Of a DNA stretch of 64,000 nucleotides, positions 1 to 64,000 are shown one piece after another. The notes under the pieces are model-generated. The model did not search any database. It saw nothing but the letters and a program-made list of their open reading frames with translations, and was not told the origin of the DNA. The first letter of the stretch is position 1. Each line of letters starts with the position of its first letter. Source of the DNA: a virus (lineage: Duplodnaviria > Caudoviricetes). The stretch is from the IMG/VR virus record IMGVR_UViG_3300043395_004688; one strand, given 5' to 3'. Made by a program: the position numbers and the translations under genes.

Positions 1-93
1 GACACCATTGACGGTGCTGCCACTGCCACTATCAATGCTCCATTTGGTTCATTGACCATGGTGTTTGATGGCACACAATGGATTTTAATCTAA
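1..93 (+). CDS. 3' end of a tail-fibre-like protein, paralogue of the next two genes (partial)
   Basis: Frame 1 reads DTIDGAATATINAPFGSLTMVFDGTQWILI*, the same TIDG...VF.G..W.I C-terminal module as 103..576 and 586..1212. Confidence 0.7.
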   Translation, partial: DTIDGAATATINAPFGSLTMVFDGTQWILI

Positions 94-102
94 CAGAATA
101 AT

Positions 103-576
103 ATGGCTTACAATAGACCACCACAAGTAACATTAGCTGGCGTAGGACTTAAACAAAATCCTCCTCCATCTATTATTCAGCCTCCGGGTATTGTTCCGGT
201 AACACTAGAAGCTGAAATTGCAACTACCAACAGCCTTGGTGTAATTCAGGTTGGCAGTGGCTTGTCTATTACACCCAGTGGTGTATTATCAGCAACAGGC
301 AGCAGCGGAAGTAATTTTGTAAATGTTACTCTTACGGGTGTTAGCTATCTAATCACTGCTGATGATTCATATGTTGGTGCTACTAGTAAAAACATCACGC
401 TGACTTTACCCACTGGTCTATTGGGTAGAGTGTACTACATTAAAAACCAAAGTGATGGGAACATCAAAGTACAAGGCTCAGGAGGCCAAACCATAGATGG
501 TAATGCTTTCCAAACATTGGGTTCCAACAGCGGCTTTATGGTCGTGTTTGATGGAGCCAGATGGAATATTTTATAA
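103..576 (+). CDS. Tail-fibre/virion appendage-like protein
   Basis: ATTNSLGVIQVGSGLSITPSGVLSA fibre-type repeat; C-terminal LTLP...YYIKN...TIDG...VFDGARWNIL module. Confidence 0.6.
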   Translation: MAYNRPPQVTLAGVGLKQNPPPSIIQPPGIVPVTLEAEIATTNSLGVIQVGSGLSITPSGVLSATGSSGSNFVNVTLTGVSYLITADDSYVGATSKNITLTLPTGLLGRVYYIKNQSDGNIKVQGSGGQTIDGNAFQTLGSNSGFMVVFDGARWNIL

Positions 577-585
577 GGAAACGAA

Positions 586-1212
586 ATGTCATATCTATTC
601 CCCGAAGGTTCTACCACTGAGCGCGGTGTAGTAGAAGTTGGATCAAATATCGATGTCTTAGATGGCATCATATCCATACCGCAAAGTGTTGCACCCTCTG
701 CTGCAATCTTTTTTGATGAGCTTGATGCAACAAGTGCGCTAAGACTAGACGGCAAGTCTGTTGTTACAGAAATTACACCCACAGCCGGTAGCGGTATTAG
801 CATAACCAACTTGGTTGGAACTGGTCCTGACTCTAGCTTTACTGTAAACAACACCGGTGTTCTGAGTCTGGTTGCTGGTGCCGGTATTACTCTATCAGCC
901 AGCACTGGCATTATCACTGTCAGTGCCACTGGCGCTGACTTTTTGAACACCATTGGTGTTACCAACAATTATACTGCAACAGCCACCGACGAGTATATTG
1001 GAGTCAACAGTACAAGCTTGGTCACTGTTACTTTACCAGCAGGTGTCCAAGGGCGACAGTATATCATCAAAGAAGAAAGAGGCACAGGCACAGGAAGAGT
1101 AAATGTGCAAGGCACTGGCAATGAGACCATTGACGGTAGCCCGTTCAAGCAACTGACCGCCAATGCAAGTTTGACAGTAGTCTTTCGTGCAGGTCAGTGG
1201 CGCATAATTTAA
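586..1212 (+). CDS. Tail-fibre/virion appendage-like protein
   Basis: Gly/Thr/Ser-rich AGSGISIT and AGAGITLS repeats; C-terminal VTLP...TIDG...VFRAGQWRII module. Confidence 0.6.
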   Translation: MSYLFPEGSTTERGVVEVGSNIDVLDGIISIPQSVAPSAAIFFDELDATSALRLDGKSVVTEITPTAGSGISITNLVGTGPDSSFTVNNTGVLSLVAGAGITLSASTGIITVSATGADFLNTIGVTNNYTATATDEYIGVNSTSLVTVTLPAGVQGRQYIIKEERGTGTGRVNVQGTGNETIDGSPFKQLTANASLTVVFRAGQWRII

Positions 1213-1224
1213 TAAGGAAACAAA

Positions 1225-1740
1225 ATGTATAAAAGATCAAATTATTATGCAAACGGAACTAGAATCCCAGATTCTCTTCCAGAAAGCTATCAACCATCCA
1301 CATTGGGTAACGCACCAGTGGGGCAGAAATGTTTGACTTGCAAAAATTTTAATGCAACTACTTTTCAATGCTCACGATGGACTGCCCAAGTTCGACCACG
1401 TTGGTGGTGTGCAGCATGGGAACAAGGCCCTGTTACAGCGGTTCCAGCGACGCTGGGCAAATCTAAGTTGGGTCCTTACAAGCGTGTTGCCACTTCTATT
1501 GTGGAAGAACACTTTGCCAGTGTACCCAAGCTAGGGGCCGCGGCACCGACCAATGAACCCGACACTATTCAACTCAATGTACCACTTATGATTCGTTTAC
1601 TTGAATATGCCAAAGAAGATGCAAAAACTGACATGGATTTACACATGGTTGCAGAGAACCTAATAGATCTATCAGAAGAAGGCGAAGTACTTGATATGGA
1701 AAGCTATGAAGACATAGTTGATATCAACAACAAAGACTAA
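1225..1740 (+). CDS. HiPIP-like four-Cys domain fused to an acidic helical domain
   Basis: YQ...GQKCLTCKNF...CSRW...V.P.WWCAAW follows HiPIP Cys/aromatic spacing; SD-like AAGGAAA upstream. Confidence 0.55.
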   Translation: MYKRSNYYANGTRIPDSLPESYQPSTLGNAPVGQKCLTCKNFNATTFQCSRWTAQVRPRWWCAAWEQGPVTAVPATLGKSKLGPYKRVATSIVEEHFASVPKLGAAAPTNEPDTIQLNVPLMIRLLEYAKEDAKTDMDLHMVAENLIDLSEEGEVLDMESYEDIVDINNKD

Positions 1741-1750
1741 GGAAAATACC

Positions 1751-2404
1751 ATGTACAAAAGAATAACTCATTCCATTGTAGAAGAACATTTTGGTCATCC
1801 AATGGCCAGTGAAATCAAAGAAAGTTTAGATAACAAAAGTGTTACACTAAGATATTTCATTGAACCCATGACCATTGATAAATTTAGATCGGATATTTTT
1901 AACTACTACAACTCATTGACCAGCAAGCTCAATAGTGCTGTTAAGGCTATCGAAAGCGGCAATGAAACTCAGTTAATGGAAACTGAAAAAACTGTATTTG
2001 AAAACATTGATCAAGTGGGTAATTTATTCAAGGGACTTTATGGACTTGAGTTTGGTGAAAGATTCAACCAATTCAATCGCTCGTTTGTGCTTGGCGCATT
2101 GTCTATTGCCAAGAATTTAAAAAACAAGGTAGACATTAGAGACTGGCGCAATCGCTTGGATGTATTCAAGTTTGATTTGGCCAATATGCTTTTTACCAAT
2201 AATAATCTATGGCGACAACCCGACACACAAAACTTGTTGGGACAAATCATTGATGCATTGGTTCAGCACGAGCAGGCGGTCATTAATAAAGACAGCGCAA
2301 ACGAAACTCAAACCAAAGAAAAACTTGTTAATCTTTGGTCATCGTTGGCCAGCACTTTGGCTTTTGGTGCTGCTCAACAACACCCTGCTAAGTTTACCAA
2401 CTGA
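1751..2404 (+). CDS. Hypothetical helical protein
   Basis: Likely start is the ATG at 1751 after AAGGAAAA; N-terminus MYKRITHSIVEEHF repeats a motif inside the previous gene. Confidence 0.7.
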   Translation: MYKRITHSIVEEHFGHPMASEIKESLDNKSVTLRYFIEPMTIDKFRSDIFNYYNSLTSKLNSAVKAIESGNETQLMETEKTVFENIDQVGNLFKGLYGLEFGERFNQFNRSFVLGALSIAKNLKNKVDIRDWRNRLDVFKFDLANMLFTNNNLWRQPDTQNLLGQIIDALVQHEQAVINKDSANETQTKEKLVNLWSSLASTLAFGAAQQHPAKFTN

Positions 2405-3153
2405 TGTCAAGTCGTTGCAAATATCGTGTAAAGCCAGACCGGTCTGATTGGCGAGATCGTTACTATAACTATGCTCGCAGCACGATTCGCGAAAGTGTTG
2501 ACCTACGCGACATGGCCCGTGTTGTGCAATCTCAAAGTGATTTGGGAAGTTGTACAGCACAGGCCATTGTTGCTGCCTATGAGATACTGTTAAAGCGAGA
2601 ATACCCCAGTGAATTTGCTGAGTTGAGTCCATTGTTTGTATACTACAATACACGCATGGAAGATGGTACAATCAACGAAGACACTGGTGCGTATCTACGC
2701 GATGCTCTCAAGGCCCTGGGTCGTTACGGTGTTTGCACCGAAGAAGTCTGGCCCTATGATCCTAAAAAATTCAATGTAAAGCCATCTGCTGAAGCTTATC
2801 TCAATGCCGGCAAATACAGAATCTCAGAATATCGAAGACTGACCAGCATTGACAATATCTTGGATTCTTTGAGCAACGATCATCCAGTGGTTGCTGGAAT
2901 CATGGTCTATTCCAGCTTTGAACAAATAACCAATGAATCTGTTATATTATCCATGCCCTATGACTCTGAAAAAGAACTAGGTGCTCATGCCTTGCTCTTG
3001 GTTGGCTATGATTTAAATAAGAAACAATTATTGGCTCAAAATAGCTTTGGATCTAGTTGGGGCGAAAAAGGATACTTTTGGATACCCTTTGATTACATGC
3101 AACAAGAGCTAACTGATGCTTGGATTTTCAATATACTTGTAAAAAATGATTGA
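2404..3153 (+). CDS. Papain-like cysteine peptidase (C1A family)
   Basis: Q..LGSCTA (catalytic Cys), HALLLVGY (His), QNSFGSSWGEKGYFW (Asn). Confidence 0.9.
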   Translation: MSSRCKYRVKPDRSDWRDRYYNYARSTIRESVDLRDMARVVQSQSDLGSCTAQAIVAAYEILLKREYPSEFAELSPLFVYYNTRMEDGTINEDTGAYLRDALKALGRYGVCTEEVWPYDPKKFNVKPSAEAYLNAGKYRISEYRRLTSIDNILDSLSNDHPVVAGIMVYSSFEQITNESVILSMPYDSEKELGAHALLLVGYDLNKKQLLAQNSFGSSWGEKGYFWIPFDYMQQELTDAWIFNILVKND

Positions 3154-3178
3154 CCATTAATTTAAAATACTGTAAAAT
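3150..3178 (+). promoter_or_regulatory. sigma70-type promoter
   Basis: TTGACC-17 nt-TAAAAT upstream of 3244. Confidence 0.55.
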
Positions 3179-3243
3179 ATCTGATGAAAACTGCATCTCT
3201 TGCTGCCTAATTCATAATTACTTAAAGATTTAAAGGAGACACA

Positions 3244-3444
3244 ATGCCAGACATTGTTGATGACGCCCAAGAGGCCATGGAAATCGCTGAGCAATTGCGC
3301 CAGCAAACTGCTCGCACATTTAAACCCGTTAGAACGGGCAGTTGCATTGAATGCGATGAACCTACGGAATTTACATTCTGTTCGGTTGAGTGCAGAGATA
3401 CCCATGCTCGCCGCGAGCGTATGAGAACCATTACCGGCGGTTAA
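3244..3444 (+). CDS. TraR/DksA-like C4 zinc-finger protein
   Basis: MPDIVDDAQE acidic N-helix and CIEC...FCSVEC; 66 aa; SD AAGGAG. Confidence 0.7.
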   Translation: MPDIVDDAQEAMEIAEQLRQQTARTFKPVRTGSCIECDEPTEFTFCSVECRDTHARRERMRTITGG

Positions 3445-3452
3445 AATAAATA
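3445..3452 (+). promoter_or_regulatory. T4-late-like promoter motif
   Basis: AATAAATA 5 nt before the ATG at 3458. Confidence 0.5.
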
Positions 3453-3457
3453 CGGGT

Positions 3458-4075
3458 ATGCTGTACGCTACCCCATGTAATTTACACAAACACGCCGAAG
3501 TTGAACAGGCTTTGGGAGAAGAACATTTCTATCCCAAAGCCTTTTCCTATTTTGATCTAGACGGATTCGCACTCAATCCTTTAGAACAAGCATATTACCG
3601 CTGTAATGAAATTCCAATCACTGAAGTATTAGGTGTATGGGCGGCACAATATCCTTGGTTAGTACTAGATAGCCAGCCTAATTTTATTATGGATCACTGC
3701 TTTATAGTCACACGCTGTTGTTACACCAAGCAGGCACAGGAGCAGATTCGTCGACATGCCAGCGACTATCCTCAGTTACGAAAAATGATGATGCTAAAGC
3801 CCAAATGGGGGCTAGACTTTGCCTTGGAATACTACAACGATCACGACTACATTGAACTGCTACACATTGAGCAGGATTACAGTAGCTTCAATCAAGCGCA
3901 AGACGCCAAGGAAAAACTTGAAACACAACTATTAAACACAGACTGGCAGGATTTTGCTCGGCAATTGCTGAAATTGCGCGATAGTTGGATTGGTCTCGAA
4001 GGCATGGCTAGAAATGACTGGAAAGCTCGCTACTGGGGGCTAGATCAAGCAGAACACACCCTTAAGGCATTCTGA
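3458..4075 (+). CDS. Hypothetical protein
   Basis: 205 aa ORF filling the gap; no motif recognised. Confidence 0.7.
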   Translation: MLYATPCNLHKHAEVEQALGEEHFYPKAFSYFDLDGFALNPLEQAYYRCNEIPITEVLGVWAAQYPWLVLDSQPNFIMDHCFIVTRCCYTKQAQEQIRRHASDYPQLRKMMMLKPKWGLDFALEYYNDHDYIELLHIEQDYSSFNQAQDAKEKLETQLLNTDWQDFARQLLKLRDSWIGLEGMARNDWKARYWGLDQAEHTLKAF

Positions 4076-4082
4076 CTAAATA
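4075..4082 (+). promoter_or_regulatory. T4-late-like promoter motif
   Basis: ACTAAATA upstream of the modular-protein cluster. Confidence 0.5.
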
Positions 4083-4129
4083 TCCAAATAACCAGCTTTG
4101 ATGTTGGCACATTGCATTGGAAAACTAAA

Positions 4130-6385
4130 ATGAAACTTTACGAAGTTAAAGGCACAGGCAAATTACAGGGCATGACTGTAATGAGTTTGGATGCTTTTGT
4201 CAATGGCGCAAAGCCTGAAAAAGAAATGGACGAAAGCGATATCAGCGGCTTGTTACATGCTGCTAAAAATTACAACAAGTCCTTTTTAATCACTGCGGAC
4301 TGCGACGATGGCAAGCAAAGAACCTATCGTGTAAGAGCACAAAGCGAGCGTGTGGCACGAGAAAAATTTACAGTACATCATGCAATGGCCAAAATCGTCA
4401 GCGTCAAAGAAGAAGGTGTAGAGGAAGCTGCGCCAGCTTTGGCCAAAACAGCAGCAGGTTTGGCATTGGGCGGCATTGCTGCCGCAGGTGCTCCTGGTAT
4501 TGTAGCTATACTGGGTCCGCTAGTGGGAATTCCAGTGGCTGCATATGGTGCTTATAGTGCTGCCAAGTTAGGCATGAAGGGCGTAGAAAAACTATGGGAC
4601 ATGGCCTCTGAAAAGCTGGGCGGTGACGACAAAGTAGAACAGTATGCCACTGCTCAAATTGCTAAACTTCCACCCGAACAACAACAACCTGTTGCTGACA
4701 CCGTTAAGAAATTAGGCGAAAGCAGAACAGCCAAGCTACATCATGGTGTGGTAGAAGGCAAAGAATTTGGTGCTTACTATTATGAACAGCTGGCACAAAA
4801 AGTATTTGATCAGAATCCCAATTTGTCCAGCGAAAATGAAATTTTAGATCTAGGATACAGTATCACTAAAAATGAATTAGGAGCCAGAGCACAAGGCGTA
4901 TTTCGAGACGAAGATTTTGCTGGTGACTTTGTAAGTGCATACAACTGGTTAAAGCAACAGGAGGATGTAACAGAAGGCAGCAAAGACGGAGACAGAATTA
5001 CCATTGCAGCTCAGGGCAAAGGATACATCGTCTATCATAGCTTTGACCGAGATGCCTATACTGCTCGTGGTGTAGGTGAATGGAAAGGTCAAATTGAACC
5101 AGAATGGTTCTACACTCTGGCTGACGCTGAAGAACATGCTGAAATGGAAATTGCAGGACATGACGAGCACTATGGCAAGATTGATGAGCTGACATTCAAA
5201 GGCAGCACCTGCACCAAGGATTGTTCGGGACATGAAGCCGGTTACAACTGGTATCAGCGCAAAGGCCGCGTCCCAAATTCGCATAGCAAGAGTTTCAACA
5301 AAGGAGCTGACATTGCTGCCAACGAATCTGTAAACGAAGCGCCTGGTGATTTTGGTCTTGGTGCAAACTATCGTGACATTCCTGACGAAGAGATGCAGGC
5401 ATTCTTAGATCGTACCAAGAACAAAGAAAAAACCAAGCGTGACAAGTATGACTATCCTTATGTACATGCTTCTAGTATTCAAATCAAAAACGAAGAAGGT
5501 CGTGAATATGATCTAGACAGTCTTAGAAAAGAAATCATGACAAGACCAGCCAGCATTCTAGGACAAAATGCCAAGATGCAACACAGTGAAACTGGAACCG
5601 AAGCAATCTTTGATATTGGTTTGCCGGCTCTTAAAGGTCTTGCTGTAAACGAAAAGACTGGACAGTTTGTTGTGGTAGACACTTGCCCAGGTGCTGGTGC
5701 TTGTAAGACTTACTGCTATGCTATGAAGGGCAGCTATGTAATGTTCAAAGCAGTAAGCATGGGTCTAGCTCGTATGCTTAACTTCTTGCTCAACGACCCT
5801 GAAGGATTTAAAAACAAGCTAAATGCAGAAATTGCTGCCGCAAGATCTAAAATGGCCAAGAAGGGTGCTCGTGTTGTAGTGCGTTGGCATGATGCTGGAG
5901 ACTTCTTTAGTCCTGAATATCTTGACATGGCCTATGGTGTTGCTCGTGACAATCCTGATGTGGGCTTTTATGCTTATACCAAGATTGCAGATGTAGCCAC
6001 TGGCGATCGTCCCAAGAACTTCAACATGAACTTTAGCCAAGGCGCACTTAGTGGACAAGAAAAGAAAGTTGACTTCAAACGAGTCAAGCACAGCAAGGTA
6101 GTGCCCAAGGACATGTTCTTTGATCTAGTGGCGCGAAAAGGATTAAATCTAATCAAGGATGCCAAGGGCCGTATGCAATTTGCCAGCCCAGAGAATCTTG
6201 AGGACTTTAAAACACGCATGGCCAAACACTATGCCATTGACAAAGACAGTATTCTTACATATGATCAGATGATGGACACTCCGGTTGGTGATGCACCAAA
6301 GTGGAATGTGATTGTCATGCCTGGAGACGGTGATAATTCAGCTAACCGCAATGATGTGATTGGCAGTTACCTGTTGTTTCACTGA
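4130..6385 (+). CDS. Modular protein with C-terminal GP88-like (radical-SAM-related) domain; putative head-packaged polyprotein
   Basis: Start MKLYEV at 4130; TCPGAGACKTYCYAMKGSY, VRWHDAGDFFS and FYAYTK motifs; several [ILVM]-x-E linkers. Confidence 0.7.
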   Translation: MKLYEVKGTGKLQGMTVMSLDAFVNGAKPEKEMDESDISGLLHAAKNYNKSFLITADCDDGKQRTYRVRAQSERVAREKFTVHHAMAKIVSVKEEGVEEAAPALAKTAAGLALGGIAAAGAPGIVAILGPLVGIPVAAYGAYSAAKLGMKGVEKLWDMASEKLGGDDKVEQYATAQIAKLPPEQQQPVADTVKKLGESRTAKLHHGVVEGKEFGAYYYEQLAQKVFDQNPNLSSENEILDLGYSITKNELGARAQGVFRDEDFAGDFVSAYNWLKQQEDVTEGSKDGDRITIAAQGKGYIVYHSFDRDAYTARGVGEWKGQIEPEWFYTLADAEEHAEMEIAGHDEHYGKIDELTFKGSTCTKDCSGHEAGYNWYQRKGRVPNSHSKSFNKGADIAANESVNEAPGDFGLGANYRDIPDEEMQAFLDRTKNKEKTKRDKYDYPYVHASSIQIKNEEGREYDLDSLRKEIMTRPASILGQNAKMQHSETGTEAIFDIGLPALKGLAVNEKTGQFVVVDTCPGAGACKTYCYAMKGSYVMFKAVSMGLARMLNFLLNDPEGFKNKLNAEIAAARSKMAKKGARVVVRWHDAGDFFSPEYLDMAYGVARDNPDVGFYAYTKIADVATGDRPKNFNMNFSQGALSGQEKKVDFKRVKHSKVVPKDMFFDLVARKGLNLIKDAKGRMQFASPENLEDFKTRMAKHYAIDKDSILTYDQMMDTPVGDAPKWNVIVMPGDGDNSANRNDVIGSYLLFH

Positions 6386-7227
6386 TGAGATTGCGTGATA
6401 TACTCAGCGAAGTACCCATGGCTGATTATCAGCCATTGGGTGACTTTGACAAGCCAGGTCCTTTTAGAGGTCCGGATAAAAAGCTAGTTCCGCATCCACG
6501 CAATCGTATCAAGGCCGAACGATTCTTTGAACAAACACCTTATGATTTTCGCTTGTTCTTTAGCAACATATCAGGCACAGGTCGTTACAGCGAGTACGGG
6601 CCTATGGATCCTGAGACTGTAAAAATCATATTTGGTGACGATGGGGAAGAAATTGTTCGAGGACACGAAGATGCCATCACCATTGTGTTTGTTGGCAACA
6701 AAGGCGATGCCAAGCGTATGCTTACACCCTGGTTAATGGCACACAGATTTGGTCACGCTATCACTGCTGGCAGCAGAGGAAAACGCGATGCAGGTGGTGC
6801 TTGGCAAGAAGCTGAACGACATTTCTTTAGCAACGTCAATCAGATACTAGGGGACTTTTATGGCCGGACTGGCAACCCAGGCGGGCAATTAAAGTTTGAA
6901 CTTAGCAAAGAGTATAATGCTCTATTCAATGCCATTGGTACTCAGCGTAGCAGTCGCGAAGGCGACATACGCAGACCATATGAATTCCTCTATGAGATTT
7001 TTGCACAGTACCTAGGAACAGGACAGATTACTCTCAACCCGTTGCCTGTCAGCATTGGCTATGGTCAACAAGCCTGGGGGAAGCCTACTAGAGTTATGTC
7101 TGTACGATCAGCAGAACTGCGTGATGAAAATCAAAGACGCCACACAACAGAATTGCTAGCAAGAGACATGGAAATCATGTTCAATGATGTGCTCAGTGAT
7201 GCCGTTGGTAAAATTTATATAATGTGA
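6385..7227 (+). CDS. Hypothetical protein with degenerate zincin-like motif; putative head protein
   Basis: MRLRDILSE leader; AHRFGHA plus downstream YEIFAQY. Confidence 0.6.
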   Translation: MRLRDILSEVPMADYQPLGDFDKPGPFRGPDKKLVPHPRNRIKAERFFEQTPYDFRLFFSNISGTGRYSEYGPMDPETVKIIFGDDGEEIVRGHEDAITIVFVGNKGDAKRMLTPWLMAHRFGHAITAGSRGKRDAGGAWQEAERHFFSNVNQILGDFYGRTGNPGGQLKFELSKEYNALFNAIGTQRSSREGDIRRPYEFLYEIFAQYLGTGQITLNPLPVSIGYGQQAWGKPTRVMSVRSAELRDENQRRHTTELLARDMEIMFNDVLSDAVGKIYIM

Positions 7228-7233
7228 GGCAAC

Positions 7234-10200
7234 ATGACAAGAACTCCAGGTGAATATGTTTATCATGCAGGTTACTTGCCGCGTGGTTTAGAAAGCGTAA
7301 AAAGCAAAGGACTAATTCCCAGCCAAGACGGTTATTCGGGTCCCGGCGTTTACTTTGCCTACGAACCCGACGAGGGTTTTTATCATGTTGATGCCGCTGA
7401 CGCAACCATGTTTCGTGTGCGCTGGAGTGATCTAGTAAACAGATTTGGAGTTTATCCACAAAAACCCGACGGCATTCAAAGAGACGACAATGAAATTATT
7501 GTACCTGGTGCAGTACCAGCCAGCATGTTGGAAGTTGAATACTTCCCAGGCGAATGGTGGGACATTGCTAGTGCAGTTGCCGCCGATCGCGGACCACCAA
7601 TGAACGAAGCCTTGTTGGTCACGGATGTGCCCAGAGAAGAATGGCTTGAAGATAAGATTGCTTATGCTAAAAAGCGCGGGCGCGATAGCTTTGGTGTACC
7701 TTACATGGGCAGCACCACTGGTTATGTGCGTCAACCTTCTCATGTGGTGCTGCCAGTAAGTACTCTGGCTCGTATTCCGGGTGCTCGCGGCGAACAAAGA
7801 AACATAAGGCAAGACGATCTTAAAGCCATCATGCAGATAATGAAGGACACTGGTAAGCTGCCATTGACCAGCAGCGGCAAAGAGTATGTTCCTTTTATAT
7901 GTGTTGCATGGAATGGCGAACCCTGGGTCATGGAAGGCAATCATAGAATCATGGCTGCTGAACGCTTGGGCTGGGAAACATTACCTGTTGAACTAAAATA
8001 TTTTGATGGTGGCGAGCGAGTTAAATCCGGACTGTTGTATCCAGGTAAAATTGGATTGACTGCTCCTGCTCCGGGTACCTCAGTTACCATGAATGAAGAA
8101 ACCATAAAGCTAGGCAAAACTGATACAAGCAGAGCCCGAGAGTTTATTGATGCAGTATACACACGCTATCCTCATACTTTTCAAAACAATCATGTCATGA
8201 GTTGGGGTTCGGGTGAAGAACAAGAAATTTCCATGTTTGAACTTGTCCCTAGCTTTGGTAAACCCAATGCTGTGGAAATTAAGTGGATACAGGCATATCC
8301 ACTGAGAAAAGGTGTAGGCAGTCGTGCAATGAAAGAACTACAAGGCATGGCGCAAGAACACGGTGTGTCGTTGACGTTGTTCCCTTGGGACAAAGGTCGT
8401 GTTAGTCAAGCCAAGCTAATGAAGTTTTATCGCAGTCATGGTTTTCAGCCCACAGTAAAAGGTGCTAAAAATATGATATGGCACCCTGAAGTAGCAGAAG
8501 CCAGTCTTGCAACCATGCGTGACTATTTTGCAGGAAATGACAAAGCTCAAGATCCTACCAAGCTGTCCGTAATGCGTAAGTATTTTGATCAGGTTGACGG
8601 TGTATCAAATATAAATCGCTCTCCGGGAAAGACAGGAAAAATTCCTGCAGGCATTCCACCCGAAATTCAAGCCTTGGTCAACAAGATGTACCATTCTGGA
8701 AAGATTTCTCCTCAAGAATATGAAATTCTAAGAAGGTTCCAGCAACAAACAAAAATTAATGTAATGGGCATTAAAGAAGCCGAAACAGGTACTGCTTATG
8801 CTCGAGATATTTCAAAAGAATTCCGCAAGCTGGGATATTCAAAAATAGGCAGCGGTGCTGACAGTACAATCTGGGCCAAAGACGCCAGCCATGTAATCAA
8901 GATTCTCATGCCCGAAGATGCAGGCAGTCGTGCTGTAGAAGTCTTTAAAAAGTTCTACGAATTCTGTCAAGCCAGACCAGACATACCTTGTTTGCCAGTG
9001 TTTAATGAATACAACACCATTGATGTCCTAGACAAAGAATATATTCAAATTGACATGGAGCGTTTGTATCCTGTCAAGAAAAACACCTTTGAAGAAGCCA
9101 TGATTTGGTATCTTAGTGACTATGTGGCCAACGGTGCCGTCTGGGAACAAGTAAAACAAGAACTGTCTGATCCACATCCATGGATTAATTCGCACTGGCC
9201 ATCAAAGGCCAACAAGCTGGCTCAAACAGTTCAGGAATTATCAAGTCAAGATGAATCAGCTTGGAATCTTTTGTATTCGGTTATGGCCATGCTGTACAAA
9301 ACTGGTCGTATCAACAAACTTGGTTGGGATTTGCACACAGAAAATGTCATGCGCCGCAGTAACGGTCAACTGGTAATCATTGACCCTTGGTTTGCTGATG
9401 CTTCGCTTATTAGCGAAAGCGTTGATGTTGTAGACGAAAACTTTGCTGACGGTCGTAAACCTGGGCGCAAAGGACTTGCCAAGCGCATGGGTGTAGATTG
9501 CAGTAAAAGTGTAACAGCATTGCGTAAATTGGCCGCTGCTAGTTCAGGGGAAAAACAACGCATGGCGCATTGGTGTGCCAATATGAAAGCTGGTAAAAAT
9601 GAAAGCGTCAATGAAGGTTTAGAAAATGTCAATCAAATGAACTATCTAGTTGACTTACCAGTGATTGGCAACAAACTTGCAAAAGTTGTTAATACTGCTG
9701 ACAATAGAATTACTGTGGTTGTCAATATCAATGGTGTTAACATGCCGTTTTATATCAGTACAGGTGAGGGCGGTAAGGCATCAGTTCCAGCTGGTAAATG
9801 GTATCCTTTTTTTGGCACTGGACCCAGTGGTTGGCTAAACAAAGGCAGTGAAAAAACCATTAATGCATTTTATGGCAGCGGTATTTTAAAGTCTTTTGCA
9901 AACCTGCTTAATTTAAAATTAGGTGACCTAAGAAGCAACGAAAAAGACATTCCTTATATTGTGAAGTCTGCAAGAGATATTATCAATAAAGACATGCTTG
10001 ACCCCCAAAATCATTTTGGTGCCGAAGACCTTGGAGAAATAAAGAAATTTAAAAATCGCATCAATTCTATATTAAAAAGACTTGGTGATGACCCGTTCTA
10101 TGCTGTAGATGAATCACTAGATTTAGCCGAAGGCGGATGGGCAAGTACCGCCACACAGAATACCAAGATTACACCCGCAATCATTGATGAAGCTGTGGGC

Positions 10201-11109
10201 ATACTAAAAGAATTTGAAACCGAATTTAATCAGTGGCAAGCACAAAAAGGCCTTGATGTTGAAATCAAAATGGGTCGTCCTGTGGGGTCTGGAACTTATT
10301 ACAAACGCGACCTTGCACAGGATCCTGAACGAGAATACGGAGATGTAGATGTCATGTGCTACATTCACGGCCGAGAAGGAACAGGTGCTGCCCGCCGTAC
10401 TGCTGAATATGCCGCAGCCGTAGAAGAATTTACACAAGGCCATTCAAAATACAGCACCAGCAACGGTACCAATGTTATCATGGATACTTCGGCTGGGCCT
10501 GTACAAGTTGACCTAATCTACACCTATCATGAACATGCTAACTGGGCACGAATGCTGGCACCTGAATATCGTGTCAAGGGTGTTATCAATACCAGCTTGG
10601 TCAGCAGTCTGGCCGAAGTACTAAATCTCAGCATCGGCGTACAAGGTGTACAAGTAAAGACTCGTGCAGGTCGTCCAGTTAGTTTCCGTCAAAGCAAAGA
10701 CACGGAACTTGCCACTGTAAGCTTAGATCCAGAAAATTGGGGTGCAGATATCTATGCTTACTACTATGAACTAGCAAATGGAACTAAACCCAAAATTCCA
10801 GCCAACTTATCCAAGCATGGCGGACTCAAAGACGAACAGCGCATCAGCGACATTGTATTAACTATCAAGGCCCTGGCCACAGACATGGAACAAGCCAAAT
10901 TACTTGGCGCAGGTGCGCTAGATCATATAGCCAATAAACAAGACATGATGCAACAAATAGCTCGTGTGCTGGACGCAAAGTTTGAAAAAGTAATCAATTC
11001 CAGCAAATTTGACAAGGCTGCAACACCTGCTGCCGTTGAAAAGGCCAATAAAACCAAGCTTATGCTTGCCAAATACCGCAATGAAATAACAAAATTGCTG
11101 TTAAATTAG
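7234..11109 (+). CDS. Polyvalent multi-enzyme protein (ART-like, ParB-like, GNAT, kinase-like, pol-beta nucleotidyltransferase)
   Basis: YVYHAG...GLIP...GVYFA; VMEGNHRIMAA; RKGVGSRAM...LMKFYRSHGF; IGSGADS..VIKI..DLHTENVM..IIDP; PVGSG...YGDVDV. Confidence 0.75.
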   Translation: MTRTPGEYVYHAGYLPRGLESVKSKGLIPSQDGYSGPGVYFAYEPDEGFYHVDAADATMFRVRWSDLVNRFGVYPQKPDGIQRDDNEIIVPGAVPASMLEVEYFPGEWWDIASAVAADRGPPMNEALLVTDVPREEWLEDKIAYAKKRGRDSFGVPYMGSTTGYVRQPSHVVLPVSTLARIPGARGEQRNIRQDDLKAIMQIMKDTGKLPLTSSGKEYVPFICVAWNGEPWVMEGNHRIMAAERLGWETLPVELKYFDGGERVKSGLLYPGKIGLTAPAPGTSVTMNEETIKLGKTDTSRAREFIDAVYTRYPHTFQNNHVMSWGSGEEQEISMFELVPSFGKPNAVEIKWIQAYPLRKGVGSRAMKELQGMAQEHGVSLTLFPWDKGRVSQAKLMKFYRSHGFQPTVKGAKNMIWHPEVAEASLATMRDYFAGNDKAQDPTKLSVMRKYFDQVDGVSNINRSPGKTGKIPAGIPPEIQALVNKMYHSGKISPQEYEILRRFQQQTKINVMGIKEAETGTAYARDISKEFRKLGYSKIGSGADSTIWAKDASHVIKILMPEDAGSRAVEVFKKFYEFCQARPDIPCLPVFNEYNTIDVLDKEYIQIDMERLYPVKKNTFEEAMIWYLSDYVANGAVWEQVKQELSDPHPWINSHWPSKANKLAQTVQELSSQDESAWNLLYSVMAMLYKTGRINKLGWDLHTENVMRRSNGQLVIIDPWFADASLISESVDVVDENFADGRKPGRKGLAKRMGVDCSKSVTALRKLAAASSGEKQRMAHWCANMKAGKNESVNEGLENVNQMNYLVDLPVIGNKLAKVVNTADNRITVVVNINGVNMPFYISTGEGGKASVPAGKWYPFFGTGPSGWLNKGSEKTINAFYGSGILKSFANLLNLKLGDLRSNEKDIPYIVKSARDIINKDMLDPQNHFGAEDLGEIKKFKNRINSILKRLGDDPFYAVDESLDLAEGGWASTATQNTKITPAIIDEAVGILKEFETEFNQWQAQKGLDVEIKMGRPVGSGTYYKRDLAQDPEREYGDVDVMCYIHGREGTGAARRTAEYAAAVEEFTQGHSKYSTSNGTNVIMDTSAGPVQVDLIYTYHEHANWARMLAPEYRVKGVINTSLVSSLAEVLNLSIGVQGVQVKTRAGRPVSFRQSKDTELATVSLDPENWGADIYAYYYELANGTKPKIPANLSKHGGLKDEQRISDIVLTIKALATDMEQAKLLGAGALDHIANKQDMMQQIARVLDAKFEKVINSSKFDKAATPAAVEKANKTKLMLAKYRNEITKLLLN

Positions 11110-11131
11110 GCGTCCGCTAAAAACTAATAAC

Positions 11132-11139
11132 ACTAAATA
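11132..11139 (+). promoter_or_regulatory. T4-late-like promoter motif
   Basis: ACTAAATA in the intergenic gap. Confidence 0.45.
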
Positions 11140-11190
11140 TATCACTACTTGACGAATAGATTCGTCTGGAAAATATTAAAGGAAACTAAA

Positions 11191-11469
11191 ATGGAATTTC
11201 TAGTAGTATTAGCGGTAGGTGCCGTAGTTGTTTGGTGGTTTTTGGTTAGAAAAGAAAACAAGCCAACTGACGAATCAGCTGCCCCATACAAGGTAGAAAC
11301 ACCTGAATCAGCTGAAAAGACAGAAACAGTAGCTCACAGCGTTGCTGGTCTAGTAGTACTAGATACTGTACCTGCTGCTGCTCCTGCACCTGCTGAAGAG
11401 GCTGCTCCAAAGAAAAAGCCAGCTGCTAAAAAGGCTGCGGCTCCCCGTAAGAAGAAGGCAGCACAGTAA
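11191..11469 (+). CDS. Small membrane protein with Lys/Ala/Pro-rich tail
   Basis: N-terminal TM segment FLVVLAVGAVVVWWFLV; tail APKKKPAAKKAAAPRKKKAAQ; SD AAGGAAA. Confidence 0.7.
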   Translation: MEFLVVLAVGAVVVWWFLVRKENKPTDESAAPYKVETPESAEKTETVAHSVAGLVVLDTVPAAAPAPAEEAAPKKKPAAKKAAAPRKKKAAQ

Positions 11470-11471
11470 TA

Positions 11472-12188
11472 ATGTTATTGCGTGAAATTACATCAACTCT
11501 GCGAGTTATTAAAGAAGGTGGTAATGTCTTTAAAAACAAAGACGGTGAGATTCTCACGCAACGCATTAATCAAGCAGATGTAGAGCCCACAGTTCGTTGG
11601 TTGGAAAAAATTACCAGCTACGAACATGTACCGCACATGCTAGGCACCACTGGTAAAAAAGCCACCAGTGGTGACCTAGACATTGGTATGCCACCAGGCA
11701 TTAGCAAGGATGAACTGATTGCTAAACTCACTGCCTGGTGCGGTAAAAATAACATGGATGCCAAAGATTGTATCAAGAAAAGCGGCGTCAGTGTGCATTT
11801 TAAAACTCCCATTGGCGGAGCACCAGACCGTGGTTATGTGCAAACAGATTTTATGTTTTTACCAAACCTAGAGTTTGCAAAGTTTAGCATGGCTGCTGAC
11901 CCCAACAGCAAACACAAAGATGCCAGCAAGCATGTGGTGTTAAGTTCAGTGGCCAAACATGCAGGCTATAAGTGGAGCCCTACCAATGGCCTACTTAATA
12001 GAGAAACAAATGAGTTAATCAGCGATCAACCAGATGAAATTGCTCACATGTTGTTTGGCGAAGAACATGATCGTGCTGCGTTAACCAGTGTTGAATCTGC
12101 GCTATCTGCACTTGAAAATAATCCGGATGTGGATCAAATTCTAGCCGATGCCAGAGAAACATTGAGCAAGCAAGGAATTACTATCTAA
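11472..12188 (+). CDS. Pol-beta-superfamily nucleotidyltransferase
   Basis: LGTTGKKATSGDLDI (G[TS]...DxD) plus VQTDFM third acidic residue; leader MLLREI...IKE|GG. Confidence 0.7.
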   Translation: MLLREITSTLRVIKEGGNVFKNKDGEILTQRINQADVEPTVRWLEKITSYEHVPHMLGTTGKKATSGDLDIGMPPGISKDELIAKLTAWCGKNNMDAKDCIKKSGVSVHFKTPIGGAPDRGYVQTDFMFLPNLEFAKFSMAADPNSKHKDASKHVVLSSVAKHAGYKWSPTNGLLNRETNELISDQPDEIAHMLFGEEHDRAALTSVESALSALENNPDVDQILADARETLSKQGITI

Positions 12189-13642
12189 TGATACTGCGAG
12201 ATATTTTAGTTGTTGAAAAGAACTTAACTCCTGCCGAGCTTGTCAAGCACGGTGGAAAATATCTACGCACTCTCATTGATCTAGTAGATGCTGATAAACC
12301 CTTGCCTATTGATCCTGAGTATCGTGGTCGTTTCACAGAACCATATGCGGTAATTAACAAGGATCAAATTCCATTACTACAGGCTGCGTTAGACAACCCC
12401 GACATCAAGTCAGCATTGCCTAAAAAAGTACGCATGACCATTGGTGACGAAGAGCAGGAACAGCCTCTAAGCCTACTATTCAAAGGCACTGAGTTTACCA
12501 GCTTAGAGCAGAAAAAAGACTACAATGCCGGACACTTAGCGGAACTGTTTATGGGTCTGTGTGTTGCTGCCAAATTTTTTGCTGTGGGTGGAAAAATAAC
12601 CGCAGATCAAATCATGGACATGATTGGGCATGTTAATTCTGAAATTGACGGCAAGAACTATGTTTTTACCGTTAGCTCATCTATTCAGTACCCAGACCGC
12701 GGAGTAAAAACTGACTCATTAAATTTCCTTGCCCGTGTTCCTGCTCGTAGTGCTGAAGCATTTTTAAAGCAGGCTGCTGCTAGAAAATTTGATCCTGATC
12801 TACAGGCTGTACTATCTAGTACTGTAAAATATGTTAACGACTCAGGCAGCGTGAAACAAAGCACTGAACGAGTTCGCAACGATAAAAATAACAATCACAT
12901 TGATGTAGTCAGTGATGGTACTAGTGATGCCAAGGGCACCAAGGCCGATCTAACACTTAAAGTTGATGGTACAAAGGTTAACCTATTAAGCTTAAAAACC
13001 TACAGCAGTGATACACTGGGTCAGGCATCCGGGTTGAGTTTTGAAAACCTAAGCAAGTGGTTTAAAACCAATTTTGATCTCAATATCAATGCACACAAAG
13101 ATCAATTTGATCCGGCGCAAGGCGAAGAAACTGTCTATAACAATTTGTTAAAGTTTTATGACGATGTGGTTTTTCCTTATGTAGAAGAGCACATCGAAAA
13201 CCAAAAGCCTGGTGCAGAAGCTGCCATTGTTAAACAGCTGGCTCGTGCTGCCAATATCTATGCTCGAGGTGACACCTTGGAAGATGTTGAAGTAGTTAAA
13301 CTAGATGACAAAATTAGTTCAGGCAGTTATAAGATTCTCAGATTCAGTGATAACTTGCAAGATGCCATGAAACATCTAGATCTAGATGTAAAATACATTA
13401 ACAAAGGCAACAGTCGCACCATTCAAATATGGACTGTGCCTGCCGAAGGCGAACAAGTTGCCAAAGGCAGCAATAAGCTTTGCCAATTCCGTACTACCAA
13501 GATGGGCGGATATGCTCGCAATTACTTTGAGTCAGGACCTATGCTTGAGGCCTTGACTGCGGTCAACACTCCTGTTGACACAGAAACTACACCAGCTGGT
13601 GTGTCCAAGACTGTTACTTCCAAGACTAGACAATTAAAGTAA
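12188..13642 (+). CDS. Hypothetical protein with possible PD-(D/E)xK nuclease fold
   Basis: GHLAELF ... TKADLTLK...NLLSLKT; leader MILRDILVVE. Confidence 0.45.
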   Translation: MILRDILVVEKNLTPAELVKHGGKYLRTLIDLVDADKPLPIDPEYRGRFTEPYAVINKDQIPLLQAALDNPDIKSALPKKVRMTIGDEEQEQPLSLLFKGTEFTSLEQKKDYNAGHLAELFMGLCVAAKFFAVGGKITADQIMDMIGHVNSEIDGKNYVFTVSSSIQYPDRGVKTDSLNFLARVPARSAEAFLKQAAARKFDPDLQAVLSSTVKYVNDSGSVKQSTERVRNDKNNNHIDVVSDGTSDAKGTKADLTLKVDGTKVNLLSLKTYSSDTLGQASGLSFENLSKWFKTNFDLNINAHKDQFDPAQGEETVYNNLLKFYDDVVFPYVEEHIENQKPGAEAAIVKQLARAANIYARGDTLEDVEVVKLDDKISSGSYKILRFSDNLQDAMKHLDLDVKYINKGNSRTIQIWTVPAEGEQVAKGSNKLCQFRTTKMGGYARNYFESGPMLEALTAVNTPVDTETTPAGVSKTVTSKTRQLK

Positions 13643-13685
13643 TAGTTATAGGTTAAAGCACCTTTTTAATTTTTCATACTTTCCT

Positions 13686-13725
13686 TTTAAATAAAGTTAT
13701 ACTATAGTGGTATGAACCCACTATA
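13686..13725 (+). promoter_or_regulatory. Late-like promoter motif and 8-bp hairpin upstream of csgF
   Basis: TTTAAATA at 13686-13693; TATAGTGG-7 nt-CCACTATA at 13703-13725. Confidence 0.4.
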
Positions 13726-13743
13726 AACTTAGGGTTAGTCTGT

Positions 13744-14232
13744 ATGAAAATTAAAAATTGTCTTGTTGTTACTGCGGCAATGTGCGCTATCAGTTCCGTT
13801 GCTGCTGCCGAACTTCAACATAACTTCAACAGTCCTTCATTCTCGGGCATTGGCTGGAGCAGCCATGTGCTGACACTAAAACAATTAGAAGATCAGCAAA
13901 AAGATAAAAACAAGGCCGCAGCAGATGCAATTAAACTGGCTGCGGAAAGAGCAGCCGCTAATACTCCGCAGGCTAGATTCCAAGCCAGTATGGAAACAAG
14001 AATCTACAGTGAATTAGCCAAGCGCATCACTGACAGCTTGTTTGGTTCATCAACTGGTTCACCAATGTGTACTCCTCTAAGTGCAGGCGGACCATGTGGC
14101 GACATTGATCTTGGTGGACAAAATATTACTTGGCGTATCGACGGTAACAACATTGTTGTGCGAATTTCAGAAATTGCCAATCCAAACAATTACACAGAGT
14201 TGGTAATGCCTTATGCGGCATTTAAGATTTAA
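13744..14232 (+). CDS. csgF: Curli assembly protein CsgF-like
   Basis: Signal peptide, then ELQHNFNSPSFSG (CsgF N-terminal F.NPSFGG-type motif); directly upstream of csgG. Confidence 0.75.
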   Translation: MKIKNCLVVTAAMCAISSVAAAELQHNFNSPSFSGIGWSSHVLTLKQLEDQQKDKNKAAADAIKLAAERAAANTPQARFQASMETRIYSELAKRITDSLFGSSTGSPMCTPLSAGGPCGDIDLGGQNITWRIDGNNIVVRISEIANPNNYTELVMPYAAFKI

Positions 14233-14247
14233 GGATTTTAAAATACT

Positions 14248-15165
14248 ATGAATACAAAATTAATTTCAGCCGCAGCACTAACAGTATTGCTTTCAGGATG
14301 CGCCACAGGTGAATTTATACGCGAGCGCATCAGTGGTGATCAATACGAAGAACCGGTCGTTGACCAAGGTGCTTATCTAAGGCGCCAGTCTGAAAAATTA
14401 AAGGCGCCTGCGGGTGGCCCAATTCCTGTTGCAGTCTACGGATTTATGGATAAAACTGGACAGCGTAAAAGCTTGCCCAATGTGGCCAGTTTGAGTAGCG
14501 CAGTAACACAAGGTGCAGAAAGCTATTTGATCAAGGCTCTACAAGATGCTGGTGAAGCTCGTTGGTTTACAGTATTGGAACGAGTTGGCCTAGACAATCT
14601 TATCAAAGAGCGTCAGATGATTCGTCAAGCCAGAGAACTTTATCAAGGTAAAGATGCTAGACCACTGCCACCAATGGTGTTTGCAGGTATCATCATAGAA
14701 GGCGGCATCATTGGCTATGACACAAACCAACTAACAGGTGGTTCAGGCGTAAGAATTTTTGGCATTGGAGCACAAACACAATATCAAAGCGATACTGTTA
14801 CAGTTAATTTGCGTACAGTAAGTGTGGCCACTGGTGAAGTATTGACCAGCGTTACCATTACCAAAACAGTATTAAGCTATTTGGACAAAGCAGGTGTGTT
14901 AAAATTCGTTGACAGTGGCACAATGGCAGTGGAAGCAGAAACCGGTGTTGGCATCAACGAAAGCATTAACAAGGCAATAAACATGGCAGTTCAGGCAGCA
15001 GTTGTGCAAACTATTCACGAAGGCGCCCGCAAAGGACATTGGTCTTTTAAAGAACAAAGTTCAGCTCTGCCAGCACCGGAGGTAAAGAAAGATGAGTTGG
15101 TTCCGCCACAAGCCAATACGCCACCCCAGGTACCAGCAGCTGGTACAGGAACAAAGGTGGAATGA
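14248..15165 (+). CDS. csgG: Curli secretion channel CsgG
   Basis: Lipobox LLSGC; VAVYGFMDKTGQRK, WFTVLERVGLDNLIKERQMIR, IIEGGIIGYD, TVNLRTVSVATGEVL. Confidence 0.92.
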   Translation: MNTKLISAAALTVLLSGCATGEFIRERISGDQYEEPVVDQGAYLRRQSEKLKAPAGGPIPVAVYGFMDKTGQRKSLPNVASLSSAVTQGAESYLIKALQDAGEARWFTVLERVGLDNLIKERQMIRQARELYQGKDARPLPPMVFAGIIIEGGIIGYDTNQLTGGSGVRIFGIGAQTQYQSDTVTVNLRTVSVATGEVLTSVTITKTVLSYLDKAGVLKFVDSGTMAVEAETGVGINESINKAINMAVQAAVVQTIHEGARKGHWSFKEQSSALPAPEVKKDELVPPQANTPPQVPAAGTGTKVE

Positions 15166-15330
15166 AAAAGATTCTAAGAATCTAGTAAAGGAAGAAGAAA
15201 AATACTTAGATAGTAATTTAAAAAAGTCCAAGAGTAGTAGGACTTATAAATCCGGATAAGAAATCCGGTACAGCGGGCAAGGCGCCCAGGAGAGTAGGCA
15301 AGAGAACATAATAATCTGCCTATTGGAAAA

Positions 15331-16134
15331 ATGGTATCTTATAAGAAATTAACACTTGCAATGATGCTAGGGCTAGGCACACTTGTACCACAGGTTGCTT
15401 TTGCTCAAGCAGCAACTGGACCAAACAAGGTTTATATTGAGCAAGTTGGTAACTCTAATACCGTAACACTACAACAAGTGGGAGGTAGTAACAACATTGG
15501 TGGTGTTGCAACTACTGCGGCAAAGTCTGTTGCGGCAACCGGTGTCACAACATTCTTTCCAACCGCACCAAGCAGTTCGAACTATGCTACAATCACTGGC
15601 AGCTCAAATACCGTTGCAGTGACACAGACTGGTAATAGCAACAGTACTCGTTACGACATCCAAGGAAACGATAACGCATACTCAAGCACAGTTACTGGTC
15701 ACAGTAACCTTACCAACTTGGTAATTGGTGACGCTAACAATGCTGCAAATTTACGCAATACTGTTACTGAAACAATCACTGGTGATTCAAATTTAATTCT
15801 ACAACAAATTGTTGGCAGTGATATTACCAGCACCATAAGCATCACAGGTGACAGTAACCAAATCACCAAAGAGCTTAAGAGCTCAAATGGTAGCAGTACT
15901 ATTAGTATCAGCGGCGGCAGCAATATTTTTAATGTGCAACAAACTGACGCTGCTGGAGCCAATGGACATGTACTAATAGCATCTGTCACTGGCAACACCA
16001 ACAGCATTACTACACAGCAACAAGGCACCAACGACACCACAGTAAATATTCAAACAACTGGTAGCAACAACACTATTACTGTAAGAACCAGCAGTAGTGC
16101 TATTGTTAATCCAGTAACTGCTATTTCGAGATAA
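15331..16134 (+). CDS. Curlin-like secreted repeat protein
   Basis: Signal peptide ending AFA-Q; repeated [IV].Q.G..N units (IEQVGNSN, LQQVGGSN, VTQTGNSN, TQQQGTND). Confidence 0.8.
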   Translation: MVSYKKLTLAMMLGLGTLVPQVAFAQAATGPNKVYIEQVGNSNTVTLQQVGGSNNIGGVATTAAKSVAATGVTTFFPTAPSSSNYATITGSSNTVAVTQTGNSNSTRYDIQGNDNAYSSTVTGHSNLTNLVIGDANNAANLRNTVTETITGDSNLILQQIVGSDITSTISITGDSNQITKELKSSNGSSTISISGGSNIFNVQQTDAAGANGHVLIASVTGNTNSITTQQQGTNDTTVNIQTTGSNNTITVRTSSSAIVNPVTAISR

Positions 16135-16136
16135 AA

Positions 16137-17237
16137 ATGTGGAAGTCACCATTGATATTGGTGCTATCACTTCAGCTGAGTACCGCCTTTGCTCAATCCA
16201 TTGGGGTTGTTAGCGAAAACAAAGGTACTCAGTGTGAAGTGCAACGTGGCCGAGCAGTTTCATCTGGTGTCAAAGGAACCAGTATTGAAAGCATGGATAC
16301 CTACAGAACGCAGGCCTGTGCTAGTTCTATAACATTTAAAGATGACACCAAGGTAAAGATAACTGAAAATTCCAAATTGGTAATTGATGATTTTGTGTTT
16401 GATCCTCGCAGATCTGACGCTGGTAAGTTGGCCATGAAGGTCAGCATGGGTACTGTGCGCTATGCCAGTGGTCAAATAGCCAAGAACAATCCACAACAGG
16501 TTGCAGTCAATACTCCTACAGCAAACATTGCTGTGCGTGGCACAGACTTTTCAATGACCGTAGATGAAACAGGACAAAGTCTTGTGGTATTGCTTCCAAG
16601 TTGCAAAGATGAAAGCGAGCAAAAGAAATACGAGCTAGAAGAAAATCGTTGCAGAGTAGGACGAATTGAGGTTACCAATGCGGCTGGTACTGTAGTACTT
16701 GACAAAGCATTTGAATCCACTTATATTATTGCATTTGATACTAAACCAACACCCCCGGTAATCATTAATACCGTTGAGTCAAAAATTAACAATTTGCTGA
16801 TTATTTCTAGACCACCCGAGGTTGCACAGGCAGTAAAGCAGCATACCCGCACTCGTCGTGAAGAACTAGAAGCAGAAATAGAAGCCGAAGCGCAGAGAAG
16901 AATAAGTCAGCGCATTCAAGAAACCAACGAAGACATAGAAAGAGCTAGACTATTAATGCTACAACAGGCAGCAAGTAATACCGGATGTAACGCCAGTACT
17001 CATGTTTGTGTTGTATGGAATAATCCTGAAGCAGCAGATATTCAAAGTCGCGGACGCGGCATTGCTTTTCGCTCCAATGAAGATCACTATGCTGAAGTCA
17101 AAACACAAGGCTACAGCAGTAATACCACAGTTACTATTGTACACAACGATCAAAGTGCCACTGAAGTAATTGGCACAGGTGGTGCTGGTGGTAATACTGT
17201 TTTTATTAAACAAAACGGCGGAGTACTACGACGATGA
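16137..17237 (+). CDS. FecR-domain protein
   Basis: Signal peptide; ITFKDDTKVKITENSKLVID and VNTPTANIAVRGTDF motifs. Confidence 0.85.
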   Translation: MWKSPLILVLSLQLSTAFAQSIGVVSENKGTQCEVQRGRAVSSGVKGTSIESMDTYRTQACASSITFKDDTKVKITENSKLVIDDFVFDPRRSDAGKLAMKVSMGTVRYASGQIAKNNPQQVAVNTPTANIAVRGTDFSMTVDETGQSLVVLLPSCKDESEQKKYELEENRCRVGRIEVTNAAGTVVLDKAFESTYIIAFDTKPTPPVIINTVESKINNLLIISRPPEVAQAVKQHTRTRREELEAEIEAEAQRRISQRIQETNEDIERARLLMLQQAASNTGCNASTHVCVVWNNPEAADIQSRGRGIAFRSNEDHYAEVKTQGYSSNTTVTIVHNDQSATEVIGTGGAGGNTVFIKQNGGVLRR

Positions 17238-17410
17238 CAAATATGAACTTATTTCAACTAATGTACCAACAATGGATCCAAGAAAACGAGTATTATGTGT
17301 CCAGGTGGAAAGATTTCATTGAGCTAGCTGTAAGAGAAACTAACTTACCAGGTTCTGAGATTCTCAATGAACTTGAACAAACAACATGGTTTAAAAGAAC
17401 ATATGATTAA
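17234..17410 (+). CDS. Small hypothetical protein (58 aa, not in ORF track)
   Basis: ATGA overlap with the FecR stop; MTNMNLFQLMYQQWIQ...KRTYD*; its stop overlaps the next start. Confidence 0.55.
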   Translation: MTNMNLFQLMYQQWIQENEYYVSRWKDFIELAVRETNLPGSEILNELEQTTWFKRTYD

Positions 17411-19115
17411 AAGTCTATTACATTCAGCTAGGCCAAAATTTTGGGCGTGGCTAATTGTTGCGCTGTTTTTGTCTGCGATGTCTAAATGTGCGTTGGCACA
17501 AACAACTTTCGTAGACTTGCAATTTGGCCGTTATCAAATTGCCGACAGCCAATGGAATGTCAGTGCCTGTACTGGAACAACAACCTGTCAAATTTATGCT
17601 ACAAATCCAGGTACCATGTATAAAATTCCCTGGACCACTGGACAATGGTCTTGGCAAACAGGACAATATGTAAAGTTTGAAGCCAGTGGTAATGCCAATT
17701 TTCCATGGACTGCAAAAGTTTATAACAGCAACGGTACAGTAGCAGGCGTCATTGGTACTGGTAAGGTTATCAACATGGGAACAGATGCCAATGGTAAGTC
17801 ATTTTTCTTTTTCATGGGCAGCGATAACGACACTGGCCAACTGTTCAGTACCAACACTGGCCTAACAGGTACAGGCGGTTACACCTGGACTGGTACCCGA
17901 AATCCAACTACCACACAGCTAAACACATTTGCGTCAACGGGTTCTACTACTCCATTGGCGTCTGGACAAACCTACACCAGCGCACCAACACCTACCCCTA
18001 CACCAATTTATAACAATAATGTCACAGCTGGCGCAGCAATCTACATTACCAACCACTATCCTACCAGTAACAACAGCCCAGCAGGCGAAGGTGCGGCAAA
18101 TGCATTTGACAACAATCCCAACACCAAGTACTTGAACTTTGACAAGTATAATGCTGGTGTTACTGTAAAACTAAACTCTGGCCGTGCTGTTACTGCATTT
18201 AAATTGACCACAGCCAATGATTTTCCAGGCCGAGATCCTACCAGTTATAAACTTTATGGCAGCAATGACGGTGTAAACTGGACGCTGATCCAGCAAGGTA
18301 GTTTAAGTCTTAGCAACACTAGATTTTGGACCAGCCCTGAAATTCCAGTGACCAATGCCACTGCTTATGCTTATTATTATATTTTCTTTCCAACAACCAA
18401 AGCCGGCGACGGATGCGGTCTAGATTGTAACAGTATGCAGATTGCAGAAATCACCTACATATATGATTCCAGTAGTACAACAACATCAACTGCATCCGGA
18501 TCAACTGTGTCCAATCCTGGAAGTCTTTGCTGTGGCGGAAGCTCTGCGCCATTTAGTGCTGACGCCACTAACACAGCCAAGGTCAATGCCTTTTTGGGTC
18601 GCACTACCAATGACAGCAAGGTGCGAATTGAGCAGATAGGCAACTATAATACCATTACCGTTCAGCAAACTGGTACTCGACAAAATTATACCGAGTATTA
18701 TGGAAATGGGTCTGGCAATACAGTTAACGTTACCCAATCTGGCACAGCCAACACACAAGTCAATTACACAGATCTTAGAGTACTGGGCAGTAATAATACT
18801 GTAAACATAACTCAACAAAGCACTGGTGGTGGCAAAGGAGTGTTTGCCACAGTCAATGATAACAATAACTCTTTGACTATTCAGCAACGAGATTCTGGCA
18901 GTCACTATGCCGAAGTAACACTCAGCGGTGGAAACAAAAGTGTGGACATTACTCAGCAAGGTAGTGCCAGTCATATGGCCAAAATCAACCTAAGTGGATT
19001 GCCACAAGAACTCATTCTCACTCAAAGTGGCAGTACTCAACAGTTTTACTCCATTACCAGTAACTGTGCCACAGCAGGTGGATGTGCTAGGATCACAGTG
19101 AACCAAGGACAGTGA
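17403..19115 (+). CDS. Secreted protein with discoidin/F5-8C-like domain and C-terminal curlin repeats
   Basis: Signal peptide; EGAANAFDNNPNTKY...YKLYGSNDGVNWT...MQIAEI; C-terminal Q.G..N repeats. Confidence 0.75.
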   Translation: MIKSLLHSARPKFWAWLIVALFLSAMSKCALAQTTFVDLQFGRYQIADSQWNVSACTGTTTCQIYATNPGTMYKIPWTTGQWSWQTGQYVKFEASGNANFPWTAKVYNSNGTVAGVIGTGKVINMGTDANGKSFFFFMGSDNDTGQLFSTNTGLTGTGGYTWTGTRNPTTTQLNTFASTGSTTPLASGQTYTSAPTPTPTPIYNNNVTAGAAIYITNHYPTSNNSPAGEGAANAFDNNPNTKYLNFDKYNAGVTVKLNSGRAVTAFKLTTANDFPGRDPTSYKLYGSNDGVNWTLIQQGSLSLSNTRFWTSPEIPVTNATAYAYYYIFFPTTKAGDGCGLDCNSMQIAEITYIYDSSSTTTSTASGSTVSNPGSLCCGGSSAPFSADATNTAKVNAFLGRTTNDSKVRIEQIGNYNTITVQQTGTRQNYTEYYGNGSGNTVNVTQSGTANTQVNYTDLRVLGSNNTVNITQQSTGGGKGVFATVNDNNNSLTIQQRDSGSHYAEVTLSGGNKSVDITQQGSASHMAKINLSGLPQELILTQSGSTQQFYSITSNCATAGGCARITVNQGQ

Positions 19116-19123
19116 TCCAGGAT

Positions 19124-19152
19124 TTGACTTCGCTAAGTACTTCCGTTACAAT
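19124..19152 (+). promoter_or_regulatory. sigma70-type promoter
   Basis: TTGACT-17 nt-TACAAT upstream of the cyclase; SD GAGG. Confidence 0.65.
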
Positions 19153-19174
19153 GTTCTAGCGAGGTAAAATTCAC

Positions 19175-21220
19175 ATGAAAAAGTACTTAAAAATGATACC
19201 CAGTGTATGGAGTGTGACCTGGGTGGCTGTTACTGCCGCTTTGTTAATCTGGCTCAAGATATCAAATCCGGCAGCAGTACAAAGTCTACAGCTCAAGGGC
19301 TTTGATACTTTGTTAAGCAGTGAAACAGTCACTGCCAGTGATGAAGTTGTGGTCATTAACATCGGCGAGCCCAGCATGGCACGACTTGGTCAATGGCCCT
19401 GGGACCGCAGAGAAATAGCACAGGCCATCAAGCGCATACAAGAACTTGGTGCAGGCGCCATTGTTGTTCCTATCCTCATGACAGAAAAGGACAGGTTAGG
19501 CGGTGATGCTGAATTGGCACAGGCGCTGAATCGAGCTCCTAGTGTTATTGCACAAACACCTACCACACAAAACAAAAAGCCCGACGCTGTTCGTCGTGGC
19601 GTTGCTGTCATGGGCGGCGATCCTTATATTTGGTTGTTTAACTGGCCCGGCGCACTGAGTCCAAGACCTGAGCTGGCGCAGAGTGCCCGAGGTGTTGGTA
19701 CCACTGTTGCGGCACCCGAAGTAGACGGTGTTGTTCGTCGTATGCCATTGGTAGTCACAGTAAACAAAGAATACTATCCAAGTTTGCCGCTTGAAGCACT
19801 TCGTGTGTACACCGGCGAGCAAAGCTATCAAATGAAAATGACCGAAGCTGGTGTAGAAAAAGTACGCATTGCTGGTCAACCTATTGTAGACACTGATGCC
19901 AATGGCCGTGTATGGCTACGCTGGAACAAGGAATTTGCCAGCTACGAGCTGGGAGATCTTAGTCGCAGAGACCTTGACCTCAAAGGCAAAATTGTAGTGC
20001 TGGGGTTGGCAGTAGAAGGACTTGGCGGTATCATTGCCACACCTCGTGGCGAAACATGGGCACATAATTTACAAGCACAAGCTATTCAAACACTGATCGA
20101 CGGCGAAAGTCCTGTGCGTTTGGCCTGGGCTAACTTGGTTGAGCTTTTGGTCATTGTGCTGATTGCAGCCATTGTTATTTTTGCCATGCCTAGAGTACCA
20201 ATTTGGGCAGCAGCTTTGGTTCTTGCAGGCCTAGTGTTTGGAACAGTACAAGGTGGTATGTACCTATGGACGACCTACAGTCAGCTATGGGATATGTACT
20301 ATGTTGTATTTGCCGCAGTTGTGCTGTATGGACACGCACTATTTGCAAGATTTGTTGTGGAGTTCAAACAAAAACAACAGATCAAAAAGCAGTTTGGCAC
20401 TTACCTAAGTCCGGCCTTGGTTGCCAAATTACAAAAGAATCCAGAACTACTACAACTAGGCGGCGATGAACGCGAACTATCTATTATGTTCACTGATGTA
20501 CGAGGCTTTACCACAATCTCTGAACACTATGGCAAAGATGTACAAGGCTTAACCAAGATCATGAACCGTTACATGACTGCAATGACTCGCAAAATCATTG
20601 ACAACAACGGCACGCTAGACAAGTACATTGGTGATGCACAAATGGCATTTTGGAACGCACCTGTGGACGAACCCAGGCATGCACACCAGGCTGTTAAGAC
20701 AGCACTGGAAATGATGGGAAGTTTAGATGCATTTAATGCAGAAATTGCGGCAGAAGGCGTACCACCTTTTGGTATGGGTCTTGGCATTAATACTGCCTCC
20801 GTTGTTGTGGGTAACATGGGCAGCGATCAGCGTTTTGATTACACTTGTCTTGGCGACGGTGTTAATTTGGCGTCAAGACTCGAGGGCCAGTCTAAGCCGT
20901 ATGGTGTCAAGATTATTCTAGGACAGCGTACAGCAGAGCTTGTGCGAGACGAATATCCAGTGGTTGAGCTAGACTGCATTGCTGTAAAAGGTAAGACACA
21001 GGGTGTAAAAATCTATACCTTGGGCAAGACTAACCCCACACAGCACGATATATATTTGACAGCTTATTATCGTGGAGATTGGACTCGCGCTATTAAATCA
21101 TGTGAGAAACTTATCAAAGAAGATAACGAATTGCGCCAATATTATGAAAATATGCTGGAGCGCATGAATGAAGGGCTACCACCAAATTGGGACGGTACCT
21201 ATAGAGCCACAAGCAAATGA
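19175..21220 (+). CDS. CHASE2-domain class III adenylate/guanylate cyclase
   Basis: CHASE2 WPWDR and DGVVRRMPL; TM helices; FTDVRGFT, DKYIGDAQMAFWNAP, GDGVNLASRLEG. Confidence 0.92.
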   Translation: MKKYLKMIPSVWSVTWVAVTAALLIWLKISNPAAVQSLQLKGFDTLLSSETVTASDEVVVINIGEPSMARLGQWPWDRREIAQAIKRIQELGAGAIVVPILMTEKDRLGGDAELAQALNRAPSVIAQTPTTQNKKPDAVRRGVAVMGGDPYIWLFNWPGALSPRPELAQSARGVGTTVAAPEVDGVVRRMPLVVTVNKEYYPSLPLEALRVYTGEQSYQMKMTEAGVEKVRIAGQPIVDTDANGRVWLRWNKEFASYELGDLSRRDLDLKGKIVVLGLAVEGLGGIIATPRGETWAHNLQAQAIQTLIDGESPVRLAWANLVELLVIVLIAAIVIFAMPRVPIWAAALVLAGLVFGTVQGGMYLWTTYSQLWDMYYVVFAAVVLYGHALFARFVVEFKQKQQIKKQFGTYLSPALVAKLQKNPELLQLGGDERELSIMFTDVRGFTTISEHYGKDVQGLTKIMNRYMTAMTRKIIDNNGTLDKYIGDAQMAFWNAPVDEPRHAHQAVKTALEMMGSLDAFNAEIAAEGVPPFGMGLGINTASVVVGNMGSDQRFDYTCLGDGVNLASRLEGQSKPYGVKIILGQRTAELVRDEYPVVELDCIAVKGKTQGVKIYTLGKTNPTQHDIYLTAYYRGDWTRAIKSCEKLIKEDNELRQYYENMLERMNEGLPPNWDGTYRATSK

Positions 21221-21228
21221 GAAAATAA

Positions 21229-21468
21229 ATGTCACAGTTTGATGAATTAGAAATAAAAATTAATCAAGTAGTTGAAGAAATTCTAGACATTAAAATTGTC
21301 AATATTCATACTGGTTTCAGTGACATGGATATTGACAGCCTTAGTGCTGTTGAATTAATAATGGCCTGGGAAGATAAGTTTGGCATTGAAATCACCGATG
21401 ACGAAGCCGACGCAATTAAAAATATGGAAATGGCTTACAAAATTCTAAAACCAAAAATTCTAAATTAA
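21229..21468 (+). CDS. acpP: Acyl carrier protein
   Basis: 79 aa, acidic; DSLSAVEL phosphopantetheine site; EDKFGIEITDDEA. Confidence 0.88.
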   Translation: MSQFDELEIKINQVVEEILDIKIVNIHTGFSDMDIDSLSAVELIMAWEDKFGIEITDDEADAIKNMEMAYKILKPKILN

Positions 21469-21469
21469 A

Positions 21470-22192
21470 ATGGGAGCAAAGAATTTACTCAGGATGGATC
21501 CTTACAGCGATGCTGTGGCCAATCCTGAGTATTTTTATCCACTGGCATTACGCATGGAAGTCAGTGAAAAACAAAAATTTATTCAATACGTAAATCAAAC
21601 CTTTCAAAAACAAACAGCGCAGGGACAAGAACTAGTAAGTCCTGCTGCCGATGTAAAAAAATTCTTTCCTCTCACACATCAAAATACCAATGAATTTTTA
21701 AAGCCATTGGGCATTGAGTGTCGCAATTTTACTTTATTTGTCAGCGGCGCCAATGGCGAAAATCTAAACCCTCATGTGGATGGCACTCGTTTGCCTTCGG
21801 GTGAAAGTGTCATGCTGGAAGCTCGCCTAAGCTACTATGAGTTGGCATCAAGCCCGGGCGTTATTCGTTGGTGGAATGTGCCTGTTGATGATCTGGTAGC
21901 ATACGAACGAGAAAGCCATGGAGTTTATCACAACCACTGGAATGTGCCTTGGTATCAAGATCTAGTGGAAGGGCGTAAAACTTGGGCAGACTGTCCAGAT
22001 TTTGACTTTGAAACTGCCAGTAATGTGTCCAGTGCGCTATTGAGAACAAATAGACCACATCTGGTGCTACAAGGACCTGGGCGTCGAATTACAGTGAGTG
22101 CTCAACTGGTGTGGTCACACACAAAAAGTCCTCAGGGTGTTTGGCAACACATTGTGGACAATTTCCGCTTATTGGGTTCTCAGTTTGGCTAG
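21470..22192 (+). CDS. Hypothetical protein, possible DSBH/2OG-Fe(II) oxygenase fold
   Basis: PHVDG ... PHLV...RRIT (HxD...H...R). Confidence 0.4.
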   Translation: MGAKNLLRMDPYSDAVANPEYFYPLALRMEVSEKQKFIQYVNQTFQKQTAQGQELVSPAADVKKFFPLTHQNTNEFLKPLGIECRNFTLFVSGANGENLNPHVDGTRLPSGESVMLEARLSYYELASSPGVIRWWNVPVDDLVAYERESHGVYHNHWNVPWYQDLVEGRKTWADCPDFDFETASNVSSALLRTNRPHLVLQGPGRRITVSAQLVWSHTKSPQGVWQHIVDNFRLLGSQFG

Positions 22193-22876
22193 TCCTAATA
22201 GGCACAACAGTCGTATATACAACCAGCCAATATCAAACTCAAACCAGCGACGACTTAGTCTAGGGTTAGCAGGATCCAAATGATGGTTATTATGCAGGCA
22301 TTCGCCACCAATAATAACGCCCCAAGGACTAAGGTTTCTACTGTGATCGCGAGTTTCGCCATTTCTATACCCCCACCAGTGTCCTAGACCATTGATAACA
22401 CCAGCGGCCCAGAATGGTATCCAAATCATTTGAACAGCCCATATCAGCAGTCCCCACCAAGAAAACCATAGTAAATTTACAAGCAATAGCAAAGTAATTC
22501 CCAACCGTGAATATCGGCTGTAAAGATTGCGTTCTATCCAATCGTCAGGAGTTCCGCGACCATATTGTTCAAGCATTGCTGTGTCTTTGGTTGCGCGATT
22601 GTAAAGTAATGCGCCAGTGGTCAATACCGTTTTGATACCAAACACATGTGGACTGTGCGGATCACCTTCTTGGTCGCTGAATCTATGATGTTTACGGTGA
22701 GCAGCTACCCATTCTCTGGTGACCATACCAGTTGTGAGCCATAGCCAAAAACGCATGACATGACTTACTACCGGATGAAAGCTCACGCCTAGGTGCGCTT
22801 GGCTGCGGTGTAGATATAGTGTAACACAAATTATGGTGAGGTGTGTGACTACAAGGGTGTAGATTAATAGCGCCAT
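22169..22876 (-). CDS. Membrane fatty-acid desaturase (delta-9/DesC-like)
   Basis: Three His boxes HRSQAH, HRKHH, HNNHH; TM segments; FDIGW. Confidence 0.9.
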   Translation of the reverse strand: MALLIYTLVVTHLTIICVTLYLHRSQAHLGVSFHPVVSHVMRFWLWLTTGMVTREWVAAHRKHHRFSDQEGDPHSPHVFGIKTVLTTGALLYNRATKDTAMLEQYGRGTPDDWIERNLYSRYSRLGITLLLLVNLLWFSWWGLLIWAVQMIWIPFWAAGVINGLGHWWGYRNGETRDHSRNLSPWGVIIGGECLHNNHHLDPANPRLSRRWFEFDIGWLYIRLLCLLGLAKLRTQ

Positions 22877-22889
22877 TGAGTATAGTTAG

Positions 22890-23243
22890 TTAACTTTCGC
22901 CGGCGGCTGCGGTCTTTTTATCTTCATTGTCCACTGCCTTTTTAAATTTGGCTTCAGCTTCGCTGTCAACTTTTTGGGCTTCTAGCACACGCTCACTTTC
23001 AATGATCTTGCCGCGTAGGTGTAGTGTAGTGTTGACCTTTTGTTGTAAACGAATAAGATCGTTGTCTAACATGCGAATACGGTCAATGAGAGCAATCAAG
23101 GTAGTGTTGGCTTCTCCTAGTACGGGCTTGATTTCCTTGGTAGCCCAAATCCACACATAGTATACCAAATAACCCATGCCGCCGGCGGCGATCACAGGAA
23201 ATCCGTATTTGTTAATCATTTCAGCGATATTGCCTACATCCAT
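22890..23243 (-). CDS. Membrane-anchored coiled-coil protein
   Basis: YGFPVIAAGGMGYLVYYVW TM; LIDRIRMLDNDLIRL; paralogue of 23989..24270. Confidence 0.7.
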   Translation of the reverse strand: MDVGNIAEMINKYGFPVIAAGGMGYLVYYVWIWATKEIKPVLGEANTTLIALIDRIRMLDNDLIRLQQKVNTTLHLRGKIIESERVLEAQKVDSEAEAKFKKAVDNEDKKTAAAGES

Positions 23244-23254
23244 TTTATTGCTCC

Positions 23255-23674
23255 TTAATCCTTGGTACCCAGCACATGATCAGTTTCATCGTCAACTCGT
23301 GGACAAACAGATCCCCAGGTTAATAAAAATTCTAATAATTCTGGACCGTAGGGTATCCAGAATCTTGTGCGATTTAAATGCACTTCAGCACGAATATTAT
23401 TTCGTCTGAGCCAATTAATTACTTCAACAAACTCGTCACTGCGTGTGTATACAGCAAACTGATAAAGTTTATTGTTATTTTCTTTTATTTCAGTGGCATG
23501 TTCAGTGATCATTGCTGTAAGCGAATCAACTTTTACCAAGGCCTTGCGATTTTCGTTAATATCTACCACTTTCCAAAAGTCACCGGTTTTCCAATGCAGT
23601 CGATCGGTATTTAATTCAGCATCAGGTATCATTGCTGTAGGTGTTAAATCCCAATGGTAGTCAACGTATAACAT
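23255..23674 (-). CDS. Hypothetical two-domain protein; C-terminal half resembles the 38-41 kb family
   Basis: VINWLRRNN...RFWIPYGPELLEFLLTWG. Confidence 0.55.
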   Translation of the reverse strand: MLYVDYHWDLTPTAMIPDAELNTDRLHWKTGDFWKVVDINENRKALVKVDSLTAMITEHATEIKENNNKLYQFAVYTRSDEFVEVINWLRRNNIRAEVHLNRTRFWIPYGPELLEFLLTWGSVCPRVDDETDHVLGTKD

Positions 23675-23838
23675 TAGAAAATCAGAGCTCCAACTAAAAA
23701 TCCAAAAGCAAAAGCAATGAACGCAGTTTTATATAAGTCGCTGTCATACCAAATTGGCTGTGACTTCAGATATTCCTGGGTGTGTTTAGGCAAACTGTCC
23801 CACCACTTATCATATTTGCTTTCTTGAAATATTTTCAT
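23674..23838 (-). CDS. Small membrane protein
   Basis: Start MKIFQES by ATGA overlap; C-terminal TM. Confidence 0.55.
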   Translation of the reverse strand: MKIFQESKYDKWWDSLPKHTQEYLKSQPIWYDSDLYKTAFIAFAFGFLVGALIF

Positions 23839-23987
23839 TTTATTTCTTTCCAAACGCCCCAAGGATCCCATACTTTCTTTTCAAGGACCCGGGGCTCTCG
23901 ATAATACCAGTAAGCAACCGAAATCAATACAGCACATTCAATAAAATAAAAAACCATGAATGCTTCAAAGAGCAAACTGGTGTTCAT
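23835..23987 (-). CDS. Small membrane protein
   Basis: Start MNTSLLF immediately after the upstream stop; one TM. Confidence 0.5.
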   Translation of the reverse strand: MNTSLLFEAFMVFYFIECAVLISVAYWYYREPRVLEKKVWDPWGVWKEIK

Positions 23988-23988
23988 A

Positions 23989-24270
23989 TCAGTCGCGACG
24001 AGCGTCATTTTTACCGTCTGCTCTTGCAATACGGTCTACATCGGGTTTGAGTCCTAGTGCATTGCTGACCACTGTGTCAATGCGAATCACATCATGATTC
24101 ATGGTTTTAACACGGTTGTCCAAGGCTCCAATGATGCCCTTGATGCCATTAACACTACTGGTGACACCAGCTAGAATAAATTTCAGCGTTAAAAATACAA
24201 AATAGCCTGCGGCAATAGCAGCCGCAATTGGGAAGCCGACTTCGGCTACTAATTTTAGAAATTCTCCCAT
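23989..24270 (-). CDS. Membrane-anchored coiled-coil protein
   Basis: SD AGGAG; VGFPIAAAIAAGYFVF TM; LDNRVKTMNHDVIRI. Confidence 0.7.
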   Translation of the reverse strand: MGEFLKLVAEVGFPIAAAIAAGYFVFLTLKFILAGVTSSVNGIKGIIGALDNRVKTMNHDVIRIDTVVSNALGLKPDVDRIARADGKNDARRD

Positions 24271-24374
24271 CTTGGGTCTCCTGTTGATAATATACACATA
24301 TTTAAAACCATTGGCTTCATTTATTAACACTAACGATTATGATAAGTAAAGTAGTCAGTTAGTGTTACCAAAAG

Positions 24375-24382
24375 AATAAATA
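24375..24382 (+). promoter_or_regulatory. T4-late-like promoter motif
   Basis: AATAAATA 4 nt before the ATG at 24387. Confidence 0.55.
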
Positions 24383-24386
24383 CTCG

Positions 24387-25250
24387 ATGCGATTTAGACA
24401 GATTATTACCACTGAAGAAGCCGACGCTACCTCCACTACATCTGGAGACATTGCGTCCGTTTCTTACCCCTTATTTGTTGCAGGGCGCACACGCAGACAG
24501 CGTAGACGCAATGCTCGTAGAGCAGTTGGCCAGGCTGCAGATTCAGCACCCAGCTATATTGGTAAGGGAGTATATGAGCAGGCCACTACTGAAGCACATA
24601 CTCTAAACAGCGACAATGTAATCTATCGCTTGGATCGTGAAGATCCAATGAATGCATCAGAAGTTTTGGTACTGGGCGGCGCAGGCCGCTACAGTCTTGC
24701 TGGACTAAGAGACAAAGCTCGCAGAGAAGCGCAGGCATTGGCAGCTGATCTAGAAAGCAATCATGGCAGCAGTTTTCGTGGTGCTGCCCATAATATCAAA
24801 CAATTAACCAATACCTTAAATACTATCGTTGCTGCCTACAATGAACTTGGTCGTATTCGTAGCCGTGGCGGACGCGGCAGCAGAGGCATCACCGACGAAG
24901 ATGCAAATTTCATAAGAGAATGCTTGGGCATTGCTGAACAATGGACACAGCGTTACATTGCTGAAAACGGACGAGATCCTGGTGAGCCAATTCCTTATCC
25001 GGCTGGTACAACCAAGGTTGATGTAAGTGACACTACAGATTGGTATAGATTGGGTCTGGAAATCAGTGACCTTGATGACGCAGAGCCCGGTGATTTTAAT
25101 CAAGGGCCGCCTCAGACTGTGATTACTTTTGCCAGCGACGAAACGGAGCAACCCTATCTTAAACAATTTAAGCGACTAGGCTTTGATGTACACGATATCG
25201 ATGAGCCAGAGAGCAAGAAAGAATTTTCAAAACAGGAAAAGAAATCATGA
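24387..25250 (+). CDS. Modular hypothetical protein, putative head cargo
   Basis: MRFRQIITTEE leader; VYE, TTE and IAE linkers between short modules. Confidence 0.6.
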   Translation: MRFRQIITTEEADATSTTSGDIASVSYPLFVAGRTRRQRRRNARRAVGQAADSAPSYIGKGVYEQATTEAHTLNSDNVIYRLDREDPMNASEVLVLGGAGRYSLAGLRDKARREAQALAADLESNHGSSFRGAAHNIKQLTNTLNTIVAAYNELGRIRSRGGRGSRGITDEDANFIRECLGIAEQWTQRYIAENGRDPGEPIPYPAGTTKVDVSDTTDWYRLGLEISDLDDAEPGDFNQGPPQTVITFASDETEQPYLKQFKRLGFDVHDIDEPESKKEFSKQEKKS

Positions 25251-26737
25251 TTCGAATTCAATTAATACATGAAGGCCGAGTAGTTAAGCAAATTAGCAGT
25301 CGCCTGCATGAAAGCGTTATTCTTGAACAGGTAAAACGCTACCAAGACCCCGTTGACACAATTGTTATTGTGGAAGGTCAACTCAGCGAAGACGCCAAAG
25401 GCGTTTTAAAACATGTGGCCAAGAAGATTATTCCAGCTGCGATGGCTGCTGGTATTGCTCTTGGTGGTGCAGGGTCAGCACAAGCACAGGGTGGTGCTAA
25501 TCCACACTATCCAGGACTTAATCACAGCGTTGGATCAGTACTCAGTGATATCTTTAGTCCTAACTATCGTGAACGAGTTCGTCAGCGTGATTTTGAAAGA
25601 GAAACACAGCGCAGAGAGTGGAATGCTCAAGCACAAGTAGATCGTCAAGCCCGAGTCGATGCGGCTCGCCAGAGTGCTCGCCAGCAAGTAGGTGCTAGTA
25701 GTGTTAAGATTTATGATCAAGCAAGACTCAGTCAAGATGGCAAATCTTATATTCTATACGACATGGAAAATCGTGTTACTCGTATTCCAGTACAGGGCAC
25801 AGAATTTATGAATGGTGACAGTCAGCGTTTACCTCACTACATCACACGCAACGGCTCAGTTTATTATGTGCGCCATGCTGCCGCAGCTCAGCCCTTGCGT
25901 CAAAGTCAATTCAGCGAAGACATTGGTACTGTTGGAACTATACCAGCAGCTGGTACCGCAGGCAAAACAGAATTCGCCAAGACAGGCAGTACTACTGCAA
26001 CAAAGTTTAACAACAAAGGTCAACTTGAACTAGACACAGCAGAGCTAGACGATGAAGCCATTGCGGCGTTGAAAAAAGCCGGTGTTGAAATCAAAGAAGC
26101 CAACAGTTCAGAACTTGCTGCTATTCTTGATGCACATCCTGAAGCAGTCAAGGCCTTTAAGGAAGGCGGTGACCTTTCAGATTTTCCAGATTTTTATGAT
26201 GAACTTTTTGAATACTACTTCAACGAAATGCCTTATGGTGTTGCCAAGGCACGCGACGGTGACCCAATTAATTGGATTTCAGATCGATTACAGTCAGAGC
26301 TAGACCTGCATCAGCCCATGGAAGCTCGTGCCGACGACGAAGACATGGACCCAGATGCTGCTACTGCCACTGACCAAGCCACTGCTGATAAAAACATCGT
26401 CATGCAGATCAGAAAAGCCGCAGACTATGAAAAACCAATGGCATTGAGTTTGGGTGATGGTAGTACACAGAAAATTGATGCTTTGCTGGCCAAGAAAATT
26501 TTAGGTCTATTTGATGGCCTTAAACCACAAAGCAAAGAACTTATGCAAAACATGCTGAACACAAAAGAAGGCTTTGCCAAGATCATTGGTCACATCAATG
26601 AACAAGAAGTAAAAGAAAGCCTAGCCGAAGTTGACCAAATTGCCAATGGCATGACGCCGGTTTTGGAAATAACTAAACAAGCAAAAATTCGGGCTCGTAG
26701 CATTATAAATGCAGCCTATGCACAAGCGAGTGAATGA
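25247..26737 (+). CDS. Modular hypothetical protein, putative head cargo
   Basis: MIRIQLIHE leader; LHE, LSE, FSE, IKE, PME, INE, VKE and LAE linkers. Confidence 0.6.
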   Translation: MIRIQLIHEGRVVKQISSRLHESVILEQVKRYQDPVDTIVIVEGQLSEDAKGVLKHVAKKIIPAAMAAGIALGGAGSAQAQGGANPHYPGLNHSVGSVLSDIFSPNYRERVRQRDFERETQRREWNAQAQVDRQARVDAARQSARQQVGASSVKIYDQARLSQDGKSYILYDMENRVTRIPVQGTEFMNGDSQRLPHYITRNGSVYYVRHAAAAQPLRQSQFSEDIGTVGTIPAAGTAGKTEFAKTGSTTATKFNNKGQLELDTAELDDEAIAALKKAGVEIKEANSSELAAILDAHPEAVKAFKEGGDLSDFPDFYDELFEYYFNEMPYGVAKARDGDPINWISDRLQSELDLHQPMEARADDEDMDPDAATATDQATADKNIVMQIRKAADYEKPMALSLGDGSTQKIDALLAKKILGLFDGLKPQSKELMQNMLNTKEGFAKIIGHINEQEVKESLAEVDQIANGMTPVLEITKQAKIRARSIINAAYAQASE

Positions 26738-28086
26738 AAATGACAGACAATGATTCTCCAGTACTAGGCGCCATTATACATCGTATCATGGTTGGCCGCA
26801 CAGATTTATTGGCCAAATATGGTCCACAATCAATTTTGTCAGCAGCCGAAGATGTTGCTGATTGGGTTGGTGATGTAGAGGAAATTGGCTCCAGCGATGT
26901 CAGCGGTTGGGTTAAACAAGTTGAGCGTATGCTTGAAGAAAATCCGCCGGAAGCATTTGGCGTCAAAGAAGATATCAATCCTGAGGATGTAGGCGAGTAT
27001 GATCGCGAAGGCGATATGGCCAAATCAGATCTGCGTTCTATTATGTTGAATGCTAGTCGCTTACATGACATGTTGGAAGATACAGATAATCTGCCAGAAT
27101 GGGTACAGTCTAAGATTACTGTAGCAGAAGACTATTTGTCAACCGTGGTCAACTATTTGTCTGCACAGGCAGCAGAACCCATGGCAGACATGCCCGAAGG
27201 TGCAGTAACAGAAGGCAAAACAGGCAATGCCGGCTATGACAGCATGTTGGCTGTGATGAAAGCTGTAGACGCTGGACAAGATGCAACCTTTGACATTGCA
27301 GGTGAACCCATTACATTAGAATACCCCGAAGCTCGTTTCCTAGCAGGCAAGTACAAGGCATTCTTAAAAGCTGGTCGTCAAGAAGAATTCCTCAAGTACA
27401 TGGAAAATCCTGTGACATTTGATCGCTTGATGAAACAGCTACGAGACCTTATTGACAAGCAGAAAAATTTCCGTGGTAGCGTACCTGGCGAACGCGGTGT
27501 AGAAGAAGCCCAAGGCAATCCAGCAACACATCCTGTGTTTGCAGAGTATGGTATCACTGACGCCGAAGTTAAAAAGGCTGAACAATTTAGAAGCGAAGAA
27601 GCAGGCACAGAACAAGATGTCATTAAAATTATTTCCGGTCTCCAAGGTGAAAATCCCAAGCTGATCATGTACCTTATGATGTACGGCAAAGAAGTCGCTG
27701 ACAAGGATCTAGAAACTGCAAAGCGCAGAGCTTGGGAACAAGACCAAAGCACCTATAAAGAAATAGAAATTGGACGCTTGCCAAATCGCATGTTCTTCTG
27801 GGGAGTTAAACCTGAGAAGTTTGGTATGCCCACAGTGGCCACAATGAGTACCAACGAAGCTGCTAAAAATCCCTATGCCATTGGCATGGCACAGGCAATG
27901 AAAAGCACAGGCGACGAGCCTCCACTAAAAAAATCTACTATTAAGAAAGCACACAAGATTGCTGACGCAATCAAGGCCAACGAATCACTGGCTGAAAACG
28001 AATACTGGTGCGGCATTGACAAAAAAGTTAAAGCAGTACCTGAGGGCTATAAGAAACTAGCCTCTGGATATATCACAAGGATTTAA
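26734..28086 (+). CDS. Modular hypothetical protein, putative head cargo
   Basis: VKE, VTE, VEE, TNE and LAE linkers; acidic modules such as EYDREGDMAKSDL...LPEWVQSKI. Confidence 0.6.
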   Translation: MKMTDNDSPVLGAIIHRIMVGRTDLLAKYGPQSILSAAEDVADWVGDVEEIGSSDVSGWVKQVERMLEENPPEAFGVKEDINPEDVGEYDREGDMAKSDLRSIMLNASRLHDMLEDTDNLPEWVQSKITVAEDYLSTVVNYLSAQAAEPMADMPEGAVTEGKTGNAGYDSMLAVMKAVDAGQDATFDIAGEPITLEYPEARFLAGKYKAFLKAGRQEEFLKYMENPVTFDRLMKQLRDLIDKQKNFRGSVPGERGVEEAQGNPATHPVFAEYGITDAEVKKAEQFRSEEAGTEQDVIKIISGLQGENPKLIMYLMMYGKEVADKDLETAKRRAWEQDQSTYKEIEIGRLPNRMFFWGVKPEKFGMPTVATMSTNEAAKNPYAIGMAQAMKSTGDEPPLKKSTIKKAHKIADAIKANESLAENEYWCGIDKKVKAVPEGYKKLASGYITRI

Positions 28087-28087
28087 C

Positions 28088-28741
28088 ATGATCAAATTAA
28101 CTCTTGAGCATTTACAGGCCTGTTTGCCCGATGCAAAAAAGGCAAACTTGGAAAAATTTGTCACTGGCTTCAATGAAACATTTGAGGACTTTGAAATCAA
28201 CACTCCTAAGAGAATGGCCATGTTCTTGGCTCAAACAGGACATGAAAGTGGCAACTTTGCAACCACTGAAGAAAACCTAAACTATAGTGCCAAGGGACTT
28301 TGTGGTATTTTTAAAAAGTATTTTCCTTCCATGGAGTCTGCTGCGGCATATGAGCGCAAGCCAGAAAAGATTGCCAACCGGGTCTATGGTGGACGCATGG
28401 GCAATGGTGCAGAATCATCAGGTGAGGGTTACAAGTATCGTGGCCGTGGCATTATTCAGCTGACAGGCAAAGACAACTATCGCAATTGCGGTAAAGCCTT
28501 GGGCATGGACTTGCTGGCTGATCCTGATTCTGTTGCTAAGAATCCTGTTGCAGTACTCAGCGCAGGCTGGTTCTGGAACACACGCAAACTAAATGACTGG
28601 GCTGACAAAGGCGATGTATTAACTGTAACCAAGAAAATCAATGGCGGTACAATTGGCCTAGAAGATAGAACCAAACACTATGAACACATTGTAGAAGTAC
28701 TAGAATCCATTTTTGAAGAAGAAGGTCACAAAGAAGAATAA
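28088..28741 (+). CDS. GH19 endolysin
   Basis: FLAQTGHESGNF..TEENLNYS, YRGRGIIQLTGKDNY, SAGWFW, TKKINGG. Confidence 0.92.
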   Translation: MIKLTLEHLQACLPDAKKANLEKFVTGFNETFEDFEINTPKRMAMFLAQTGHESGNFATTEENLNYSAKGLCGIFKKYFPSMESAAAYERKPEKIANRVYGGRMGNGAESSGEGYKYRGRGIIQLTGKDNYRNCGKALGMDLLADPDSVAKNPVAVLSAGWFWNTRKLNDWADKGDVLTVTKKINGGTIGLEDRTKHYEHIVEVLESIFEEEGHKEE

Positions 28742-28767
28742 TTCTGGCTTAAATAACTTCAACACGG

Positions 28768-28815
28768 CCCTAACCTCTGCGGACTGATCATCCTGGCACG
28801 TTAGGGTTTTTCTTT
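28768..28815 (+). terminator. Intrinsic terminator-like hairpin with a large internally paired loop
   Basis: CCCTAAC...GTTAGGG followed by TTTTTCTTT after the endolysin. Confidence 0.6.
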
Positions 28816-28818
28816 GAC

Positions 28819-28826
28819 TATAAGTA
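28819..28826 (+). promoter_or_regulatory. Late-like promoter variant
   Basis: TATAAGTA 4 nt before the ATG at 28831. Confidence 0.5.
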
Positions 28827-28830
28827 TCGC

Positions 28831-30117
28831 ATGATTACTTTTTATGCTGATGTTGTTGCTGACAATCTAGCAGATCCGCATATTACCAACAGATATCTTT
28901 GTCAGAATATCAACACATCTGAGGACCGTGAACAGGATTTCACTGGCCATGCTCAGTTGGATTTTTCTGTTTTTAAATATATCAAGCAGCCTGTAGAGTT
29001 TTTGACCTTTGACAAATATCAATCTGGCCAAAATGTTGTGGCCATTGGCCTACACGGCGGATGGAACACAGAAAAATTAGCCAAGATCAAGTCTTGGTTT
29101 ATGTCAGACAGTCAACGACAACTAGCATGGAAGGATCCTAATTGTTTGATATTGCTGGACTACAGTGAAGAAGGATTTACCACAGAAGTATTTGATGATC
29201 TGTGGCTGTGGATACAGGAAAACGATCTAGTAGATCGTGTGCTTTATGTTTCCAGCAGCTACAATGTAACTGGTCAGTATAGAGAATGGTGTAGACAACT
29301 TCGGCTAGGCGAAAACATGCGTACTGCATGGTATGGATTTTTCCCCAACTGGTTACTGCGAGATCACGGTGCATTAACTGTAACTGCTGGTCAAGCTGCT
29401 TGGAACAATACCAAACGCTTTATGTGCTTAAATCGCAGGCCACATCCGCATCGTATACTGTTGACCACATTGTTGGAATATTTTAAAATACTTGATCAGG
29501 GTGCAGTTAGCTTGCCCAAACACTTTGACGAAAAAGAAATAACTTGGAAACCACAAGACTGGGATATTGTTTATCAATGGAATCAGTTGCAGTACAGAGC
29601 CAATGGTCACATGGAATATCTACAGCCCAGTTTTGAACAACTGTATCGTCAACTGCCACTGATTGCCGACACAGATGTATTTTCCACAAATTATGCACTG
29701 GACTTAAACAAAGACTTTTATCAAGATTATCCAATTAATGTAGTCAGCGAAACCTTATTTTTCACCGACTCTACATTTGCCAGCGAAAAGATCTGGAAGC
29801 CCATGCTGATGCAACAGATATTTTTTATTATGGCAGCGCCTGGTTATCTCCAGGACATGCGCGACATGGGCTTTGCAACCTTTGATCCTTACATAGACGA
29901 GTCCTATGATTTGGTATTGAATCCGTTAGAACGAGCCTGCGAAATGGTTGCCAGTTTGAAATCTGTGGTTACACTCAGTGATTTAAAGTTCCAACGATTA
30001 TTGTATCAGTGCCAAGAGCGAGTCGAGCATAACAAAAATTTACTATGCGATAAAACAAAGCTTGAACGCCTGATCAACAGCCAGGTGGCTGCGGCCATTG
30101 AGCAATCCTGGTACTGA
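28831..30117 (+). CDS. Glycosyltransferase-like protein (paralogue 1)
   Basis: FMCLNRRPHPHR...NVVSETLF...FASEKIWKP...GFATFDPYIDESYD. Confidence 0.55.
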   Translation: MITFYADVVADNLADPHITNRYLCQNINTSEDREQDFTGHAQLDFSVFKYIKQPVEFLTFDKYQSGQNVVAIGLHGGWNTEKLAKIKSWFMSDSQRQLAWKDPNCLILLDYSEEGFTTEVFDDLWLWIQENDLVDRVLYVSSSYNVTGQYREWCRQLRLGENMRTAWYGFFPNWLLRDHGALTVTAGQAAWNNTKRFMCLNRRPHPHRILLTTLLEYFKILDQGAVSLPKHFDEKEITWKPQDWDIVYQWNQLQYRANGHMEYLQPSFEQLYRQLPLIADTDVFSTNYALDLNKDFYQDYPINVVSETLFFTDSTFASEKIWKPMLMQQIFFIMAAPGYLQDMRDMGFATFDPYIDESYDLVLNPLERACEMVASLKSVVTLSDLKFQRLLYQCQERVEHNKNLLCDKTKLERLINSQVAAAIEQSWY

Positions 30118-30124
30118 TATACAA

Positions 30125-30132
30125 CATAAATA
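30125..30132 (+). promoter_or_regulatory. T4-late-like promoter motif
   Basis: CATAAATA upstream of the radical SAM gene. Confidence 0.45.
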
Positions 30133-30161
30133 CCCTAGCCATTAAAAACGGATATAATTTA

Positions 30162-31667
30162 ATGAACCCAAACCACCATCTTATTAAGATACACAAGGAA
30201 CTAAGCCAAGTAAGCCCAACTTACTGCGTGGCCAAATGGCAGCAGGTAACCATTCACCTGGCCACTGGGCAAACACACAGTTGCCACCACCCTGGCACAC
30301 ACAAGATTCCTGTAGCAGAATTAGAAAATAATCCCAGCGCCTTGCACAATACCAATTTTAAAAAGGGACTACGCAAGGAAATGCTGGAAGGCAAGCGACC
30401 CAAAGAATGTGACTATTGCTGGCGTGTAGAGGATGCACCCGGACAGCACTTCAGCGATAGAATCAAGAAGTCAGCAGATCCAGTGTGGGGCAAGCCATTT
30501 TTAGAATCCAGTGCTCAGATGCCTTGGGACGCAGATGTTATTCCTGCTTATGTTGAAGTCAGCTTCAGCAATGTGTGTAATTTTGGCTGTGCATATTGCA
30601 GTCCCGAAATCAGCAGTACCTTGATGCAGGAAACCAAACGACACGGTCCTATTCCGCTGAGTCAAGGTCATCAAGAACATGATTTGACATTTCTCAAAAG
30701 CATTGGCAAATTTCCTATTCCACACAAAGATCCCAATCCTTATATTGATGCATGGTGGCGTTGGTGGCCAGAACTGTACCCCAAGCTAAAGGTGTTTCGC
30801 ATCACTGGCGGCGAACCTTTGCTCAGCAAAGAAACATTCCGTACACTAGATTGGATCATTGAACATCCCAATCCTGAACTTGAAATAGCCATCAACAGTA
30901 ACCTAGGTGTCGACGACAAGCTACTAGAAGAATTTTTACAAAAATGTAATCACATTGTGGAAAACAAACTGGTCAAAAAGTTAAAGATTTTTACCAGCTG
31001 TGACACACATGGTGAGCAAGCAGAATACATTCGCAAGGGATTAAACTACACCCGCTGGTACAATAATCTCTGGAACATCATGCTAAAGTACCCAGCACTG
31101 GAAGTCACAATCATGGTGACTTTTAATATCTTGAGTATTCCTAGGTTTGAATATTTCTTACGAGATATCTTGGCCATTAGACAATCTGCTGTGGTTAAAA
31201 ATACTGAAAGTGGTCTTCGTGGCGTGATGCTAGACTTTCCTTATCTACGACATCCACGATACCTCAGCGCATTGATTGCTGACACCAGTATGTTGGTTAA
31301 GCTGGCCAGATGTGTTGACTTCATGAAAAGAAATATATCAACCTACAATGAAGTCACATATCACAATGGTTTCTACCCGCACGAAGTTGAAAATCTTGAA
31401 CGAGTTTATAATGTTGCTGTTGCCGAATGGCCAATGAGCGATGAGAATCTCAGAGCTCGCGATGATTTCTATCTCTATATCAAAGAAACAGATCGTCGCA
31501 ATGGCACAGATTTCTGCAAGGTATTTCCTGAAATTGCCTACTACTATGAGAACGCTGGCAAGTATTACGAGGAGGCTAGAGCTAAACAATTGGCAGAAGC
31601 AGCAGCCAGCATTGTTGTCAGCGAAGAACCAGCGGCAGAATCTGAATCAGTGGCAGATGTCGATTAA
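30162..31667 (+). CDS. Radical SAM enzyme with auxiliary Cys (SPASM/twitch-like) region
   Basis: CNFGCAYC (CxxxCxxC), ITGGEPLL; N-terminal C...SCHH...CDYCW. Confidence 0.88.
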   Translation: MNPNHHLIKIHKELSQVSPTYCVAKWQQVTIHLATGQTHSCHHPGTHKIPVAELENNPSALHNTNFKKGLRKEMLEGKRPKECDYCWRVEDAPGQHFSDRIKKSADPVWGKPFLESSAQMPWDADVIPAYVEVSFSNVCNFGCAYCSPEISSTLMQETKRHGPIPLSQGHQEHDLTFLKSIGKFPIPHKDPNPYIDAWWRWWPELYPKLKVFRITGGEPLLSKETFRTLDWIIEHPNPELEIAINSNLGVDDKLLEEFLQKCNHIVENKLVKKLKIFTSCDTHGEQAEYIRKGLNYTRWYNNLWNIMLKYPALEVTIMVTFNILSIPRFEYFLRDILAIRQSAVVKNTESGLRGVMLDFPYLRHPRYLSALIADTSMLVKLARCVDFMKRNISTYNEVTYHNGFYPHEVENLERVYNVAVAEWPMSDENLRARDDFYLYIKETDRRNGTDFCKVFPEIAYYYENAGKYYEEARAKQLAEAAASIVVSEEPAAESESVADVD

Positions 31668-32874
31668 ATTTGTATTTCAGCATTGGGACAGCGAGCTAAA
31701 TTATTGGTTACCCAATACTGTTCCATTAGATTATCCAGATAAGAGTAACTTGCCCACGCACGGCAAACAAAGAATAGATCAGGATTTTTTAATGTCACAT
31801 CCAGACATAGAATGTCACGGACTAGAGCACAATCTAGGTAAAAAATATATTTTTCCAGTACAAATTCGAAACAGTCATTATTTTGAAAGACATGAGCATA
31901 TGGGATTTAACTGCATTGACCCCAGAGTAATCCATGATGCCCATAATAATCTGTGTAAAATAGTTTTGATATTTCCACTGGAAGGTGACAGCGGCTATGG
32001 CAGATTTAGTCGCGATTATGAAATACTTGACTCTTGGTGTAAGCAGCATCAGTTAAATTCGCAACAGGTTTATTTTATACACGGTAATCAAAATGTTGCT
32101 GATACTCAGCAATATCAATTTACCAAAGTCCCAGCCAGTATGTTTATATGTTGGAATGACCCTGTTAACAGTCTTGTGCCTTTTGAACCTGTTGACTTAA
32201 AAAATCTTTTTTTAAATTACAATAGACGAGCAAAAGAACACCGCGCACTGGTGCTGGCGCACATAATCAATGAACAGTTGTTTGACAGAGGACTAATCAG
32301 CTATCACGGCGACGGTGTTAAAAACACCCATGAAGTTTTGCGTAGTGTTTGGCACACCAATTTAACTCAAGCTGCTGATACTATAGATTCACTGATACCC
32401 TTAGAGCTTGACATGGATTTAGGAGCAAACAATCCAGCTTATAAAAACATTGTGCCAGAACACTATACCAATACATTTTTGAGTCTGGTTGCTGAAACTC
32501 ATGTTACAGAAGGTGTGCAGTTCTTTTCTGAAAAAATATGGAAACCTATCAGCGTAGGACATCCTTTTATGCTGGTTGCAAGTTCAGGCATGCTAGAACT
32601 GTTAAAATCACAAGGATATAAGACCTTTGACCAATGGTGGAATGAGGATTATGATAAAGAGACTGATCTAGATCAGCGAATAAGGATGATCCTAAGTGAA
32701 CTAAAACGGTTAAGTATGTTGTCGTTGGATGAGCTAAAGAGCATGAGAATACAAATGCAGCCAATATTGGCTTTCAACCAAAAGCTATTCAACAAACAAT
32801 GGAAAGAGTTGTGTTATCCTAGAAACGACGAGGTCGTTTTTAAAATTATTAAAGATATTTGGGATTCATTTTAA
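31657..32874 (+). CDS. Glycosyltransferase-like protein (paralogue 2)
   Basis: Likely start MSIKFVF at 31657; FLNYNRRAKEHR...SLVAET...FSEKIWKP...GYKTFDQWWNEDYD. Confidence 0.55.
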   Translation: MSIKFVFQHWDSELNYWLPNTVPLDYPDKSNLPTHGKQRIDQDFLMSHPDIECHGLEHNLGKKYIFPVQIRNSHYFERHEHMGFNCIDPRVIHDAHNNLCKIVLIFPLEGDSGYGRFSRDYEILDSWCKQHQLNSQQVYFIHGNQNVADTQQYQFTKVPASMFICWNDPVNSLVPFEPVDLKNLFLNYNRRAKEHRALVLAHIINEQLFDRGLISYHGDGVKNTHEVLRSVWHTNLTQAADTIDSLIPLELDMDLGANNPAYKNIVPEHYTNTFLSLVAETHVTEGVQFFSEKIWKPISVGHPFMLVASSGMLELLKSQGYKTFDQWWNEDYDKETDLDQRIRMILSELKRLSMLSLDELKSMRIQMQPILAFNQKLFNKQWKELCYPRNDEVVFKIIKDIWDSF

Positions 32875-35235
32875 ATGCAAGTAAAACCTAAAGTAGCTAT
32901 GATTGGGTGCGGTAAACTGGGCTTGCCCTGTGCCGAAGTCATGGCAGAACACTATGATGTTGTTGGCTACGACACAGTCAAAGACCCCGAAGCCAAGATA
33001 CCCTTGATGGACAGTATTGCTGAAGCAGTTGCTGGTCGCGATATTATTTTTGTAGCAGTACCAACACCGCATCACCCTGCATTTGGTGGCGACGCTCCAA
33101 TAGCACATTTACCTCCAACCAATTTTGACTACGGCATTGTAATCAGTGTGTTAGGGGAATTGAATCAAGTGGTCACTGACGATCAAATGATTGTGTTGAT
33201 CAGTACTGTGTTACCTGGAACTACGAGAACACAACTTTTACCATATCTAACACGCGGTAGATTTGTATACAATCCTTATCTTATTGCCATGGGTAGTGTT
33301 AAATGGGACATGGTCAATCCTGAATGCATTATTATTGGCACCGCCGACGGAACTTTAACGGGCGATGCACAAGAACTCATTGACTTTTATCAGCCATTGA
33401 TGGAAAACAGTCCTAGAGTAAATGTAGGAACCTGGGACGAAGCCGAAGCCATTAAGATTTTCTACAATACTTTTATCAGTGCCAAGATTGGCTTGGTTAA
33501 CATGATACAGGATGTGGCTGAGAAGAATGGCAATATCAATGTTGATGTTGTCACTGACGCACTTAAAGCTGCCACACAGCGTATCACTGGACCGCGTTAC
33601 TTGACCGCTGGCATGGGCGATGCTGGTGCTTGCCATCCCCGAGATAACATTGCTCTACGCTGGCTTTCGCAAGAACTTGATCTTGGCTACGACTTGTTTC
33701 AGGCTATCATGGGCAGTAGAGATGCACAGGCCTTTAACATGGCTCGGCGTCTAGCAGACCTTGCCCGAGAGAGCAATTTACCAGTGATCATTCACGGTAA
33801 AGCCTATAAACCCTATGTGCCCTATGAAATTGGCAGTTACAGCTTACTGGTAGGACACTATGTTGAACACACAGGAGTTCCAATCAGCTATTTTGATCCG
33901 CTTACTGGAGACACAACAGAACCCACTGGCCCAGCAGTGATTCTACTGGCTCATAATCCTGCTGTGACTTATGCTGGAACTGGAGTTGAAGTCACCGGAG
34001 ATGAATTCTATTTCAAATTTCATCCAGGCAGCGTCATTGTTGATCCATGGCGTAGTGTAAGCTCTGTACCTGGCTGTCGTGTGATACACTATGGCAATCC
34101 CAAATTTAACAAGCCTCGAATCAATGGCGCATTACTGTCGCCTGTGCATTGTGGTAGTATTTTTAGAAGAATCAATGATACTTTTAGATTTGAACTAGAT
34201 GAGACCAAACCGGCCATTTACATTGCACAAGTAAAGGTCAATGAGGTTAATTTTGCTGAGCAAGCAAAGCCAATGATTGAGCGCATCAAATCTCAAATAT
34301 CACTGAAGCCTGAAGATCGCATAATCTTTATTACTCAGCACGAAGGTATCATTGCACACGGCATCATGTTCCGTAATCAGCTTCGTGAGTTTTGGCCTGA
34401 AGTCACTGATGACCAGTACATTTATGCCAATGAGCTGTTGTCTTTTGAACAAGCACTGAAATCTAATAATATAGTTGATCCATATAAGAATCATCTGAGC
34501 TTTATGAGCATCAACGAGTGGATAGATCCCAGAGTAATAAATGTTGAGCATGACTACACCAAAAAAGACAAATGGTTTTTAAACTACAACAGAGTGCTGA
34601 GAAGCCACAGATGTCAACTGGTGTCAGAACTACGCAGACGAGAGTTAGATCAGCACGGCTTAGTAAGCTTTGTCCCCGAAGGCGAGTTCTACAATGGATT
34701 TAAGCTCAGCCCGGCTGATGTCTTGGCTAAAGATCCTAATCTCGATGAAGTAGCCCAGGGATACTTTTTAGAATATCTTGACAAGCCACTGGTCATTGAC
34801 GAATACGATGTTACTACTAACGGGCCTGTGGTCAGTGACCACTATCAAAGAACCATTCTAAGTGTTATCACTGAGACCACATGGAATCAAGGTGAAATCT
34901 TTATTTCAGAAAAAACATTCAAGGCCATTGCACACGGTCATCCATTTATTATTGTAGGCCCTGCTGGGTTCTTGAAAAAACTAAGAGAGCTTGGCTTTAG
35001 AACGTTTGGTGGAGTACTCAATGAGCACTACGACGAGATTGAAAATCACAGAGATAGATTGAATTCTATCGTTTCTGAAATTCAGAGGTTGTGTAATCTA
35101 GATCCAATTACTCGTGGGCTAACTTACGGGCAGTTGAGTTCTATTGCTTTTGAAAACAAGCGCATCTACGAAGAACTAAAAGATACACACTTGCAAGGAA
35201 CCTTGTTTAAGTTTCTCAATGACGCTGCATCATAG
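32875..35235 (+). CDS. ugd: UDP-glucose 6-dehydrogenase fused to glycosyltransferase-like domain (paralogue 3)
   Basis: GCGKLG, FVAVPTP, STVLPGT, KIFYNTF, GACHPRD; C-terminal FLNYNRVLRSHR...SVITET...ISEKTFK..GFRTF. Confidence 0.8.
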   Translation: MQVKPKVAMIGCGKLGLPCAEVMAEHYDVVGYDTVKDPEAKIPLMDSIAEAVAGRDIIFVAVPTPHHPAFGGDAPIAHLPPTNFDYGIVISVLGELNQVVTDDQMIVLISTVLPGTTRTQLLPYLTRGRFVYNPYLIAMGSVKWDMVNPECIIIGTADGTLTGDAQELIDFYQPLMENSPRVNVGTWDEAEAIKIFYNTFISAKIGLVNMIQDVAEKNGNINVDVVTDALKAATQRITGPRYLTAGMGDAGACHPRDNIALRWLSQELDLGYDLFQAIMGSRDAQAFNMARRLADLARESNLPVIIHGKAYKPYVPYEIGSYSLLVGHYVEHTGVPISYFDPLTGDTTEPTGPAVILLAHNPAVTYAGTGVEVTGDEFYFKFHPGSVIVDPWRSVSSVPGCRVIHYGNPKFNKPRINGALLSPVHCGSIFRRINDTFRFELDETKPAIYIAQVKVNEVNFAEQAKPMIERIKSQISLKPEDRIIFITQHEGIIAHGIMFRNQLREFWPEVTDDQYIYANELLSFEQALKSNNIVDPYKNHLSFMSINEWIDPRVINVEHDYTKKDKWFLNYNRVLRSHRCQLVSELRRRELDQHGLVSFVPEGEFYNGFKLSPADVLAKDPNLDEVAQGYFLEYLDKPLVIDEYDVTTNGPVVSDHYQRTILSVITETTWNQGEIFISEKTFKAIAHGHPFIIVGPAGFLKKLRELGFRTFGGVLNEHYDEIENHRDRLNSIVSEIQRLCNLDPITRGLTYGQLSSIAFENKRIYEELKDTHLQGTLFKFLNDAAS

Positions 35236-36174
35236 ATCTTTGACCAGGCCTTGAATAATATCATTTGCTGGTAGAATTTCTTTTATTTGGTCTATTGACT
35301 TGCCAGCAAACACATGGCCTCGGCTTGGATCTTTGATTCCTACTATGAGTCCGCGTGTATTGTTCATATTTCTTTCTTTGACATCTGAGCTGAAAACCAG
35401 TGCATTTTGTTTGGTTTCCGTATAAGTGCCAGTGGAAAGTTTAGAAAGGTCTGCGGATGTTGCGCCAATCATTTTTAACTTGGTAGCTTCAGAAATTTTA
35501 CTTTCTTTACTAGCAGCCAGCAATGTTCCTATGCCAATGGCAAATGCTCCTTGAGACATGTATTCTTTCACTTGTTGACTGGTTCCAATACCGCCGGACG
35601 GAATCAATAGTTTGTCTGGAAACTTAGTTCTAAGTATGTTGCATGATTCTTCTAGAGTTAACCCTTCTACAGAACCCCGACCAGCACCATCTGGCCCTTT
35701 AACAATAAATCCATCTAAGTTTTTAGACCATACACCAGGTTCTAAGTGTGCGACCTTGTCTACAATTTTACGAAATATCAATGAGCCGTTGTCTTTAATA
35801 GACCAAATAATTTTAGGAAGCCTTTCAACTACATCATCAGGTAAAACTGTGTCATCCTTGATAATTTCAATGAGCTTGACACGATACTTTAATATCATTT
35901 CTAAAATTAAAGGATCAGTCAAAGACGACAGATTAAGACTCAGCAAGAGCTCACAGTCATTGAATTCGTTGTGATACCCTGCAAGATCCTTTTCTAAATT
36001 TTCATGTATTAAAACTATCTGATCACCAACAACATTCAAATAATTAAAAACAGACAAGCTGGGCAATGCACCAGCTCTACGCACAGCACTGGCCAGTGGC
36101 AAATCAGATACTTGATTCATTGCCATGGCAACGATAGGATAACGGCAGTTAAAAACTTCAGTAAATAGCTTCAT
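35230..36174 (-). CDS. Nitronate monooxygenase/FabK-like flavin TIM-barrel protein
   Basis: YPIVAMAM, GPDGAG, IPSGGIG, GAFAIGIGTLLAASKES. Confidence 0.75.
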   Translation of the reverse strand: MKLFTEVFNCRYPIVAMAMNQVSDLPLASAVRRAGALPSLSVFNYLNVVGDQIVLIHENLEKDLAGYHNEFNDCELLLSLNLSSLTDPLILEMILKYRVKLIEIIKDDTVLPDDVVERLPKIIWSIKDNGSLIFRKIVDKVAHLEPGVWSKNLDGFIVKGPDGAGRGSVEGLTLEESCNILRTKFPDKLLIPSGGIGTSQQVKEYMSQGAFAIGIGTLLAASKESKISEATKLKMIGATSADLSKLSTGTYTETKQNALVFSSDVKERNMNNTRGLIVGIKDPSRGHVFAGKSIDQIKEILPANDIIQGLVKDL

Positions 36175-36179
36175 ACTAA

Positions 36180-36187
36180 TACTTATC
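36180..36187 (-). promoter_or_regulatory. Late-like promoter variant
   Basis: GATAAGTA on the minus strand 5 nt before the ATG at 36174. Confidence 0.45.
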
Positions 36188-36210
36188 GTAATAATTTGGA
36201 GAAATTTACC

Positions 36211-36819
36211 ATGTCGATGAAGTTTGCAGAAACTCTGAAGTTTATCAAAGATATCAACATTGAAGGCGATCTCTTAGAAATTGGCTCTGACCGTGGAGAT
36301 GGAAGTACCTATATTTTTGCCACGCTAGCCAAAAATCTTGGGCGCCAGCTGTTTTCGGTAGATGTAGATTCTGATGTCATTGAAAAAAACCGAGAAGAAT
36401 TTAAACAATTACCCTTTGACTTACCTGTTGATTTTTTTAATCAAACCGGTGAACAGTTTTTAGAAGACCATAACAATCTTCGCTTTAGCATAGTGCTACT
36501 TGATAATTTTGATTGGGACTGGAACCCACATAACAGCGAATCTCATGTTCTAGAACAACAAAAAAAATATCGAGAACGGTTTGGCTTAGAAATGAATAAT
36601 CATCAAAGTCAATTTACCCATTTACGACAAGCACTGATGCTTACTCATATGCTAACGGATGAAGCAATAGTAATATGCGATGACACATATTGGGCACATG
36701 AATACGGAACATACACTGGCAAGTGTGGTGCTGTTATACCTTACCTAGAAACCTTAGGATTTAATGTAGTATTAAACAAAGATCATGGCATTGTTATGCT
36801 AAGAAAGAATAATCAATGA
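36211..36819 (+). CDS. Class I SAM-dependent methyltransferase
   Basis: LLEIGSDRGDGST, FSVD, VLLD, VICDD; SD GGAG favours the ATG at 36211. Confidence 0.7.
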   Translation: MSMKFAETLKFIKDINIEGDLLEIGSDRGDGSTYIFATLAKNLGRQLFSVDVDSDVIEKNREEFKQLPFDLPVDFFNQTGEQFLEDHNNLRFSIVLLDNFDWDWNPHNSESHVLEQQKKYRERFGLEMNNHQSQFTHLRQALMLTHMLTDEAIVICDDTYWAHEYGTYTGKCGAVIPYLETLGFNVVLNKDHGIVMLRKNNQ

Positions 36820-37586
36820 AAATAGTCTTAATCACCGGAGGCTTTGATCCAATACACAGCGGACACATTGCCTATATAACCGAAGCCAAAAAGCTAGGCG
36901 ACCTATTAATTGTGGGAGTCAACAGCGATGCTTGGCTTGAACGCAAAAAGGGACGAGCCTTTTTGCCCATGCACGAACGGCTGGCAATTGTAGCTGGCAT
37001 TCGAGGTGTTGATCAAACACTTATCTTCAATGACAACGATGACTCGGCTTGCGATGCTATTCAAAAAGTAAAAAACAGCTACAGCTATGCTGAACTTGTT
37101 TTTGCCAATGGCGGAGATCGAACCTCCGAAAATATTCCAGAAATGCGTATTGAAGGTGTGGAGTTTGTGTTTGGCGTAGGAGGTTCCAATAAAAAGAACA
37201 GCAGTAGTTGGATCTTGCGCGACTGGAAGCAGCCCAAAACAGACAGGGCATGGGGCGAGTATCGTGTGCTTTATGATCATCCAATGATTGGTTCTGCTAC
37301 CAAGGTCAAAGAGCTTACTGTAGAGCCAGGAAAAAAGCTCAGCCTACAGCGACACAAAAATCGTCACGAATATTGGTTTGTGGTTGAAGGCCGTTGCGAT
37401 GTTTACGGTGCATTGCCTGGGGGCTACGCGATACCTCCTAGAACCTTAGGTCCGCATGAAACCATGGAAATCCAAGCCGGAGAATGGCACCAGCTGACCA
37501 ATCCTTATAACGAACCATGCCGGCTCATTGAGATCCAGTATGGTTCACAATGTGAAGAAGCCGATATTGAACGAAATCCTGGTTGA
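36816..37586 (+). CDS. Cytidylyltransferase (RfaE/TagD-like) fused to cupin (mannose-6-P isomerase type II C-terminal-like)
   Basis: TGGFDPIHSGH, FANGGDR, KKNSSS; WGEYRVL..LSLQRHKNRHEYW..HQLTN. Confidence 0.85.
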   Translation: MKIVLITGGFDPIHSGHIAYITEAKKLGDLLIVGVNSDAWLERKKGRAFLPMHERLAIVAGIRGVDQTLIFNDNDDSACDAIQKVKNSYSYAELVFANGGDRTSENIPEMRIEGVEFVFGVGGSNKKNSSSWILRDWKQPKTDRAWGEYRVLYDHPMIGSATKVKELTVEPGKKLSLQRHKNRHEYWFVVEGRCDVYGALPGGYAIPPRTLGPHETMEIQAGEWHQLTNPYNEPCRLIEIQYGSQCEEADIERNPG

Positions 37587-37612
37587 CTTACACCGTTCGG
37601 TACTGTTATACT
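37583..37612 (+). promoter_or_regulatory. sigma70-type promoter
   Basis: TTGACT-18 nt-TATACT with extended TG. Confidence 0.6.
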
Positions 37613-37650
37613 CAGTGGGTAGTTTATTACTCATACCATAGGAGATTCAA

Positions 37651-37902
37651 ATGAGTTTTTCACCCGAGCAGATTGCCAAGCTTACCAAGGTGATCCAGGA
37701 AGGCGTTCAAGTCAAGCGTGAGATTGATGATCTTAATGTTGGACTCAAGGAAACTGTTGCAGCCATTGCTGAAGAAATGAATATCAAGGCAGCGGTGCTT
37801 AATAAAGCCATTACCAAGGCGTTCAAGGGCGACTTTGACAAGGATCAAACGGATCTCGAAGCCGTTGAAGAAATTCTTATTGTAACCAAGAACAAGGCCT
37901 AA
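37651..37902 (+). CDS. T4 DsbA/GapR-like small DNA-binding protein
   Basis: 83 aa; helical pattern KLTKVIQEG...IDDL..GLKE...EEMNIKAAVLNKAI resembles DsbA. Confidence 0.55.
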   Translation: MSFSPEQIAKLTKVIQEGVQVKREIDDLNVGLKETVAAIAEEMNIKAAVLNKAITKAFKGDFDKDQTDLEAVEEILIVTKNKA

Positions 37903-38193
37903 GTGAAATCACTGCTATTAAGTGTTCGTGACTACATTGTAGAGGATTGGCGAGAAAATCCTCTACGGTGTGTGCTGGAAATTTCTGCATGGTTTCTCAG
38001 CATTGGTTGCGCGATCACTATGGCCTTGACTCTGCCCAATCCGCCATTCCTAATCTTATATCCCTTGTTTATCACCCAATGTGCTATCTTTGCATGGGCT
38101 TGCAAAACACGCGGTAGTACAGGATTGCTGGCCAACTACTTGTTGTTGGTTACCATTGACTCTGTGGCCTTAGTGAGATTGATAATGCAATGA
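37903..38193 (+). CDS. Small multi-pass membrane protein
   Basis: Three hydrophobic segments; GTG start. Confidence 0.65.
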   Translation: MKSLLLSVRDYIVEDWRENPLRCVLEISAWFLSIGCAITMALTLPNPPFLILYPLFITQCAIFAWACKTRGSTGLLANYLLLVTIDSVALVRLIMQ

Positions 38194-38303
38194 AAGACGA
38201 TTGGTCATTCATACTGCTAATCATCCTGTTGATGCTTTTGTTTTGGGGAGAGCCAGATCTGTTTGATGCGATTCGGGCATATTTGATTCAATCTCTTCGA
38301 TGA
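38190..38303 (+). CDS. 37-aa membrane peptide (not in ORF track)
   Basis: MKDDWSFILLIILLMLLFWGEPDLF...; ATGA overlaps at both ends. Confidence 0.55.
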   Translation: MKDDWSFILLIILLMLLFWGEPDLFDAIRAYLIQSLR

Positions 38304-38527
38304 AAACTGATCAGGTTGCCAAATTCGTAATTTTACCAATAGCACATGCTTATCATAGTCCCACATTGTTTGTGTCAGATTACAAATGGTGGTGCAGCAA
38401 CCAAGAAGAAATTGAAACATGGATGAGAGAAAACTTACCCAATGGTACTTCGCACCTGCAAGGTATGGTTCTTTCATTTGAATCGGTTGAAGATCGTGCT
38501 ATGTTTTTACTTAGATTTGGTTTATGA
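38300..38527 (+). CDS. Small paralogue family member 1
   Basis: ETWMREN...LSFESVEDRAMFLLRFG. Confidence 0.7.
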   Translation: MKTDQVAKFVILPIAHAYHSPTLFVSDYKWWCSNQEEIETWMRENLPNGTSHLQGMVLSFESVEDRAMFLLRFGL

Positions 38528-38536
38528 GTGCTGGCT

Positions 38537-38914
38537 ATGAAATACGAAATAAAAAGCATGTTTCAATTACCATCAGGGAGATATATTCCTCGCGGCCTCA
38601 ATATTATTGAGAAACTTTGGTGGCGATTTGTGCCCGGAGTTGTTATTAATGTAAAGTGGCCTAAAGGTGCAGTGGTAGTTGGACCAAATAGCAGAAGCTG
38701 GGACGGTGTTACAAATCCTTGTGTGCGCCAATTAGTAGAAAGTGCTGATCCAAACGATCACTACCGGCCTTGGTTAGAAAAACATGTAGGCCGCCAAGGA
38801 CGAGATTGGGATTGGGGCTTGACCAATAATGATGCCACTGACAACAGATTGACCATAAAGATTAGACAGAAGCATCAAGACTCTGCCGTAATTGCCAAAC
38901 TGCAATGGTCATGA
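38537..38914 (+). CDS. Small paralogue family member 2
   Basis: PWLEKH...IKIRQKHQDSAVIAKLQWS. Confidence 0.65.
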   Translation: MKYEIKSMFQLPSGRYIPRGLNIIEKLWWRFVPGVVINVKWPKGAVVVGPNSRSWDGVTNPCVRQLVESADPNDHYRPWLEKHVGRQGRDWDWGLTNNDATDNRLTIKIRQKHQDSAVIAKLQWS

Positions 38915-39186
38915 AAACAGCAACACAAGTCTTAGAAGACCAAATTGCTGATGAATTATCTAGGCAATTGGCAGAGAAAATTGATTTTGAAGTCCTGTGT
39001 AGTTTGCTTGTACAAATAGGTTGGATACAAGTTAAATTAGAAGATGTGTTGCAACCAAGCAAACAAACAGCTGGCATGGTTAATTGGCTACACAAAGAGT
39101 GTTCTGGACACTGGAGGCATCGTGGCAAAACATTTGTATTTGAAAACAAGGAAGACGCTGTCTTATTTAGATTGACATGGGTGTAA
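38911..39186 (+). CDS. Small paralogue family member 3
   Basis: NWLHKE...FVFENKEDAVLFRLTWV. Confidence 0.7.
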   Translation: MKTATQVLEDQIADELSRQLAEKIDFEVLCSLLVQIGWIQVKLEDVLQPSKQTAGMVNWLHKECSGHWRHRGKTFVFENKEDAVLFRLTWV

Positions 39187-39190
39187 ATAG

Positions 39191-39403
39191 ATGCGTCATC
39201 TCAAACGAAATCTTTGGCCTTTTAAAATTAAGCTAGATGTAGTAGATTCAAATCTAAGCATTGACGCTGTTGAACTTTGGCTAAGCGAAACCTGCGGATC
39301 ATTCAAATCAAATTGGAATGCAGTATACCATGCCAACTATACTGATTTTTATTTTAAAAACGGTGAGGATGCCATGCTTTTTAAATTGCAATTTGGATAC
39401 TGA
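39191..39403 (+). CDS. Small paralogue family member 4
   Basis: LWLSET...FYFKNGEDAMLFKLQFG. Confidence 0.7.
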   Translation: MRHLKRNLWPFKIKLDVVDSNLSIDAVELWLSETCGSFKSNWNAVYHANYTDFYFKNGEDAMLFKLQFGY

Positions 39404-39405
39404 AC

Positions 39406-39729
39406 ATGCCTAAGATTATAAAAATGGATAAGCGACACGCAGGGCACCCGCACTTTACATATTATCTAAAGCCGGTGAGTTCTGAAGATAACTTTCACAA
39501 TCTCAGAGCATGGTGTTGGGAAACTTGGGGGCCTAGCAAAGGTCTGCATGACTGGCTAAGAGCCAATGCTGATCTCAAAAACATATTGCATCCGTGGCAA
39601 CCAGATCCTGAAACAGAAGACCGTTGTCAAAATCCTCACTGGTGTTGGCTTGAGGACCAATACCGCCGGCGCATAATGTTTGCGGGTGCAGATGAAGTGG
39701 CCCTGTACAAGTTAACCTATGGGCTATGA
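39406..39729 (+). CDS. Small paralogue family member 5
   Basis: AWCWET...IMFAGADEVALYKLTYG. Confidence 0.7.
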   Translation: MPKIIKMDKRHAGHPHFTYYLKPVSSEDNFHNLRAWCWETWGPSKGLHDWLRANADLKNILHPWQPDPETEDRCQNPHWCWLEDQYRRRIMFAGADEVALYKLTYGL

Positions 39730-40016
39730 CCTTACCTAAAATACAAGTTCATCACTGGCATTACAATGATGGTATCGTTTTGGTGCCACCATTACTGCGG
39801 CTGGCCAATCAAAAGGAATCAGAATTTTGTGCTGAATTAGTAGGCTGGCATTGTTGCGTTTACACCAATGACTATGATGGTTTCTTTTTATGGATGGAAA
39901 AACATTGCCCCAGAGCGGAATGTATTTCAAGGTTTAACAGCGGCGATCCAATGATTACTGTACATATCTCAGATCAAGAAGAAGCGGCATATTTTAAATT
40001 ACATTTTCAAACATGA
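39726..40016 (+). CDS. Small paralogue family member 6
   Basis: LWMEKH...VHISDQEEAAYFKLHF. Confidence 0.7.
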   Translation: MTLPKIQVHHWHYNDGIVLVPPLLRLANQKESEFCAELVGWHCCVYTNDYDGFFLWMEKHCPRAECISRFNSGDPMITVHISDQEEAAYFKLHFQT

Positions 40017-40261
40017 AATGGTTTTGTGCTATCCATGTTTGGCGTAATGGTTGGGGACATACTGTGGTACTGAAAGAAAATCCCAAATACAGTTCTCCTC
40101 AATACTATGGCACTACTGTTGACCCAGATGAGATGGAAGAGGTAATAGCATGGACCGATGAAAATGCCCAAGCACGACGAATTTCATATGATACCTGGCA
40201 ATTCAAGTCTCGCAGGGCAGCAGAGGAGTTTATCATGCTGTATAATCTTAGGTGGGTCTAA
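40013..40261 (+). CDS. Small paralogue family member 7
   Basis: AWTDEN...WQFKSRRAAEEFIMLYNLRWV. Confidence 0.7.
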   Translation: MKWFCAIHVWRNGWGHTVVLKENPKYSSPQYYGTTVDPDEMEEVIAWTDENAQARRISYDTWQFKSRRAAEEFIMLYNLRWV

Positions 40262-40542
40262 TGCCCCTAGAGGTGCATAAACAGCAACTAACTGCAAAAT
40301 TTAGCTGGATAACTAGAGTTGACATAGACGAATTAGGGTATAACATTAACAATGTACCTTGGCTATTTGACATTTTGCTATGGTCTGATTCGTGGTCTTG
40401 GGAATGTACTACCACCATCAACAGCAAAAGCGACAACATTCAATGGAAGTTTGATTCCAGCCAAGAGCTTGAAGAATTTCTAATGTTGTTTGCACTAAAA
40501 TGGGGGAAGATGACACATGTCCGATTCTTGGACGATGATTGA
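40261..40542 (+). CDS. Small paralogue family member 8
   Basis: WKFDSSQELEEFLMLFALKWG. Confidence 0.65.
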   Translation: MPLEVHKQQLTAKFSWITRVDIDELGYNINNVPWLFDILLWSDSWSWECTTTINSKSDNIQWKFDSSQELEEFLMLFALKWGKMTHVRFLDDD

Positions 40543-40822
40543 CGCCGACGGGCGAGAGTTTGGTATTGACATTGTGGGGTCAAGGCAACTGGGAGAACTG
40601 TGTATCTACTATTGTTTTCCTTACTACATACCCAAAGGTTCAACGCCGCCCTATCCTGGTTTTGAGTGTTTGAGGATTTGGTTGAATTTAAATTTCTCCA
40701 GTGTGGCCCACGAAGTGGTTACAAAAGGAGTGCCAATGGATACTAAAAAATCATGGGCTACATTAGAAGTAACTTTCAGCGATCCTGAGGAAGCTATGTT
40801 GTTTAGGCTAATGTGCAGTTGA
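40517..40822 (+). CDS. Small paralogue family member 9
   Basis: IWLNLN...VTFSDPEEAMLFRLMCS. Confidence 0.65.
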   Translation: MSDSWTMIDADGREFGIDIVGSRQLGELCIYYCFPYYIPKGSTPPYPGFECLRIWLNLNFSSVAHEVVTKGVPMDTKKSWATLEVTFSDPEEAMLFRLMCS

Positions 40823-40847
40823 CATTGCCACATACACACAGTATAAT
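40819..40847 (+). promoter_or_regulatory. Consensus sigma70 promoter overlapped by an inverted repeat
   Basis: TTGACA-17 nt-TATAAT; CATACACA/TGTGTATG repeat at 40831-40855 spans the -10 box and the ATG. Confidence 0.8.
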
Positions 40848-40852
40848 TGTGT

Positions 40853-41269
40853 ATGCAAATCGTTGTACATTCAAGCAGCCCCGGTAAACAGGCCTTGGTT
40901 GAGGCTAGTGCAAGGTTCTACGAACAAGAACTTAAATTACAAAAAAGCAAGTACACTCTTGAGATCCAATTTAAGAAAGGCTTGGCCAAGCGAAAAGGCA
41001 TGAGAGGTTGTGTAAGTGACATCGCTCCAAAACATTTGATCATGTTACTAGACTCCAATCTGCAAGATCATGCGTTGTTTGAAACCCTTGCACACGAAAT
41101 GATTCATGTCAAGCAATATGCTCGAGGACAGTTTAGGATTGACAGAAACAAAACCATATGGTTAGGTAAACCACTCAAACTAAAATATTATCAACAGCCC
41201 TGGGAGATCGAAGCCATGGGTAAAGAAAAAGTACTTGCTAGTAAAATATACAGTATTATTTGGAGTTAG
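40853..41269 (+). CDS. Zincin-like metallopeptidase
   Basis: LAHEMIHVKQY (HExxH) and PWEIEA. Confidence 0.8.
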   Translation: MQIVVHSSSPGKQALVEASARFYEQELKLQKSKYTLEIQFKKGLAKRKGMRGCVSDIAPKHLIMLLDSNLQDHALFETLAHEMIHVKQYARGQFRIDRNKTIWLGKPLKLKYYQQPWEIEAMGKEKVLASKIYSIIWS

Positions 41270-41270
41270 C

Positions 41271-41492
41271 ATGTACGAAGAGTTTACTTGGACAAATTCC
41301 AAACATGACCCTATGATAATCGAGATCAAGCATCACGGTCATGTGGTAATGCATTTCTTTCTCGGTGAAGCCATGGAAGGTGCCGGTAGAGCTCGTGTAA
41401 TGAGTCATGTCCGTGAGTGCGATCACAGTCCTTGGCTGAGTCAGTGGCGAGAACATGCCGAACAAGAAATGCTAGCAAAGTTAGGAAGATAA
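41271..41492 (+). CDS. Hypothetical protein
   Basis: SD GGAG before the ATG at 41271. Confidence 0.55.
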   Translation: MYEEFTWTNSKHDPMIIEIKHHGHVVMHFFLGEAMEGAGRARVMSHVRECDHSPWLSQWREHAEQEMLAKLGR

Positions 41493-41495
41493 ACT

Positions 41496-41891
41496 ATGAA
41501 TGATGAAATTAAAAAGCAAGAGGTATTAGATCAATTACATGAAGCTGGCCGACAATTTAACAAAGCCATGCAAGAATATCAAGACTCTTGCAACAGCTAT
41601 TGGAACAGTCTTGGTCCTGAAGAACAACTCATGGCATTTTGCGCCATGGTAGAGCGTCTTCACCGCGGCGAAATTGAACACAAGCGTAGCTACCGAGGCA
41701 TGCTCTATGATGTATTTGGTTGGGGACCAGAAGCCTATGCACCTGCTCAGCTTGCTGGCTTTTTAGATTTGCATAACTCAATTTATGACTTTGATGACCT
41801 CTTGGTAGTATTTAAGAATACTCTTGAGGAATTAAACATTCAGGTTCCTGATGACCAACTCAGCGAAGCCTTGGCAAAACACTTTTACTAA
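41496..41891 (+). CDS. Hypothetical protein
   Basis: 131 aa ORF in operon context. Confidence 0.65.
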   Translation: MNDEIKKQEVLDQLHEAGRQFNKAMQEYQDSCNSYWNSLGPEEQLMAFCAMVERLHRGEIEHKRSYRGMLYDVFGWGPEAYAPAQLAGFLDLHNSIYDFDDLLVVFKNTLEELNIQVPDDQLSEALAKHFY

Positions 41892-41908
41892 TAGGAACTA
41901 CATACTAG

Positions 41909-44554
41909 ATGTTTGTTGACGCCTATCATGATAAAAAGACTGAAGTCATCCATGTGGTTGAACGAGTGGATGGCCAGAGAATTCTCAAAGAATATCCTGC
42001 TCGCTATGTACTGTATTACCCAGACAACAAGGGTAAGTTCACTGACATCTCCGGCAATCGAGTAACGCGAGTAATGGTCAGTAATCTTGCGGCCTTTGAC
42101 AAAGAACGCAGGATTCACAACAACAAGAGACTCTGTGAAAGCGATTACAGGCCGCTTAACCGCTGTCTTGAAGAACAGTACGGTGGTCAAGAAGCACCCA
42201 ATCTGCATGTGGCTTTCTTTGACATTGAGGTGGCCTATGACAAGGTCAAGGGCTTTGCCGACCCCAGTGATCCTTTCAACAATGTCACTGCCATTACCAC
42301 TTACTTAGGGTGGCTGGATAGAAACATTACCTTGGTTATAAAGCCAGATGAAATGCCTGTAAACCAGGCAGCAGAAATTGCTGGCAAGTTTGATGATACC
42401 ATACTCTGTGAAGATGAAAAGCAGATGTTGGAGATGTGGCTGGATCTGATTCAGGATGCAGATGTCTACACAGGTTGGAACAGCGAAGGCTTTGATATTC
42501 CTTATCTCACTAATCGCATCACTCGTGTGCTTGGCAAAGAACTGACTCGTAAGATGTGCCTGTGGGACCAGTTTCCTACAAAGAGATATTTTGAAAAATA
42601 TGGTAAGGAACTTGAGACCTATGATCCTATTGGTCGAGTTCACCTAGATTATCTAGAACTTTATCGCAAGTACAACTATCATGAGATGCACACATACCGC
42701 TTGGATGCCATTGGCGAGTATGAAATTGGTGAGAAAAAGATTCCATATGAAGGCACACTTGATCAATTGTACAACAATGATTTTGAAAAGTTCATTGCCT
42801 ATAACAGGCAGGATGTTGTGTTGCTCAAAAAACTCGACGACAAACTTAAATTCATTGAACTTACCAACCTGATTAGTCATGCCAATACTGTAGGACTTAG
42901 AGCTACACTTGGAGCGGTGGCTGTCACTGACCAAGCAGTTATCAACGAAGCTCATCGCCTTAACATGGTTGTTCCTGACAGACCGCGGAGAGGAGACAGC
43001 GAGGACAATGCTGCCGCAGGTGCCTATGTTGCTGTACCCAAGCAAGGCATGCACGAGTGGATTGGCTCCATGGACATTAACAGTCTGTATCCAAGTTTGA
43101 TTCGTGCGCTAAACATGAGCCCTGAAACCATTGTTGGCCAGGTGCGCCAAACAAGAACCAATGAAGGCATTCGAGAATTCAAAGAAGCCGGAAAGGGCAT
43201 TGCTGAGTTTTGGGAAGGTAAGTTTGCCTGCTTTGAATATGAAAGTGTAATGAATCGAGAGATTGGTACCAGTGAAATTGTTGACTGGGCCGATGGAACC
43301 AGCACTGAAATGAGTAGTGCCGAGGTATACGACTATGTGTTCCATGGCGGTAAGCCTTTGATGATCAGTGGCAATGGCACTATCTTTAGATACGATGCCA
43401 AGGGTGTTATTCCTGGTCTTCTGGAACGCTGGTATGCAGAGCGTAAAGAGCTACAAAAGAAAGCTAAGTCAGCCACCGATCCTAAAGAGTTTGAGTTTTG
43501 GGACAAGCGGCAGCTGGTTAAAAAGATTAACCTTAACTCAGCATACGGCGCCTTGCTTAACGCAGGTTCAAGATTCTTTGACCAACGACTTGGGCAGTCA
43601 ACTACCCTTTGCGGTCGACTAGTTGCCAGGCACATGGCTGGTGCTGTCAACGATTGCTTAACCGGTGTAAAGGATCATATGGGAGATGCTATCATCTATG
43701 GTGATACAGACTCGGTATATTTCAGTGCTTATCCTTTGTTTAAAGATCAAATTGAAAAGGGTGAGATCGCTTGGACAGATGAAAAAGCCATTGAACTGTA
43801 TGATGCCATTAGTGAACAGGTGAATGCCACATTTCCGGCTTTTATGAACTATGCCTTTAACGCACCAGCTGCACAAGGCGAGATTATCAAAGCAGGTCGC
43901 GAGCTAGTTGCAAGCAAGGGCATCTACATGACCAAGAAGCGTTATGCTGTTCTTATTGTTGATAAGGAAGGCAAGCGCAAAGATGTCAATGGATCCACTG
44001 GTGAACTCAAAGCCATGGGTCTTGACATGAAGCGAGCAGATACTCCCGAATTCATGCAAAGGTTCTTGGAAGAAATCCTAACAATGACTTTGGAAGGCAA
44101 AACGGAAGCTGAAGTTATGGCTCGTGTCAAGCAGTTCCGTGAGGAGTTTAAGAGCCGTCCGGGTTGGGAAAAGGGTACACCCAAGCGTGTTAACAACCTA
44201 ACTAAGCATACTGATGTTTATAAGAAAACAGGCAAGTGTGGAGTGGGACATGCTATGGCAGCTATCAATTGGAACAGGATCAAAGAAGCCTATGGCGATC
44301 GGCGTAGCATGGATATCACTGACGGGCAAAAGGCCATTGTGTGCAAACTAAGAAGCAACCCGTTGCAGATTAACTCAATTGCCTATCCCATTGATGAGAT
44401 GAACCTACCAGATTGGTTTAAGCAGTTGCCCTTTGATCATGTGGCCATGGAAGAAACTATCATTGACAGCAAAATTGATAACCTTCTGGGCGTACTAAAA
44501 TGGGACCTTAGCCAAAGCAAGGACCGCGGATTGATCAATGAGTTATTCTCTTAA
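41909..44554 (+). CDS. Family B DNA polymerase (T4 gp43-like)
   Basis: Exo motifs FDIEV, GWNSEGFD, YNRQD; Pol motifs DINSLYPS, KKINLNSAYG, YGDTDS, KKRY. Confidence 0.97.
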   Translation: MFVDAYHDKKTEVIHVVERVDGQRILKEYPARYVLYYPDNKGKFTDISGNRVTRVMVSNLAAFDKERRIHNNKRLCESDYRPLNRCLEEQYGGQEAPNLHVAFFDIEVAYDKVKGFADPSDPFNNVTAITTYLGWLDRNITLVIKPDEMPVNQAAEIAGKFDDTILCEDEKQMLEMWLDLIQDADVYTGWNSEGFDIPYLTNRITRVLGKELTRKMCLWDQFPTKRYFEKYGKELETYDPIGRVHLDYLELYRKYNYHEMHTYRLDAIGEYEIGEKKIPYEGTLDQLYNNDFEKFIAYNRQDVVLLKKLDDKLKFIELTNLISHANTVGLRATLGAVAVTDQAVINEAHRLNMVVPDRPRRGDSEDNAAAGAYVAVPKQGMHEWIGSMDINSLYPSLIRALNMSPETIVGQVRQTRTNEGIREFKEAGKGIAEFWEGKFACFEYESVMNREIGTSEIVDWADGTSTEMSSAEVYDYVFHGGKPLMISGNGTIFRYDAKGVIPGLLERWYAERKELQKKAKSATDPKEFEFWDKRQLVKKINLNSAYGALLNAGSRFFDQRLGQSTTLCGRLVARHMAGAVNDCLTGVKDHMGDAIIYGDTDSVYFSAYPLFKDQIEKGEIAWTDEKAIELYDAISEQVNATFPAFMNYAFNAPAAQGEIIKAGRELVASKGIYMTKKRYAVLIVDKEGKRKDVNGSTGELKAMGLDMKRADTPEFMQRFLEEILTMTLEGKTEAEVMARVKQFREEFKSRPGWEKGTPKRVNNLTKHTDVYKKTGKCGVGHAMAAINWNRIKEAYGDRRSMDITDGQKAIVCKLRSNPLQINSIAYPIDEMNLPDWFKQLPFDHVAMEETIIDSKIDNLLGVLKWDLSQSKDRGLINELFS

Positions 44555-44570
44555 TTGGAAAACGAGCTCG

Positions 44571-44599
44571 TTGACTTTGTCTACTTTTCTAAATATAAT
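44571..44599 (+). promoter_or_regulatory. sigma70-type promoter with overlapping late-like motif
   Basis: TTGACT-17 nt-TATAAT; TCTAAATA at 44588-44595. Confidence 0.65.
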
Positions 44600-44623
44600 C
44601 ACTAATAACTGGAGAAATCACCA

Positions 44624-45343
44624 ATGCTAAAAGATATTGTGCTTGATGTAGCAAAAAACATCGCCAGCCTAGGAACCTTTGAAGAGGTCCTAGTTGAACA
44701 AGAAACTAACAACACTAAGTTTACTGCTTATCCAGAGGATTCGAGTATCACTGTTCTTGCCAGTAGCAAGAACAAGGTCGTAGAATTCCCAGAAAAGTTT
44801 GGTATGCTAAACCTTGGATTCTTTGTTGGATTGTCAAACCTGTATCGCGCTGACGACACTAGCGTAGCCACTGGTACCAACAGCAAAAGCGATATTGATC
44901 GTCTAGTCTTTTCCAGTAAGGATGGCAACAACGACGAATATCGACTAACACCTACCAACTTAATGAAGACCAAGAGCCGTAGCTTTAACGGCACTACCTG
45001 GGATGTTGTGGTCAATCCTGCAGCCAACAAGATCAGCGAACTGGCTCAACGAGCAGGCTTGTACGCAAGCATTGATCCAAATCTACTTGCCAGCACAGAA
45101 AATGGCAAGTTGGTTTTCACATTTGGTGGAGTCAGCGGTGGTGGCCATAGCGGCAAGTTTGTGTTTGCTGACACTACTCAAAAGCTCAAGCGTCCGGTAG
45201 CATTGCCAATCAACAGCTTGCTCATGGCACTAAAGACTGCTAGTCAAGGTACCCCAGTGGTCAGCTTTAGTGAAAAGGTTGCTAAGGTTGAATTTGATAG
45301 TGGTTTAATCAAGTACGAATATCTTATTATTGCTCAACAATAA
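44624..45343 (+). CDS. Probable sliding clamp (gp45/PCNA-like)
   Basis: 239 aa, beta-rich, directly after the polymerase; FGMLNL and C-terminal YEYLI pattern; call rests largely on size and synteny. Confidence 0.55.
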   Translation: MLKDIVLDVAKNIASLGTFEEVLVEQETNNTKFTAYPEDSSITVLASSKNKVVEFPEKFGMLNLGFFVGLSNLYRADDTSVATGTNSKSDIDRLVFSSKDGNNDEYRLTPTNLMKTKSRSFNGTTWDVVVNPAANKISELAQRAGLYASIDPNLLASTENGKLVFTFGGVSGGGHSGKFVFADTTQKLKRPVALPINSLLMALKTASQGTPVVSFSEKVAKVEFDSGLIKYEYLIIAQQ

Positions 45344-45352
45344 GAAAAAATA

Positions 45353-46915
45353 ATGACAGCAAGTAAAAAATCCAAAGTAGATTTATGGGCAAAGAACGAA
45401 GATTATGCTGTGTTCTTGCCCAGCATTTCAACTTTCTATAATACCATCATTAGCAAAGAGCGCAATGAGCCTGGTGTAAGTGTTCCACCAGACCGTGTGC
45501 CTCAAGAGTTTGAAAATGGCATTGAAGGCATGAACTTCCTTAATAAGGATGCTGCCTACTACCATTATCCTTATGCTCTTTACTCTGCTGGTCATGCACA
45601 ACTTGATCTCAGTAAAACTGACACCGAAGAATCAATGATTCAAAAGCGCGATCGCAAGAATACTTTTATTCTTGGCGACAGCGGTGGATTTCAGATTGCC
45701 AAAGGTGTTATTAAGTTCGACTGGGAAAATTTCATGGAGAGACCCGGTGACCAAGGATACAAAGGATCTGCTGACAAGACTCGCGGCCAGATTCTCAACT
45801 GGCTTGAGCATACTGCTGATTATAGCATGGTTCTTGATATTCCTACTTGGGCGGCAAGACCTCCACTGAACGAGCGCACGGGCCTACAAAGCTTCCAACA
45901 ATGTTTGGATGGTACCTTGTACAACAATGCTTGGTTCTTGGCAAATCGTAAGCATCAAACTAAGTTTTTAAATGTCTTGCAGGGCAGTAACAATCAAGAA
46001 GCTGATATTTGGTATGATGCTGTCAAACACTTCCCCTTTGAAGGTTGGGCCATGGGTGGTAACAACATGCAGGATGCACATCTGCTGTTGAGGCGCCTGA
46101 TCCAAATGCGTGACGAGGGTATGTTGGCTCCGGGTCGTGATGTAATCCATGTGCTGGGTACCAGTCGACTAGAATTTGCTATCTTTTTAACTGCGGTTCA
46201 ACGAGCTCTGCGCGAACATGTTAATCCTAACATGATGGTTACTTTTGACTGCGCTAGCCCATTTGTAGCCGTAGCATATGGTCTAAGCTATACCCAACAT
46301 GTACACAGCAACGACCGTTTCACTTATGTGATGGAAAAGGCTGTTGATAATCGCGAACTCAGTGGCAGCAAAATTCCTTGGCCGTGGAACAGTCCAATCG
46401 GTGAAAGATTAACCATGGGCGATATTTGCTATTACAAGCCTGGTCAGGCTAATAAAACTGGCAAGGTATCAAGGACTAGTTGGGATACATTTAGTTACAG
46501 CCTAATTATGGCTCACAATGTCTACCAACACATTGAGTCGGTTCAACGAGCCAATGCCCTTGCAGATGTTGCACATAAGCTAACCAGACCTGATCCAAGA
46601 GAATGGAGGAAAGGACGGCAAAGAAGTCAAGAAGGTCAGCTTGACTTATGGGTGCCGCGTAATGTATTATACATTATGGAACTAGTAGACCAAGTGTTTA
46701 AAGTTGAAAACCCTTATGAGTTATTGAATCAGTGTAGCTCACTGCTCTCAGAATTTTCTGGCCGCAAGACTCGCAAGAGCGGAGCAGAAGCAGTACACGA
46801 CATCTTTACCACTGACGACGGATCAAGTGCAACAGAAATGGCTGAAGGTGGCGAGTTTGATGATCCTAATGATCCTAAGTTGATGGAACTTGAACAACTG
46901 GCTAAGGATGAATGA
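45353..46915 (+). CDS. dpdA: TGT-superfamily transglycosylase, phage DpdA/DpdA2-like
   Basis: ILGDSGGFQI, MVLDIP, LNVLQG, GWAMGG, IHVLG, TFDCASP; near folE and queE. Confidence 0.75.
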   Translation: MTASKKSKVDLWAKNEDYAVFLPSISTFYNTIISKERNEPGVSVPPDRVPQEFENGIEGMNFLNKDAAYYHYPYALYSAGHAQLDLSKTDTEESMIQKRDRKNTFILGDSGGFQIAKGVIKFDWENFMERPGDQGYKGSADKTRGQILNWLEHTADYSMVLDIPTWAARPPLNERTGLQSFQQCLDGTLYNNAWFLANRKHQTKFLNVLQGSNNQEADIWYDAVKHFPFEGWAMGGNNMQDAHLLLRRLIQMRDEGMLAPGRDVIHVLGTSRLEFAIFLTAVQRALREHVNPNMMVTFDCASPFVAVAYGLSYTQHVHSNDRFTYVMEKAVDNRELSGSKIPWPWNSPIGERLTMGDICYYKPGQANKTGKVSRTSWDTFSYSLIMAHNVYQHIESVQRANALADVAHKLTRPDPREWRKGRQRSQEGQLDLWVPRNVLYIMELVDQVFKVENPYELLNQCSSLLSEFSGRKTRKSGAEAVHDIFTTDDGSSATEMAEGGEFDDPNDPKLMELEQLAKDE

Positions 46916-46916
46916 G

Positions 46917-47438
46917 ATGAGTGGAATTGATCGTATCGCAAAGGATTTTTTTCTTGGCGTTGAGGTAGAAAATTCTCCTGCCAAGTCAATGCAAACCTTG
47001 TTTGTTGTTGGGCTTCAGTCTGCGGATCAAGTGCTTGGTCTTGCAATTGAACACTATTGTGAACATGTATACCTGGGTGCCAACATGAGTATGCATTATC
47101 TACAGTATACGGATCATGATGAATGGGAAAAGTGGGATCGGCTAATCGAAGCCTTGACACACAGCCCAATGATCAAGTATATTACAGTTGATATTACAAC
47201 TGATCAAGTTGAGGGGTTCGTCGAAAGCATGGCATCTGAAAGTAACAAGGTAATTCCAATGATTTCGGTGAAACTACCTTATGTAAAATTGCTTAACTAC
47301 AATACTACGATCAAGCTCGACGACAAGGGTTTTGATCAAACCAATCCAGGAGTATGGTGTCACTTGCTACATGATTTAATGGATCGAGAACATTTTACTC
47401 CATGGATAGCCTACAATGGCGACACTCCCGTAAATTAA
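46917..47438 (+). CDS. Hypothetical protein in the deazaguanine cluster
   Basis: ORF between the dpdA-like and dpdL-like genes; TLFVVG, HVYLGAN, NPGVWCH. Confidence 0.65.
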   Translation: MSGIDRIAKDFFLGVEVENSPAKSMQTLFVVGLQSADQVLGLAIEHYCEHVYLGANMSMHYLQYTDHDEWEKWDRLIEALTHSPMIKYITVDITTDQVEGFVESMASESNKVIPMISVKLPYVKLLNYNTTIKLDDKGFDQTNPGVWCHLLHDLMDREHFTPWIAYNGDTPVN

Positions 47439-47461
47439 ACTTAAACAAAGGAAAATAGAAA

Positions 47462-47668
47462 ATGAGTGAATCAGACGAAGTTAAGGTTGGTAGCTTTAAT
47501 AAGGTTCCAAAGCGTCCAATTCCAAATGGTGCTGCCAATGGTGCCGCACCTGTTGCCGAAGTCAGCAATGCTGATATTTCTGCAAAGCTGGATCAAATGA
47601 ACAAGCATCTTCAGGCTATTGACTGGAAGATGTGGGTTTATCTCAAGGCCAATAACTATATTGATTAA
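47462..47668 (+). CDS. Small hypothetical protein
   Basis: 68 aa; SD-like AAGGAAA. Confidence 0.6.
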   Translation: MSESDEVKVGSFNKVPKRPIPNGAANGAAPVAEVSNADISAKLDQMNKHLQAIDWKMWVYLKANNYID

Positions 47669-47676
47669 GGATTAAC

Positions 47677-48048
47677 ATGTCACAAGACATGATTTGGGTT
47701 ACCTTCCGTAAAGAAGGTATTCATAGGTATCCTGCCGCAGGGCAGGATCCAAAGCTCGCAAGCGGCGATGAGTATGATGTAAGTTTCTTGCAGTATCCGC
47801 ATCGTCATATCTTTCATTTCAAAGTTTATCTAGAGGTCTTCCATGACGACAGAGATGTAGAGTTTATTCAGTTTAAGCGTTGGCTAGAAAATTTGTACAG
47901 CCAAGGCACACTTGAATTGAATTACAAATCGTGTGAAATGATTGCTGATGATCTTCATAAGGAAATCTCAGCAAAATATACAAGTCGTAAAATTTGGATT
48001 GAAGTCTCGGAGGATGGCGAAAATGGATGCATCAAACAATACTCTTAA
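47677..48048 (+). CDS. T-fold QueD paralogue, DpdL-like (putative CDG decarboxylase)
   Basis: LQYPHRHIFHF matches LxxxHRHxF rather than the QueD CxxxHGH motif; C-terminal SCEMIA...EVSEDGENG. Confidence 0.65.
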   Translation: MSQDMIWVTFRKEGIHRYPAAGQDPKLASGDEYDVSFLQYPHRHIFHFKVYLEVFHDDRDVEFIQFKRWLENLYSQGTLELNYKSCEMIADDLHKEISAKYTSRKIWIEVSEDGENGCIKQYS

Positions 48049-48481
48049 TACTCGTGTTCGTTTTGATAGGAGAGAGCGTGTGAATACATATAATAACAAT
48101 CAACCCAAGCGGGCTGGTCTTAATCTTAATCATATTAAGTTTGATCTGCTTAAGATCAGTGAACTATATGATGGTGTTCTAACCGAAGACCTTGGTCATT
48201 TGCCTTTGAATCTTTATAATCAGTATCTTACTGATTTGGTTCGAGATCGCTATATTCATAGCTACAACATTGAGACGCCAGAAATGCGTACTCATGAAGC
48301 CACAGGAGATCGTAGTTTTACCTATACGATCAATGTTCAAAACTCACCTGAGCGGTCTAGCAAGGCCCTCAAGATTCATGTGGGCTTTTACAAGAGTGCT
48401 TGGGCGCCAACCACTCGTCATACTGCTGACGGTATGTGCTGTATGCCCGACCGCTTAGATCGAGAGGACACCAATGCGTAA
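48023..48481 (+). CDS. Hypothetical protein
   Basis: SD GGAGG 9 nt before the ATG at 48023. Confidence 0.6.
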   Translation: MDASNNTLNTRVRFDRRERVNTYNNNQPKRAGLNLNHIKFDLLKISELYDGVLTEDLGHLPLNLYNQYLTDLVRDRYIHSYNIETPEMRTHEATGDRSFTYTINVQNSPERSSKALKIHVGFYKSAWAPTTRHTADGMCCMPDRLDREDTNA

Positions 48482-49685
48482 ACTCTACTACATGGGATTA
48501 GAACCCTATGAGGGTAGATATACGCTACAACTACAGCAATGGAATGAAGCGGTGTTCAAGCGCCGCAACATTAACTATGTTGTTGTTCCAGGTAAGACCA
48601 TTGACAATACCCGAGCTATCAGTGTAGGTCAAGTGTTAGATGCACATGGCCGCAGTTACTTTGGTATGAGCCAAATGATGAACTTGGTTCAGTTGATGCG
48701 AAGCGGCGAAGTTACCGGCGAGGATGTCGTCTATTTTGAAGACATGTTTCAGCCCGGTATCGAATCGCTTCCATACATCATGGATCAGATTCCGGCCAAT
48801 CAACGACCAAGAGTTTTTGTGCGGTGTTTGGCACAGGCCATTGACCCCGATGACTTTGTTCATGTTTGGGGCATGAGCAAGTGGATGAGCTTGTACGAAC
48901 ACATGGTGAATGAGTTTGTTACTGGTGTACTTGCGACCAATGAGGAAATGGTAGCTCACATGCGTATTGCTAATTGGACTGCTCCAATCTACAATATCAG
49001 TGGACTAGCATTTGGTAAAGAAGAAGTAAGAGGTCGTGTTAATAATAAGATTAAATCTTGGCCTGAGAGAGCAAATCGTGTAGTCTTTGCCGCAAGATTT
49101 GATCAAGAAAAGCAGCCAGACTTCTTTATGGATGTCATTGAAGAATGGCATCGTCAGTGGCCTGGAATTCCAGTTGAGTTTGCAGTATTAAGCGGCGGGC
49201 CGTTGCGTAGCAACAATCCCAAGTATCTAGAGCGAGCCGCACAAATGGAGGCACTAGGTAAACTAAAAATTTACAAAGACCTTAAAAAGAATGATTACTA
49301 TAATTTGGTCAACGATAGCCGTGTGCTTTTTAATTGTGCTTTACAGGACTGGGTATCTAACACAGTTTCGGAAGCTGATGCTCTTGGTTGTAATGTGCTA
49401 TATCCTGCTTATCGCAGTTTCCCTGAAACCTTTGCCAACGATCACACTAGGTTGTATGTGCCCTGGAGCATCGATGACGCAGTGAACAAACTGCGAATCC
49501 AGCTAGCTGGCCCACATGTTAATCAAGGCAAGATCAGTGACTGGAATAATGGCACCATTGATCGCATCTTAGACATTATGGAAACTGCTGGTACTGTTGC
49601 CGAAGGCGGAATGGCTTGTAAAGCCACCCAATGGAATCGTTCTGGTAATCGATACAGAGACCATGTTGCTGGGGCCAAGTACTAA
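48474..49685 (+). CDS. GT-B glycosyltransferase (GT4/T4 alpha-glucosyltransferase-like)
   Basis: VVFAARFDQEKQPDFF, VLFNCALQDWVSNTVSEADALGCNVLYP; N-terminal GLE..R.T. Confidence 0.75.
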   Translation: MRKLYYMGLEPYEGRYTLQLQQWNEAVFKRRNINYVVVPGKTIDNTRAISVGQVLDAHGRSYFGMSQMMNLVQLMRSGEVTGEDVVYFEDMFQPGIESLPYIMDQIPANQRPRVFVRCLAQAIDPDDFVHVWGMSKWMSLYEHMVNEFVTGVLATNEEMVAHMRIANWTAPIYNISGLAFGKEEVRGRVNNKIKSWPERANRVVFAARFDQEKQPDFFMDVIEEWHRQWPGIPVEFAVLSGGPLRSNNPKYLERAAQMEALGKLKIYKDLKKNDYYNLVNDSRVLFNCALQDWVSNTVSEADALGCNVLYPAYRSFPETFANDHTRLYVPWSIDDAVNKLRIQLAGPHVNQGKISDWNNGTIDRILDIMETAGTVAEGGMACKATQWNRSGNRYRDHVAGAKY

Positions 49686-50678
49686 ATGGACAAGTGGGTT
49701 GCTGTTACAGGGGCCTGTGGCTACATTGGTGGGCAAACAGTCTTAAAGTTCAAAGACAAGGGCTATAAAGTACTGGGCGTAGACCGTGCCGCAACTGCGC
49801 CATGGATTCGTCAAGCCTGTGATGCATTTGTCGAGGGTGATTTTACCAACCTTATGTTTATTCTCAATGTTGTTAATAACAATGTTGAGGCAATCATACA
49901 TTGTGCTGGGACTAGTCTAGTTGGTCCCAGCGTTCTAAGTCCTGGTCAGTACTATGTCAACAATGTTGGCAATACCGCCAAGCTCTTGGCCATTTTAAAA
50001 GAAAATAAATGGCAAGGTACTTTTGTATTTTCAAGTAGCGCGGCTGTCTATGGCAATCCCGTAGAGTTTCCATTAACTGAAAATTCGTTAAAGGTACCAG
50101 TTAGTCCCTATGGTCATAGCAAGCTTATGACTGAGCAAGCTATAAAGGACTGCGCCTTTGCATATAACCTAAAGGCCATTTCGCTGAGATACTTTAATGC
50201 CTGTGGAGCCGATCTCAAAGGACGACACGGACAATTAAAAAATGCCACGCATCTAATTGCAAGAATCATGGAGAGTGTACTCAATAAGAGTGTGTTTACT
50301 TTAAATGGTACCAACTACGATACACCAGATGGTACTTGTGTTCGTGACTACTTACATGTTGATGATATTGCCAACGCACATTACCTCTCTGTACAATACG
50401 CACAGACTATGGAAACTGGTAGTAGCCAAGAATTTAACCTAGGCACTGGCACTGGTATCAGCATCAACGAAATCATAGCCAGTGTTGAAAGAAATATTCC
50501 ATACAAGGTTCTAGTACATAAAGGACCGCGTCGTGAAGGCGATCCTGCTAAATTAGTTGCTAGTTCCAGTAAAATTGTCAAGCACATGGGTTGGAAACCT
50601 GAAAACAGCAGCATCGATAACATTGTTCGATCTGCTTGGGCTTGGTATAACTCGACTGAATTTAAAAATAGAGCATGA
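49686..50678 (+). CDS. galE: UDP-glucose 4-epimerase
   Basis: TGACGYIG, FSSSAAVYG, YGHSK, LRYFNACG, DGTCVRDYLHV. Confidence 0.9.
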   Translation: MDKWVAVTGACGYIGGQTVLKFKDKGYKVLGVDRAATAPWIRQACDAFVEGDFTNLMFILNVVNNNVEAIIHCAGTSLVGPSVLSPGQYYVNNVGNTAKLLAILKENKWQGTFVFSSSAAVYGNPVEFPLTENSLKVPVSPYGHSKLMTEQAIKDCAFAYNLKAISLRYFNACGADLKGRHGQLKNATHLIARIMESVLNKSVFTLNGTNYDTPDGTCVRDYLHVDDIANAHYLSVQYAQTMETGSSQEFNLGTGTGISINEIIASVERNIPYKVLVHKGPRREGDPAKLVASSSKIVKHMGWKPENSSIDNIVRSAWAWYNSTEFKNRA

Positions 50679-51013
50679 AACTAAATCAACATGACATTGG
50701 CGGTGAAGTTGTTAAGAGCAACGAGACCTATGTGCTCAAAGACAATCGCACTTTAAAAAATCTAGTATTGAGTAGCACTCTTCTATATCGAGGACAGCAG
50801 ACTCGCGGACACCGACACAGCGGCCAAGAAGAAGTGTACTTCTTTGTCCAAGGCAACGGTAAAATGATTGTCGGTGACGAAACCAGTGAACCCTTTATCG
50901 TCAATGCAGGAGATGTTGTACTAATTCCAGATGGTGCTTTTCATCGCGTAATTAACGATGGTGAAATGCACATGATGTTTAATTGTGTCTTTGACGGAAA
51001 GCGTAATCACTAA
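50675..51013 (+). CDS. Cupin-domain protein
   Basis: GHRHSGQEEVYFFVQG...IPDGAFHRVIN. Confidence 0.85.
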   Translation: MKLNQHDIGGEVVKSNETYVLKDNRTLKNLVLSSTLLYRGQQTRGHRHSGQEEVYFFVQGNGKMIVGDETSEPFIVNAGDVVLIPDGAFHRVINDGEMHMMFNCVFDGKRNH

Positions 51014-51453
51014 TGAAAGTAGGTTTTACTTGTTCAACCTTTGACCTCTTACATGCAGGTCATGTAGCAATGTTACAAGAAGCAAAAACTCAATGCGACT
51101 ATTTGATTGTAGGTCTACAAAACGACCCAACCCTTGATCGCCCTAGCAAAAATAAGCCTGTACAAAGCATTGTTGAACGGCAGATGCAGTTGCGAGGAAG
51201 TAAATATGTTGATGAGGTTTGGATCTATAACACAGAAAAAGACCTCGAAGATTTACTTTTAACCTTACCACTTAATGTGCGTATCTTGGGCGTTGAGTAT
51301 GAGGGTAAAGAATTTACCGGACGAGAAATTTGTCATAAACGAAATATTGACTTGTATTTTAACAAACGCGATCACAGCTTTAGTTCAAGCAGTCTAAGAA
51401 GGCGAGTGTATGAAGCTGAAGTTGCCAAGGAATGGATAAATGAAAATCAGTGA
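51013..51453 (+). CDS. Cytidylyltransferase (TagD-like)
   Basis: TFDLLHAGH, RDHSFSSSSLR. Confidence 0.85.
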   Translation: MKVGFTCSTFDLLHAGHVAMLQEAKTQCDYLIVGLQNDPTLDRPSKNKPVQSIVERQMQLRGSKYVDEVWIYNTEKDLEDLLLTLPLNVRILGVEYEGKEFTGREICHKRNIDLYFNKRDHSFSSSSLRRRVYEAEVAKEWINENQ

Positions 51454-51871
51454 TTTAAAAGAAAATGTAAATGATGCATGGTTTGAAACTGGCAGCTTCA
51501 AGACTTTTAAAAAGCCTGCACAAGAAAAATATGAAGTTGCACAACAGGCAGGAACTGTTGACACTTTAGAAGGACCTGTTCGCTATGAAGCTGGTCATTA
51601 TATTATGACTGGTCCCAAGGGAGAAAAATATCCTATTACTCCTGAAAAGTTTGCAGATCTCAAAGATGATTTTGGAAATGGCATTGCTAGCCCCAAGAAG
51701 ATAATGAAGGTAGCCAAGCTTGCTGACCATGATGGTGTGTTGCACACCTCCTGGGGCGACTTGAATTACACCGCTGGCAATGACTATATTGTTCGTCATG
51801 GTCCAAACGACTACGGCGCCGTGAAGAAAGATATCTTCATGCAAACCTATGATACTTCAGGAATTAACTAA
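51440..51871 (+). CDS. Hypothetical protein with internal duplication and CTS-like leader
   Basis: MKISDLKE leader; TLEG..RYEAGHYIMTGPKGEKYPI and TSWG..NYTAGNDYIVRHGPNDYG repeats. Confidence 0.65.
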   Translation: MKISDLKENVNDAWFETGSFKTFKKPAQEKYEVAQQAGTVDTLEGPVRYEAGHYIMTGPKGEKYPITPEKFADLKDDFGNGIASPKKIMKVAKLADHDGVLHTSWGDLNYTAGNDYIVRHGPNDYGAVKKDIFMQTYDTSGIN

Positions 51872-52119
51872 TGGAAGTTGTAATTTACAGCAAGGACAAT
51901 TGTCCATACTGCGATATGGCCAAGAACTGGTTCAAACGAAAGAACCTTACTTTTACTGAACACAAAATTGGAACCAATGGTTTTACTAGAGAAATGCTAT
52001 TAGAAGCTGTACCAACGGCAAGAACCGTTCCTCAAATCATCGTTGATGGTGAATTAATTGGTGGCTGGACTGATTTGTGTCAAAGCAAGTTGTATGCCCA
52101 GTACAGTAATTCAAACTGA
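51871..52119 (+). CDS. Glutaredoxin
   Basis: CPYC, TVPQI, IGG. Confidence 0.92.
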   Translation: MEVVIYSKDNCPYCDMAKNWFKRKNLTFTEHKIGTNGFTREMLLEAVPTARTVPQIIVDGELIGGWTDLCQSKLYAQYSNSN

Positions 52120-52384
52120 GTATCGGTTAAAAACAGTACTGCCCTTGGAACAAGTGCCTGACCTAAGAAGTTGGCTACAAAATAACCTCGGGCATTCCTC
52201 AACAGCATGGAAGATTGAAACGCACAGTGGATCTTTTTTTAACTGGCGAGGAATTGCAGGTGCTGTTAAATCTAAAAATCCCGAAACTAAATTGCCAGTT
52301 ACTGTAATTGTAACGGTATATGAATTTAAACATTTGCTGATCTTTGCTAAGTCCTGGGAAACCGAGCTATTGCTAGAAGAGTAA
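52094..52384 (+). CDS. Hypothetical protein, distant member of the 38-41 kb family
   Basis: SWLQNN...VTVYEFKHLLIFAKSW. Confidence 0.55.
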   Translation: MPSTVIQTEYRLKTVLPLEQVPDLRSWLQNNLGHSSTAWKIETHSGSFFNWRGIAGAVKSKNPETKLPVTVIVTVYEFKHLLIFAKSWETELLLEE

Positions 52385-52402
52385 GATTTTGCTATAATAT
52401 AG

Positions 52403-52410
52403 TATAAATA
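52403..52410 (+). promoter_or_regulatory. T4-late-type promoter (exact consensus)
   Basis: TATAAATA upstream of folE. Confidence 0.6.
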
Positions 52411-52468
52411 ACTGTGCTACACAAAGGTAGCAACATTTCAAAATTAATCCGCGTAAGGAAGGAACCCT

Positions 52469-53152
52469 ATGTCATATAACAAAACAAAAACCGATCCCGC
52501 CTTGGGACAACTTGTACACGAGCACTTGGTCAAGTGTGGTGTAGAAACTCCAGTAAATCAGAACAGCCTAGACCGTAAAGAAAAGATTGATCTCATTGAG
52601 AGCCACTTTACCAAGATCATGCAGACTCTTGGATTAGATCTCAGCGATGACAGCCTCATCGAAACACCCAAGCGTGTGGCCAAGATGTATGTCAACGAAA
52701 TCTTCTGGGGCCTTGACTATGATGCATTTCCTAAATGCACCACAGTTGACAACAAGATGAAATACGACGAAATGGTTGTCGAGCGTAATGTCAATGTACA
52801 AAGCAACTGCGAACATCACTTTGTGGTAATTGATGGTGTGGCCACTGTTGCTTACATTCCCAAGCAAAAGGTTCTAGGACTTAGCAAGATCAACCGCGTA
52901 GTTGAATACTTTGCCAAGCGTCCACAGATCCAAGAACGCCTCACCGAGCAGGTCTATCACGCACTACAATACATTTTAGAAACCGACGACATTGCCGTAG
53001 TCGTAGATGCCCAGCATTACTGCGTTAAGAGTCGCGGTGTCGAAGATGTTGGTTCATCTACAGTAACCAGCAAACTTGGTGGTGTGTTTAAGTCTGATCC
53101 AAGCGTTCGCTTAGAGTTTATGAACATCGTTAATAACTGTAAAAGAGGGTAA
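52469..53152 (+). CDS. folE: GTP cyclohydrolase I
   Basis: ETPKRVAKM, SNCEHH, GLSKINR, RPQIQERL, HYCVKSRG. Confidence 0.96.
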   Translation: MSYNKTKTDPALGQLVHEHLVKCGVETPVNQNSLDRKEKIDLIESHFTKIMQTLGLDLSDDSLIETPKRVAKMYVNEIFWGLDYDAFPKCTTVDNKMKYDEMVVERNVNVQSNCEHHFVVIDGVATVAYIPKQKVLGLSKINRVVEYFAKRPQIQERLTEQVYHALQYILETDDIAVVVDAQHYCVKSRGVEDVGSSTVTSKLGGVFKSDPSVRLEFMNIVNNCKRG

Positions 53153-53153
53153 A

Positions 53154-53669
53154 GTGAGTGACAAGAAAGATCAAAGTTATAACACCGATGACATAAACAT
53201 TGGTTGGGAATCGCCTTGCCCGTCTCAAGACTATATTGTTCAAGGCGACTACTGCAATATGGGCATGCCAAGTGCCTCTGTTACTGCAACCACTACTAGC
53301 CTTGACATATCAAACATGGGCGCCGCAGGGTCTGTTTATGCCATAGACACTACCGACACCATTGACCTTAGCAGTATCACCATTGGCAGCGGCGGTAATA
53401 CTACTATCAACAGTAATCCTTATACATTTTCAACTTGGGAAACTAAAAACACTTTGAATGGTGTTGAGGAAATACACACCAAGTCCGGTAAGAAGATTGA
53501 TGTTGATGAACTGGCTGAAGTTGTTGAAACTATCAAAAAGCGGTTGCTGATACTAACACCAAACTTTGAAATGCATGAAAAATATCCAATGCTCAAAGAA
53601 CTCTATGAAGAATACAAGGCATTGGAAAAGCTTTTAGGCGGTCCAGACAACGAGGAAAATAATGGTTAA
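53154..53669 (+). CDS. Hypothetical protein
   Basis: GTG start; Thr/Ser-rich N-terminal half, helical C-terminus. Confidence 0.6.
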   Translation: MSDKKDQSYNTDDINIGWESPCPSQDYIVQGDYCNMGMPSASVTATTTSLDISNMGAAGSVYAIDTTDTIDLSSITIGSGGNTTINSNPYTFSTWETKNTLNGVEEIHTKSGKKIDVDELAEVVETIKKRLLILTPNFEMHEKYPMLKELYEEYKALEKLLGGPDNEENNG

Positions 53670-54162
53670 ACAATCACTGTCTTGGAATGAAGTTACCTGT
53701 TTGGTTAATGATTTAGCTAGACAGGTTTCTTTATCAAACTGGAAACCTGATTACATTGTAGGACTGGTTCGTGGTGGATGTGTTCCTGCTGTTATGCTCA
53801 GTCACTACCTTAATGTTCCTTGCGAATCATTGAAGGTAAGTCTGCGCGATGGAGGCAGTTGCGAAAGCAACCTATGGATGGCTGAAGATGCATACGAGGG
53901 GAAAAATATCTTGGTAGTTGACGATATCAATGATTCGGGTGCTACCATTAACTGGATCAAGCAAGATTGGCCCAGTGGTTGTTTTCCAGATGATGAAAAG
54001 TGGATCAATGTTTGGGAAAACAATGTGAAATTTGCTGTATTGGTTGACAACTCTGCCAGCGAAGCGTATAGTAACTTCTGCGGCATGACTGTTAACAAGG
54101 CCGAAAATGATGTTTGGATTGATTTTCCTTGGGAATCTTTTTGGAATAGGAACACACAATGA
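53662..54162 (+). CDS. Type I phosphoribosyltransferase (XGPRT-like)
   Basis: VGLVRGG, ILVVDDINDSGAT PRPP-binding loop, WIDFPWE. Confidence 0.9.
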   Translation: MVKQSLSWNEVTCLVNDLARQVSLSNWKPDYIVGLVRGGCVPAVMLSHYLNVPCESLKVSLRDGGSCESNLWMAEDAYEGKNILVVDDINDSGATINWIKQDWPSGCFPDDEKWINVWENNVKFAVLVDNSASEAYSNFCGMTVNKAENDVWIDFPWESFWNRNTQ

Positions 54163-54569
54163 AAGTAGGATTTAGTCTGGGTCGGTGTGTGCGAGATATT
54201 GTCAAAGGTCTAGTTGACATTGAAGATGTAGTTGTTGTCATTGCAGGTACTCGTATTGAGACCCAGGAGCAACTGGCCAGAGTGATTACCGAATATATGT
54301 ATCGACACGACTACCTTGCCGGACTTGATGAAGCCCAGTGTCAAGGAGTTGCTAGTGTGCTTTGGACTGAAGGTAAGGTTCATCAATCGCGACTAAGTGG
54401 ACATTATGCTAGACGCATTAACGAAGAAAGTGTTTGGGCGGATCTTGTGCCAACAGGAGGATTCAATAATCCCATGGTACAGGATGCATGGAACGAATAT
54501 CGAGGAACTCTTTCCATCACAGAAAGTGCGCCCGAAAAAGAAGATGTTGCCAATAATTGGAGATTATAA
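54159..54569 (+). CDS. Hypothetical protein
   Basis: 136 aa; overlapping start and stop. Confidence 0.65.
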
Positions 54570-54895
54570 TGACCTATGTTGTAACCGAGTCATGTATTAA
54601 ATGCAAGTTTACAGATTGTGTAGAAGTATGTCCTGTTGACTGTTTTTATGAAGGACCAAATTTTTTAGTTATCAATCCCGACGAGTGTATTGATTGCGGA
54701 GTGTGTGTTCCGGAATGCCCTGTTGAAGCTATTGTTGCTGATAACGACATCAGTGAAGAACAGAAGCCTTTCATTGAAATCAACAAGCGGCTGAGCTATG
54801 TTGGTTGGCCGGTTATTACCAAGCGCAAGGAAGCGTTGCCTAGTGCCGACGAGTTTAAAGACATCAAGAGCAAAAGGCACTTGCTCGAGGAATGA
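54569..54895 (+). CDS. fdxA: 7Fe ferredoxin (FdxA-type)
   Basis: [41 protein letters not shown]. Confidence 0.93.
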
Positions 54896-55656
54896 TAGAT
54901 TTTGCCAGCCTTATCAATCTAGATGATTGTGCTACTTTAGCCAAGAAATATTCTGGTGTAGTAGCATTGCCATTGGCGTTGCCAAAATTTACTTGGGACT
55001 CTGAAAAAGAGTTCTGGCGCATTTGGAATACGGATAATGCTGGTGTTACAAGGCAGCACATTGATCGTGGGGCACAAGGCAGATCGGCACCTCGAACTGA
55101 TCTAGTGCAATGGGATGGACTGGCCTTGTATGAGGACCATACACTTTTAGATAAGGCTGCATGGCTCACTAAGGTTTCGCAAGAACTGAGAGAGACCCAG
55201 CCTCAATTTTTGAACTCAATTTTTGATCTTATGCCATTTAGTCGCATACGATCTGTTAGACTATGGAGTGCTAACAAACCAATTCCAGCGCACTATGATG
55301 GCAATATGCCTGCGTCGCTTGATGGTAAATTACAGTTTCCTGCTGAAATAAGAATCATGCTACACGATGCTAATACAACAGAAACTTTCTGGTGCTGTTC
55401 GTCTACCAAGTATCGTCCAGGCCCTGATACTGTTGTTCCTGACAATGATCGCTACTACATTAAATTGCCCACGGACTCAAACACATTTGCGTGGAACAAT
55501 GAAGGATACTTGCACGGTGCAGATTACCATTCTCCGCATAGAAAAATTCTTGCAGTAATTAAAGGTTGGGTTGATACTAGAAGACTAGAAAAATTACTTG
55601 ATCAAAGCATTGAAAAATATCCTTCGCTAATTCTTAGAGAGAAACTAAATGACTAA
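54892..55656 (+). CDS. Possible 2OG-Fe(II) oxygenase-fold protein
   Basis: PAHYDG...YLHGA...RKI. Confidence 0.5.
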
Positions 55657-56434
55657 AATTGTAATTCAAGGTAAAGGTACAGTTGGCCTATCAACTGAAA
55701 TGTTTCTTAAACATTATATCAAAGATGTTGATGTAGTGTTTAATGATCCTTTTAAGGAAATTGCAGTCAGTCAGGATGATTGGTTGACCGCTGACTATGT
55801 TGCTATTTGTGTAAACACAGACCTTGACGAATCATTGCCTTTGCCAGAAAACAATATTAAAAATGTCGTTGAAGCTATTGGCCATGCAATTGGCTGCGGA
55901 TTTGGTGGCCAATTCTTGGTTCGTAGTACCATTGGTGTCGAAGATGCTGTCAAGCTAGTTAAGGAACACGGAACCAAAATAATTATGTGGCCCGAGTATA
56001 TCAGAGAAGCATCATGGCAACTTGATAGTATTGCACCGCGTATGGTTCTACTAGGTGGCGATGCTGAAAACTTTGCCTTGCTGTTTGATGAAAGCTATCA
56101 AGGTCCAGTTATTATCACCGAACCAGTCGAGGCCATGCTTGCAAAATTAAGCACCAATGCATTTCTATCAACCAAGGTTATTTTTGCCAATCAAGTAAGA
56201 CAACTTTGCGAAACTTATGGTCTAGACTACGGCCTAGTGAGTCAGCTGTTGGCCAATGAAGGTCGGCTGGGAGAAAGCCATTGGCAAAGTCCTGGGCCTG
56301 ATGGGCGAGCTGGCTTTGGCGGTAAATGCTTTCCTAAAGATATGAAAACCTTTGAGACTGCCTTGATAAAAGCAGGCTTACCCAGTAACATGGCTCAGGC
56401 TGTTTTAGATCTGAACAAACAAATGCGACCTTAA
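55649..56434 (+). CDS. UDP-glucose/GDP-mannose dehydrogenase family protein lacking the C-terminal domain
   Basis: GKGTVG, ICVNT, VRST, PEYIRE, KLSTN, GFGGKCFPKD. Confidence 0.8.
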   Translation: MTKIVIQGKGTVGLSTEMFLKHYIKDVDVVFNDPFKEIAVSQDDWLTADYVAICVNTDLDESLPLPENNIKNVVEAIGHAIGCGFGGQFLVRSTIGVEDAVKLVKEHGTKIIMWPEYIREASWQLDSIAPRMVLLGGDAENFALLFDESYQGPVIITEPVEAMLAKLSTNAFLSTKVIFANQVRQLCETYGLDYGLVSQLLANEGRLGESHWQSPGPDGRAGFGGKCFPKDMKTFETALIKAGLPSNMAQAVLDLNKQMRP

Positions 56435-56440
56435 TAGTCG

Positions 56441-56469
56441 TTGACATTTGCTGAGAGTTTTGCTAAACT
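56441..56469 (+). promoter_or_regulatory. sigma70-type promoter
   Basis: TTGACA-17 nt-TAAACT with extended TG. Confidence 0.7.
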
Positions 56470-56497
56470 ACTATTAGTTACAAATTTAGGTGATCCA

Positions 56498-57352
56498 ATG
56501 AAGATAAAAGTAGTAAGCGACTTGCATCTAGAGTTCTCAGACATTAACATCAACAACAATGAAGGTTGTGATGTTCTAATTCTCAGCGGCGACATTATGG
56601 TAGCCCAAGATCTGCATGACCACCCCGAAATGGAATATGGCATGTACAGCAATGTAAACCTTGCTGATTTGGGCCGCAGGCAACAAACTGCTCTGCGCTT
56701 TCGCGACTTTCTAAAGCGTTGCAGTTTTCAATTTCCGCATGTTGTATATGTTGCTGGCAACCACGAATTCTATCATGGCAAGTGGAATCAGACCATTGAT
56801 ACTCTACGAATAGAATGCGCTAAGTTTCCTAACATACACTTCTTGGAACGAGATACTGTTACTATCAACGATGTGCTATTTGTTGGTGGCACATTGTGGA
56901 CTGATTGCAACAACAACGATCCACTGACTATGCATGGTCTTCGTGATATGATGAATGATTTTCGCATTGTTCGTGTTGAAGATGCTGGCTATCGGGCTCT
57001 TAAGCCCGCTGACATTGTTGCACGGCACAAGAAGACTCTAGGCTACATTAAACTAGTCTTAGACGAAAACCGAGACAAGACTTGTGTAGTAGTAGGACAC
57101 CATACTCCTAGCTTTCAAAGCTGCCATGAACAGTATGCACATGATCAGATTATGAATGGTGGCTATCACAGTGAACTCAGCGAGTTTATTTTAGATCATC
57201 CGCAGATCAAGCTATGGACACACGGTCATACTCATCATTGTTTTGATTACACTATTGGAAGCACTCGCGTTGTTTGTAATCCGCGAGGCTACCACAACGG
57301 TGGCTATGGCGAAGAAACAGGATGGAGCCCTGAGAAAGTAGTGGAAATTTAA
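56498..57352 (+). CDS. Calcineurin-like metallophosphoesterase
   Basis: SDLHLE, GD, GNHE, GHH, HGHTH. Confidence 0.92.
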   Translation: MKIKVVSDLHLEFSDININNNEGCDVLILSGDIMVAQDLHDHPEMEYGMYSNVNLADLGRRQQTALRFRDFLKRCSFQFPHVVYVAGNHEFYHGKWNQTIDTLRIECAKFPNIHFLERDTVTINDVLFVGGTLWTDCNNNDPLTMHGLRDMMNDFRIVRVEDAGYRALKPADIVARHKKTLGYIKLVLDENRDKTCVVVGHHTPSFQSCHEQYAHDQIMNGGYHSELSEFILDHPQIKLWTHGHTHHCFDYTIGSTRVVCNPRGYHNGGYGEETGWSPEKVVEI

Positions 57353-57568
57353 ATGCAACCAGTAACACCTCCCGAGTCAATAACAGTATGGGTATTATCT
57401 AGTTTGAGTACCACTGGATCAATGACCATGCATACTCCGTCATCGTACTCTGGAGGTGTTTTTCCAGGATATTTTATTAGGCTTGAAGATGCCCAACAGG
57501 AGCAAATGCTACTGGCTCTCAAAGGACAGAAGTCACATGTATTTCAATTAGATTTTCCAAGGCCATGA
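57353..57568 (+). CDS. Hypothetical protein
   Basis: Abuts its neighbours. Confidence 0.5.
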   Translation: MQPVTPPESITVWVLSSLSTTGSMTMHTPSSYSGGVFPGYFIRLEDAQQEQMLLALKGQKSHVFQLDFPRP

Positions 57569-57786
57569 AAACTCGAGAAGAAATTATTACATCCATGTGC
57601 TATACATATCGGCATGATTATGGGCTGACTAAGCGTTCCGATCCTGGTGGTTATAGCTTTCCTTTTGAAGCCGGTATGACATTTGAGGAACAACAGGCGT
57701 TGTGGCGCCAGATGGCACAGATTTTTGACAACGACATTGCTCCGCATATGGAATTCAAAGATGCAACGACCAAAGAGGCCACCTAA
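57565..57786 (+). CDS. Hypothetical protein
   Basis: ATGA overlap. Confidence 0.6.
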   Translation: MKTREEIITSMCYTYRHDYGLTKRSDPGGYSFPFEAGMTFEEQQALWRQMAQIFDNDIAPHMEFKDATTKEAT

Positions 57787-58027
57787 AAGTGTAGAACCAA
57801 CTGAACTGCATAAAGATTTACTTGACAGAGAGTTTAAAGTAGGTCAGTATGTTGCAGTATCGGACAGCGGGTTATACATTGCAAGAGTAACTAGATTTAC
57901 AGCTAAAATGGTAGAAGTTGAAAAAATTAATAGCAAGTATCGCAGCAAAAGATTAAAGTATGCCAGCGACATGGTAATACTAGATGGCCCAGATGTGTTT
58001 ATGTGGGTGTTAGCAAACGGTTTATAA
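57761..58027 (+). CDS. Small beta-rich (SH3/KOW-like) protein
   Basis: [15 protein letters not shown]...[13 protein letters not shown]. Confidence 0.55.
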
Positions 58028-58028
58028 A

Positions 58029-59048
58029 ATGAGAATCGAAGAAGATATTAAGTTGGACTTTCGTGATGTGCTGATTCGCCCCAAGCGAAGCACACTGGCT
58101 AGTCGCAAGGAAGTAGAACTAAAGCGTACATATACCTTTAAGCACAGCGGCTGGGAGTGGTCTGGTGTTCCTGTTATGGCTGCTAACATGGACGGCGTTG
58201 GAACCACTGCCATGGCTGAAGCGTTGTACGAGCATCGCATGTTTACCTGCTTGGTTAAAAACTACGACGAAGATCAGTTGTTTGATCTAGTTGGCGGTAT
58301 TGGTGGCAATTACTTTGCTGTTAGTACTGGCATTGGCGAAAAAGACTTTGTTAGACTGAGCCGCATCATCAATGCCTATCCAGAGATTCACTTTATTTGT
58401 ATTGATGTTGCCAACGGCTACAGTGAACAGTTTGGCGACTATGTAGCAGATGTTAGAGAAGCGTTCCCTCATTGCACTATCATTGCTGGCAATGTAGTTA
58501 CTGCTGACATGACTCAAGAACTTATTTTGAGAGGAGCAGACATTGTCAAAGTTGGAATCGGACCGGGATCGGTATGTACGACTAGGTTACAAACTGGGGT
58601 TGGCTACCCGCAACTTAGTGCGATCATTGAGTGCGCTGATGCGGCGCATGGGCTTGGTGGACATATCATTGCTGACGGCGGGTGTACTTGCCCAGGCGAT
58701 GTGGCTAAAGCATTTGGTGCAGGCGCAGACTTTGTTATGCTGGGTGGCATGTTAGCCGGACACGACGAAGGTGGTGGCACAGTCGAAGATGGCAAGGTAA
58801 AGTTTTATGGCATGAGTTCAGATACTGCCATGAACAAGCATCACGGTGGTGTTGCCGAGTATCGTAGCAGTGAAGGTAGAACTGTAGAAATTCCTTACCG
58901 CGGTGCTGTCACGCATACTGTGATGGATCTACTTGGAGGCTTGCGTAGCACCTGTACCTATGTTGGTGCACCAACACTCAAGCAGTTGCCCAAATGTACT
59001 ACCTTTATTCGCGTCAACAGACAAATCAACGATGTGTTCCTAAAGTGA
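58029..59048 (+). CDS. guaC: GMP reductase
   Basis: [60 protein letters not shown]. Confidence 0.95.
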
Positions 59049-59275
59049 GATACTTTTCTTATAACGAATACGACCCAGATTCACCTAGAGCAGATGACAC
59101 TGGCGGCTATGTGGAAACACTATCCGAAGAAGAGATTCGCGCTAGGTACTGGCCGTATTGGTATAAGAAAATGTGTGAAAAATTTGGTCAAGAGCATGTG
59201 GACAAAAACTACTGCTTCGAAGACTGTTTAGTTGATTGGCAAGTTGTTAACTGGGCATGGGAAGTAACAAAATGA
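59045..59275 (+). CDS. Hypothetical protein
   Basis: GTG start overlapping the guaC stop. Confidence 0.55.
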
Positions 59276-59655
59276 ATCAAGAAATTCTTGGCTATGACCT
59301 TCAAGGTCAACCTATTCATAAAACACCGAAAGGATCTATTGTGACTCAGGCATTTATTCTTTGTTCAATGTGCAGGAAACCTATTAGTAATGTTGGCGGG
59401 CCAAGGCATGGTAGCGAATGTCTTGATTGTCATCCTATTCGTCAGGCATTTGAATCTGAGTGTTATCCTAATTTTAGTCCTGACTCTGCTCACGGGCTTA
59501 GGCGAAAGCCCAATGGCGAATATATTAGCAATGTATTAGAAGATCATTGGCAAACTTTTCAAGAGGGCTGGGAGCAAGCAATGAAACACTTGCAAAATAA
59601 GACCAACTCGTGCTATAGTGATATAGTCAGCACTGGCGGAATGGATCCAAGATGA
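59272..59655 (+). CDS. Hypothetical protein with CxxC...CxxC
   Basis: CSMC...CLDC. Confidence 0.55.
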   Translation: MNQEILGYDLQGQPIHKTPKGSIVTQAFILCSMCRKPISNVGGPRHGSECLDCHPIRQAFESECYPNFSPDSAHGLRRKPNGEYISNVLEDHWQTFQEGWEQAMKHLQNKTNSCYSDIVSTGGMDPR

Positions 59656-59816
59656 GTAACTTATGGTTTAATATTCGTTTTGGTGTATACCACTGGCAGT
59701 GGGGACCTGATGGCATGACATGGCGTGAAAACCCTGCTCAGATTGAATGGCGTAGCAGAGAACCCGAAACTTGGCGTTGGTTTTGTGTTTATTGTTTATT
59801 TGGAAAACATCTATGA
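59652..59816 (+). CDS. Trp-rich 54-aa protein (not in ORF track)
   Basis: MSNLWFNIRFGVYHWQWGP...; ATGA overlaps at both ends. Confidence 0.55.
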   Translation: MSNLWFNIRFGVYHWQWGPDGMTWRENPAQIEWRSREPETWRWFCVYCLFGKHL

Positions 59817-59989
59817 ACGAACGAATTAAAAATTTAACGATTGATGAAATGATTGACTGTCTGCATAATCCCACATCAGACAAGCGTAGCCTTGCTGAAC
59901 TGGATACAGTAATTGATGAAATCATTGATCGTAATCCAGAATGGGTTGAACACATCATGAGAATTGTAGAACAAGGCCAAGGAAAGTAA
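59813..59989 (+). CDS. Small hypothetical protein
   Basis: Start MNERIK by overlap. Confidence 0.5.
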   Translation: MNERIKNLTIDEMIDCLHNPTSDKRSLAELDTVIDEIIDRNPEWVEHIMRIVEQGQGK

Positions 59990-59993
59990 AAGA

Positions 59994-60272
59994 ATGAATT
60001 CAATGACACGAGAAGAAGAGATCCTAACTGTTCTGCAAGAAGAATGTGCCGAAGTCAGCCAAATGGTGTGTAAGATCCGTAGGTTTGGCATTGACGAGAC
60101 TCACCTCAAGGAAGGCGGATCTAATCGCGAGCGCCTAACCGAAGAAGTAGGGGATTTACAAGCGGCGATAGATCTGTTAAAATTACACAATATAGTCAAT
60201 GAACATGATATCGAACTAGCCAAGCAACGCAAGTTTGAAAAGTTAAAAAGGTGGTCAAAAATCTATGAATGA
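59994..60272 (+). CDS. MazG-like NTP pyrophosphohydrolase
   Basis: LQEECAEV...LTEEVGDL (ExxE...ExxD). Confidence 0.8.
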   Translation: MNSMTREEEILTVLQEECAEVSQMVCKIRRFGIDETHLKEGGSNRERLTEEVGDLQAAIDLLKLHNIVNEHDIELAKQRKFEKLKRWSKIYE

Positions 60273-61134
60273 ATTTAAAGTAAGCGAAATCTTTTACTCA
60301 GCACAAGGTGAAGGACGCTTTGTAGGTGTGCCCAGTGTGTTCTTTAGAACATTTGGTTGTAACTTCAAGTGTGCAGGATTTGGTTTGCCCAAGGGCGAAA
60401 AAACCACAGAGCCTGATGAGATTGGTAAAAGTGTTCACTTATACAAGACATTCAACGACTTGCCATTGGCCAAAGCCGGTTGCGATAGCTATGCTAGCTG
60501 GCATCCTGCCTTTAAGCATTTGAGTCCAACTTATACAGTTGATCAAAGCATTGATGCAATGCTGGCATTGACTCCCAACCATCACTGGAAGCAAAACAAC
60601 GGCAATGATGTTCATTTGGTTGTTACTGGCGGTGAACCGTTGCTGGGATGGCAACAGCTATATCCTGCACTACTGAGTCATCCTAGAATGACAGACCTCG
60701 ACAACCTGACATTTGAAACCAATGGTACTCAAATGTTGCATGACGAATTTTACGATTATCTTTTCCAGGACTGGACTAGGTTTGGTCGCGATGCTGATAA
60801 TCTTACATTTAGTGTTAGCCCTAAGCTTAGTGCCAGCGGCGAGCGTTGGGAACAAGCTATCAAGCCAGATGTAGTACAACAGTATCAAACTGTTGGGCAT
60901 GTTTATTTGAAATTTGTAATTGAAAAAATTGAAGACTTTGAAGAAGTAGATCAAGCAGTTATGGAATTTAGAGCTGGTGGCTTTGGTGGACAGGTCTATG
61001 TAATGCCCGTAGGTGGCACTGATGCCGCTTACTTTGCAAACAACAAACACATTGCTGACGAAGCTTTAGCAAGAGGTTATCGTTACAGCCCAAGATTGCA
61101 TGTGGACATTTGGAGCAACGGATGGGGCAAATGA
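60265..61134 (+). CDS. queE: 7-carboxy-7-deazaguanine synthase (radical SAM)
   Basis: EIFYSAQGEG..VFFRTFGCNFKC...CDS, VTGGEP, FETNG, SVSPKL, SPRLH. Confidence 0.9.
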   Translation: MNEFKVSEIFYSAQGEGRFVGVPSVFFRTFGCNFKCAGFGLPKGEKTTEPDEIGKSVHLYKTFNDLPLAKAGCDSYASWHPAFKHLSPTYTVDQSIDAMLALTPNHHWKQNNGNDVHLVVTGGEPLLGWQQLYPALLSHPRMTDLDNLTFETNGTQMLHDEFYDYLFQDWTRFGRDADNLTFSVSPKLSASGERWEQAIKPDVVQQYQTVGHVYLKFVIEKIEDFEEVDQAVMEFRAGGFGGQVYVMPVGGTDAAYFANNKHIADEALARGYRYSPRLHVDIWSNGWGK

Positions 61135-61469
61135 AAGCTCAAATTCCAGCAGTAGGAATACTCAAGCGCAGTGATTATGGCGATAGCAAATCTTATCAGA
61201 TTGTGTGCGAGTGCCATAATCCTAATCATGACCATAATGTTTGGGTAGAAGCCGAAGATACCGGAGTTACTGTTACCACCTATACAACTCAAGTAACCAA
61301 GCTCTGGGAACTAAGCAGATGGAAAACTATCTGGATTCTTTTAACCAAGGGCTATGTTGAATACCAAGCAAGTATTATTATGACTCAGCAACAGGCGCTG
61401 AATTATGCTGAAACTTTGAAATCAGCCGTTAGCGATGTAACAAACCTTCGAAAAAGTTCTAAACCTTGA
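61131..61469 (+). CDS. Hypothetical protein
   Basis: ATGA overlap with queE. Confidence 0.6.
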   Translation: MKAQIPAVGILKRSDYGDSKSYQIVCECHNPNHDHNVWVEAEDTGVTVTTYTTQVTKLWELSRWKTIWILLTKGYVEYQASIIMTQQQALNYAETLKSAVSDVTNLRKSSKP

Positions 61470-61480
61470 TATATACGGCT

Positions 61481-61753
61481 ATGAACACCAAAATTCAAAC
61501 ATGGACACATTCGTGCTCTACTAGTGGTACATTTGTTGTATTGCGACTAGATGAGATTTGCCCGCGATGCCTTATTAATCACCAACTCCATGCCCTCCGC
61601 CACGATGGATTTTTAGTTACTCCTGCCAGCAACCCTAAGAAATTTTTAGAAAAGAGTAAGGTTAAGCTTGCAGCTTTATTTGCTCCTAAGCAACAGATTA
61701 AAAAGAACATAGATGAAGATGAGCAAACACAGCACCTCCATAGAATCGGATAA
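61481..61753 (+). CDS. Hypothetical protein
   Basis: H.C...CPRC. Confidence 0.45.
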   Translation: MNTKIQTWTHSCSTSGTFVVLRLDEICPRCLINHQLHALRHDGFLVTPASNPKKFLEKSKVKLAALFAPKQQIKKNIDEDEQTQHLHRIG

Positions 61754-61928
61754 GCATGCCAGTGACACAAATCCGTGTCTTGGCATTTGTCAATCGGACG
61801 CAAAAGGATACTGCATAGGCTGCTATCGCACACAAGACGAAAGAGAAAAGTGGTACACTGAATCAGTCAAGTGGCGCGAGCAAACTTTAAAAGAATTGTC
61901 CTTGAGGGAGACAAGGGCCTTTGAATGA
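61713..61928 (+). CDS. DUF1289-like Cys-rich protein
   Basis: PCLGIC...YCIGCYRT.DE..KW. Confidence 0.75.
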   Translation: MKMSKHSTSIESDKHASDTNPCLGICQSDAKGYCIGCYRTQDEREKWYTESVKWREQTLKELSLRETRAFE

Positions 61929-62830
61929 TAAACATTGCTCGACCTGTTAAATTATTAAATTTACTTTCGCGCGATAGCTGGATCTCTCTGCTTCAGTCTC
62001 CAAGGTTATTGCTCAACTACGAATACCACGATATTGCTTTTTTTGCATTACTGGCTTATATTAAGAAGCCCAGTAACATATTAGACCTGGGCAGCTACAC
62101 TGGCTTTTTGCCTTTTTTGGTCGAGCGGGTAACATTGCTATCCAACTCATCTCAAAGATATAATTGGACTTTGGTTGATGATTCTAGGTATCTCAGTGAA
62201 CTAAGGTCGTCTATTATTAACAATAATCCATTGAGTGGAAAAGGACTCAAAGAAGTACACAAAATAAGTTGGCTTAAAAGTAGAGTGCCTCCTACCATTG
62301 GTTCAATTTTAAACGAACATGGCGATTATTATTTGCCGCCGGTTGAACCCAACGAGTTTGCTGATTTTTGGAAAAAGTTTTCTTGGGTCGTTAGCATAGA
62401 GCAGCCCCAAATGTCTATGTACAAAACTTTAGAAAGCGTTCCTCCGGATCTAAAATTTGACTTGGTGCATTTTGATCTGGCAGCAGGCAATACAGAAAAC
62501 TCAGAAGTGTTTAACTACCTGAGACAAAACTATCTAAAGGACGACTCTATCGTTGTTTTTGATGATGTTGAAATTGCACATCCTAAAATGTTGCTGTTTT
62601 TCTTGGATGTTATAGAGCAGACTGAATACAGACCAGTTGCCATTGGAATGCAAAAAATTGCAGTAATGAACCGAGCATACAAAGATGCTTTCATTGACAT
62701 AACTAGTCAACTAGGCCTGTTGGACTTCAGTAGCGAACCTTTTAGAGATAAGTCCAATGAAGCCTACAAATTTTTCCCCGAAACAAGCAGTCGTTGGGGA
62801 CAGTATCTTAACCTAAGGGCAAAAACCTAA
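61925..62830 (+). CDS. Class I SAM-dependent methyltransferase-like protein
   Basis: ILDLGSYTG, FDLVHFD, VVFDD. Confidence 0.7.
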   Translation: MINIARPVKLLNLLSRDSWISLLQSPRLLLNYEYHDIAFFALLAYIKKPSNILDLGSYTGFLPFLVERVTLLSNSSQRYNWTLVDDSRYLSELRSSIINNNPLSGKGLKEVHKISWLKSRVPPTIGSILNEHGDYYLPPVEPNEFADFWKKFSWVVSIEQPQMSMYKTLESVPPDLKFDLVHFDLAAGNTENSEVFNYLRQNYLKDDSIVVFDDVEIAHPKMLLFFLDVIEQTEYRPVAIGMQKIAVMNRAYKDAFIDITSQLGLLDFSSEPFRDKSNEAYKFFPETSSRWGQYLNLRAKT

Positions 62831-62831
62831 A

Positions 62832-63155
62832 ATGTTTAAATTCATAAAAAATCTATTCAATCGCAAACCTACTGCTAAGAGTATGCGAGACAATCCAGAA
62901 CCTTGGGTACAGGTTATCAAAGCTAATTTAGATCCAAGTAATCCCAAGCAAGGTTATTTTGAACTTGAATGGAACCCGGCCTTTGTGCGTCATTTAATGG
63001 ATCATGGATATCGTGGACCTACTCCCGAAGATATTGTTGATCAATGGTTCACAGAGCTGTGCCGCAATGTTGGCATGGATGGTGTTGCTGAAGGGTCGTT
63101 TGTGGCAGACGCAGGTAGAATGTCCACTAACGAAAAAACACGCAAGCAAGAGTAA
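62832..63155 (+). CDS. Hypothetical phage protein
   Basis: FELEWNPAFV..L...GY.G...EDIVDQWF. Confidence 0.7.
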   Translation: MFKFIKNLFNRKPTAKSMRDNPEPWVQVIKANLDPSNPKQGYFELEWNPAFVRHLMDHGYRGPTPEDIVDQWFTELCRNVGMDGVAEGSFVADAGRMSTNEKTRKQE

Positions 63156-63157
63156 AC

Positions 63158-63859
63158 ATGCAGGATCGTAAAAAGCTAATCTATGGCAAAGGTTGGTTGT
63201 TAAAAAAATCTTATATCAAAGACTCTTTGATTGATATATTTTACGATCGCATAGATCGATTAGGACCGCGGCGAGCCATTGACATCAATAAAAACTACGC
63301 CGAAGGTGCTGGAATACTTGATTTAGGCAAGCTGGCTATTTGGTGGAGTCAACAGGTTCTAGACTGGCCTGAATTTCAAAGCATTGAAAAAATAACATTT
63401 GACCTAGTTCGTAGTATTTTACTAGATCCAAGACTGTATGCGGCTGATGTTGTGACCATTGAACCTGGTAGCAACATTATAAATCCTCATGTAGATACTC
63501 CGCATCGTTTTCCAGAATGGAATTTTGATCAGCGACTATTGGCACTACAGTTGATCATTCCTTTGCACGACATTGACAGCAAGTCAGGCAGCACTGGATT
63601 GGTTGATCAAAGCCAGCTTGAAAATTATCCCATTGACGATTGCTACCAAGGCAAATATAATCAAAGCTTTTTGGATCTAGTCAAGCAACCAAAAATGCCC
63701 AAAGGATCTGTGCTGTGCTATAACGCAAGGCTCTTGCATTCAAGTATGCCCAATCCAAGTACTCGACCTAGAAAAGCATTGCTGATCCACTATTGCGAAT
63801 CCAGTATCATTAAAGCTCTTCGGTCCATTGATAACATTTGGTCATCATTGGTGCCTTAA
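63158..63859 (+). CDS. PhyH-like 2OG-Fe(II) dioxygenase
   Basis: PHVDTP...IPL.D....GST...LLHSSMPN.STRPR. Confidence 0.85.
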   Translation: MQDRKKLIYGKGWLLKKSYIKDSLIDIFYDRIDRLGPRRAIDINKNYAEGAGILDLGKLAIWWSQQVLDWPEFQSIEKITFDLVRSILLDPRLYAADVVTIEPGSNIINPHVDTPHRFPEWNFDQRLLALQLIIPLHDIDSKSGSTGLVDQSQLENYPIDDCYQGKYNQSFLDLVKQPKMPKGSVLCYNARLLHSSMPNPSTRPRKALLIHYCESSIIKALRSIDNIWSSLVP

Positions 63860-63876
63860 AAAACTAGAACACAGAA

Positions 63877-64000
63877 ATGACTTTAAAAGTAATAGGGGTA
63901 TACTCTAGTAACTCTAGACTGGATCGTAACAAAGTTCTACAAGACACTACTATAAACAAAGAAATTTATAGTGGGAATGAGTGGCGGGAGGATACACCTG
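63877..64000 (+). CDS. 5' part of a hypothetical protein (runs off the window)
   Basis: ATG at 63877, open to the window end. Confidence 0.45.
   Translation, partial: MTLKVIGVYSSNSRLDRNKVLQDTTINKEIYSGNEWREDTP

Follow-up and report, generated by a model that had tools for sequence, protein, structure and literature searches.

An eight-module protein with T4 head-protease-like linkers, a probable polyprotein of head cargo enzymes from an uncultured T4-related giant phage

Polyvalent proteins, found in phages and in conjugative elements, carry many unrelated effector domains per polypeptide, with a repertoire including ADP-ribosyltransferase (ART), ParB, GNAT, Kinase-PolyVal and nucleotidyltransferase domains (Iyer, Burroughs, Anand, de Souza and Aravind 2017, PMC5512222). 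They show extreme domain shuffling, are predicted to be delivered with the DNA and typically bear a MuF, portal, ArdC or relaxase anchor or a fused metallopeptidase; release by fused peptidase domains has been proposed (PMC5512222). In T4, the internal proteins IPI-III and Alt are single-domain cargoes, each with its own leader (the slash marks the cut): IPII and IPIII start with MKTYQEFIAE/A and Alt with MELITE/LFDE. T4-type leaders have a targeting role and are removed by gp21 (PMC3012670, PMC5694885, PMC9026906). The T4 cargo set is highly variable and includes an ADP-ribosyltransferase (PMC3012670). The giant phages phiKZ, 201phi2-1 and SPN3US also have a gp21-related protease, and many of their internal head proteins are cleaved behind the Glu of a short motif; a single protein is often cut at several such sites (PMC5694885, PMC9026906).

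Here we describe a gene of an uncultured T4-related giant phage that shares features with each of these systems. Its ORF, with 1291 open codons, is the longest in its region of the window, by which we mean the whole stretch of 64,000 nucleotides that was analysed. As in polyvalent proteins, several unrelated catalytic domains are found in one phage polypeptide, here in eight modules (M1 to M8), and the Pfam markers ART-PolyVal, Polbeta, DUF5661, Zeta toxin, NUDIX and amidoligase occur among its relatives. In contrast to polyvalent proteins, no anchor or fused metallopeptidase is present: over the whole protein at E<=1, Pfam gave no match to MuF or ArdC-N, whose absence a preliminary description of the window had already reported, nor to a portal, relaxase, vRNAP or fused processing peptidase or metallopeptidase. 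Instead, release would be directed by a standard linker of three residues that fits the prohead protease, targeting in relatives would rely on a T4-type leader, and M1 and M8 do not match the ART-PolyVal and Polbeta models. In comparison with T4, the leader of the relatives (MRAxEFIxE) resembles MKTYQEFIAE, the predicted cut likewise follows a Glu with a hydrophobic P3, and an ADP-ribosyltransferase is again among a variable cargo; but up to eight cargoes would be chained here, with internal sites and without a leader. The phiKZ-like phages differ in their S/A/G-x-E motif, their long discarded propeptides, their cuts, which do not separate enzymes, and their lineage. New here are the [VILM]-x-E motif at the junctions, in the same register as the cut sites of the relatives' T4-like leaders, the gp21-type protease in module-carrying phages, and a capsid LAE/A at the T4 maturation site.

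The eight modules and their predicted folds

The ORF and all eight cut points listed in the preliminary description lie at exactly the positions given there, with [VILM]-x-E at each junction (Table 1). By fold, five of the eight modules are predicted to be recognisable enzymes, and M4, M6 and M7 have no assignment.

Table 1. Positions in the window of the gene, its modules and neighbouring genes. A slash marks a predicted cut; the last column gives the glutamate that ends each module.
Feature	Position	Strand	Residues	Description	Cut point
Papain-like C1 peptidase gene	2404-3153			4 kb upstream of the ORF	
Upstream gene	4130-6385	+		Starts MKLYE/V; GP88 domain; internal NESVNE/A linker	
Upstream gene	6385-7227	+	280 in total	Starts MRLRDILSE/V	
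ORF of the 1291-residue protein	7234-11109	+	1-1291	M1 to M8	
M1	7234-7608	+	1-125	ADP-ribosyltransferase fold	E125, MNE/A (M1/M2 junction)
M2	7609-8097	+	126-288	ParB/sulfiredoxin fold; E-G-N-H-R motif (234-238)	E288, MNE/E (M2/M3 junction)
M3	8098-8499	+	289-422	Mini-GNAT; acetyl-CoA motif R358-x-G360-x-G362	E422, VAE/A (M3/M4 junction)
M4	8500-8778	+	423-515	Small module, defined from the coverage map	E515, IKE/A (M4/M5 junction)
M5	8779-9417	+	516-728	Protein-kinase-like	E728, ISE/S (M5 end)
Spacer after M5	9418-9438	+	7 in total	Precedes M6	E735, VDE/N (end of spacer)
M6	9439-9615	+	736-794	Basic NFADG...W..NM module	E794, VNE/G (M6/M7 junction)
M7	9616-10131	+	795-966	Conserved; invariant YISTGEGGK...WYPFFG...GWLNKG	E966, LAE/G (M7/M8 junction)
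M8	10132-11109	+	967-1291 plus stop	Pol-beta-superfamily nucleotidyltransferase; C-terminal helical domain	
Downstream gene	11472-12188	+		Starts MLLRE..VIKE/GGNVF; small pol-beta nucleotidyltransferase	
Downstream gene	12188-13642	+		Starts MILRDILVVE/K	

We found that the model of M1 (mca3e3e852444) has Tpt1/KptA as its best Foldseek match (E 5e-4, probability 1.0). VIA-align against 48,161 chains likewise placed KptA/Tpt1 at the top (Z 8.8/8.5), followed by TreX, Scabin, DarT, LT and PARPs, and the top structural matches of model residues 1-120 are all ARTs. With Tpt1/KptA, an RNA 2'-phosphotransferase of the ART superfamily, M1 shares the NAD-binding lobe (Z 8.8, rmsd 2.7 A over 89 residues). 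Most of the catalytic residues of Tpt1 reside in its N-terminal, RNA-binding lobe. Since M1 lacks this lobe and displays an H-Y-E pattern instead (H11, Y40 and E100/E102 are invariant in the alignment), its substrate cannot be inferred from Tpt1. When compared with the ART-PolyVal domain of a relative, M1 gave an hhalign probability of 0.2%.

The structure of M2 (model residues 165-265) matches sulfiredoxin (Z 7.4), then SerK, SbnI, KorB, PadC and Noc/ParB, and G235 and R238, which form a G-x-x-R nucleotide-binding motif, are invariant. Its profile matches SbnI (E 0.056), and Pfam ParB_N was detected in only one member (1.3e-3). The profile of M3 compared with the PDB retrieved 6IUF (E 6.9e-7) and serotonin N-acetyltransferase (E 0.004), and eight M3 homologues match Pfam GNAT; on the 1291-residue protein itself Acetyltransf_7 scores 14.9 bits, under the cut-off of 27. 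The entry 6IUF is AcrVA5, an anti-CRISPR acetyltransferase (PMC11021501) and the closest solved relative of M3: both are of minimal size for a GNAT and share the acetyl-CoA motif RQGxGS, but identity is ~25-30% over 75 residues and M3 has an extra N-terminal segment of ~50 residues. M4 is rare (8 relatives) and has no Pfam family match at E<=1.

In M5, the glycines of the Gly loop (G539/G541), the beta3 lysine K556, D699 and N704 of the catalytic D-x-x-x-x-N and the Mg-binding D717 are invariant across 22 sequences. M5 matches the protein kinase phrog_15752 (E 3.5e-6), the kinase phrog_18305 (E 6e-6) and, at E 0.06, aminoglycoside phosphotransferase; Kinase-PolyVal was found in 9 of its homologues (best E 1.9e-4) and reaches 12.4 bits on our protein, against a cut-off of 27. 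M6 is the most widespread module, being present in 85 of 257 relatives and in more than 557 IMG/VR stretches, usually as the last module. It has no match in profile searches of the PDB or in Pfam, and only small viral hypothetical proteins were found in the Atlas. M7 matches phrog_32390, a family of unknown function (E 1.5e-8), with no match in the PDB (profile) or the Atlas.

M8 is always C-terminal in relatives and always starts with GGWAS after [VIL]-x-E. Its model (m6f5efd50817f, pLDDT 88) matches CD-NTases and Pol X with probabilities above 0.9, as well as CCA-adding enzymes and cGAS, with Z 9.2 to Pol beta and ASFV Pol X, and an AFDB cluster named 'Nucleotidyltransferase' (E 4.7e-16, TM 0.77). 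A weak match to 'DP622' was dismissed as a de novo designed protein. The residues G1018-S1019, D1037, D1039 and D1093 are invariant, and none of the Pfam nucleotidyltransferase models, including Polbeta, matches. From its model, M8 thus appears to be a new pol-beta-superfamily nucleotidyltransferase, with CD-NTase, Pol X and CCA/poly(A) as candidate subfamilies.

The folds named in the preliminary description were all recovered by tests that might have gone against them. For its ART-like and ParB-like modules, structure prediction and exhaustive PDB comparison gave an ART fold at residues 1-125 and a ParB/Srx fold at 126-288; a GNAT is indicated for M3 by profile homology to AcrVA5 and serotonin N-acetyltransferase with the acetyl-CoA motif aligned, and a kinase for M5 by the PHROG and Kinase-PolyVal matches and the invariant catalytic residues. 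Its pol-beta nucleotidyltransferase is borne out by the fold and the GS/DxD/D triad of M8, and the basic nature of its FADG module by a net charge of +8 for M6.

Module borders, junction motif and leaders

BLAST comparison among 257 relatives defined homology blocks at residues 1-128, 123-288, 288-424, 513-730, 733-788, 801-956 and 964-1291. These blocks begin and end at the cut points and recombine freely, and more than 3,500 metagenomic relatives contain each module alone or in other orders. Strain-level relatives (85-99% identical) vary by whole cassettes, every one of them flanked by the motif. The linkers that the preliminary description had seen at the junctions coincide with borders set independently by the BLAST blocks. 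By sequence comparison, the modules are real evolutionary units. AlphaFold gave pLDDT values below 50 for linkers 120-124 and 278-290, and the M8 model is likewise below 50 over its first six residues; the junction linkers are predicted to be disordered.

In total, the protein contains 21 [VILM]-x-E sites for 19.7 expected. With no enrichment, the signal lies in the placement of the sites and not in their number. We estimate at ~10% the chance that such a site lies within +/-3 residues of one independently defined border, and at ~1e-7 the chance that all seven borders do so. Twelve further sites are located inside domains, so that the motif by itself does not predict cutting.

We then considered the three residues that precede a module where its upstream neighbour differs from that in the 1291-residue protein. 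P1 was E in 41/43 cases before the GGWAS of M8 (with V/I/L at P3 in 42/43), in 74/84 before the NFADG of M6, in 28/35 before M5 and in 5/6 before M7. In relatives where a module comes first, a short leader stops at the exact junction residue. This is illustrated by MRARDFILE/ALLITDVP in a relative and PPMNE/ALLVTDVP in our protein for M2, MRATEFIIE/GGWAST and LAE/GGWAST for M8, MKIKDVDE/NFADG and VVDE/NFADG for M6, ...SVIE/AETNT and GIKE/AETGT for M5, and ...GVAE/GLEH and SVNE/GLEN for M7. A start of the type M-R-A-x-E-F-I-x-E or similar was found in 95-126 of 245 family members (39-51%), compared to 2-3 of the 86 other ORFs in the window and less than 1% of internal Met positions. Leaders are depleted in proteins that end with M8 (9/48 versus 111/169, Fisher p 7e-9). 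Stand-alone M8 proteins do have leaders, which argues against M8 being a targeting device. The 1291-residue protein starts with MTRTPGEYVYH and has no T4-type leader (6-20 residues ending in [LIVM]-x-E) at its N-terminus; its start aligns with the mature end of leader-bearing relatives. The linkers prove to be the most informative feature of the protein: in sequence, they match the sites of T4-type prohead proteases and also the points where capsid-targeting leaders end.

Genomic context and proposed processing

The two upstream and two downstream genes of Table 1 that start with a predicted cut have T4-like leaders, and the two upstream ones share a tightly packed row with our gene. No T4 late promoter TATAAATA occurs close to the gene, with only TAAATA upstream of 4130, and this promoter is not enriched (1 match for 2.7 expected). 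The nearest isolates of the window's DNA polymerase and of the protease of related contigs are the same, namely Phosso and Atu_ph07, two T4-related jumbo phages which also have a gp21-family protease, and rIIB is present in the syntenic sister contig. Among cultured phages, megablast and tblastn found no relative, with the exception of a ParB segment (34% identity) from a Dolichospermum phage. Of five large IMG/VR contigs that carry M6, two encode Peptidase_S77, the gp21 family (87 bits), its gene being flanked by those of an acidic core protein and of a scaffold protein; none was found in the three others, all five contigs being incomplete as estimated by CheckV (21-79%). In one protease-bearing contig, the gp23 homologue has HLAE/AAT aligned to the T4 maturation site FLTE/AEI.

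Given that the linkers resemble T4 head-protease cut sites, the protein is probably a polyprotein of head cargo enzymes, cut inside the head by the prohead protease and injected with the DNA as separate enzymes, a reading to which we assign a probability of roughly 0.6. Its direct basis is the borders between modules, the folds of five modules out of eight, the conserved linker motif, the junctions in the register of leader cuts, and the protease and T4-like capsid site in module-carrying phages; from these we infer packaging, cleavage and injection as well as the activities and targets of the products. The polyprotein would join the prohead core late in infection, and a gp21-type protease would cleave every [VILM]-x-E linker on the C-terminal side of its Glu. 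Up to eight products would be released, that is a KptA-like ADP-ribosyltransferase, a ParB/Srx-fold enzyme, an AcrVA5-like acetyltransferase, a kinase, the basic 59-residue M6 peptide, two unknown modules and a nucleotidyltransferase. Entering with the DNA, they could target proteins or nucleic acids of the host ahead of all phage gene expression, for host takeover or counter-defence, and may thus form the multi-enzyme 'kit' suggested in the preliminary description.

It is unlikely that the protein is an intact polyvalent protein, active uncut as many polyvalent proteins are presumed to be, whose junctions are uncleaved relics of an in-frame fusion of leader-bearing genes. The N4 vRNAP, ArdC and TraC1 polyvalent proteins are delivered unprocessed (PMC5512222), the junction methionines (MNE/A, MNE/E, MGIKE/A) resemble fossil start codons, and a leader is missing. 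However, P3 and P1 are kept whereas P2 and the residues upstream vary across hundreds of independent contexts, which indicates ongoing selection on the motif and not decay, and fossil leaders would be expected either to retain more than three residues or to erode.

Two other readings concern the route taken by the protein. It seems quite improbable to us that the protein is an enzyme array both made and active in the cytoplasm of the infected cell, without being packaged at any time, and that it stays whole or is cut by another protease such as the papain-like C1 peptidase. This would suit the missing N-terminal leader, the papain-family gene 4 kb upstream, and a surrounding 20 kb free of portal, terminase and capsid genes, but the gene shares its row with four leader-bearing genes in a synteny kept in the sister genome, and relatives of each module have capsid-targeting-type leaders. 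Besides, the junction motif fits gp21-type specificity and, to our knowledge, corresponds to no papain-type signature. Packaging through the upstream gene at 6385-7227, by occasional read-through or protein-protein binding, is a very remote prospect. Both genes are in the same frame, with a single TGA (7225-7227) plus two codons between them, and the layout recurs in L002, a relative too close to provide independent evidence. We judged stop-codon read-through unlikely because the stop is overlapped by a ribosome-binding site (GAGG), an arrangement common to ordinary coupled genes, and because the sister genome has a different upstream gene, a 134-residue GNAT that overlaps in another frame.

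Beyond the proposed head-packaged polyprotein itself, we tentatively propose, at slightly less than even odds, that the capsid-targeting and prohead-protease system of T4 has been made into a plug-and-play delivery platform in a lineage of T4-related jumbo phages that is abundant but uncultured, with leaderless chains entering by a second route. Enzyme cassettes bounded by a standard [VILM]-x-E would be chained, swapped and unchained between strains, and the head protease would free a cocktail of injected effectors including the AcrVA5-like acetyltransferase and a previously undescribed family of nucleotidyltransferases.

How the domains of polyvalent proteins are delivered and separated has so far been mostly guesswork. 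This family offers a concrete and testable rule, in which the head protease would recognise a linker of three residues in the register of leader cuts, and its leaderless chains point to a second route into the prohead. If true, the mature products of thousands of metagenomic phage proteins would be predictable from sequence, and the T4 packaging toolkit, which already loads foreign proteins into heads, would be extended to multi-cargo chains. It would also provide a large catalogue of candidate injected effectors, including relatives of a proven anti-CRISPR enzyme.

Modules of a probable polyprotein

By examining ORF 7234-11109, which is located on a 327-kb contig, we found 1291 codons without a stop; the genes of the window lie on one strand, are densely packed in a phage-like manner and include no tRNA gene. 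The preliminary description had placed eight cut points in the product, here called the polyprotein (modules M1-M8), and all of them fall on the residues it gave. It had also proposed ART, ParB, GNAT, kinase and pol-beta folds, and structure or profile comparisons supported each of these assignments. A Pfam scan of the polyprotein itself returned GNAT and Kinase-PolyVal only, both below threshold.

Residues 1-290 (M1 and M2) were modelled from a checked alignment (pLDDT 84), and the model was compared by Foldseek, and exhaustively by VIA-align, with 48,161 PDB chains. Every match to residues 1-120 in M1 belonged to the ADP-ribosyltransferase superfamily, with Tpt1/KptA at the top (Z 8.8 and 8.5) and then TreX, Scabin, DarT, LT, CARDS, PARPs and diphtheria toxin; H11, Y40 and E100 are invariant. 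Matches to residues 165-265 in M2 were confined to ParB/Srx-fold proteins, the best being sulfiredoxin (Z 7.4), followed by SerK, SbnI, KorB, PadC, Noc and ParB, and an E-G-N-H-R motif is conserved at residues 234-238. With the M3 profile, the best solved relative was 6IUF (E 6.9e-7, the R-x-G-x-G-S acetyl-CoA loop being aligned), that is AcrVA5, an anti-CRISPR acetyltransferase (PMC11021501); serotonin N-acetyltransferase came next (E 0.004), and eight modules homologous to M3 matched Pfam GNAT models. M5 matched PHROG kinase families (E 3.5e-6 and 6e-6), nine modules homologous to it matched Kinase-PolyVal, and its Gly loop, beta3 Lys, catalytic Asp and Asn, and metal-binding Asp are invariant.

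The M8 model (pLDDT 88) found structural matches in the pol-beta superfamily only: CD-NTases and Pol beta/lambda by Foldseek, CCA-adding enzymes and cGAS among Swiss-Prot models, Pol X enzymes including ASFV Pol X (Z 9.2), and an AlphaFold DB cluster annotated nucleotidyltransferase (E 4.7e-16, TM 0.77). G-S, D-x-D and a third Asp are invariant. Since no Pfam model matches it, M8 is an undescribed branch of the superfamily. No fold could be assigned to M4 (Pfam), M6 (PDB and Pfam) or M7 (PDB and Atlas).

The modules are genuine units. We found 141 relatives by a word-indexed search, and when 1.84 billion representative proteins were searched exhaustively with HMMER, 3,501 matched at E<=0.001, 410 of them at E<=1e-30. 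By mapping 257 relatives on the polyprotein, we obtained seven homology blocks (1-128, 123-288, 288-424, 513-730, 733-788, 801-956 and 964-1291) that occur in relatives alone, in different order or beside different partners. Other partner domains included Zeta-toxin kinase, NUDIX, cytidine deaminase, amidoligase, HD, SET, ART-PolyVal, Polbeta and DUF5661, and whole cassettes were gained or missing between relatives of 85-99% identity. Block 733-788 (M6) is the commonest (>557 stretches in IMG/VR) and mostly the final module; block 964-1291 (M8) is C-terminal in every relative. Megablast and tblastn found no member of the family in cultured phages, apart from a ParB segment with 34% identity in a Dolichospermum phage.

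Genes around the polyprotein

The polyprotein gene lies within a tightly packed row (4130-13642) in which four neighbours carry short N-terminal leaders. A syntenic sister genome shares the gene order, in which the GP88 protein is followed by one variable gene, the polyvalent protein, a small protein, two proteins with leaders, and then CsgF and CsgG. The product of the GP88 gene has a Gly/Ala-rich hydrophobic segment at about residues 100-150 and an internal linker, NESVNE↓A, identical to the polyprotein's NESVNE↓G linker; it is probably a second polyprotein. The gene upstream of the polyprotein is in the same frame, with a TGA and two codons between them and an SD-like GAGG over the stop. 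Read-through of this stop is unlikely, because the ribosome-binding site covers it and the arrangement is not conserved in the sister genome. The 238-residue product of 11472-12188, encoded two genes downstream from the fused M8, is predicted to be a free nucleotidyltransferase with its own leader, and after the cut would begin with GG, as does M8.

Coordinates of the polyprotein modules and of neighbouring genes (arrows mark predicted cut sites; M1-M8 in residues of the polyprotein, others in nucleotides)
Feature	Position	Strand	Assignment or leader	Basis
GP88 gene	4130-6385	+	leader MKLYE↓V; C-terminal GP88 (PF17338) domain	
Upstream leader gene	6385-7227	+	leader MRLRDILSE↓V	
Polyprotein	7234-11109	+		
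M1	1-125		ART fold, nearest Tpt1/KptA NAD lobe	structure model, invariant residues
M2	126-288		ParB/sulfiredoxin fold	structure comparison, conserved motif, profile
M3	289-422		mini-GNAT, AcrVA5-like	profile homology
M4	423-515			
M5	516-728		protein-kinase-like	PHROG and Kinase-PolyVal matches, invariant residues
M6	736-794		basic (+8)	
M7	795-966			
M8	967-1291		pol-beta-superfamily nucleotidyltransferase	structure model, invariant residues
238-residue protein	11472-12188	+	leader MLLRE..VIKE↓GGNVF; small pol-beta nucleotidyltransferase by its motifs (GTTGKKATSGDLDIG, VQTD)	
Downstream leader gene	12188-13642	+	leader MILRDILVVE↓K	
CsgF	13744-14232			
CsgG	14248-15165			
Curlin-repeat proteins	15331-16134 and 17367-19115			
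FecR-domain protein	16137-17237			
CHASE2-adenylate/guanylate cyclase	19175-21220			

The row is followed by a curli-like secretion set in this phage genome (13744-21220), of which the sister contig keeps the CsgF-CsgG-FecR order. Four kb upstream of the polyprotein lies a gene for a papain-family (Peptidase_C1) cysteine protease (2404-3153, E 3e-16), unusual for a phage. A 143-residue ORF distant from the row (51440-51871) has a leader of the family type, MKISDLKE↓N. Sugar-nucleotide and glycosylation genes are numerous at 30162-37586 and 48474-56434, including two UDP-glucose/GDP-mannose dehydrogenase-like proteins, an NAD epimerase/dehydratase, a GT1 glycosyltransferase and a cytidylyltransferase-mannose-6-P isomerase fusion; a radical SAM protein is encoded beside them, and an IMPDH/GMP reductase at 58029-59048.

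Linkers and leaders

The preliminary description had listed xxE at every junction. Linker conservation was counted only in relatives in which the upstream sequence shows no homology to that of the polyprotein. Despite such unrelated upstream sequence, [VILM]-x-E is kept directly before modules: before M8, E stands at P1 (the Glu after which the cut would fall) in 41 of 43 relatives and V, I or L at P3 in 42 of 43, and E precedes M6 in 74/84, M5 in 28/35 and M7 in 5/6. P2 and all positions farther upstream are variable. Disorder is predicted for those junction linkers that were modelled. Twelve further motif matches sit inside domains of the polyprotein, so accessibility would have to determine which sites get cut.

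When a module stands first in a relative, a leader of 7-15 residues precedes it and ends at the same residue as the polyprotein junction (paired cases for M2, M3, M5, M6, M7 and M8); leader-bearing and chained forms would thus yield an identical mature N-terminus. The polyprotein has no leader, and its start aligns with the mature end of those M1 relatives that have a leader. M-R-A-x-E-F-I-x-E or a near variant begins 95-126 of 245 family members, compared with 2-3 of the 86 other ORFs of the window and <1% of internal Met positions. Leaders are rare in chains ending with M8 (9/48 versus 111/169, p 7e-9). Because stand-alone M8 proteins do bear them, M8 is probably cargo and not a targeting device.

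In T4, the cleavage consensus is L/I-x-E, with which the sequences examined in its genome are consistent: IPII and IPIII start MKTYQEFIAE↓A, Alt starts MELITE↓LFDE, and the gp23 maturation site is FLTE↓AEI. The leaders of the relatives look like these capsid-targeting sequences. T4 leaders direct cargo into the prohead core and are cleaved off after Glu by the protease gp21 (PMC3012670, PMC5694885, PMC9026906).

A prohead protease and the probable fate of the chain

We examined five large IMG/VR contigs with M6 for a protease, and found Peptidase_S77 (gp21 family, 87 bits) in the two longest (326 and 280 kb). Its gene is flanked by one for a highly acidic, core-like protein and one for a scaffold protein with coiled coils; the next gene after the scaffold encodes a gp23 homologue, in which, on one contig, HLAE↓AAT aligned to the T4 cleavage site. 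On G004 (L095), a related contig encoding this protease, the gene directly upstream of it (2693-3688) specifies a 331-residue protein with 105 Asp/Glu and 34 Lys/Arg; speculatively, it could be a core component binding the strongly basic M6. Thousands of aquatic contigs, some as long as 375 kb, encode this protease with ~90% conservation; among isolates, the nearest to it are Phosso, SCTP-2, Vibrio 2.275.O, Atu_ph07 and PA5oct, which are T4-related jumbo phages. Phosso and Atu_ph07 are likewise nearest for the window's family-B DNA polymerase, and rIIB is present on the syntenic sister contig. From the protease in M6 contigs, the shared nearest isolates and this rIIB, we infer that the window's phage has a gp21-type protease as well.

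The main rival, which we consider unlikely, is a polyvalent protein that stays uncut, its linkers being relics of fusion. In architecture and repertoire the polyprotein fits the polyvalent proteins of Iyer et al. 2017 (PMC5512222); it lacks their anchors and fused processing peptidases. In later surveys that group mentions fusions to MuF or portal and not this arrangement, and an open-literature search on polyvalent proteins combined with prohead protease found, apart from Iyer et al. 2017, one unrelated preprint only. Closest in the proposed mechanism are the leader-targeted internal proteins and Alt of T4, from which the polyprotein differs in joining many cargoes into one chain with internal sites. 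On the most likely reading (probability roughly 0.6), the polyprotein would be packaged in the phage head and cut by the prohead protease into separate enzymes, which would then be injected.

Follow-up and report, generated by a model that had tools for sequence, protein, structure and literature searches.

Nine tandem genes of an uncultured giant phage appear to share one ancient, undescribed domain

The nine genes that lie in tandem at 38300-40822 of the window (the whole stretch of phage DNA analyzed here, 64,000 nt) are, as judged from sequence comparison, ancient and highly diverged paralogues of a single undescribed domain of ~60 residues. We read the array as a set of binding modules that are made early, work inside the cell, are neither enzymes nor virion components and have targets that differ from member to member, a proposal to which we give about an even chance; the early timing, the binding activity and the kind of target are what we infer. 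The host virus of the array is an uncultured freshwater giant phage.

Results

Layout of the array

The plus-strand ORFs of the array stand back to back and mostly overlap, with junctions of -26 to +9 nt, two of which are ATGA overlaps. The start codons of m2 and m8 are better placed at ATG (38537 and 40261), matching their orthologues. The members and two dispersed ORFs are as follows.

38300-38527, plus strand: m1, family member, 75 aa
38537-38914, plus strand: m2, two-part protein, 125 aa from ATG
38905-39186, plus strand: m3, family member, 93 aa, N-terminal helix resembling a major capsid protein (MCP) segment
39191-39403, plus strand: m4, minimal family member, 70 aa
39406-39729, plus strand: m5, family member, 107 aa, ~40-residue insert, invariant Cys/His
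39726-40016, plus strand: m6, family member, 96 aa
40013-40261, plus strand: m7, family member, 82 aa
40261-40542, plus strand: m8, family member, 93 aa from ATG
40517-40822, plus strand: m9, family member, 101 aa
23255-23674, minus strand: o1, dispersed family member, 139 aa
52094-52384, plus strand: o2, possible dispersed member, 96 aa, borderline

Homology and membership

What argues that these ORFs are related at all? Pairwise BLAST is weak for most ORF pairs, as it would be if the ORFs were unrelated and their resemblance were due to chance or composition. Profile comparisons contradict this. An external profile of 80 domains, all from other contigs, was run against 813 six-frame pieces of the window, and its top 11 matches were the nine array ORFs, o1 and o2 (E values: m4 6e-18, m3 6e-16, m5 1e-9, m7 1e-8, m9 6e-8, m6 9e-8, m1 7e-7, o1 9e-5, m2 2e-4, m8 5e-4, o2 0.024); the first piece after these had an E value of 0.15. 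In leave-one-out HMMs, each omitted member ranked 9th-13th among 516 six-frame pieces. Aligned by hhalign to a family profile of external sequences only, the orthologue profiles of m1 and m3-m9 reached probabilities of 90-99.7% (m3 99.7%, m6 98%, m5, m7 and m9 97% each, m1 95%, m8 90%), that of o1 91%, and those of m2 and o2 41-42%; the m7 and m8 profiles matched each other at 95%. As the predicted topologies of m4 and m2 also agree (see below), a chance resemblance is hardly credible, and we reject it for eight of the nine array ORFs; o2 and, to a degree, m2 are the exceptions.

A preliminary description of this DNA had proposed nine paralogues with a common signature, and these comparisons bear it out: the W...N helix and the C-terminal F.F...(E/D)A.LF.L.W motif are common to the array ORFs, with m2 and o2 retaining the core signature (helix 1 W, strand 3 F, helix 2 A-x-x-F-x-L-x-W) only partly. 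By profile, m1 and m3-m9 are secure members of one family. Regarding the two outliers named in the same description, o1 is supported as a family member and o2 is borderline. The suggestion of an old expansion also holds, because DNA repeats in the array are limited to matches of 14-16 nt at motif codons.

Searches of Pfam, PHROGs, NCBIfam and PADLOC with the nine ORFs, canonical external members and the members in the cultured phages Phosso and Atu_ph07 returned nothing relevant, including no match at E<=0.1 to the PADLOC anti-phage defence models. Likewise, neither blastn with the region nor tblastn with two canonical members found a match among 50,697 phage records, and PDB sequence searches with profiles A3 and A5 gave nothing significant. 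The family, which we define by alignment A3, is absent from the four libraries searched, in keeping with its earlier designation as uncharacterized. Its profile finds members in other genomes as well as in this one, and those in cultured phages were found only by profile search. In the exhaustive search of representatives, the best-scoring hit, P0039, was discarded as a false positive, being a Big_2 repeat protein of 1831 aa.

Predicted fold and conserved positions

The domain is predicted to run strand-helix-strand-strand-helix over ~60 residues around a Trp/Phe core. As hallmarks it has a Trp ahead of strand 1, a helix 1 W-x-x-x-N, a strand 3 Phe and, in helix 2, D-A-x-L-F-x-L-x-W. The topology rests on AF2 models of two members: m4 (pLDDT 79; strand 11-16, helix 24-34, strands 38-45 and 48-55, helix 58-68) and m2, in which the same order is found in residues 65-124, the C-terminal half. 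The two models, which thus point to a common fold, have in common 12 of their top 50 PDB matches and six BFVD hits. The near-invariant alignment columns are W, F, F and L, with no catalytic-looking invariant residues; Trp is unusually frequent (~5% of residues). Conserved positions are the core aromatics and helix caps and variable ones the N-termini, loops and inserts, which agrees with the constant scaffold and variable surface envisaged at the outset. Each orthologous group carries conserved motifs of its own: the 24 m6 orthologues, with identities down to 46%, keep RFNSGDPMITVHI, and the m5 group has specific invariant motifs.

Fold searches of the PDB, AFDB clusters, BFVD and the ESM Atlas, and VIA-wide, returned only generic ferredoxin-like matches and uncharacterized phage proteins. 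The models suggest a generic ferredoxin/RRM/ACT-like shape with a Z of about 7, a fold class that might just as well bind RNA or a small ligand. Could the domains then be RRM-like RNA-binding regulators, tuning the translation or RNA stability of phage or host transcripts early in infection? Many RRMs and ACT domains, at Z 5.5-7, are among the best matches to solved structures; VIA-align gives Z 6-7 for several RRMs and for the ACT domain of TyrA. RRM (PF00076) and ACT domains have the same strand-helix-strand-strand-helix order and an acidic-Ala cap starting helix 2, and the F-x-F-x-x-x-E-D-A stretch from strand 3 to helix 2 recalls the RNP1-to-helix-2 stretch of RRMs. However, Pfam RRM was absent at E<=1 in the nine members and at E<=0.1 in ten canonical ones, strand 4 is missing, the aromatic RNP1/RNP2 positions are not conserved in the Trp-rich domain, and most members are acidic to neutral (median pI 6.0). 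We therefore consider RNA-binding regulators unlikely and do not place the family among the RRMs. Assignment to the ACT domains (b-a-b-b-a-b) was rejected too, with no Pfam match and a structural Z of only 6.6-7; the models suggest a resemblance to either in shape only.

The divergent second gene

The second gene, m2, is much more conserved than the other array members. Its homologues, 619 clusters at E<=0.001 with ~60% identity, share an invariant SADPNDHYRPW stretch and sit within family arrays in five contexts. Its hhalign probability to the family is 35-41%, beside its external-profile match at 2e-4. From sequence and model, m2 may have diverged within the family or may accompany it as a constant partner.

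Selection, turnover and distribution

Compared with locus L001, dN/dS is 0.04-0.25 in eight members (0.14 in m1), with dS undefined for m9; the eight members with computable values are, by this measure, under purifying selection. Compared with L007, dN is 0.15-0.47 in array members and 0.016 in the DNA polymerase, the array members diverging by far the faster. Close relatives, with flanking genes 69-98% identical, hold 10, 6 and 3 members, and more distant relatives hold none. Because of these copy numbers, a fixed hetero-oligomer, one of the roles first considered for the array, fits poorly.

The family extends well beyond this locus, with arrays in unrelated contigs (14 members in L003, 8 in L004, 12 in L005 and 11 in L040) and orthologues traceable across many freshwater and soil phages; many freshwater phages carry arrays that are long. 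The cultured, 469-kb Sinorhizobium phage Phosso has 46 profile matches against 735 annotated features (about 6%), and Atu_ph07 has five; T4, KVP40, P-SSM2 and coliphage A4 have no family match.

Rapid gain, loss and reordering, together with a mosaic dS of 0.12 to 1.4 along the array, would suit genes that simply fill a hyperplastic region and can be dispensed with, for example mobile-cassette leftovers or superinfection-exclusion genes, and that have no common mechanism. This explanation is hard to reconcile with the purifying selection on the eight computable members, with orthologues that persist to 30-50% identity and keep their group-specific motifs, and with the 46 matches in Phosso; we regard it as very improbable.

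Promoters and upstream genes

The array is part of a unit that a conserved sigma-70-type promoter delimits at either end. Upstream and boundary features are as follows.

37583-37612, plus strand: sigma-70-type promoter-like site, TTGACT, 18 nt, TATACT with TG
37651-37902, plus strand: p83, small helical protein encoded first in the unit, 83 aa, possible regulator
37903-38193, plus strand: TM96, small membrane protein, three-helix, 96 aa
38190-38303, plus strand: previously unlisted hydrophobic ORF, membrane, 37 aa
40819-40847, plus strand: perfect sigma-70 consensus, TTGACA, 17 nt, TATAAT, 12/12 positions

The promoter at 37583, downstream of which the array had been placed from the start, is conserved at five related loci; both hexamers are kept in L001, L007, L010 and L003, and the spacer varies. 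The promoter at 40819 overlaps the end of m9, opens the next unit and is conserved in L001, L007 and L010. Since a sigma-70-type promoter heads the unit, expression is probably early, by the unmodified host polymerase; by analogy with T4, this promoter type would fit early expression of the array. The T4 late-promoter motif TATAAATA was not found near the array.

The first gene of the unit, p83, matches phrog_12534 at 1e-18 and phrog_639, a 'transcriptional regulator', at 2.7e-9; its L001 counterpart shows 100% identity and a dN/dS of 0.01. TM96 has no Pfam or PHROG match, its hydrophobic segments are evident in the sequence, and it is conserved in L001, L007 and L003. A DsbA-like gene, earlier placed upstream of the array, is not borne out: neither p83 nor TM96 has a thioredoxin match, and TM96 has no CxxC. 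The apparent gap before m1 is filled by the 37-aa ORF, its ATG overlapping the TM96 stop and its stop overlapping the m1 start; this ORF is identical in L001, and L007 conserves its first 24 residues. In this region, metatranscriptome contigs, which may derive from DNA, are confined to 37642-37899 and 38025-38347.

Capsid-protein-like N-termini

Does the family work with the capsid protein? The N-terminal pieces of several subfamilies resemble three different conserved segments of Gp23 (Pfam positions 8-39, 171-223 and 305-354), and Gp23 is present in 13% of the members of an Atlas neighbour cluster. Two-domain fusions also exist (P0040, P0041, P0046, P0053 and P0054, among others). These observations would suit a family of assembly helpers, inhibitors of rival capsid assembly or decoys, or else array members that form a hetero-oligomer. 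Among the nine, however, m3 alone has such a piece, and it lies below Pfam significance: Gp23 (PF07068) matches 2 of 12 members of the m3 subfamily, at best with 2.3e-5, and not m3 itself, and the N-terminal profile of the subfamily aligns to residues 203-229 of the Phosso MCP with only 8.4 bits. The capsid gene of this phage was not found within the window.

T4 internal proteins such as IPI* are small and carry a capsid-targeting leader with L-x-E at its end. The m3 leader (M-K-T-A-T-Q-V-L-E) is loosely reminiscent of it, and m3 is small as well; in contrast to the T4 proteins, the array has such a leader in m3 only and stands behind an early-type promoter. The published virion proteome of Atu_ph07 comprises 131 proteins, including ones of 7-10 kDa (Table S5, PMC6102473), and four family members of that phage, gp232, gp234, gp255 and gp258, are not in the list. 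Absence from these virions, a promoter of early rather than late type and, for a hetero-oligomer, the range of 3-10 copies among close relatives all speak against a partnership with the capsid or a fixed assembly, either of which we hold to be unlikely.

More speculatively, the domain could be a carrier that displays short peptides, with several subfamilies showing segments that rank among the most conserved of the phage's own MCP (the GVQPM region, an E-I-D-x-E-I-L helix or the Y-x-P-Y-V-P-L region) and perhaps acting early as decoys or sponges for host sensors of capsid protein, or as poisons of capsid assembly in a rival phage. In that case the whole array would form a broader set of decoys, and the strongly conserved m2 would be its fixed partner. 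We give this proposal very little weight. The capsid-fragment fusions suggest it as a specific, testable hypothesis.

Discussion

What might a repertoire of binding modules do for the phage? Under the reading we prefer, each module would bind its own target, be it in the host, in host defence or in a rival phage, while the phage takes over the cell; lineages would gain, lose and reshuffle members as the targets change. The effector repertoire suggested in the preliminary description is a plausible role. The array would share its transcript with p83, which resembles a regulator, and with TM96 and the 37-aa membrane ORF, and most genes of the unit would be translationally coupled. Should the members prove to bind specific targets, they could supply new factors for host takeover or counter-defence. 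With the family defined, dozens of 'hypothetical proteins' in a genome become members of a single family that can be tested, and Phosso (Sinorhizobium) and Atu_ph07 (Agrobacterium) provide laboratory systems for this.

In its organization the array resembles the hyperplastic regions of T4-type phages, in which small, tightly packed, variable early genes with strong host-type promoters lie next to replication genes, although T4, KVP40, P-SSM2 and coliphage A4 lack the family itself. Among the expanded small-protein families of jumbo phages, a zinc ribbon family of Bacillus phage G, with roughly 35 copies (PMC7824862), is likewise a case in which one small domain of unknown function has many diverged tandem copies, built, however, on a different and unrelated domain.

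The array as an old family of small domains

38300-40822 (+): array of nine successive ORFs, m1-m9
23255-23674 (-): outlier o1
52094-52384 (+): outlier o2

The nine array genes are a real, old family of a new small domain, with rapid turnover. They occupy 38300-40822 as ORFs of 70-128 aa, all on the plus strand; neighbouring ORFs overlap by up to 26 nt or are at most 9 nt apart, two of the junctions being ATGA overlaps, and orthologues place the starts of m2 and m8 at the ATGs at 38537 and 40261. Their alignment has in common a Trp ahead of the first strand, a W-x-x-x-N helix, a Phe-ended strand and a final helix of the form (E/D)-A-x-L-F-x-L-x-W. As BLAST between pairs of members is weak, their relationship was put to three further tests. 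In leave-one-out HMMs, the omitted member ranks 9th-13th of 516 six-frame pieces, right after its eight training sequences, and o1 and o2 reappear among the following matches. An external profile of 80 domains, drawn from other contigs only (neither the window nor L001 and L002, which nearly duplicate it, contributed), was run against the window in six-frame translation, 813 pieces in all: the best 11 are exactly m1-m9, o1 and o2, with E-values from 6e-18 (m4) to 5e-4 (m8), 0.024 for o2 and 0.15 for the first piece beyond these. Finally, in hhalign of orthologue profiles against the external-only profile, m1 and m3-m9 reach 90-99.7% probability, o1 91%, and m2 and o2 41-42%; member against member, m1, m3-m7 and m9 are joined at 80-99%, and m8 via m7 at 95%. 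The preliminary description of nine diverged paralogues sharing a signature is confirmed, and of its two outliers o1 can be kept as a member, o2 being borderline. The reported absence of DNA-level repeats also holds, matches being limited to 14-16 nt at motif codons.

Selection and turnover

Relatives were located through a synteny anchor upstream of the array, a cytidylyltransferase-cupin fusion and an NMO-like oxidoreductase. With L001, a close relative, as reference, m1-m8 have dN/dS of 0.04-0.25 (m9 excluded, its dS not being computable) and are thus genuine coding genes kept by purifying selection. Against L007, dN is 0.016 for the polymerase and 0.35-0.47 for m4, m7 and m8. Array content turns over quickly among relatives: L001 holds all nine members plus one extra, L007 m5-m9 followed by an m4-like gene, L010 m5, m8 and m9 alone, and L003 a different set of 14 members within ~24 small genes, while no family member sits at the array locus in relatives with 52-60% identity in the flanking enzyme. 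A rival and unlikely reading takes the array genes as dispensable fillers; the turnover fits it, the purifying selection speaks against it. Orthologous groups carry motifs of their own, such as RFNSGDPMITVHI in m6, RAWCWETWGPSK and CQNPHWCW in m5, and PPYPGF in m9. Invariant Cys/His sets occur at 39406-40016 (+), as WCW with CQNPHWCW in m5 and as GWHC with CP.A.C in m6; they may represent zinc sites that the scaffold has acquired.

The second gene, m2 (38537-38914, +), is related at ~60% identity to 619 proteins counted as 90% clusters; SADPNDHYRPW and DNRLTIKIR are among its invariant polar stretches. It therefore evolves far slower than its neighbours. Its family is without match in any family library searched. 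The m2 model has the family topology in its C-terminal half (residues 65-124) and has structure matches in common with the minimal member m4 (12 of m2's top 50 PDB matches and 6 BFVD matches); the independent external profile finds it at E 2e-4, but hhalign gives only 35-41%. Its homologues sit within family arrays in all five contexts examined (window, L001, L003, L040, L041), surrounded by 11 family members in L040. We read m2 as a constrained, diverged family member or a constant companion.

Distribution

An exhaustive profile search over 1.84 billion representatives (E<=0.001) yielded 58 proteins, nearly all of 60-200 aa with the motif and several being two-domain fusions. Its top match, a Big_2 repeat protein, was rejected as a false positive. 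There are matches in other contigs and in two cultured giant phages, Sinorhizobium phage Phosso and Agrobacterium phage Atu_ph07; T4, KVP40, P-SSM2 and coliphage A4 have none.

Table. Family matches in contigs and cultured phages
L003 (unrelated contig): 14
L004 (3.2 kb contig): 8
L005: 12
L040: 11
Phosso (469 kb with 735 annotated features): 46 (E<=0.01), spread over several clusters and each annotated as hypothetical
Atu_ph07: 5

Fold and proposed role

The AlphaFold2 model of m4, made with its paralogues (pLDDT 79), comprises strand 11-16, helix 24-34, strands 38-45 and 48-55, and helix 58-68. Near-invariant positions are aromatic or aliphatic (W30, F55, F64, L66), plus helix caps, and the family alignment has no conserved polar cluster that would suggest catalysis. 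Neither the nine ORFs nor canonical outside members nor the Phosso and Atu_ph07 members have a match in Pfam, PHROGs, NCBIfam or PADLOC. Structure searches return generic ferredoxin-like folds alone, at Z ~7 or lower (the TyrA ACT domain, many RRMs, a V-ATPase domain), the remaining matches being uncharacterised phage proteins, several from Atu_ph07. A rival, less likely reading, in which the members are RNA-binding regulators, draws on the RRM matches. Our preferred reading, held with confidence and doubt in equal parts, is that the family most likely represents a repertoire of binding modules that are made early and not built into the virion.

A further rival casts the members as capsid-linked factors or oligomer subunits. 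Four Atu_ph07 members coincide with the annotated genes gp232, gp234, gp255 and gp258, and none of the four is among the 131 proteins detected in purified Atu_ph07 virions, a list reaching down to 7-10 kDa (PMC6102473). As far as can be told, the family members are not virion proteins. On the side of a capsid link, N-terminal extensions of some subfamilies resemble stretches conserved in the T4-type major capsid protein:

L004:2378-2698 (P0048) and L005:4501-4806 (P0072): Pfam Gp23 positions 8-39, joined to the family domain
P0059 (m3 subfamily): Gp23 positions 171-223
L039:1324-1758 (-), Phosso 113935-114294: 145-aa ORF, Gp23 positions 305-354 plus the family domain

P0048, P0072 and the Phosso ORF belong to arrays of small genes rather than to the capsid gene. 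Gp23 is found in 13% of members of the nearest Atlas cluster with a Pfam family. The window's m3 falls below Pfam significance; between its subfamily profile and the Phosso capsid protein there is a weak alignment, at the E-I-D-x-E-I-L helix. Because some host sensors, e.g. Avs7 and Dsr1 (PMC13581612), recognise capsid protein, a decoy role for the capsid-like pieces is conceivable. Separately, a 228-aa open frame of Phosso (L038:1390-2073, +; ~182.2-182.8 kb) carries a second copy of the capsid N-terminal GV(Q/S)PM region (Gp23 positions 9-62, E 4.6e-10), without the family domain.

Proposed transcription unit

37651-37902 (+): p83, 83 aa, matching phrog_639 'transcriptional regulator'
38190-38303 (+): previously unlisted 37-aa hydrophobic ORF

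The unit runs from p83 through a 96-aa membrane protein and the 37-aa ORF to m1-m9. It is bracketed by a sigma-70-type site at 37583-37612, as proposed earlier, and a perfect consensus at 40819-40847 (+), both hexamer pairs being kept in 4-5 related loci with drifting spacers; the second site has 12/12 consensus positions, overlaps the m9 stop and is kept in three relatives. The unit contains no DsbA-like gene, which had been placed upstream of the array, and the T4 late-promoter motif is absent near the array. The p83 protein is 100% identical in L001 despite a dS of 0.49, and is therefore under very strong constraint. The 37-aa ORF fills an apparent 106-nt gap and overlaps both neighbours, the stop of the membrane gene with its start and the m1 start with its own stop. 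L001 has an identical copy; in L007 conservation is partial, and the C-terminal part lies in another frame. Exact matches to contigs of two metatranscriptomes are confined to 37642-37899 and 38025-38347, a cover too sparse to demonstrate transcription and possibly due to DNA carry-over. A near-perfect sigma-70 consensus (11/12 positions) lies at 44571-44599 (+), like 40819-40847 at a gene boundary.

Genomic setting

35230-36174 (-): NMO-like oxidoreductase, just 5' of the array
36816-37586 (+): cytidylyltransferase fused to a cupin/mannose-6-phosphate-isomerase-like domain, just 5' of the array
40853-41269 (+): small SprT/DUF6782-like putative metalloprotease (HEMIH), 3' of the array, kept in all close relatives
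41235-41492 (+): small gene with the core ...PMII.IK.HG...SPW...
41909-44554: family-B DNA polymerase

Two array proteins of the window's phage, which is uncultured, are recorded in a contig of 327,035 bases, and several freshwater metagenomes hold near-verbatim copies of the window DNA. The polymerase is at most 47% identical to the Phosso and Atu_ph07 enzymes and ~41% to those of Rak2-like phages. The window, L007 and L003 have the ...PMII.IK.HG...SPW... gene 3' of the array, whereas L001 has it 5' of the membrane gene (2919-3146), a local rearrangement.

Follow-up and report, generated by a model that had tools for sequence, protein, structure and literature searches.

Two neighboring genes, encoding a GT4-like glycosyltransferase and a UDP-glucose 4-epimerase (GalE), are best explained as conserved members of an extended DpdL-type pathway for 7-deazaguanine DNA modification. 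Judging from gene content and its conservation, we give an even chance to the possibility that the product of this extension is a glycosylated 7-deazaguanine in phage DNA. It would then be an undescribed sugar-bearing purine in DNA (a literature search for glycosylated 7-deazaguanine in DNA found no paper describing one), and its likely benefit would be to keep restriction enzymes, and host DNA glycosylases aimed at plain 7-deazaguanine, from recognizing the base.

The gene run and its deazaguanine genes

The window, i.e., the whole stretch of 64,000 nucleotides that was analysed, comes from a freshwater jumbo phage with uncultured relatives in the thousands, and contigs identical to the module were present in a freshwater metatranscriptome. 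An uninterrupted plus-strand gene run extends from a sliding clamp to a glutaredoxin (Table 1); a promoter candidate lies in the 69-nt gap 5' of the clamp gene, and no convincing terminator was found between it and 52.1 kb. Inside this run we recovered, with the same coordinates and orientation, the chain of six overlapping or abutting genes described in the initial annotation (DpdL-like protein, hypothetical protein, GT-B glycosyltransferase, GalE, cupin, and nucleotidyltransferase). The hypothetical gene overlaps the glycosyltransferase gene by 8 nt, GalE starts at the base directly after the glycosyltransferase stop codon, and the overlaps of GalE with the cupin and of the cupin with the nucleotidyltransferase amount to 4 nt and 1 nt, respectively. 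Overlapping genes continue 3' of the nucleotidyltransferase with the PGDYG protein and the glutaredoxin. The hypothetical gene likely starts at the ATG at 48014 or 48023 rather than where its ORF opens, and is limited to the nearest relatives (20 of 80 loci), while the small 68-aa ORF is confined to the closest ones (9 of 80). The clamp-like gene is found in 67 of 80 related loci, its product being 27.6% identical to that of a Phosso gene annotated as DNA polymerase III beta clamp, and a polymerase and a clamp adjoin the module in both the close and the distant clade.

Table 1 Features of the gene run and of associated genes in the window
Feature	Position	Strand	Evidence or remark
Sigma-70-like promoter candidate	44571..44599	+	TTGACT-17-TATAAT, 11/12 matches; consensus match only
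Sliding-clamp-like protein, opening the run	44624..45343	+	phrog_12062 4e-27
DpdA-like DNA guanine transglycosylase, 520 aa	45353..46915	+	TGT-type motifs
p182, conserved, function unassigned, frequent third partner	46890..47438	+	Conservation
Small 68-aa ORF	47462..47668	+	No family match
DpdL-like T-fold protein, proposed CDG decarboxylase	47677..48048	+	LxxxHRHxF; phrog_17812 3.5e-32
Hypothetical protein	48014..48481	+	No family match; ORF open from 47942
GT4-like GT-B glycosyltransferase, key gene	48474..49685	+	AlphaFold2 fold, conserved residues, linkage to DpdL
UDP-glucose 4-epimerase GalE	49686..50678	+	TIGR01179
Small cupin, variable accessory	50675..51013	+	Cupin_2 3e-13
Cytidylyl/adenylyl-transferase-like nucleotidyltransferase, variable accessory	51013..51453	+	CTP_transf_like 5e-12
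PGDYG-domain protein and glutaredoxin, last genes of the run	51440..52119	+	PF14083 5e-7; Glutaredoxin 1e-15
FolE, GTP cyclohydrolase I, first deazaguanine step	52469..53152	+	PF01227 1.7e-62
Xanthine/guanine-type phosphoribosyltransferase	53662..54162	+	Pribosyltran 2e-14
Truncated NDP-sugar dehydrogenase-like protein	55649..56434	+	UDPG_MGDP_dh central domain 3.5e-18
QueE-like radical SAM CDG synthase	60265..61134	+	Five QueE models, weak, 1e-11 to 1e-6

The DpdL-like gene shares the window with FolE, QueE-like, and DpdA-like genes; no QueC was detected among the ORFs scanned, and no canonical QueD within the 64 kb. Residues 38-46 of its product (LQYPHRHIF) match LxxxHRHxF, the DpdL signature that replaces the CxxxHGH of QueD (PMC10516641). 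The protein is 32.5% identical to phiST CGPG_00067 (BLASTP, E 5e-13) and 64% identical to its Phosso counterpart, and the DpdL clade is set apart from canonical QueD on the tree with a support of 100/100. The CDG decarboxylase activity of DpdL is a prediction (PMC10516641).

Three motifs are conserved in the DpdA-like protein (GDSGGFQ, NVLQGS, and H(V/F)LGTS), and these align, at low probability, with phiST DpdA3 and with the protein annotated as TGT in X1 (hhalign). Pfam and PDB sequence searches gave no match, an Atlas feature search pointed to a TGT cluster (0.94) and to the cluster of DpdA PF23859 (0.88), and the protein is 38% identical to PA5oct EST35_0316, its gene being present in 71 of 80 loci. 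The p182 gene occurs in 68 of 80 close loci, with homologues in ACP17, probably in BCSR5, and in the distant clade, where it ("f13") stands just 5' of the glycosyltransferase (hhalign 95.8%; jackhmmer); its AlphaFold2 model (pLDDT 80) had no convincing fold match. FolE (64 of 80 loci) is accompanied by a promoter-like site at 52370-52398, and the QueE-like protein shares 45% identity with the QueE annotated in BUCT-ZZ01. The phosphoribosyltransferase, which reaches 1.6e-13 with the xanthine phosphoribosyltransferase model (under cut-off), is encoded in 28 of 80 loci as well as in BUCT-ZZ01 and PA5oct, and could salvage the guanine freed by DpdA.

The glycosyltransferase and the sugar genes

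The glycosyltransferase falls just short of the Pfam cut-off for Glycos_transf_1 (25.6 vs 26.4 bits) and short of that for Glyco_trans_1_4 (24.8 vs 27), its relatives P0160 (27.7) and P0170 (34.8 for PF13692) score above cut-off, and it has no Pfam match to the families of the T4 alpha- and beta-glucosyltransferases. Its AlphaFold2 model (pLDDT 93.5, pTM 0.91) has a clear GT-B fold with two Rossmann-like domains, and compares with GT4 enzymes at VIA Z 27.2 to 21 over ca. 320-350 aligned residues (Foldseek E 6e-12). The top matches are enzymes with small-molecule or sugar acceptors, i.e., sucrose-phosphate synthase (Z 27.2), BshA (26.8), MshA, and the pterin glucosyltransferase BGluT (24.0), and T4 alpha-glucosyltransferase (21.1) ranks only 26th, a generic likeness; the fold search does not discriminate between a DNA-acting and a small-molecule enzyme. 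Across 49 sequences (29-58% identity to the query) R208, E212, and K213 are invariant and D292-x7-E300 (QDWVSNTVSE) nearly so, the latter being, by its position, presumably the EX7E-type motif of GT4 enzymes with Asp rather than Glu as the first acidic residue. The N-terminal, acceptor-side domain is highly conserved too. The fold places the protein among GT4-like GT-B enzymes, and the conserved Arg/Lys pair for the diphosphate and the EX7E-type motif are consistent with this placement; the enzyme, presumably of the retaining type, is predicted to be active with an intact nucleotide-sugar site. Its family has no fewer than 7,981 proteins, which form 816 clusters at 50% identity.

GalE is a UDP-glucose 4-epimerase by the TIGR01179 equivalog model (310.7 bits vs a cut-off of 262.3, residues 5-324 of 330 covered). 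In 70 of the 71 close loci with downstream sequence it lies directly 3' of the glycosyltransferase (median gap -3 nt) and is translationally coupled to it. The cupin and the cytidylyltransferase, counted by the initial annotation within the module, turned out to be variable accessories, the former present in only 13 of 80 close loci and the latter in 28, their place being taken elsewhere by DegT and further tailoring genes. The best NCBIfam matches of the latter protein (RfaE domain II, followed by TagD) both lie under their cut-offs, so the label "cytidylyl" is not established; its gene is sometimes located 5' of the clamp, adjoining the dehydrogenase. This second NDP-sugar dehydrogenase (26 of 80 loci) is indeed there, although incomplete, i.e., 261 aa covering positions 74-297 of a 413-position model, with the C-terminal part missing. 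A DegT aminotransferase was found in 34 related loci and a HIT protein in 20, and such variation in tailoring genes (DegT, nucleotidyltransferase, dehydrogenase, HIT) is the pattern expected for a diversifying sugar decoration. A sugar cluster of its own is likewise present at 28.8-37.6 kb; besides a methyltransferase and a radical SAM gene it contains two fusions, a dehydrogenase fusion of 786 aa and one of a nucleotidyltransferase with a cupin.

Linkage of the glycosyltransferase to DpdL

DpdL stands beside the glycosyltransferase in all 73 close IMG/VR loci that extend 1.5 kb or more upstream, in all 15 loci of the distant clade (together with QueD, QueE, and FolE), and in seven cultured lineages (BUCT-ZZ01, ACP17, X1/BUDD, BCSR5, Phosso, and the PA5oct group, the last with 11 PA5oct-like phages). 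The cultured lineages differ in gene order (DpdA-GT-DpdL, GT-DpdA-DpdL, or DpdL-GT) and in DpdA type, and the adjacency persists although the polymerase is of family B here and a family A-UDG fusion in the distant clade. The proposed coupling of the glycosyltransferase and GalE to the deazaguanine genes is thereby placed on far stronger ground than the first reading could offer, the adjacency to DpdL being kept, with rearranged gene order, in more than 100 loci of very different phages, carriers of the module infecting Pseudomonas, Acidovorax, Xanthomonas, Burkholderia, and Sinorhizobium. QueE and a DpdA-type transglycosylase are constant companions of the module, and among the sampled loci the glycosyltransferase is always closest to DpdL rather than DpdA, and no full-length family member lies outside a DpdL cluster. 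A more distant GT4 relative occurs in PhiXhv-12-type Xanthomonas phages beside GlmS and a BshB-like deacetylase, without nearby deazaguanine genes.

Five DpdL phages, phiST included, have no such glycosyltransferase anywhere in their genomes (a positive control was run). These phages are interspersed among the glycosyltransferase-bearing ones on the DpdL tree, so DpdL apparently does the same job in both, and from these sequence patterns the glycosyltransferase appears to be an optional add-on, an extra step downstream of DpdL.

Proposed pathway, competing explanations, and known systems

In the pathway that we propose, FolE, QueD, and QueE would convert GTP to 7-carboxy-7-deazaguanine (QueD, absent from the window, coming from the host or from another part of the genome), DpdL would strip the carboxyl group, and the DpdA-like transglycosylase would exchange guanine in phage DNA for the decarboxylated base. 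The GT4-like enzyme would then put a hexose on the deazaguanine, in this phage probably galactose from UDP-galactose provided by the phage GalE. We infer the DNA-borne acceptor, the transfer after insertion, the sugar, and its attachment point. Plain 7-deazaguanine has no hydroxyl, and the sugar would have to attach to N2, O6, or a carbon or nitrogen of the ring; our guess is C7, the nucleophilic pyrrole carbon freed by decarboxylation, and we know of no GT4-type enzyme that makes a C-glycoside. The DNA of phiST contains plain dDG (PMC10516641), and many Vibrio integron glycosylases selectively act against a dDG phage (10.1101/2025.10.29.685425). PA5oct DNA withstands restriction enzymes whose recognition sites contain G, the modified G not having been identified (PMC12191111); as PA5oct is a cultured carrier of the glycosyltransferase, we count this G of unassigned kind in favor of a glycosylated base. 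Against such a base we count the missing hydroxyl, the small-molecule enzymes at the top of the fold search, the predicted status of the DpdL activity, the lack of a canonical QueD in the window, and the other glycosyltransferase clusters of the genome, which could use GalE products too.

It is possible, though unlikely, that the enzyme acts not on DNA but on a small molecule of the pathway, such as CDG, a pterin intermediate, or the free deazaguanine base, and yields either a soluble glycoside comparable to cyanobacterial pteridine glycosides or a base that already carries its sugar when DpdA inserts it. The nearest structures are small-molecule GT4 enzymes, UDP-glucose:tetrahydrobiopterin glucosyltransferase (Z 24.0) among them, FolE with a PTPS-like T-fold protein and a glycosyltransferase recalls the pterin-glycoside pathway, the nearest partner is DpdL and not DpdA, and at 520 aa this clade has an unusually large DpdA. 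However, the module is invariably accompanied by QueE and a DpdA-type transglycosylase and lies among replication genes, a soluble glycoside would be of no obvious use to a phage, and to our knowledge no pterin glycosides have been reported in the bacterial genera that host the module. Moreover, the DpdLs of glycosyltransferase-bearing phages interleave with that of phiST, which inserts dDG into DNA.

Equally improbable, in our estimate, is a target that has nothing to do with deazaguanine, be it a different DNA base, a protein of the virion or of replication, or a glycan on the host surface, the genes sharing only an early replication-linked operon. The 28.8-37.6 kb sugar cluster and the PhiXhv-12-type relative would fit such a target, but the DpdL adjacency outlasts changes of polymerase, DpdA type, and gene order, and the full-length family stays within DpdL clusters in the sampled loci. 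No other modified base is an obvious acceptor: the initial annotation saw no hydroxymethyl-pyrimidine synthase, which agrees with the lack of a thymidylate-synthase-like gene among the scanned part of the window's ORFs, and a search of five relatives (three of them 99-100% complete) found PF00303 absent from all and ThyX in every one. The same search for QueC gave two marginal matches (17 to 23.5 bits) and none significant in the three complete relatives. Of the two products initially envisaged, a doubly modified genome has become less likely, since the three complete relatives (ca. 345 kb) have ThyX and no ThyA-family hydroxymethylase.

Least probable of all, and in our view improbable, is that the protein is an auxiliary factor required in some lineages for making or inserting 7-deazaguanine (a transient glycosyl intermediate or a scaffold) with a sugar-free final product: ACP17 dpdL and dpdA, between which the ACP17 glycosyltransferase stands, gave no dDG when expressed in E. 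coli, but phiST, which lacks the gene, failed equally (PMC10516641), and the conserved nucleotide-sugar residues together with the tight coupling of GalE, DegT, and other tailoring genes argue for a real, sugar-specific transfer.

A glycosylated 7-deazaguanine in DNA, our preferred explanation, has partial precedents. As in T4, whose alpha- and beta-glucosyltransferases decorate an already modified base, a phage GT-B enzyme expected to use a UDP-sugar sits here among DNA-metabolism genes. However, the T4 acceptor is the hydroxymethyl OH of a pyrimidine (5-hydroxymethylcytosine DNA), whereas the relatives of our phage lack a hydroxymethylase and the partner pathway makes a hydroxyl-free purine analogue; despite the alignment to the alpha enzyme the sequence families differ, and without a family match or PF00303 in the relatives the protein is not placed among the T4-type DNA glucosyltransferases. 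Queuosine in tRNA is mannosylated or galactosylated by QTMAN/GTDC1 and QTGAL, QTMAN being a GT4-type GT-B enzyme. There too a sugar is added to a 7-deazaguanine derivative already in a nucleic acid, but this is tRNA and not DNA, the acceptor is a cyclopentenediol hydroxyl, which is impossible here, and the 30 best Swiss-Prot fold matches do not include QTMAN. Cyanobacterial BGluT (PDB 5ze7/5zer) shares the GT4-like fold and acts on a product of FolE and a PTPS-type T-fold protein, but it is only 12% identical, modifies the side-chain hydroxyl of a soluble pterin, and has no link to QueE or a DNA transglycosylase. The closest system is the DpdL/DpdA dDG system of phiST (Cui et al. 2023, PMC10516641), in which guanine is replaced by 7-deazaguanine without cyano or amino side chains. 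phiST has no glycosyltransferase, GalE, or p182, its DpdA is of the short DpdA3 type (259 aa), and our window, unlike phiST, has no canonical QueD. Both nevertheless combine FolE, QueE, an LxxxHRHxF DpdL, and a DpdA-type transglycosylase without QueC, and by signature, by homology to phiST and separation from QueD, and by this setting the window protein is a DpdL with predicted activity.

Gene content of the run and its window

The window comes from a freshwater jumbo phage, and its glycosyltransferase (GT) occurs in identical form on a 327-kb contig; several freshwater metagenomes contain the stretch, and a DNA search of the phage collection gave no near relative. The six genes that the initial annotation had read as a sugar-transfer module coupled to deazaguanine genes are all found at the positions it had assigned, every one overlapping or abutting its neighbour (see the table). 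This chain is real, but its extent had been understated, as the run reaches from a sliding-clamp-like gene, preceded by a promoter-like site matching 11/12, to a PGDYG protein and a glutaredoxin. Between the clamp-like gene and the chain lie a 520-aa DpdA-like gene, the conserved gene p182 (182 aa) and a 68-aa ORF, and no convincing terminator was found inside the run. The genes downstream encode FolE, a purine phosphoribosyltransferase, an NDP-sugar dehydrogenase in truncated form and a radical SAM enzyme of QueE-like type, and there is also a MazG-like ORF. Canonical QueD was not found in the window, hhalign comparisons of the small unknown ORFs with QueD included.

Coordinates of features in the window and in related phages
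Sequence	Feature	Position
Window	Papain-family cysteine protease	2404-3153
Window	CsgG homologue, curlin-repeat protein, FecR-domain protein	14248-17237
Window	Separate sugar cluster	28831-37586
Window	Sliding-clamp-like gene, first of the run	44624
Window	p182	46890-47438 (+)
Window	DpdL-like	47677-48048
Window	Hypothetical	probable start 48014 or 48023, end 48481
Window	GT	48474-49685 (+)
Window	GalE	49686-50678
Window	Cupin	50675-51013
Window	Nucleotidyltransferase	51013-51453
Window	PGDYG protein and glutaredoxin, end of the run	52119
Window	Purine phosphoribosyltransferase	53662-54162
Window	Ferredoxin and 254-aa protein	54557-55656
Window	GMP reductase	58029-59048
Window	QueE-like protein	60265-61134
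BUCT-ZZ01 (L001)	GT1-type glycosyltransferase	6010-7353
Bakedbeans (L008)	DpdL fusion, gp176	11182-12363
Distant clade (L105)	Module and adjoining replication genes, example	14440-17070
PhiXhv-12 (L107)	Distant GT relative	8866-9969

The DpdL-like gene bears LQYPHRHIF, which matches the LxxxHRHxF signature of DpdL, the proposed decarboxylase of 7-carboxy-7-deazaguanine (CDG), as opposed to CxxxHGH in QueD (Cui et al., PMC10516641). GalE scores above the curated equivalog cut-off. The GDSGGFQ, NVLQGS and HxLGTS motifs are conserved in the DpdA-like protein (DpdA being the DNA guanine transglycosylase), which by protein-atlas score is near the TGT and DpdA clusters and has no match in Pfam or among PDB sequences, a profile search of the latter included. 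The QueE-like protein carries FGCNFKCAGFG with the next cysteine ca. 37 residues on (GCDS), a spacing unusual for the radical SAM cluster motif, and QueE models matched it weakly. A GMP reductase lies with the phosphoribosyltransferase between FolE and QueE, a pairing consistent with salvage or rerouting of guanine released by the transglycosylase. Elsewhere in the window we found a papain-family cysteine protease (Peptidase_C1, 3e-16) and, as unusual phage cargo, a homologue of the CsgG curli-secretion channel (PF03783, 1e-50), after which come a protein matching the curlin repeat weakly and one with a FecR domain.

The GT has a borderline Pfam match and a confident AlphaFold2 model (pLDDT 93.5), by which it is a predicted GT4-like GT-B enzyme. 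Because R208, E212 and K213 are invariant among 49 family members (29-58% identical to the query) and the D292-x7-E300 motif is nearly so, its nucleotide-sugar site looks intact. We postulate that FolE, QueD, QueE and DpdL would produce 7-deazaguanine, DpdA would insert the base and glycosylation would follow in DNA; in the phage of the window the sugar would be galactose, and the phosphoribosyltransferase would recycle the guanine freed by DpdA.

Linkage of DpdL, GT and sugar genes across phages

The GT family comprises at least 7,981 proteins in 90% clusters and 816 clusters at 50% identity. In the 80 nearest loci of IMG/VR, where the GT is 70-89% identical, the genes most often run in the order clamp, DpdA, p182, DpdL, GT, GalE, FolE. 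Where 1.5 kb or more precedes GT, DpdL is present in every locus (73/73), and where 1.5 kb or more follows it, GalE is present in 70/71 (median GT-GalE gap, -3 nt); as these loci were picked by GT similarity, the high conservation of GT is partly a selection effect, and the co-occurrence counts are unaffected. The linkage extends to a distant clade with GTs ca. 30% identical, where DpdL adjoins GT in 15 of 15 loci, with QueD, QueE and FolE alongside, and where the polymerase is of family A fused to a UDG domain, in contrast to family B in the window. In this clade (L095-L106) the module adjoins a DnaB-like helicase, a beta clamp and the polymerase-UDG fusion. Polymerases of this architecture have been associated with phages having hypermodified thymine (2026 paper).

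In cultured phages the GT is also found within deazaguanine clusters, with varying gene orders and DpdA-like genes that differ in length: Synechococcus phage BUCT-ZZ01 (GT 71% identical), Acidovorax phage ACP17 (DpdA, GT, DpdL, QueE), Xanthomonas phages X1 and BUDD (GT, DpdA, DpdL, QueE), Burkholderia phage BCSR5, Sinorhizobium phage Phosso and 11 PA5oct-like Pseudomonas jumbo phages. That the GT nonetheless acts on an acceptor unrelated to deazaguanine seems unlikely to us. The sole family-like match outside deazaguanine clusters, a GT4 protein of PhiXhv-12-type phages, is far more distant; no deazaguanine genes were found near it, and this locus may represent a different, amino-sugar-based system. 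In Xanthomonas phage PhiXhv-12 the gene directly follows GlmS and a BshB-like deacetylase, an arrangement repeated in PhiXhv-15/-16, Ep026 and Ep032.

DpdL also occurs without the GT. No member of the GT family was found genome-wide in the DpdL phages phiST, RHph_I1_18, Bakedbeans, Ahp1 and D479, with a search that recovered the GT in 5/5 control phages. In phiST, plain 2'-deoxy-7-deazaguanine (dDG) has been shown to replace dG (PMC10516641). The dDG of phiST was reported as a 267 Da species, so that its hexose adduct would lie near 429. Replacement by dDG is complete in phiST, as in vibriophage VP1. The GT-less phages are interleaved with GT-bearing ones in the DpdL tree, RHph_I1_18 grouping with X1, ACP17 and BCSR5 (95/88) and Ahp1 with PA5oct (99/94). 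On this tree, the simplest reading would be that the role of DpdL is the same everywhere and that the GT performs a further, dispensable step, gained or lost several times. In Vibrio phage Bakedbeans, itself GT-less, a domain of ca. 270 aa without a family match is fused N-terminally to DpdL.

The frequent third partner is p182, present in 68/80 close loci and in ACP17, and probably in BCSR5; in the distant clade its family lies directly upstream of GT (hhalign 95.8%; jackhmmer). Its model gave no convincing structural relative, with a weak metallo-hydrolase or phosphoesterase resemblance (TM below 0.5), and its profile had no match among PDB sequences. By hhalign it is unrelated to the "glycosylase" of Phosso.

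The sugar-making genes are more changeable. The cupin and the cytidylyltransferase that had been counted as part of the module are chained in the window but variable among close loci (13/80 and 28/80); the dehydrogenase occurs in 26/80, a DegT-type aminotransferase after GalE in 34/80, a methyltransferase in 24/80, a HIT protein in 20/80 and a SPASM radical SAM enzyme in 12/80. An unchanging transferase amid shifting sugar genes is what one would expect if a glycan decoration is diversifying. Inside its deazaguanine cluster BUCT-ZZ01 has another glycosyltransferase, of GT1 type (447 aa), lying between FolE and the DpdA-like gene and hinting at a disaccharide. The window also holds, as had been noted, a separate sugar cluster with a radical SAM enzyme, a methyltransferase, a 786-aa protein whose N-terminus is of NDP-sugar dehydrogenase type, a nitronate-monooxygenase-like gene (minus strand) and a nucleotidyltransferase-cupin fusion, the last mirroring the split cupin/nucleotidyltransferase pair of the chain.

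A freshwater metatranscriptome has contigs identical to the module, with uneven depth that is greatest at DpdL and in GT (5' half). DNA carry-over into this data set is possible. A scan of IMG/VR with the query P0153 gave no matches, and one of the genome collection with a single protein matched one contig. The 39-kb contig NZ_JBBAKG010000058.1 bears the full module (clamp, DpdA, p182, DpdL, GT, GalE, FolE, QueD); its binning in a Haliscomenobacter MAG reflects mis-assignment of phage DNA or else hints weakly at the host.

Candidate acceptors of the sugar

Genome-wide absences were assessed in five relatives. Three of these, with genomes of ca. 345 kb, are 99-100% complete. The ThyA family includes the known dCMP and dUMP hydroxymethylases. 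The search for hydroxymethyl-pyrimidine synthases that the initial annotation had called for revealed no ThyA-family enzyme in any of the five and ThyX in all (5/5), i.e., the hydroxymethyl-pyrimidine route is lacking in these relatives; QueC gave marginal matches only, and a Tet/JBP search, run without a positive control, came back empty, an outcome of no evidential value.

Fold searches with the GT give a generic GT4 likeness that does not discriminate the acceptor: QTMAN is not among its top Swiss-Prot fold matches and its best viral matches are members of its own family, e.g., the ACP17 protein. Resemblance to small-molecule GT4 enzymes, including a pterin glucosyltransferase (Z 24), favours a small molecule (a pterin or the free base, for example) as acceptor, a reading to which we would assign a low probability. 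That the GT is a non-decorating helper is highly improbable. Its isoelectric point of 6.5 has no bearing on DNA binding, and a binding test of GT with DpdL scored 0.00, which is evidence neither for nor against binding.

For a sugar on deazaguanine in DNA, the acceptor atom is the weak point, a problem already raised by the initial annotation. In 7-deazapurines, C7 is the counterpart of indole C3 and the site at which electrophiles react. Because of this reactivity, and because decarboxylation frees C7, we propose C7 as the acceptor atom on the basis of general heterocycle chemistry. Decarboxylation by DpdL would thus expose a nucleophilic pyrrole C7, to which the GT4-like enzyme would add a lineage-variable sugar through a C-C glycosidic bond in DNA (galactose in the phage of the window, amino sugars where DegT comes after GalE); we regard this complete scheme as a long shot. 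Other possible acceptors are N2, O6 and a hydroxyl that an oxygenase would add. A ferredoxin (DUF3470 type) overlaps a 254-aa protein with HYD and HGADYH motifs in the window, and the pair occurs in 9-15 of 80 related loci. These could be an electron donor and an oxygenase, and if the 254-aa protein hydroxylates the base the acceptor problem would be solved, in that sub-clade only. A glycosyl ester on CDG in DNA was considered and set aside, as it leaves DpdL without a role.

A possible glycosylated purine analogue among DNA modifications

Glycosylated 7-deazaguanine in DNA had been taken as not previously known, and indeed our literature search found no paper describing one, nor any tying a glycosyltransferase to DpdA or DpdL. 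In the DpdL paper the word stem "glycosyl" is absent, and dpdL plus dpdA of ACP17 or phiST yielded no dDG in E. coli (PMC10516641). According to a 2025 preprint (PMC12191111), which does not name the base, PA5oct DNA is resistant to enzymes whose sites contain G. Many Vibrio glycosylases selectively target a fully dDG-substituted phage (preprint 10.1101/2025.10.29.685425), which makes selection for covering the base plausible. If a sugar is indeed placed on deazaguanine, resistance to these recently found 7-deazaguanine-targeting DNA glycosylases is predicted, the extra genes of some DpdL phages are accounted for, and a new enzyme for DNA tagging becomes available, with consequences for sequencing such genomes and for their restriction. 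The module is not rare: metagenomes, freshwater ones among them, contain thousands of GT family members, and cultured phages carry the GT too, among them the PA5oct/Paride group under study for Pseudomonas therapy.

To our knowledge, DNA glycosylation has so far been known on pyrimidines. A sugar on deazaguanine would constitute a new class of DNA hypermodification, joining 7-deazaguanine replacement with glycosylation; were it a C-glycoside, neither a glycosylated purine analogue nor a C-glycosylated base would have been described before in any genome.
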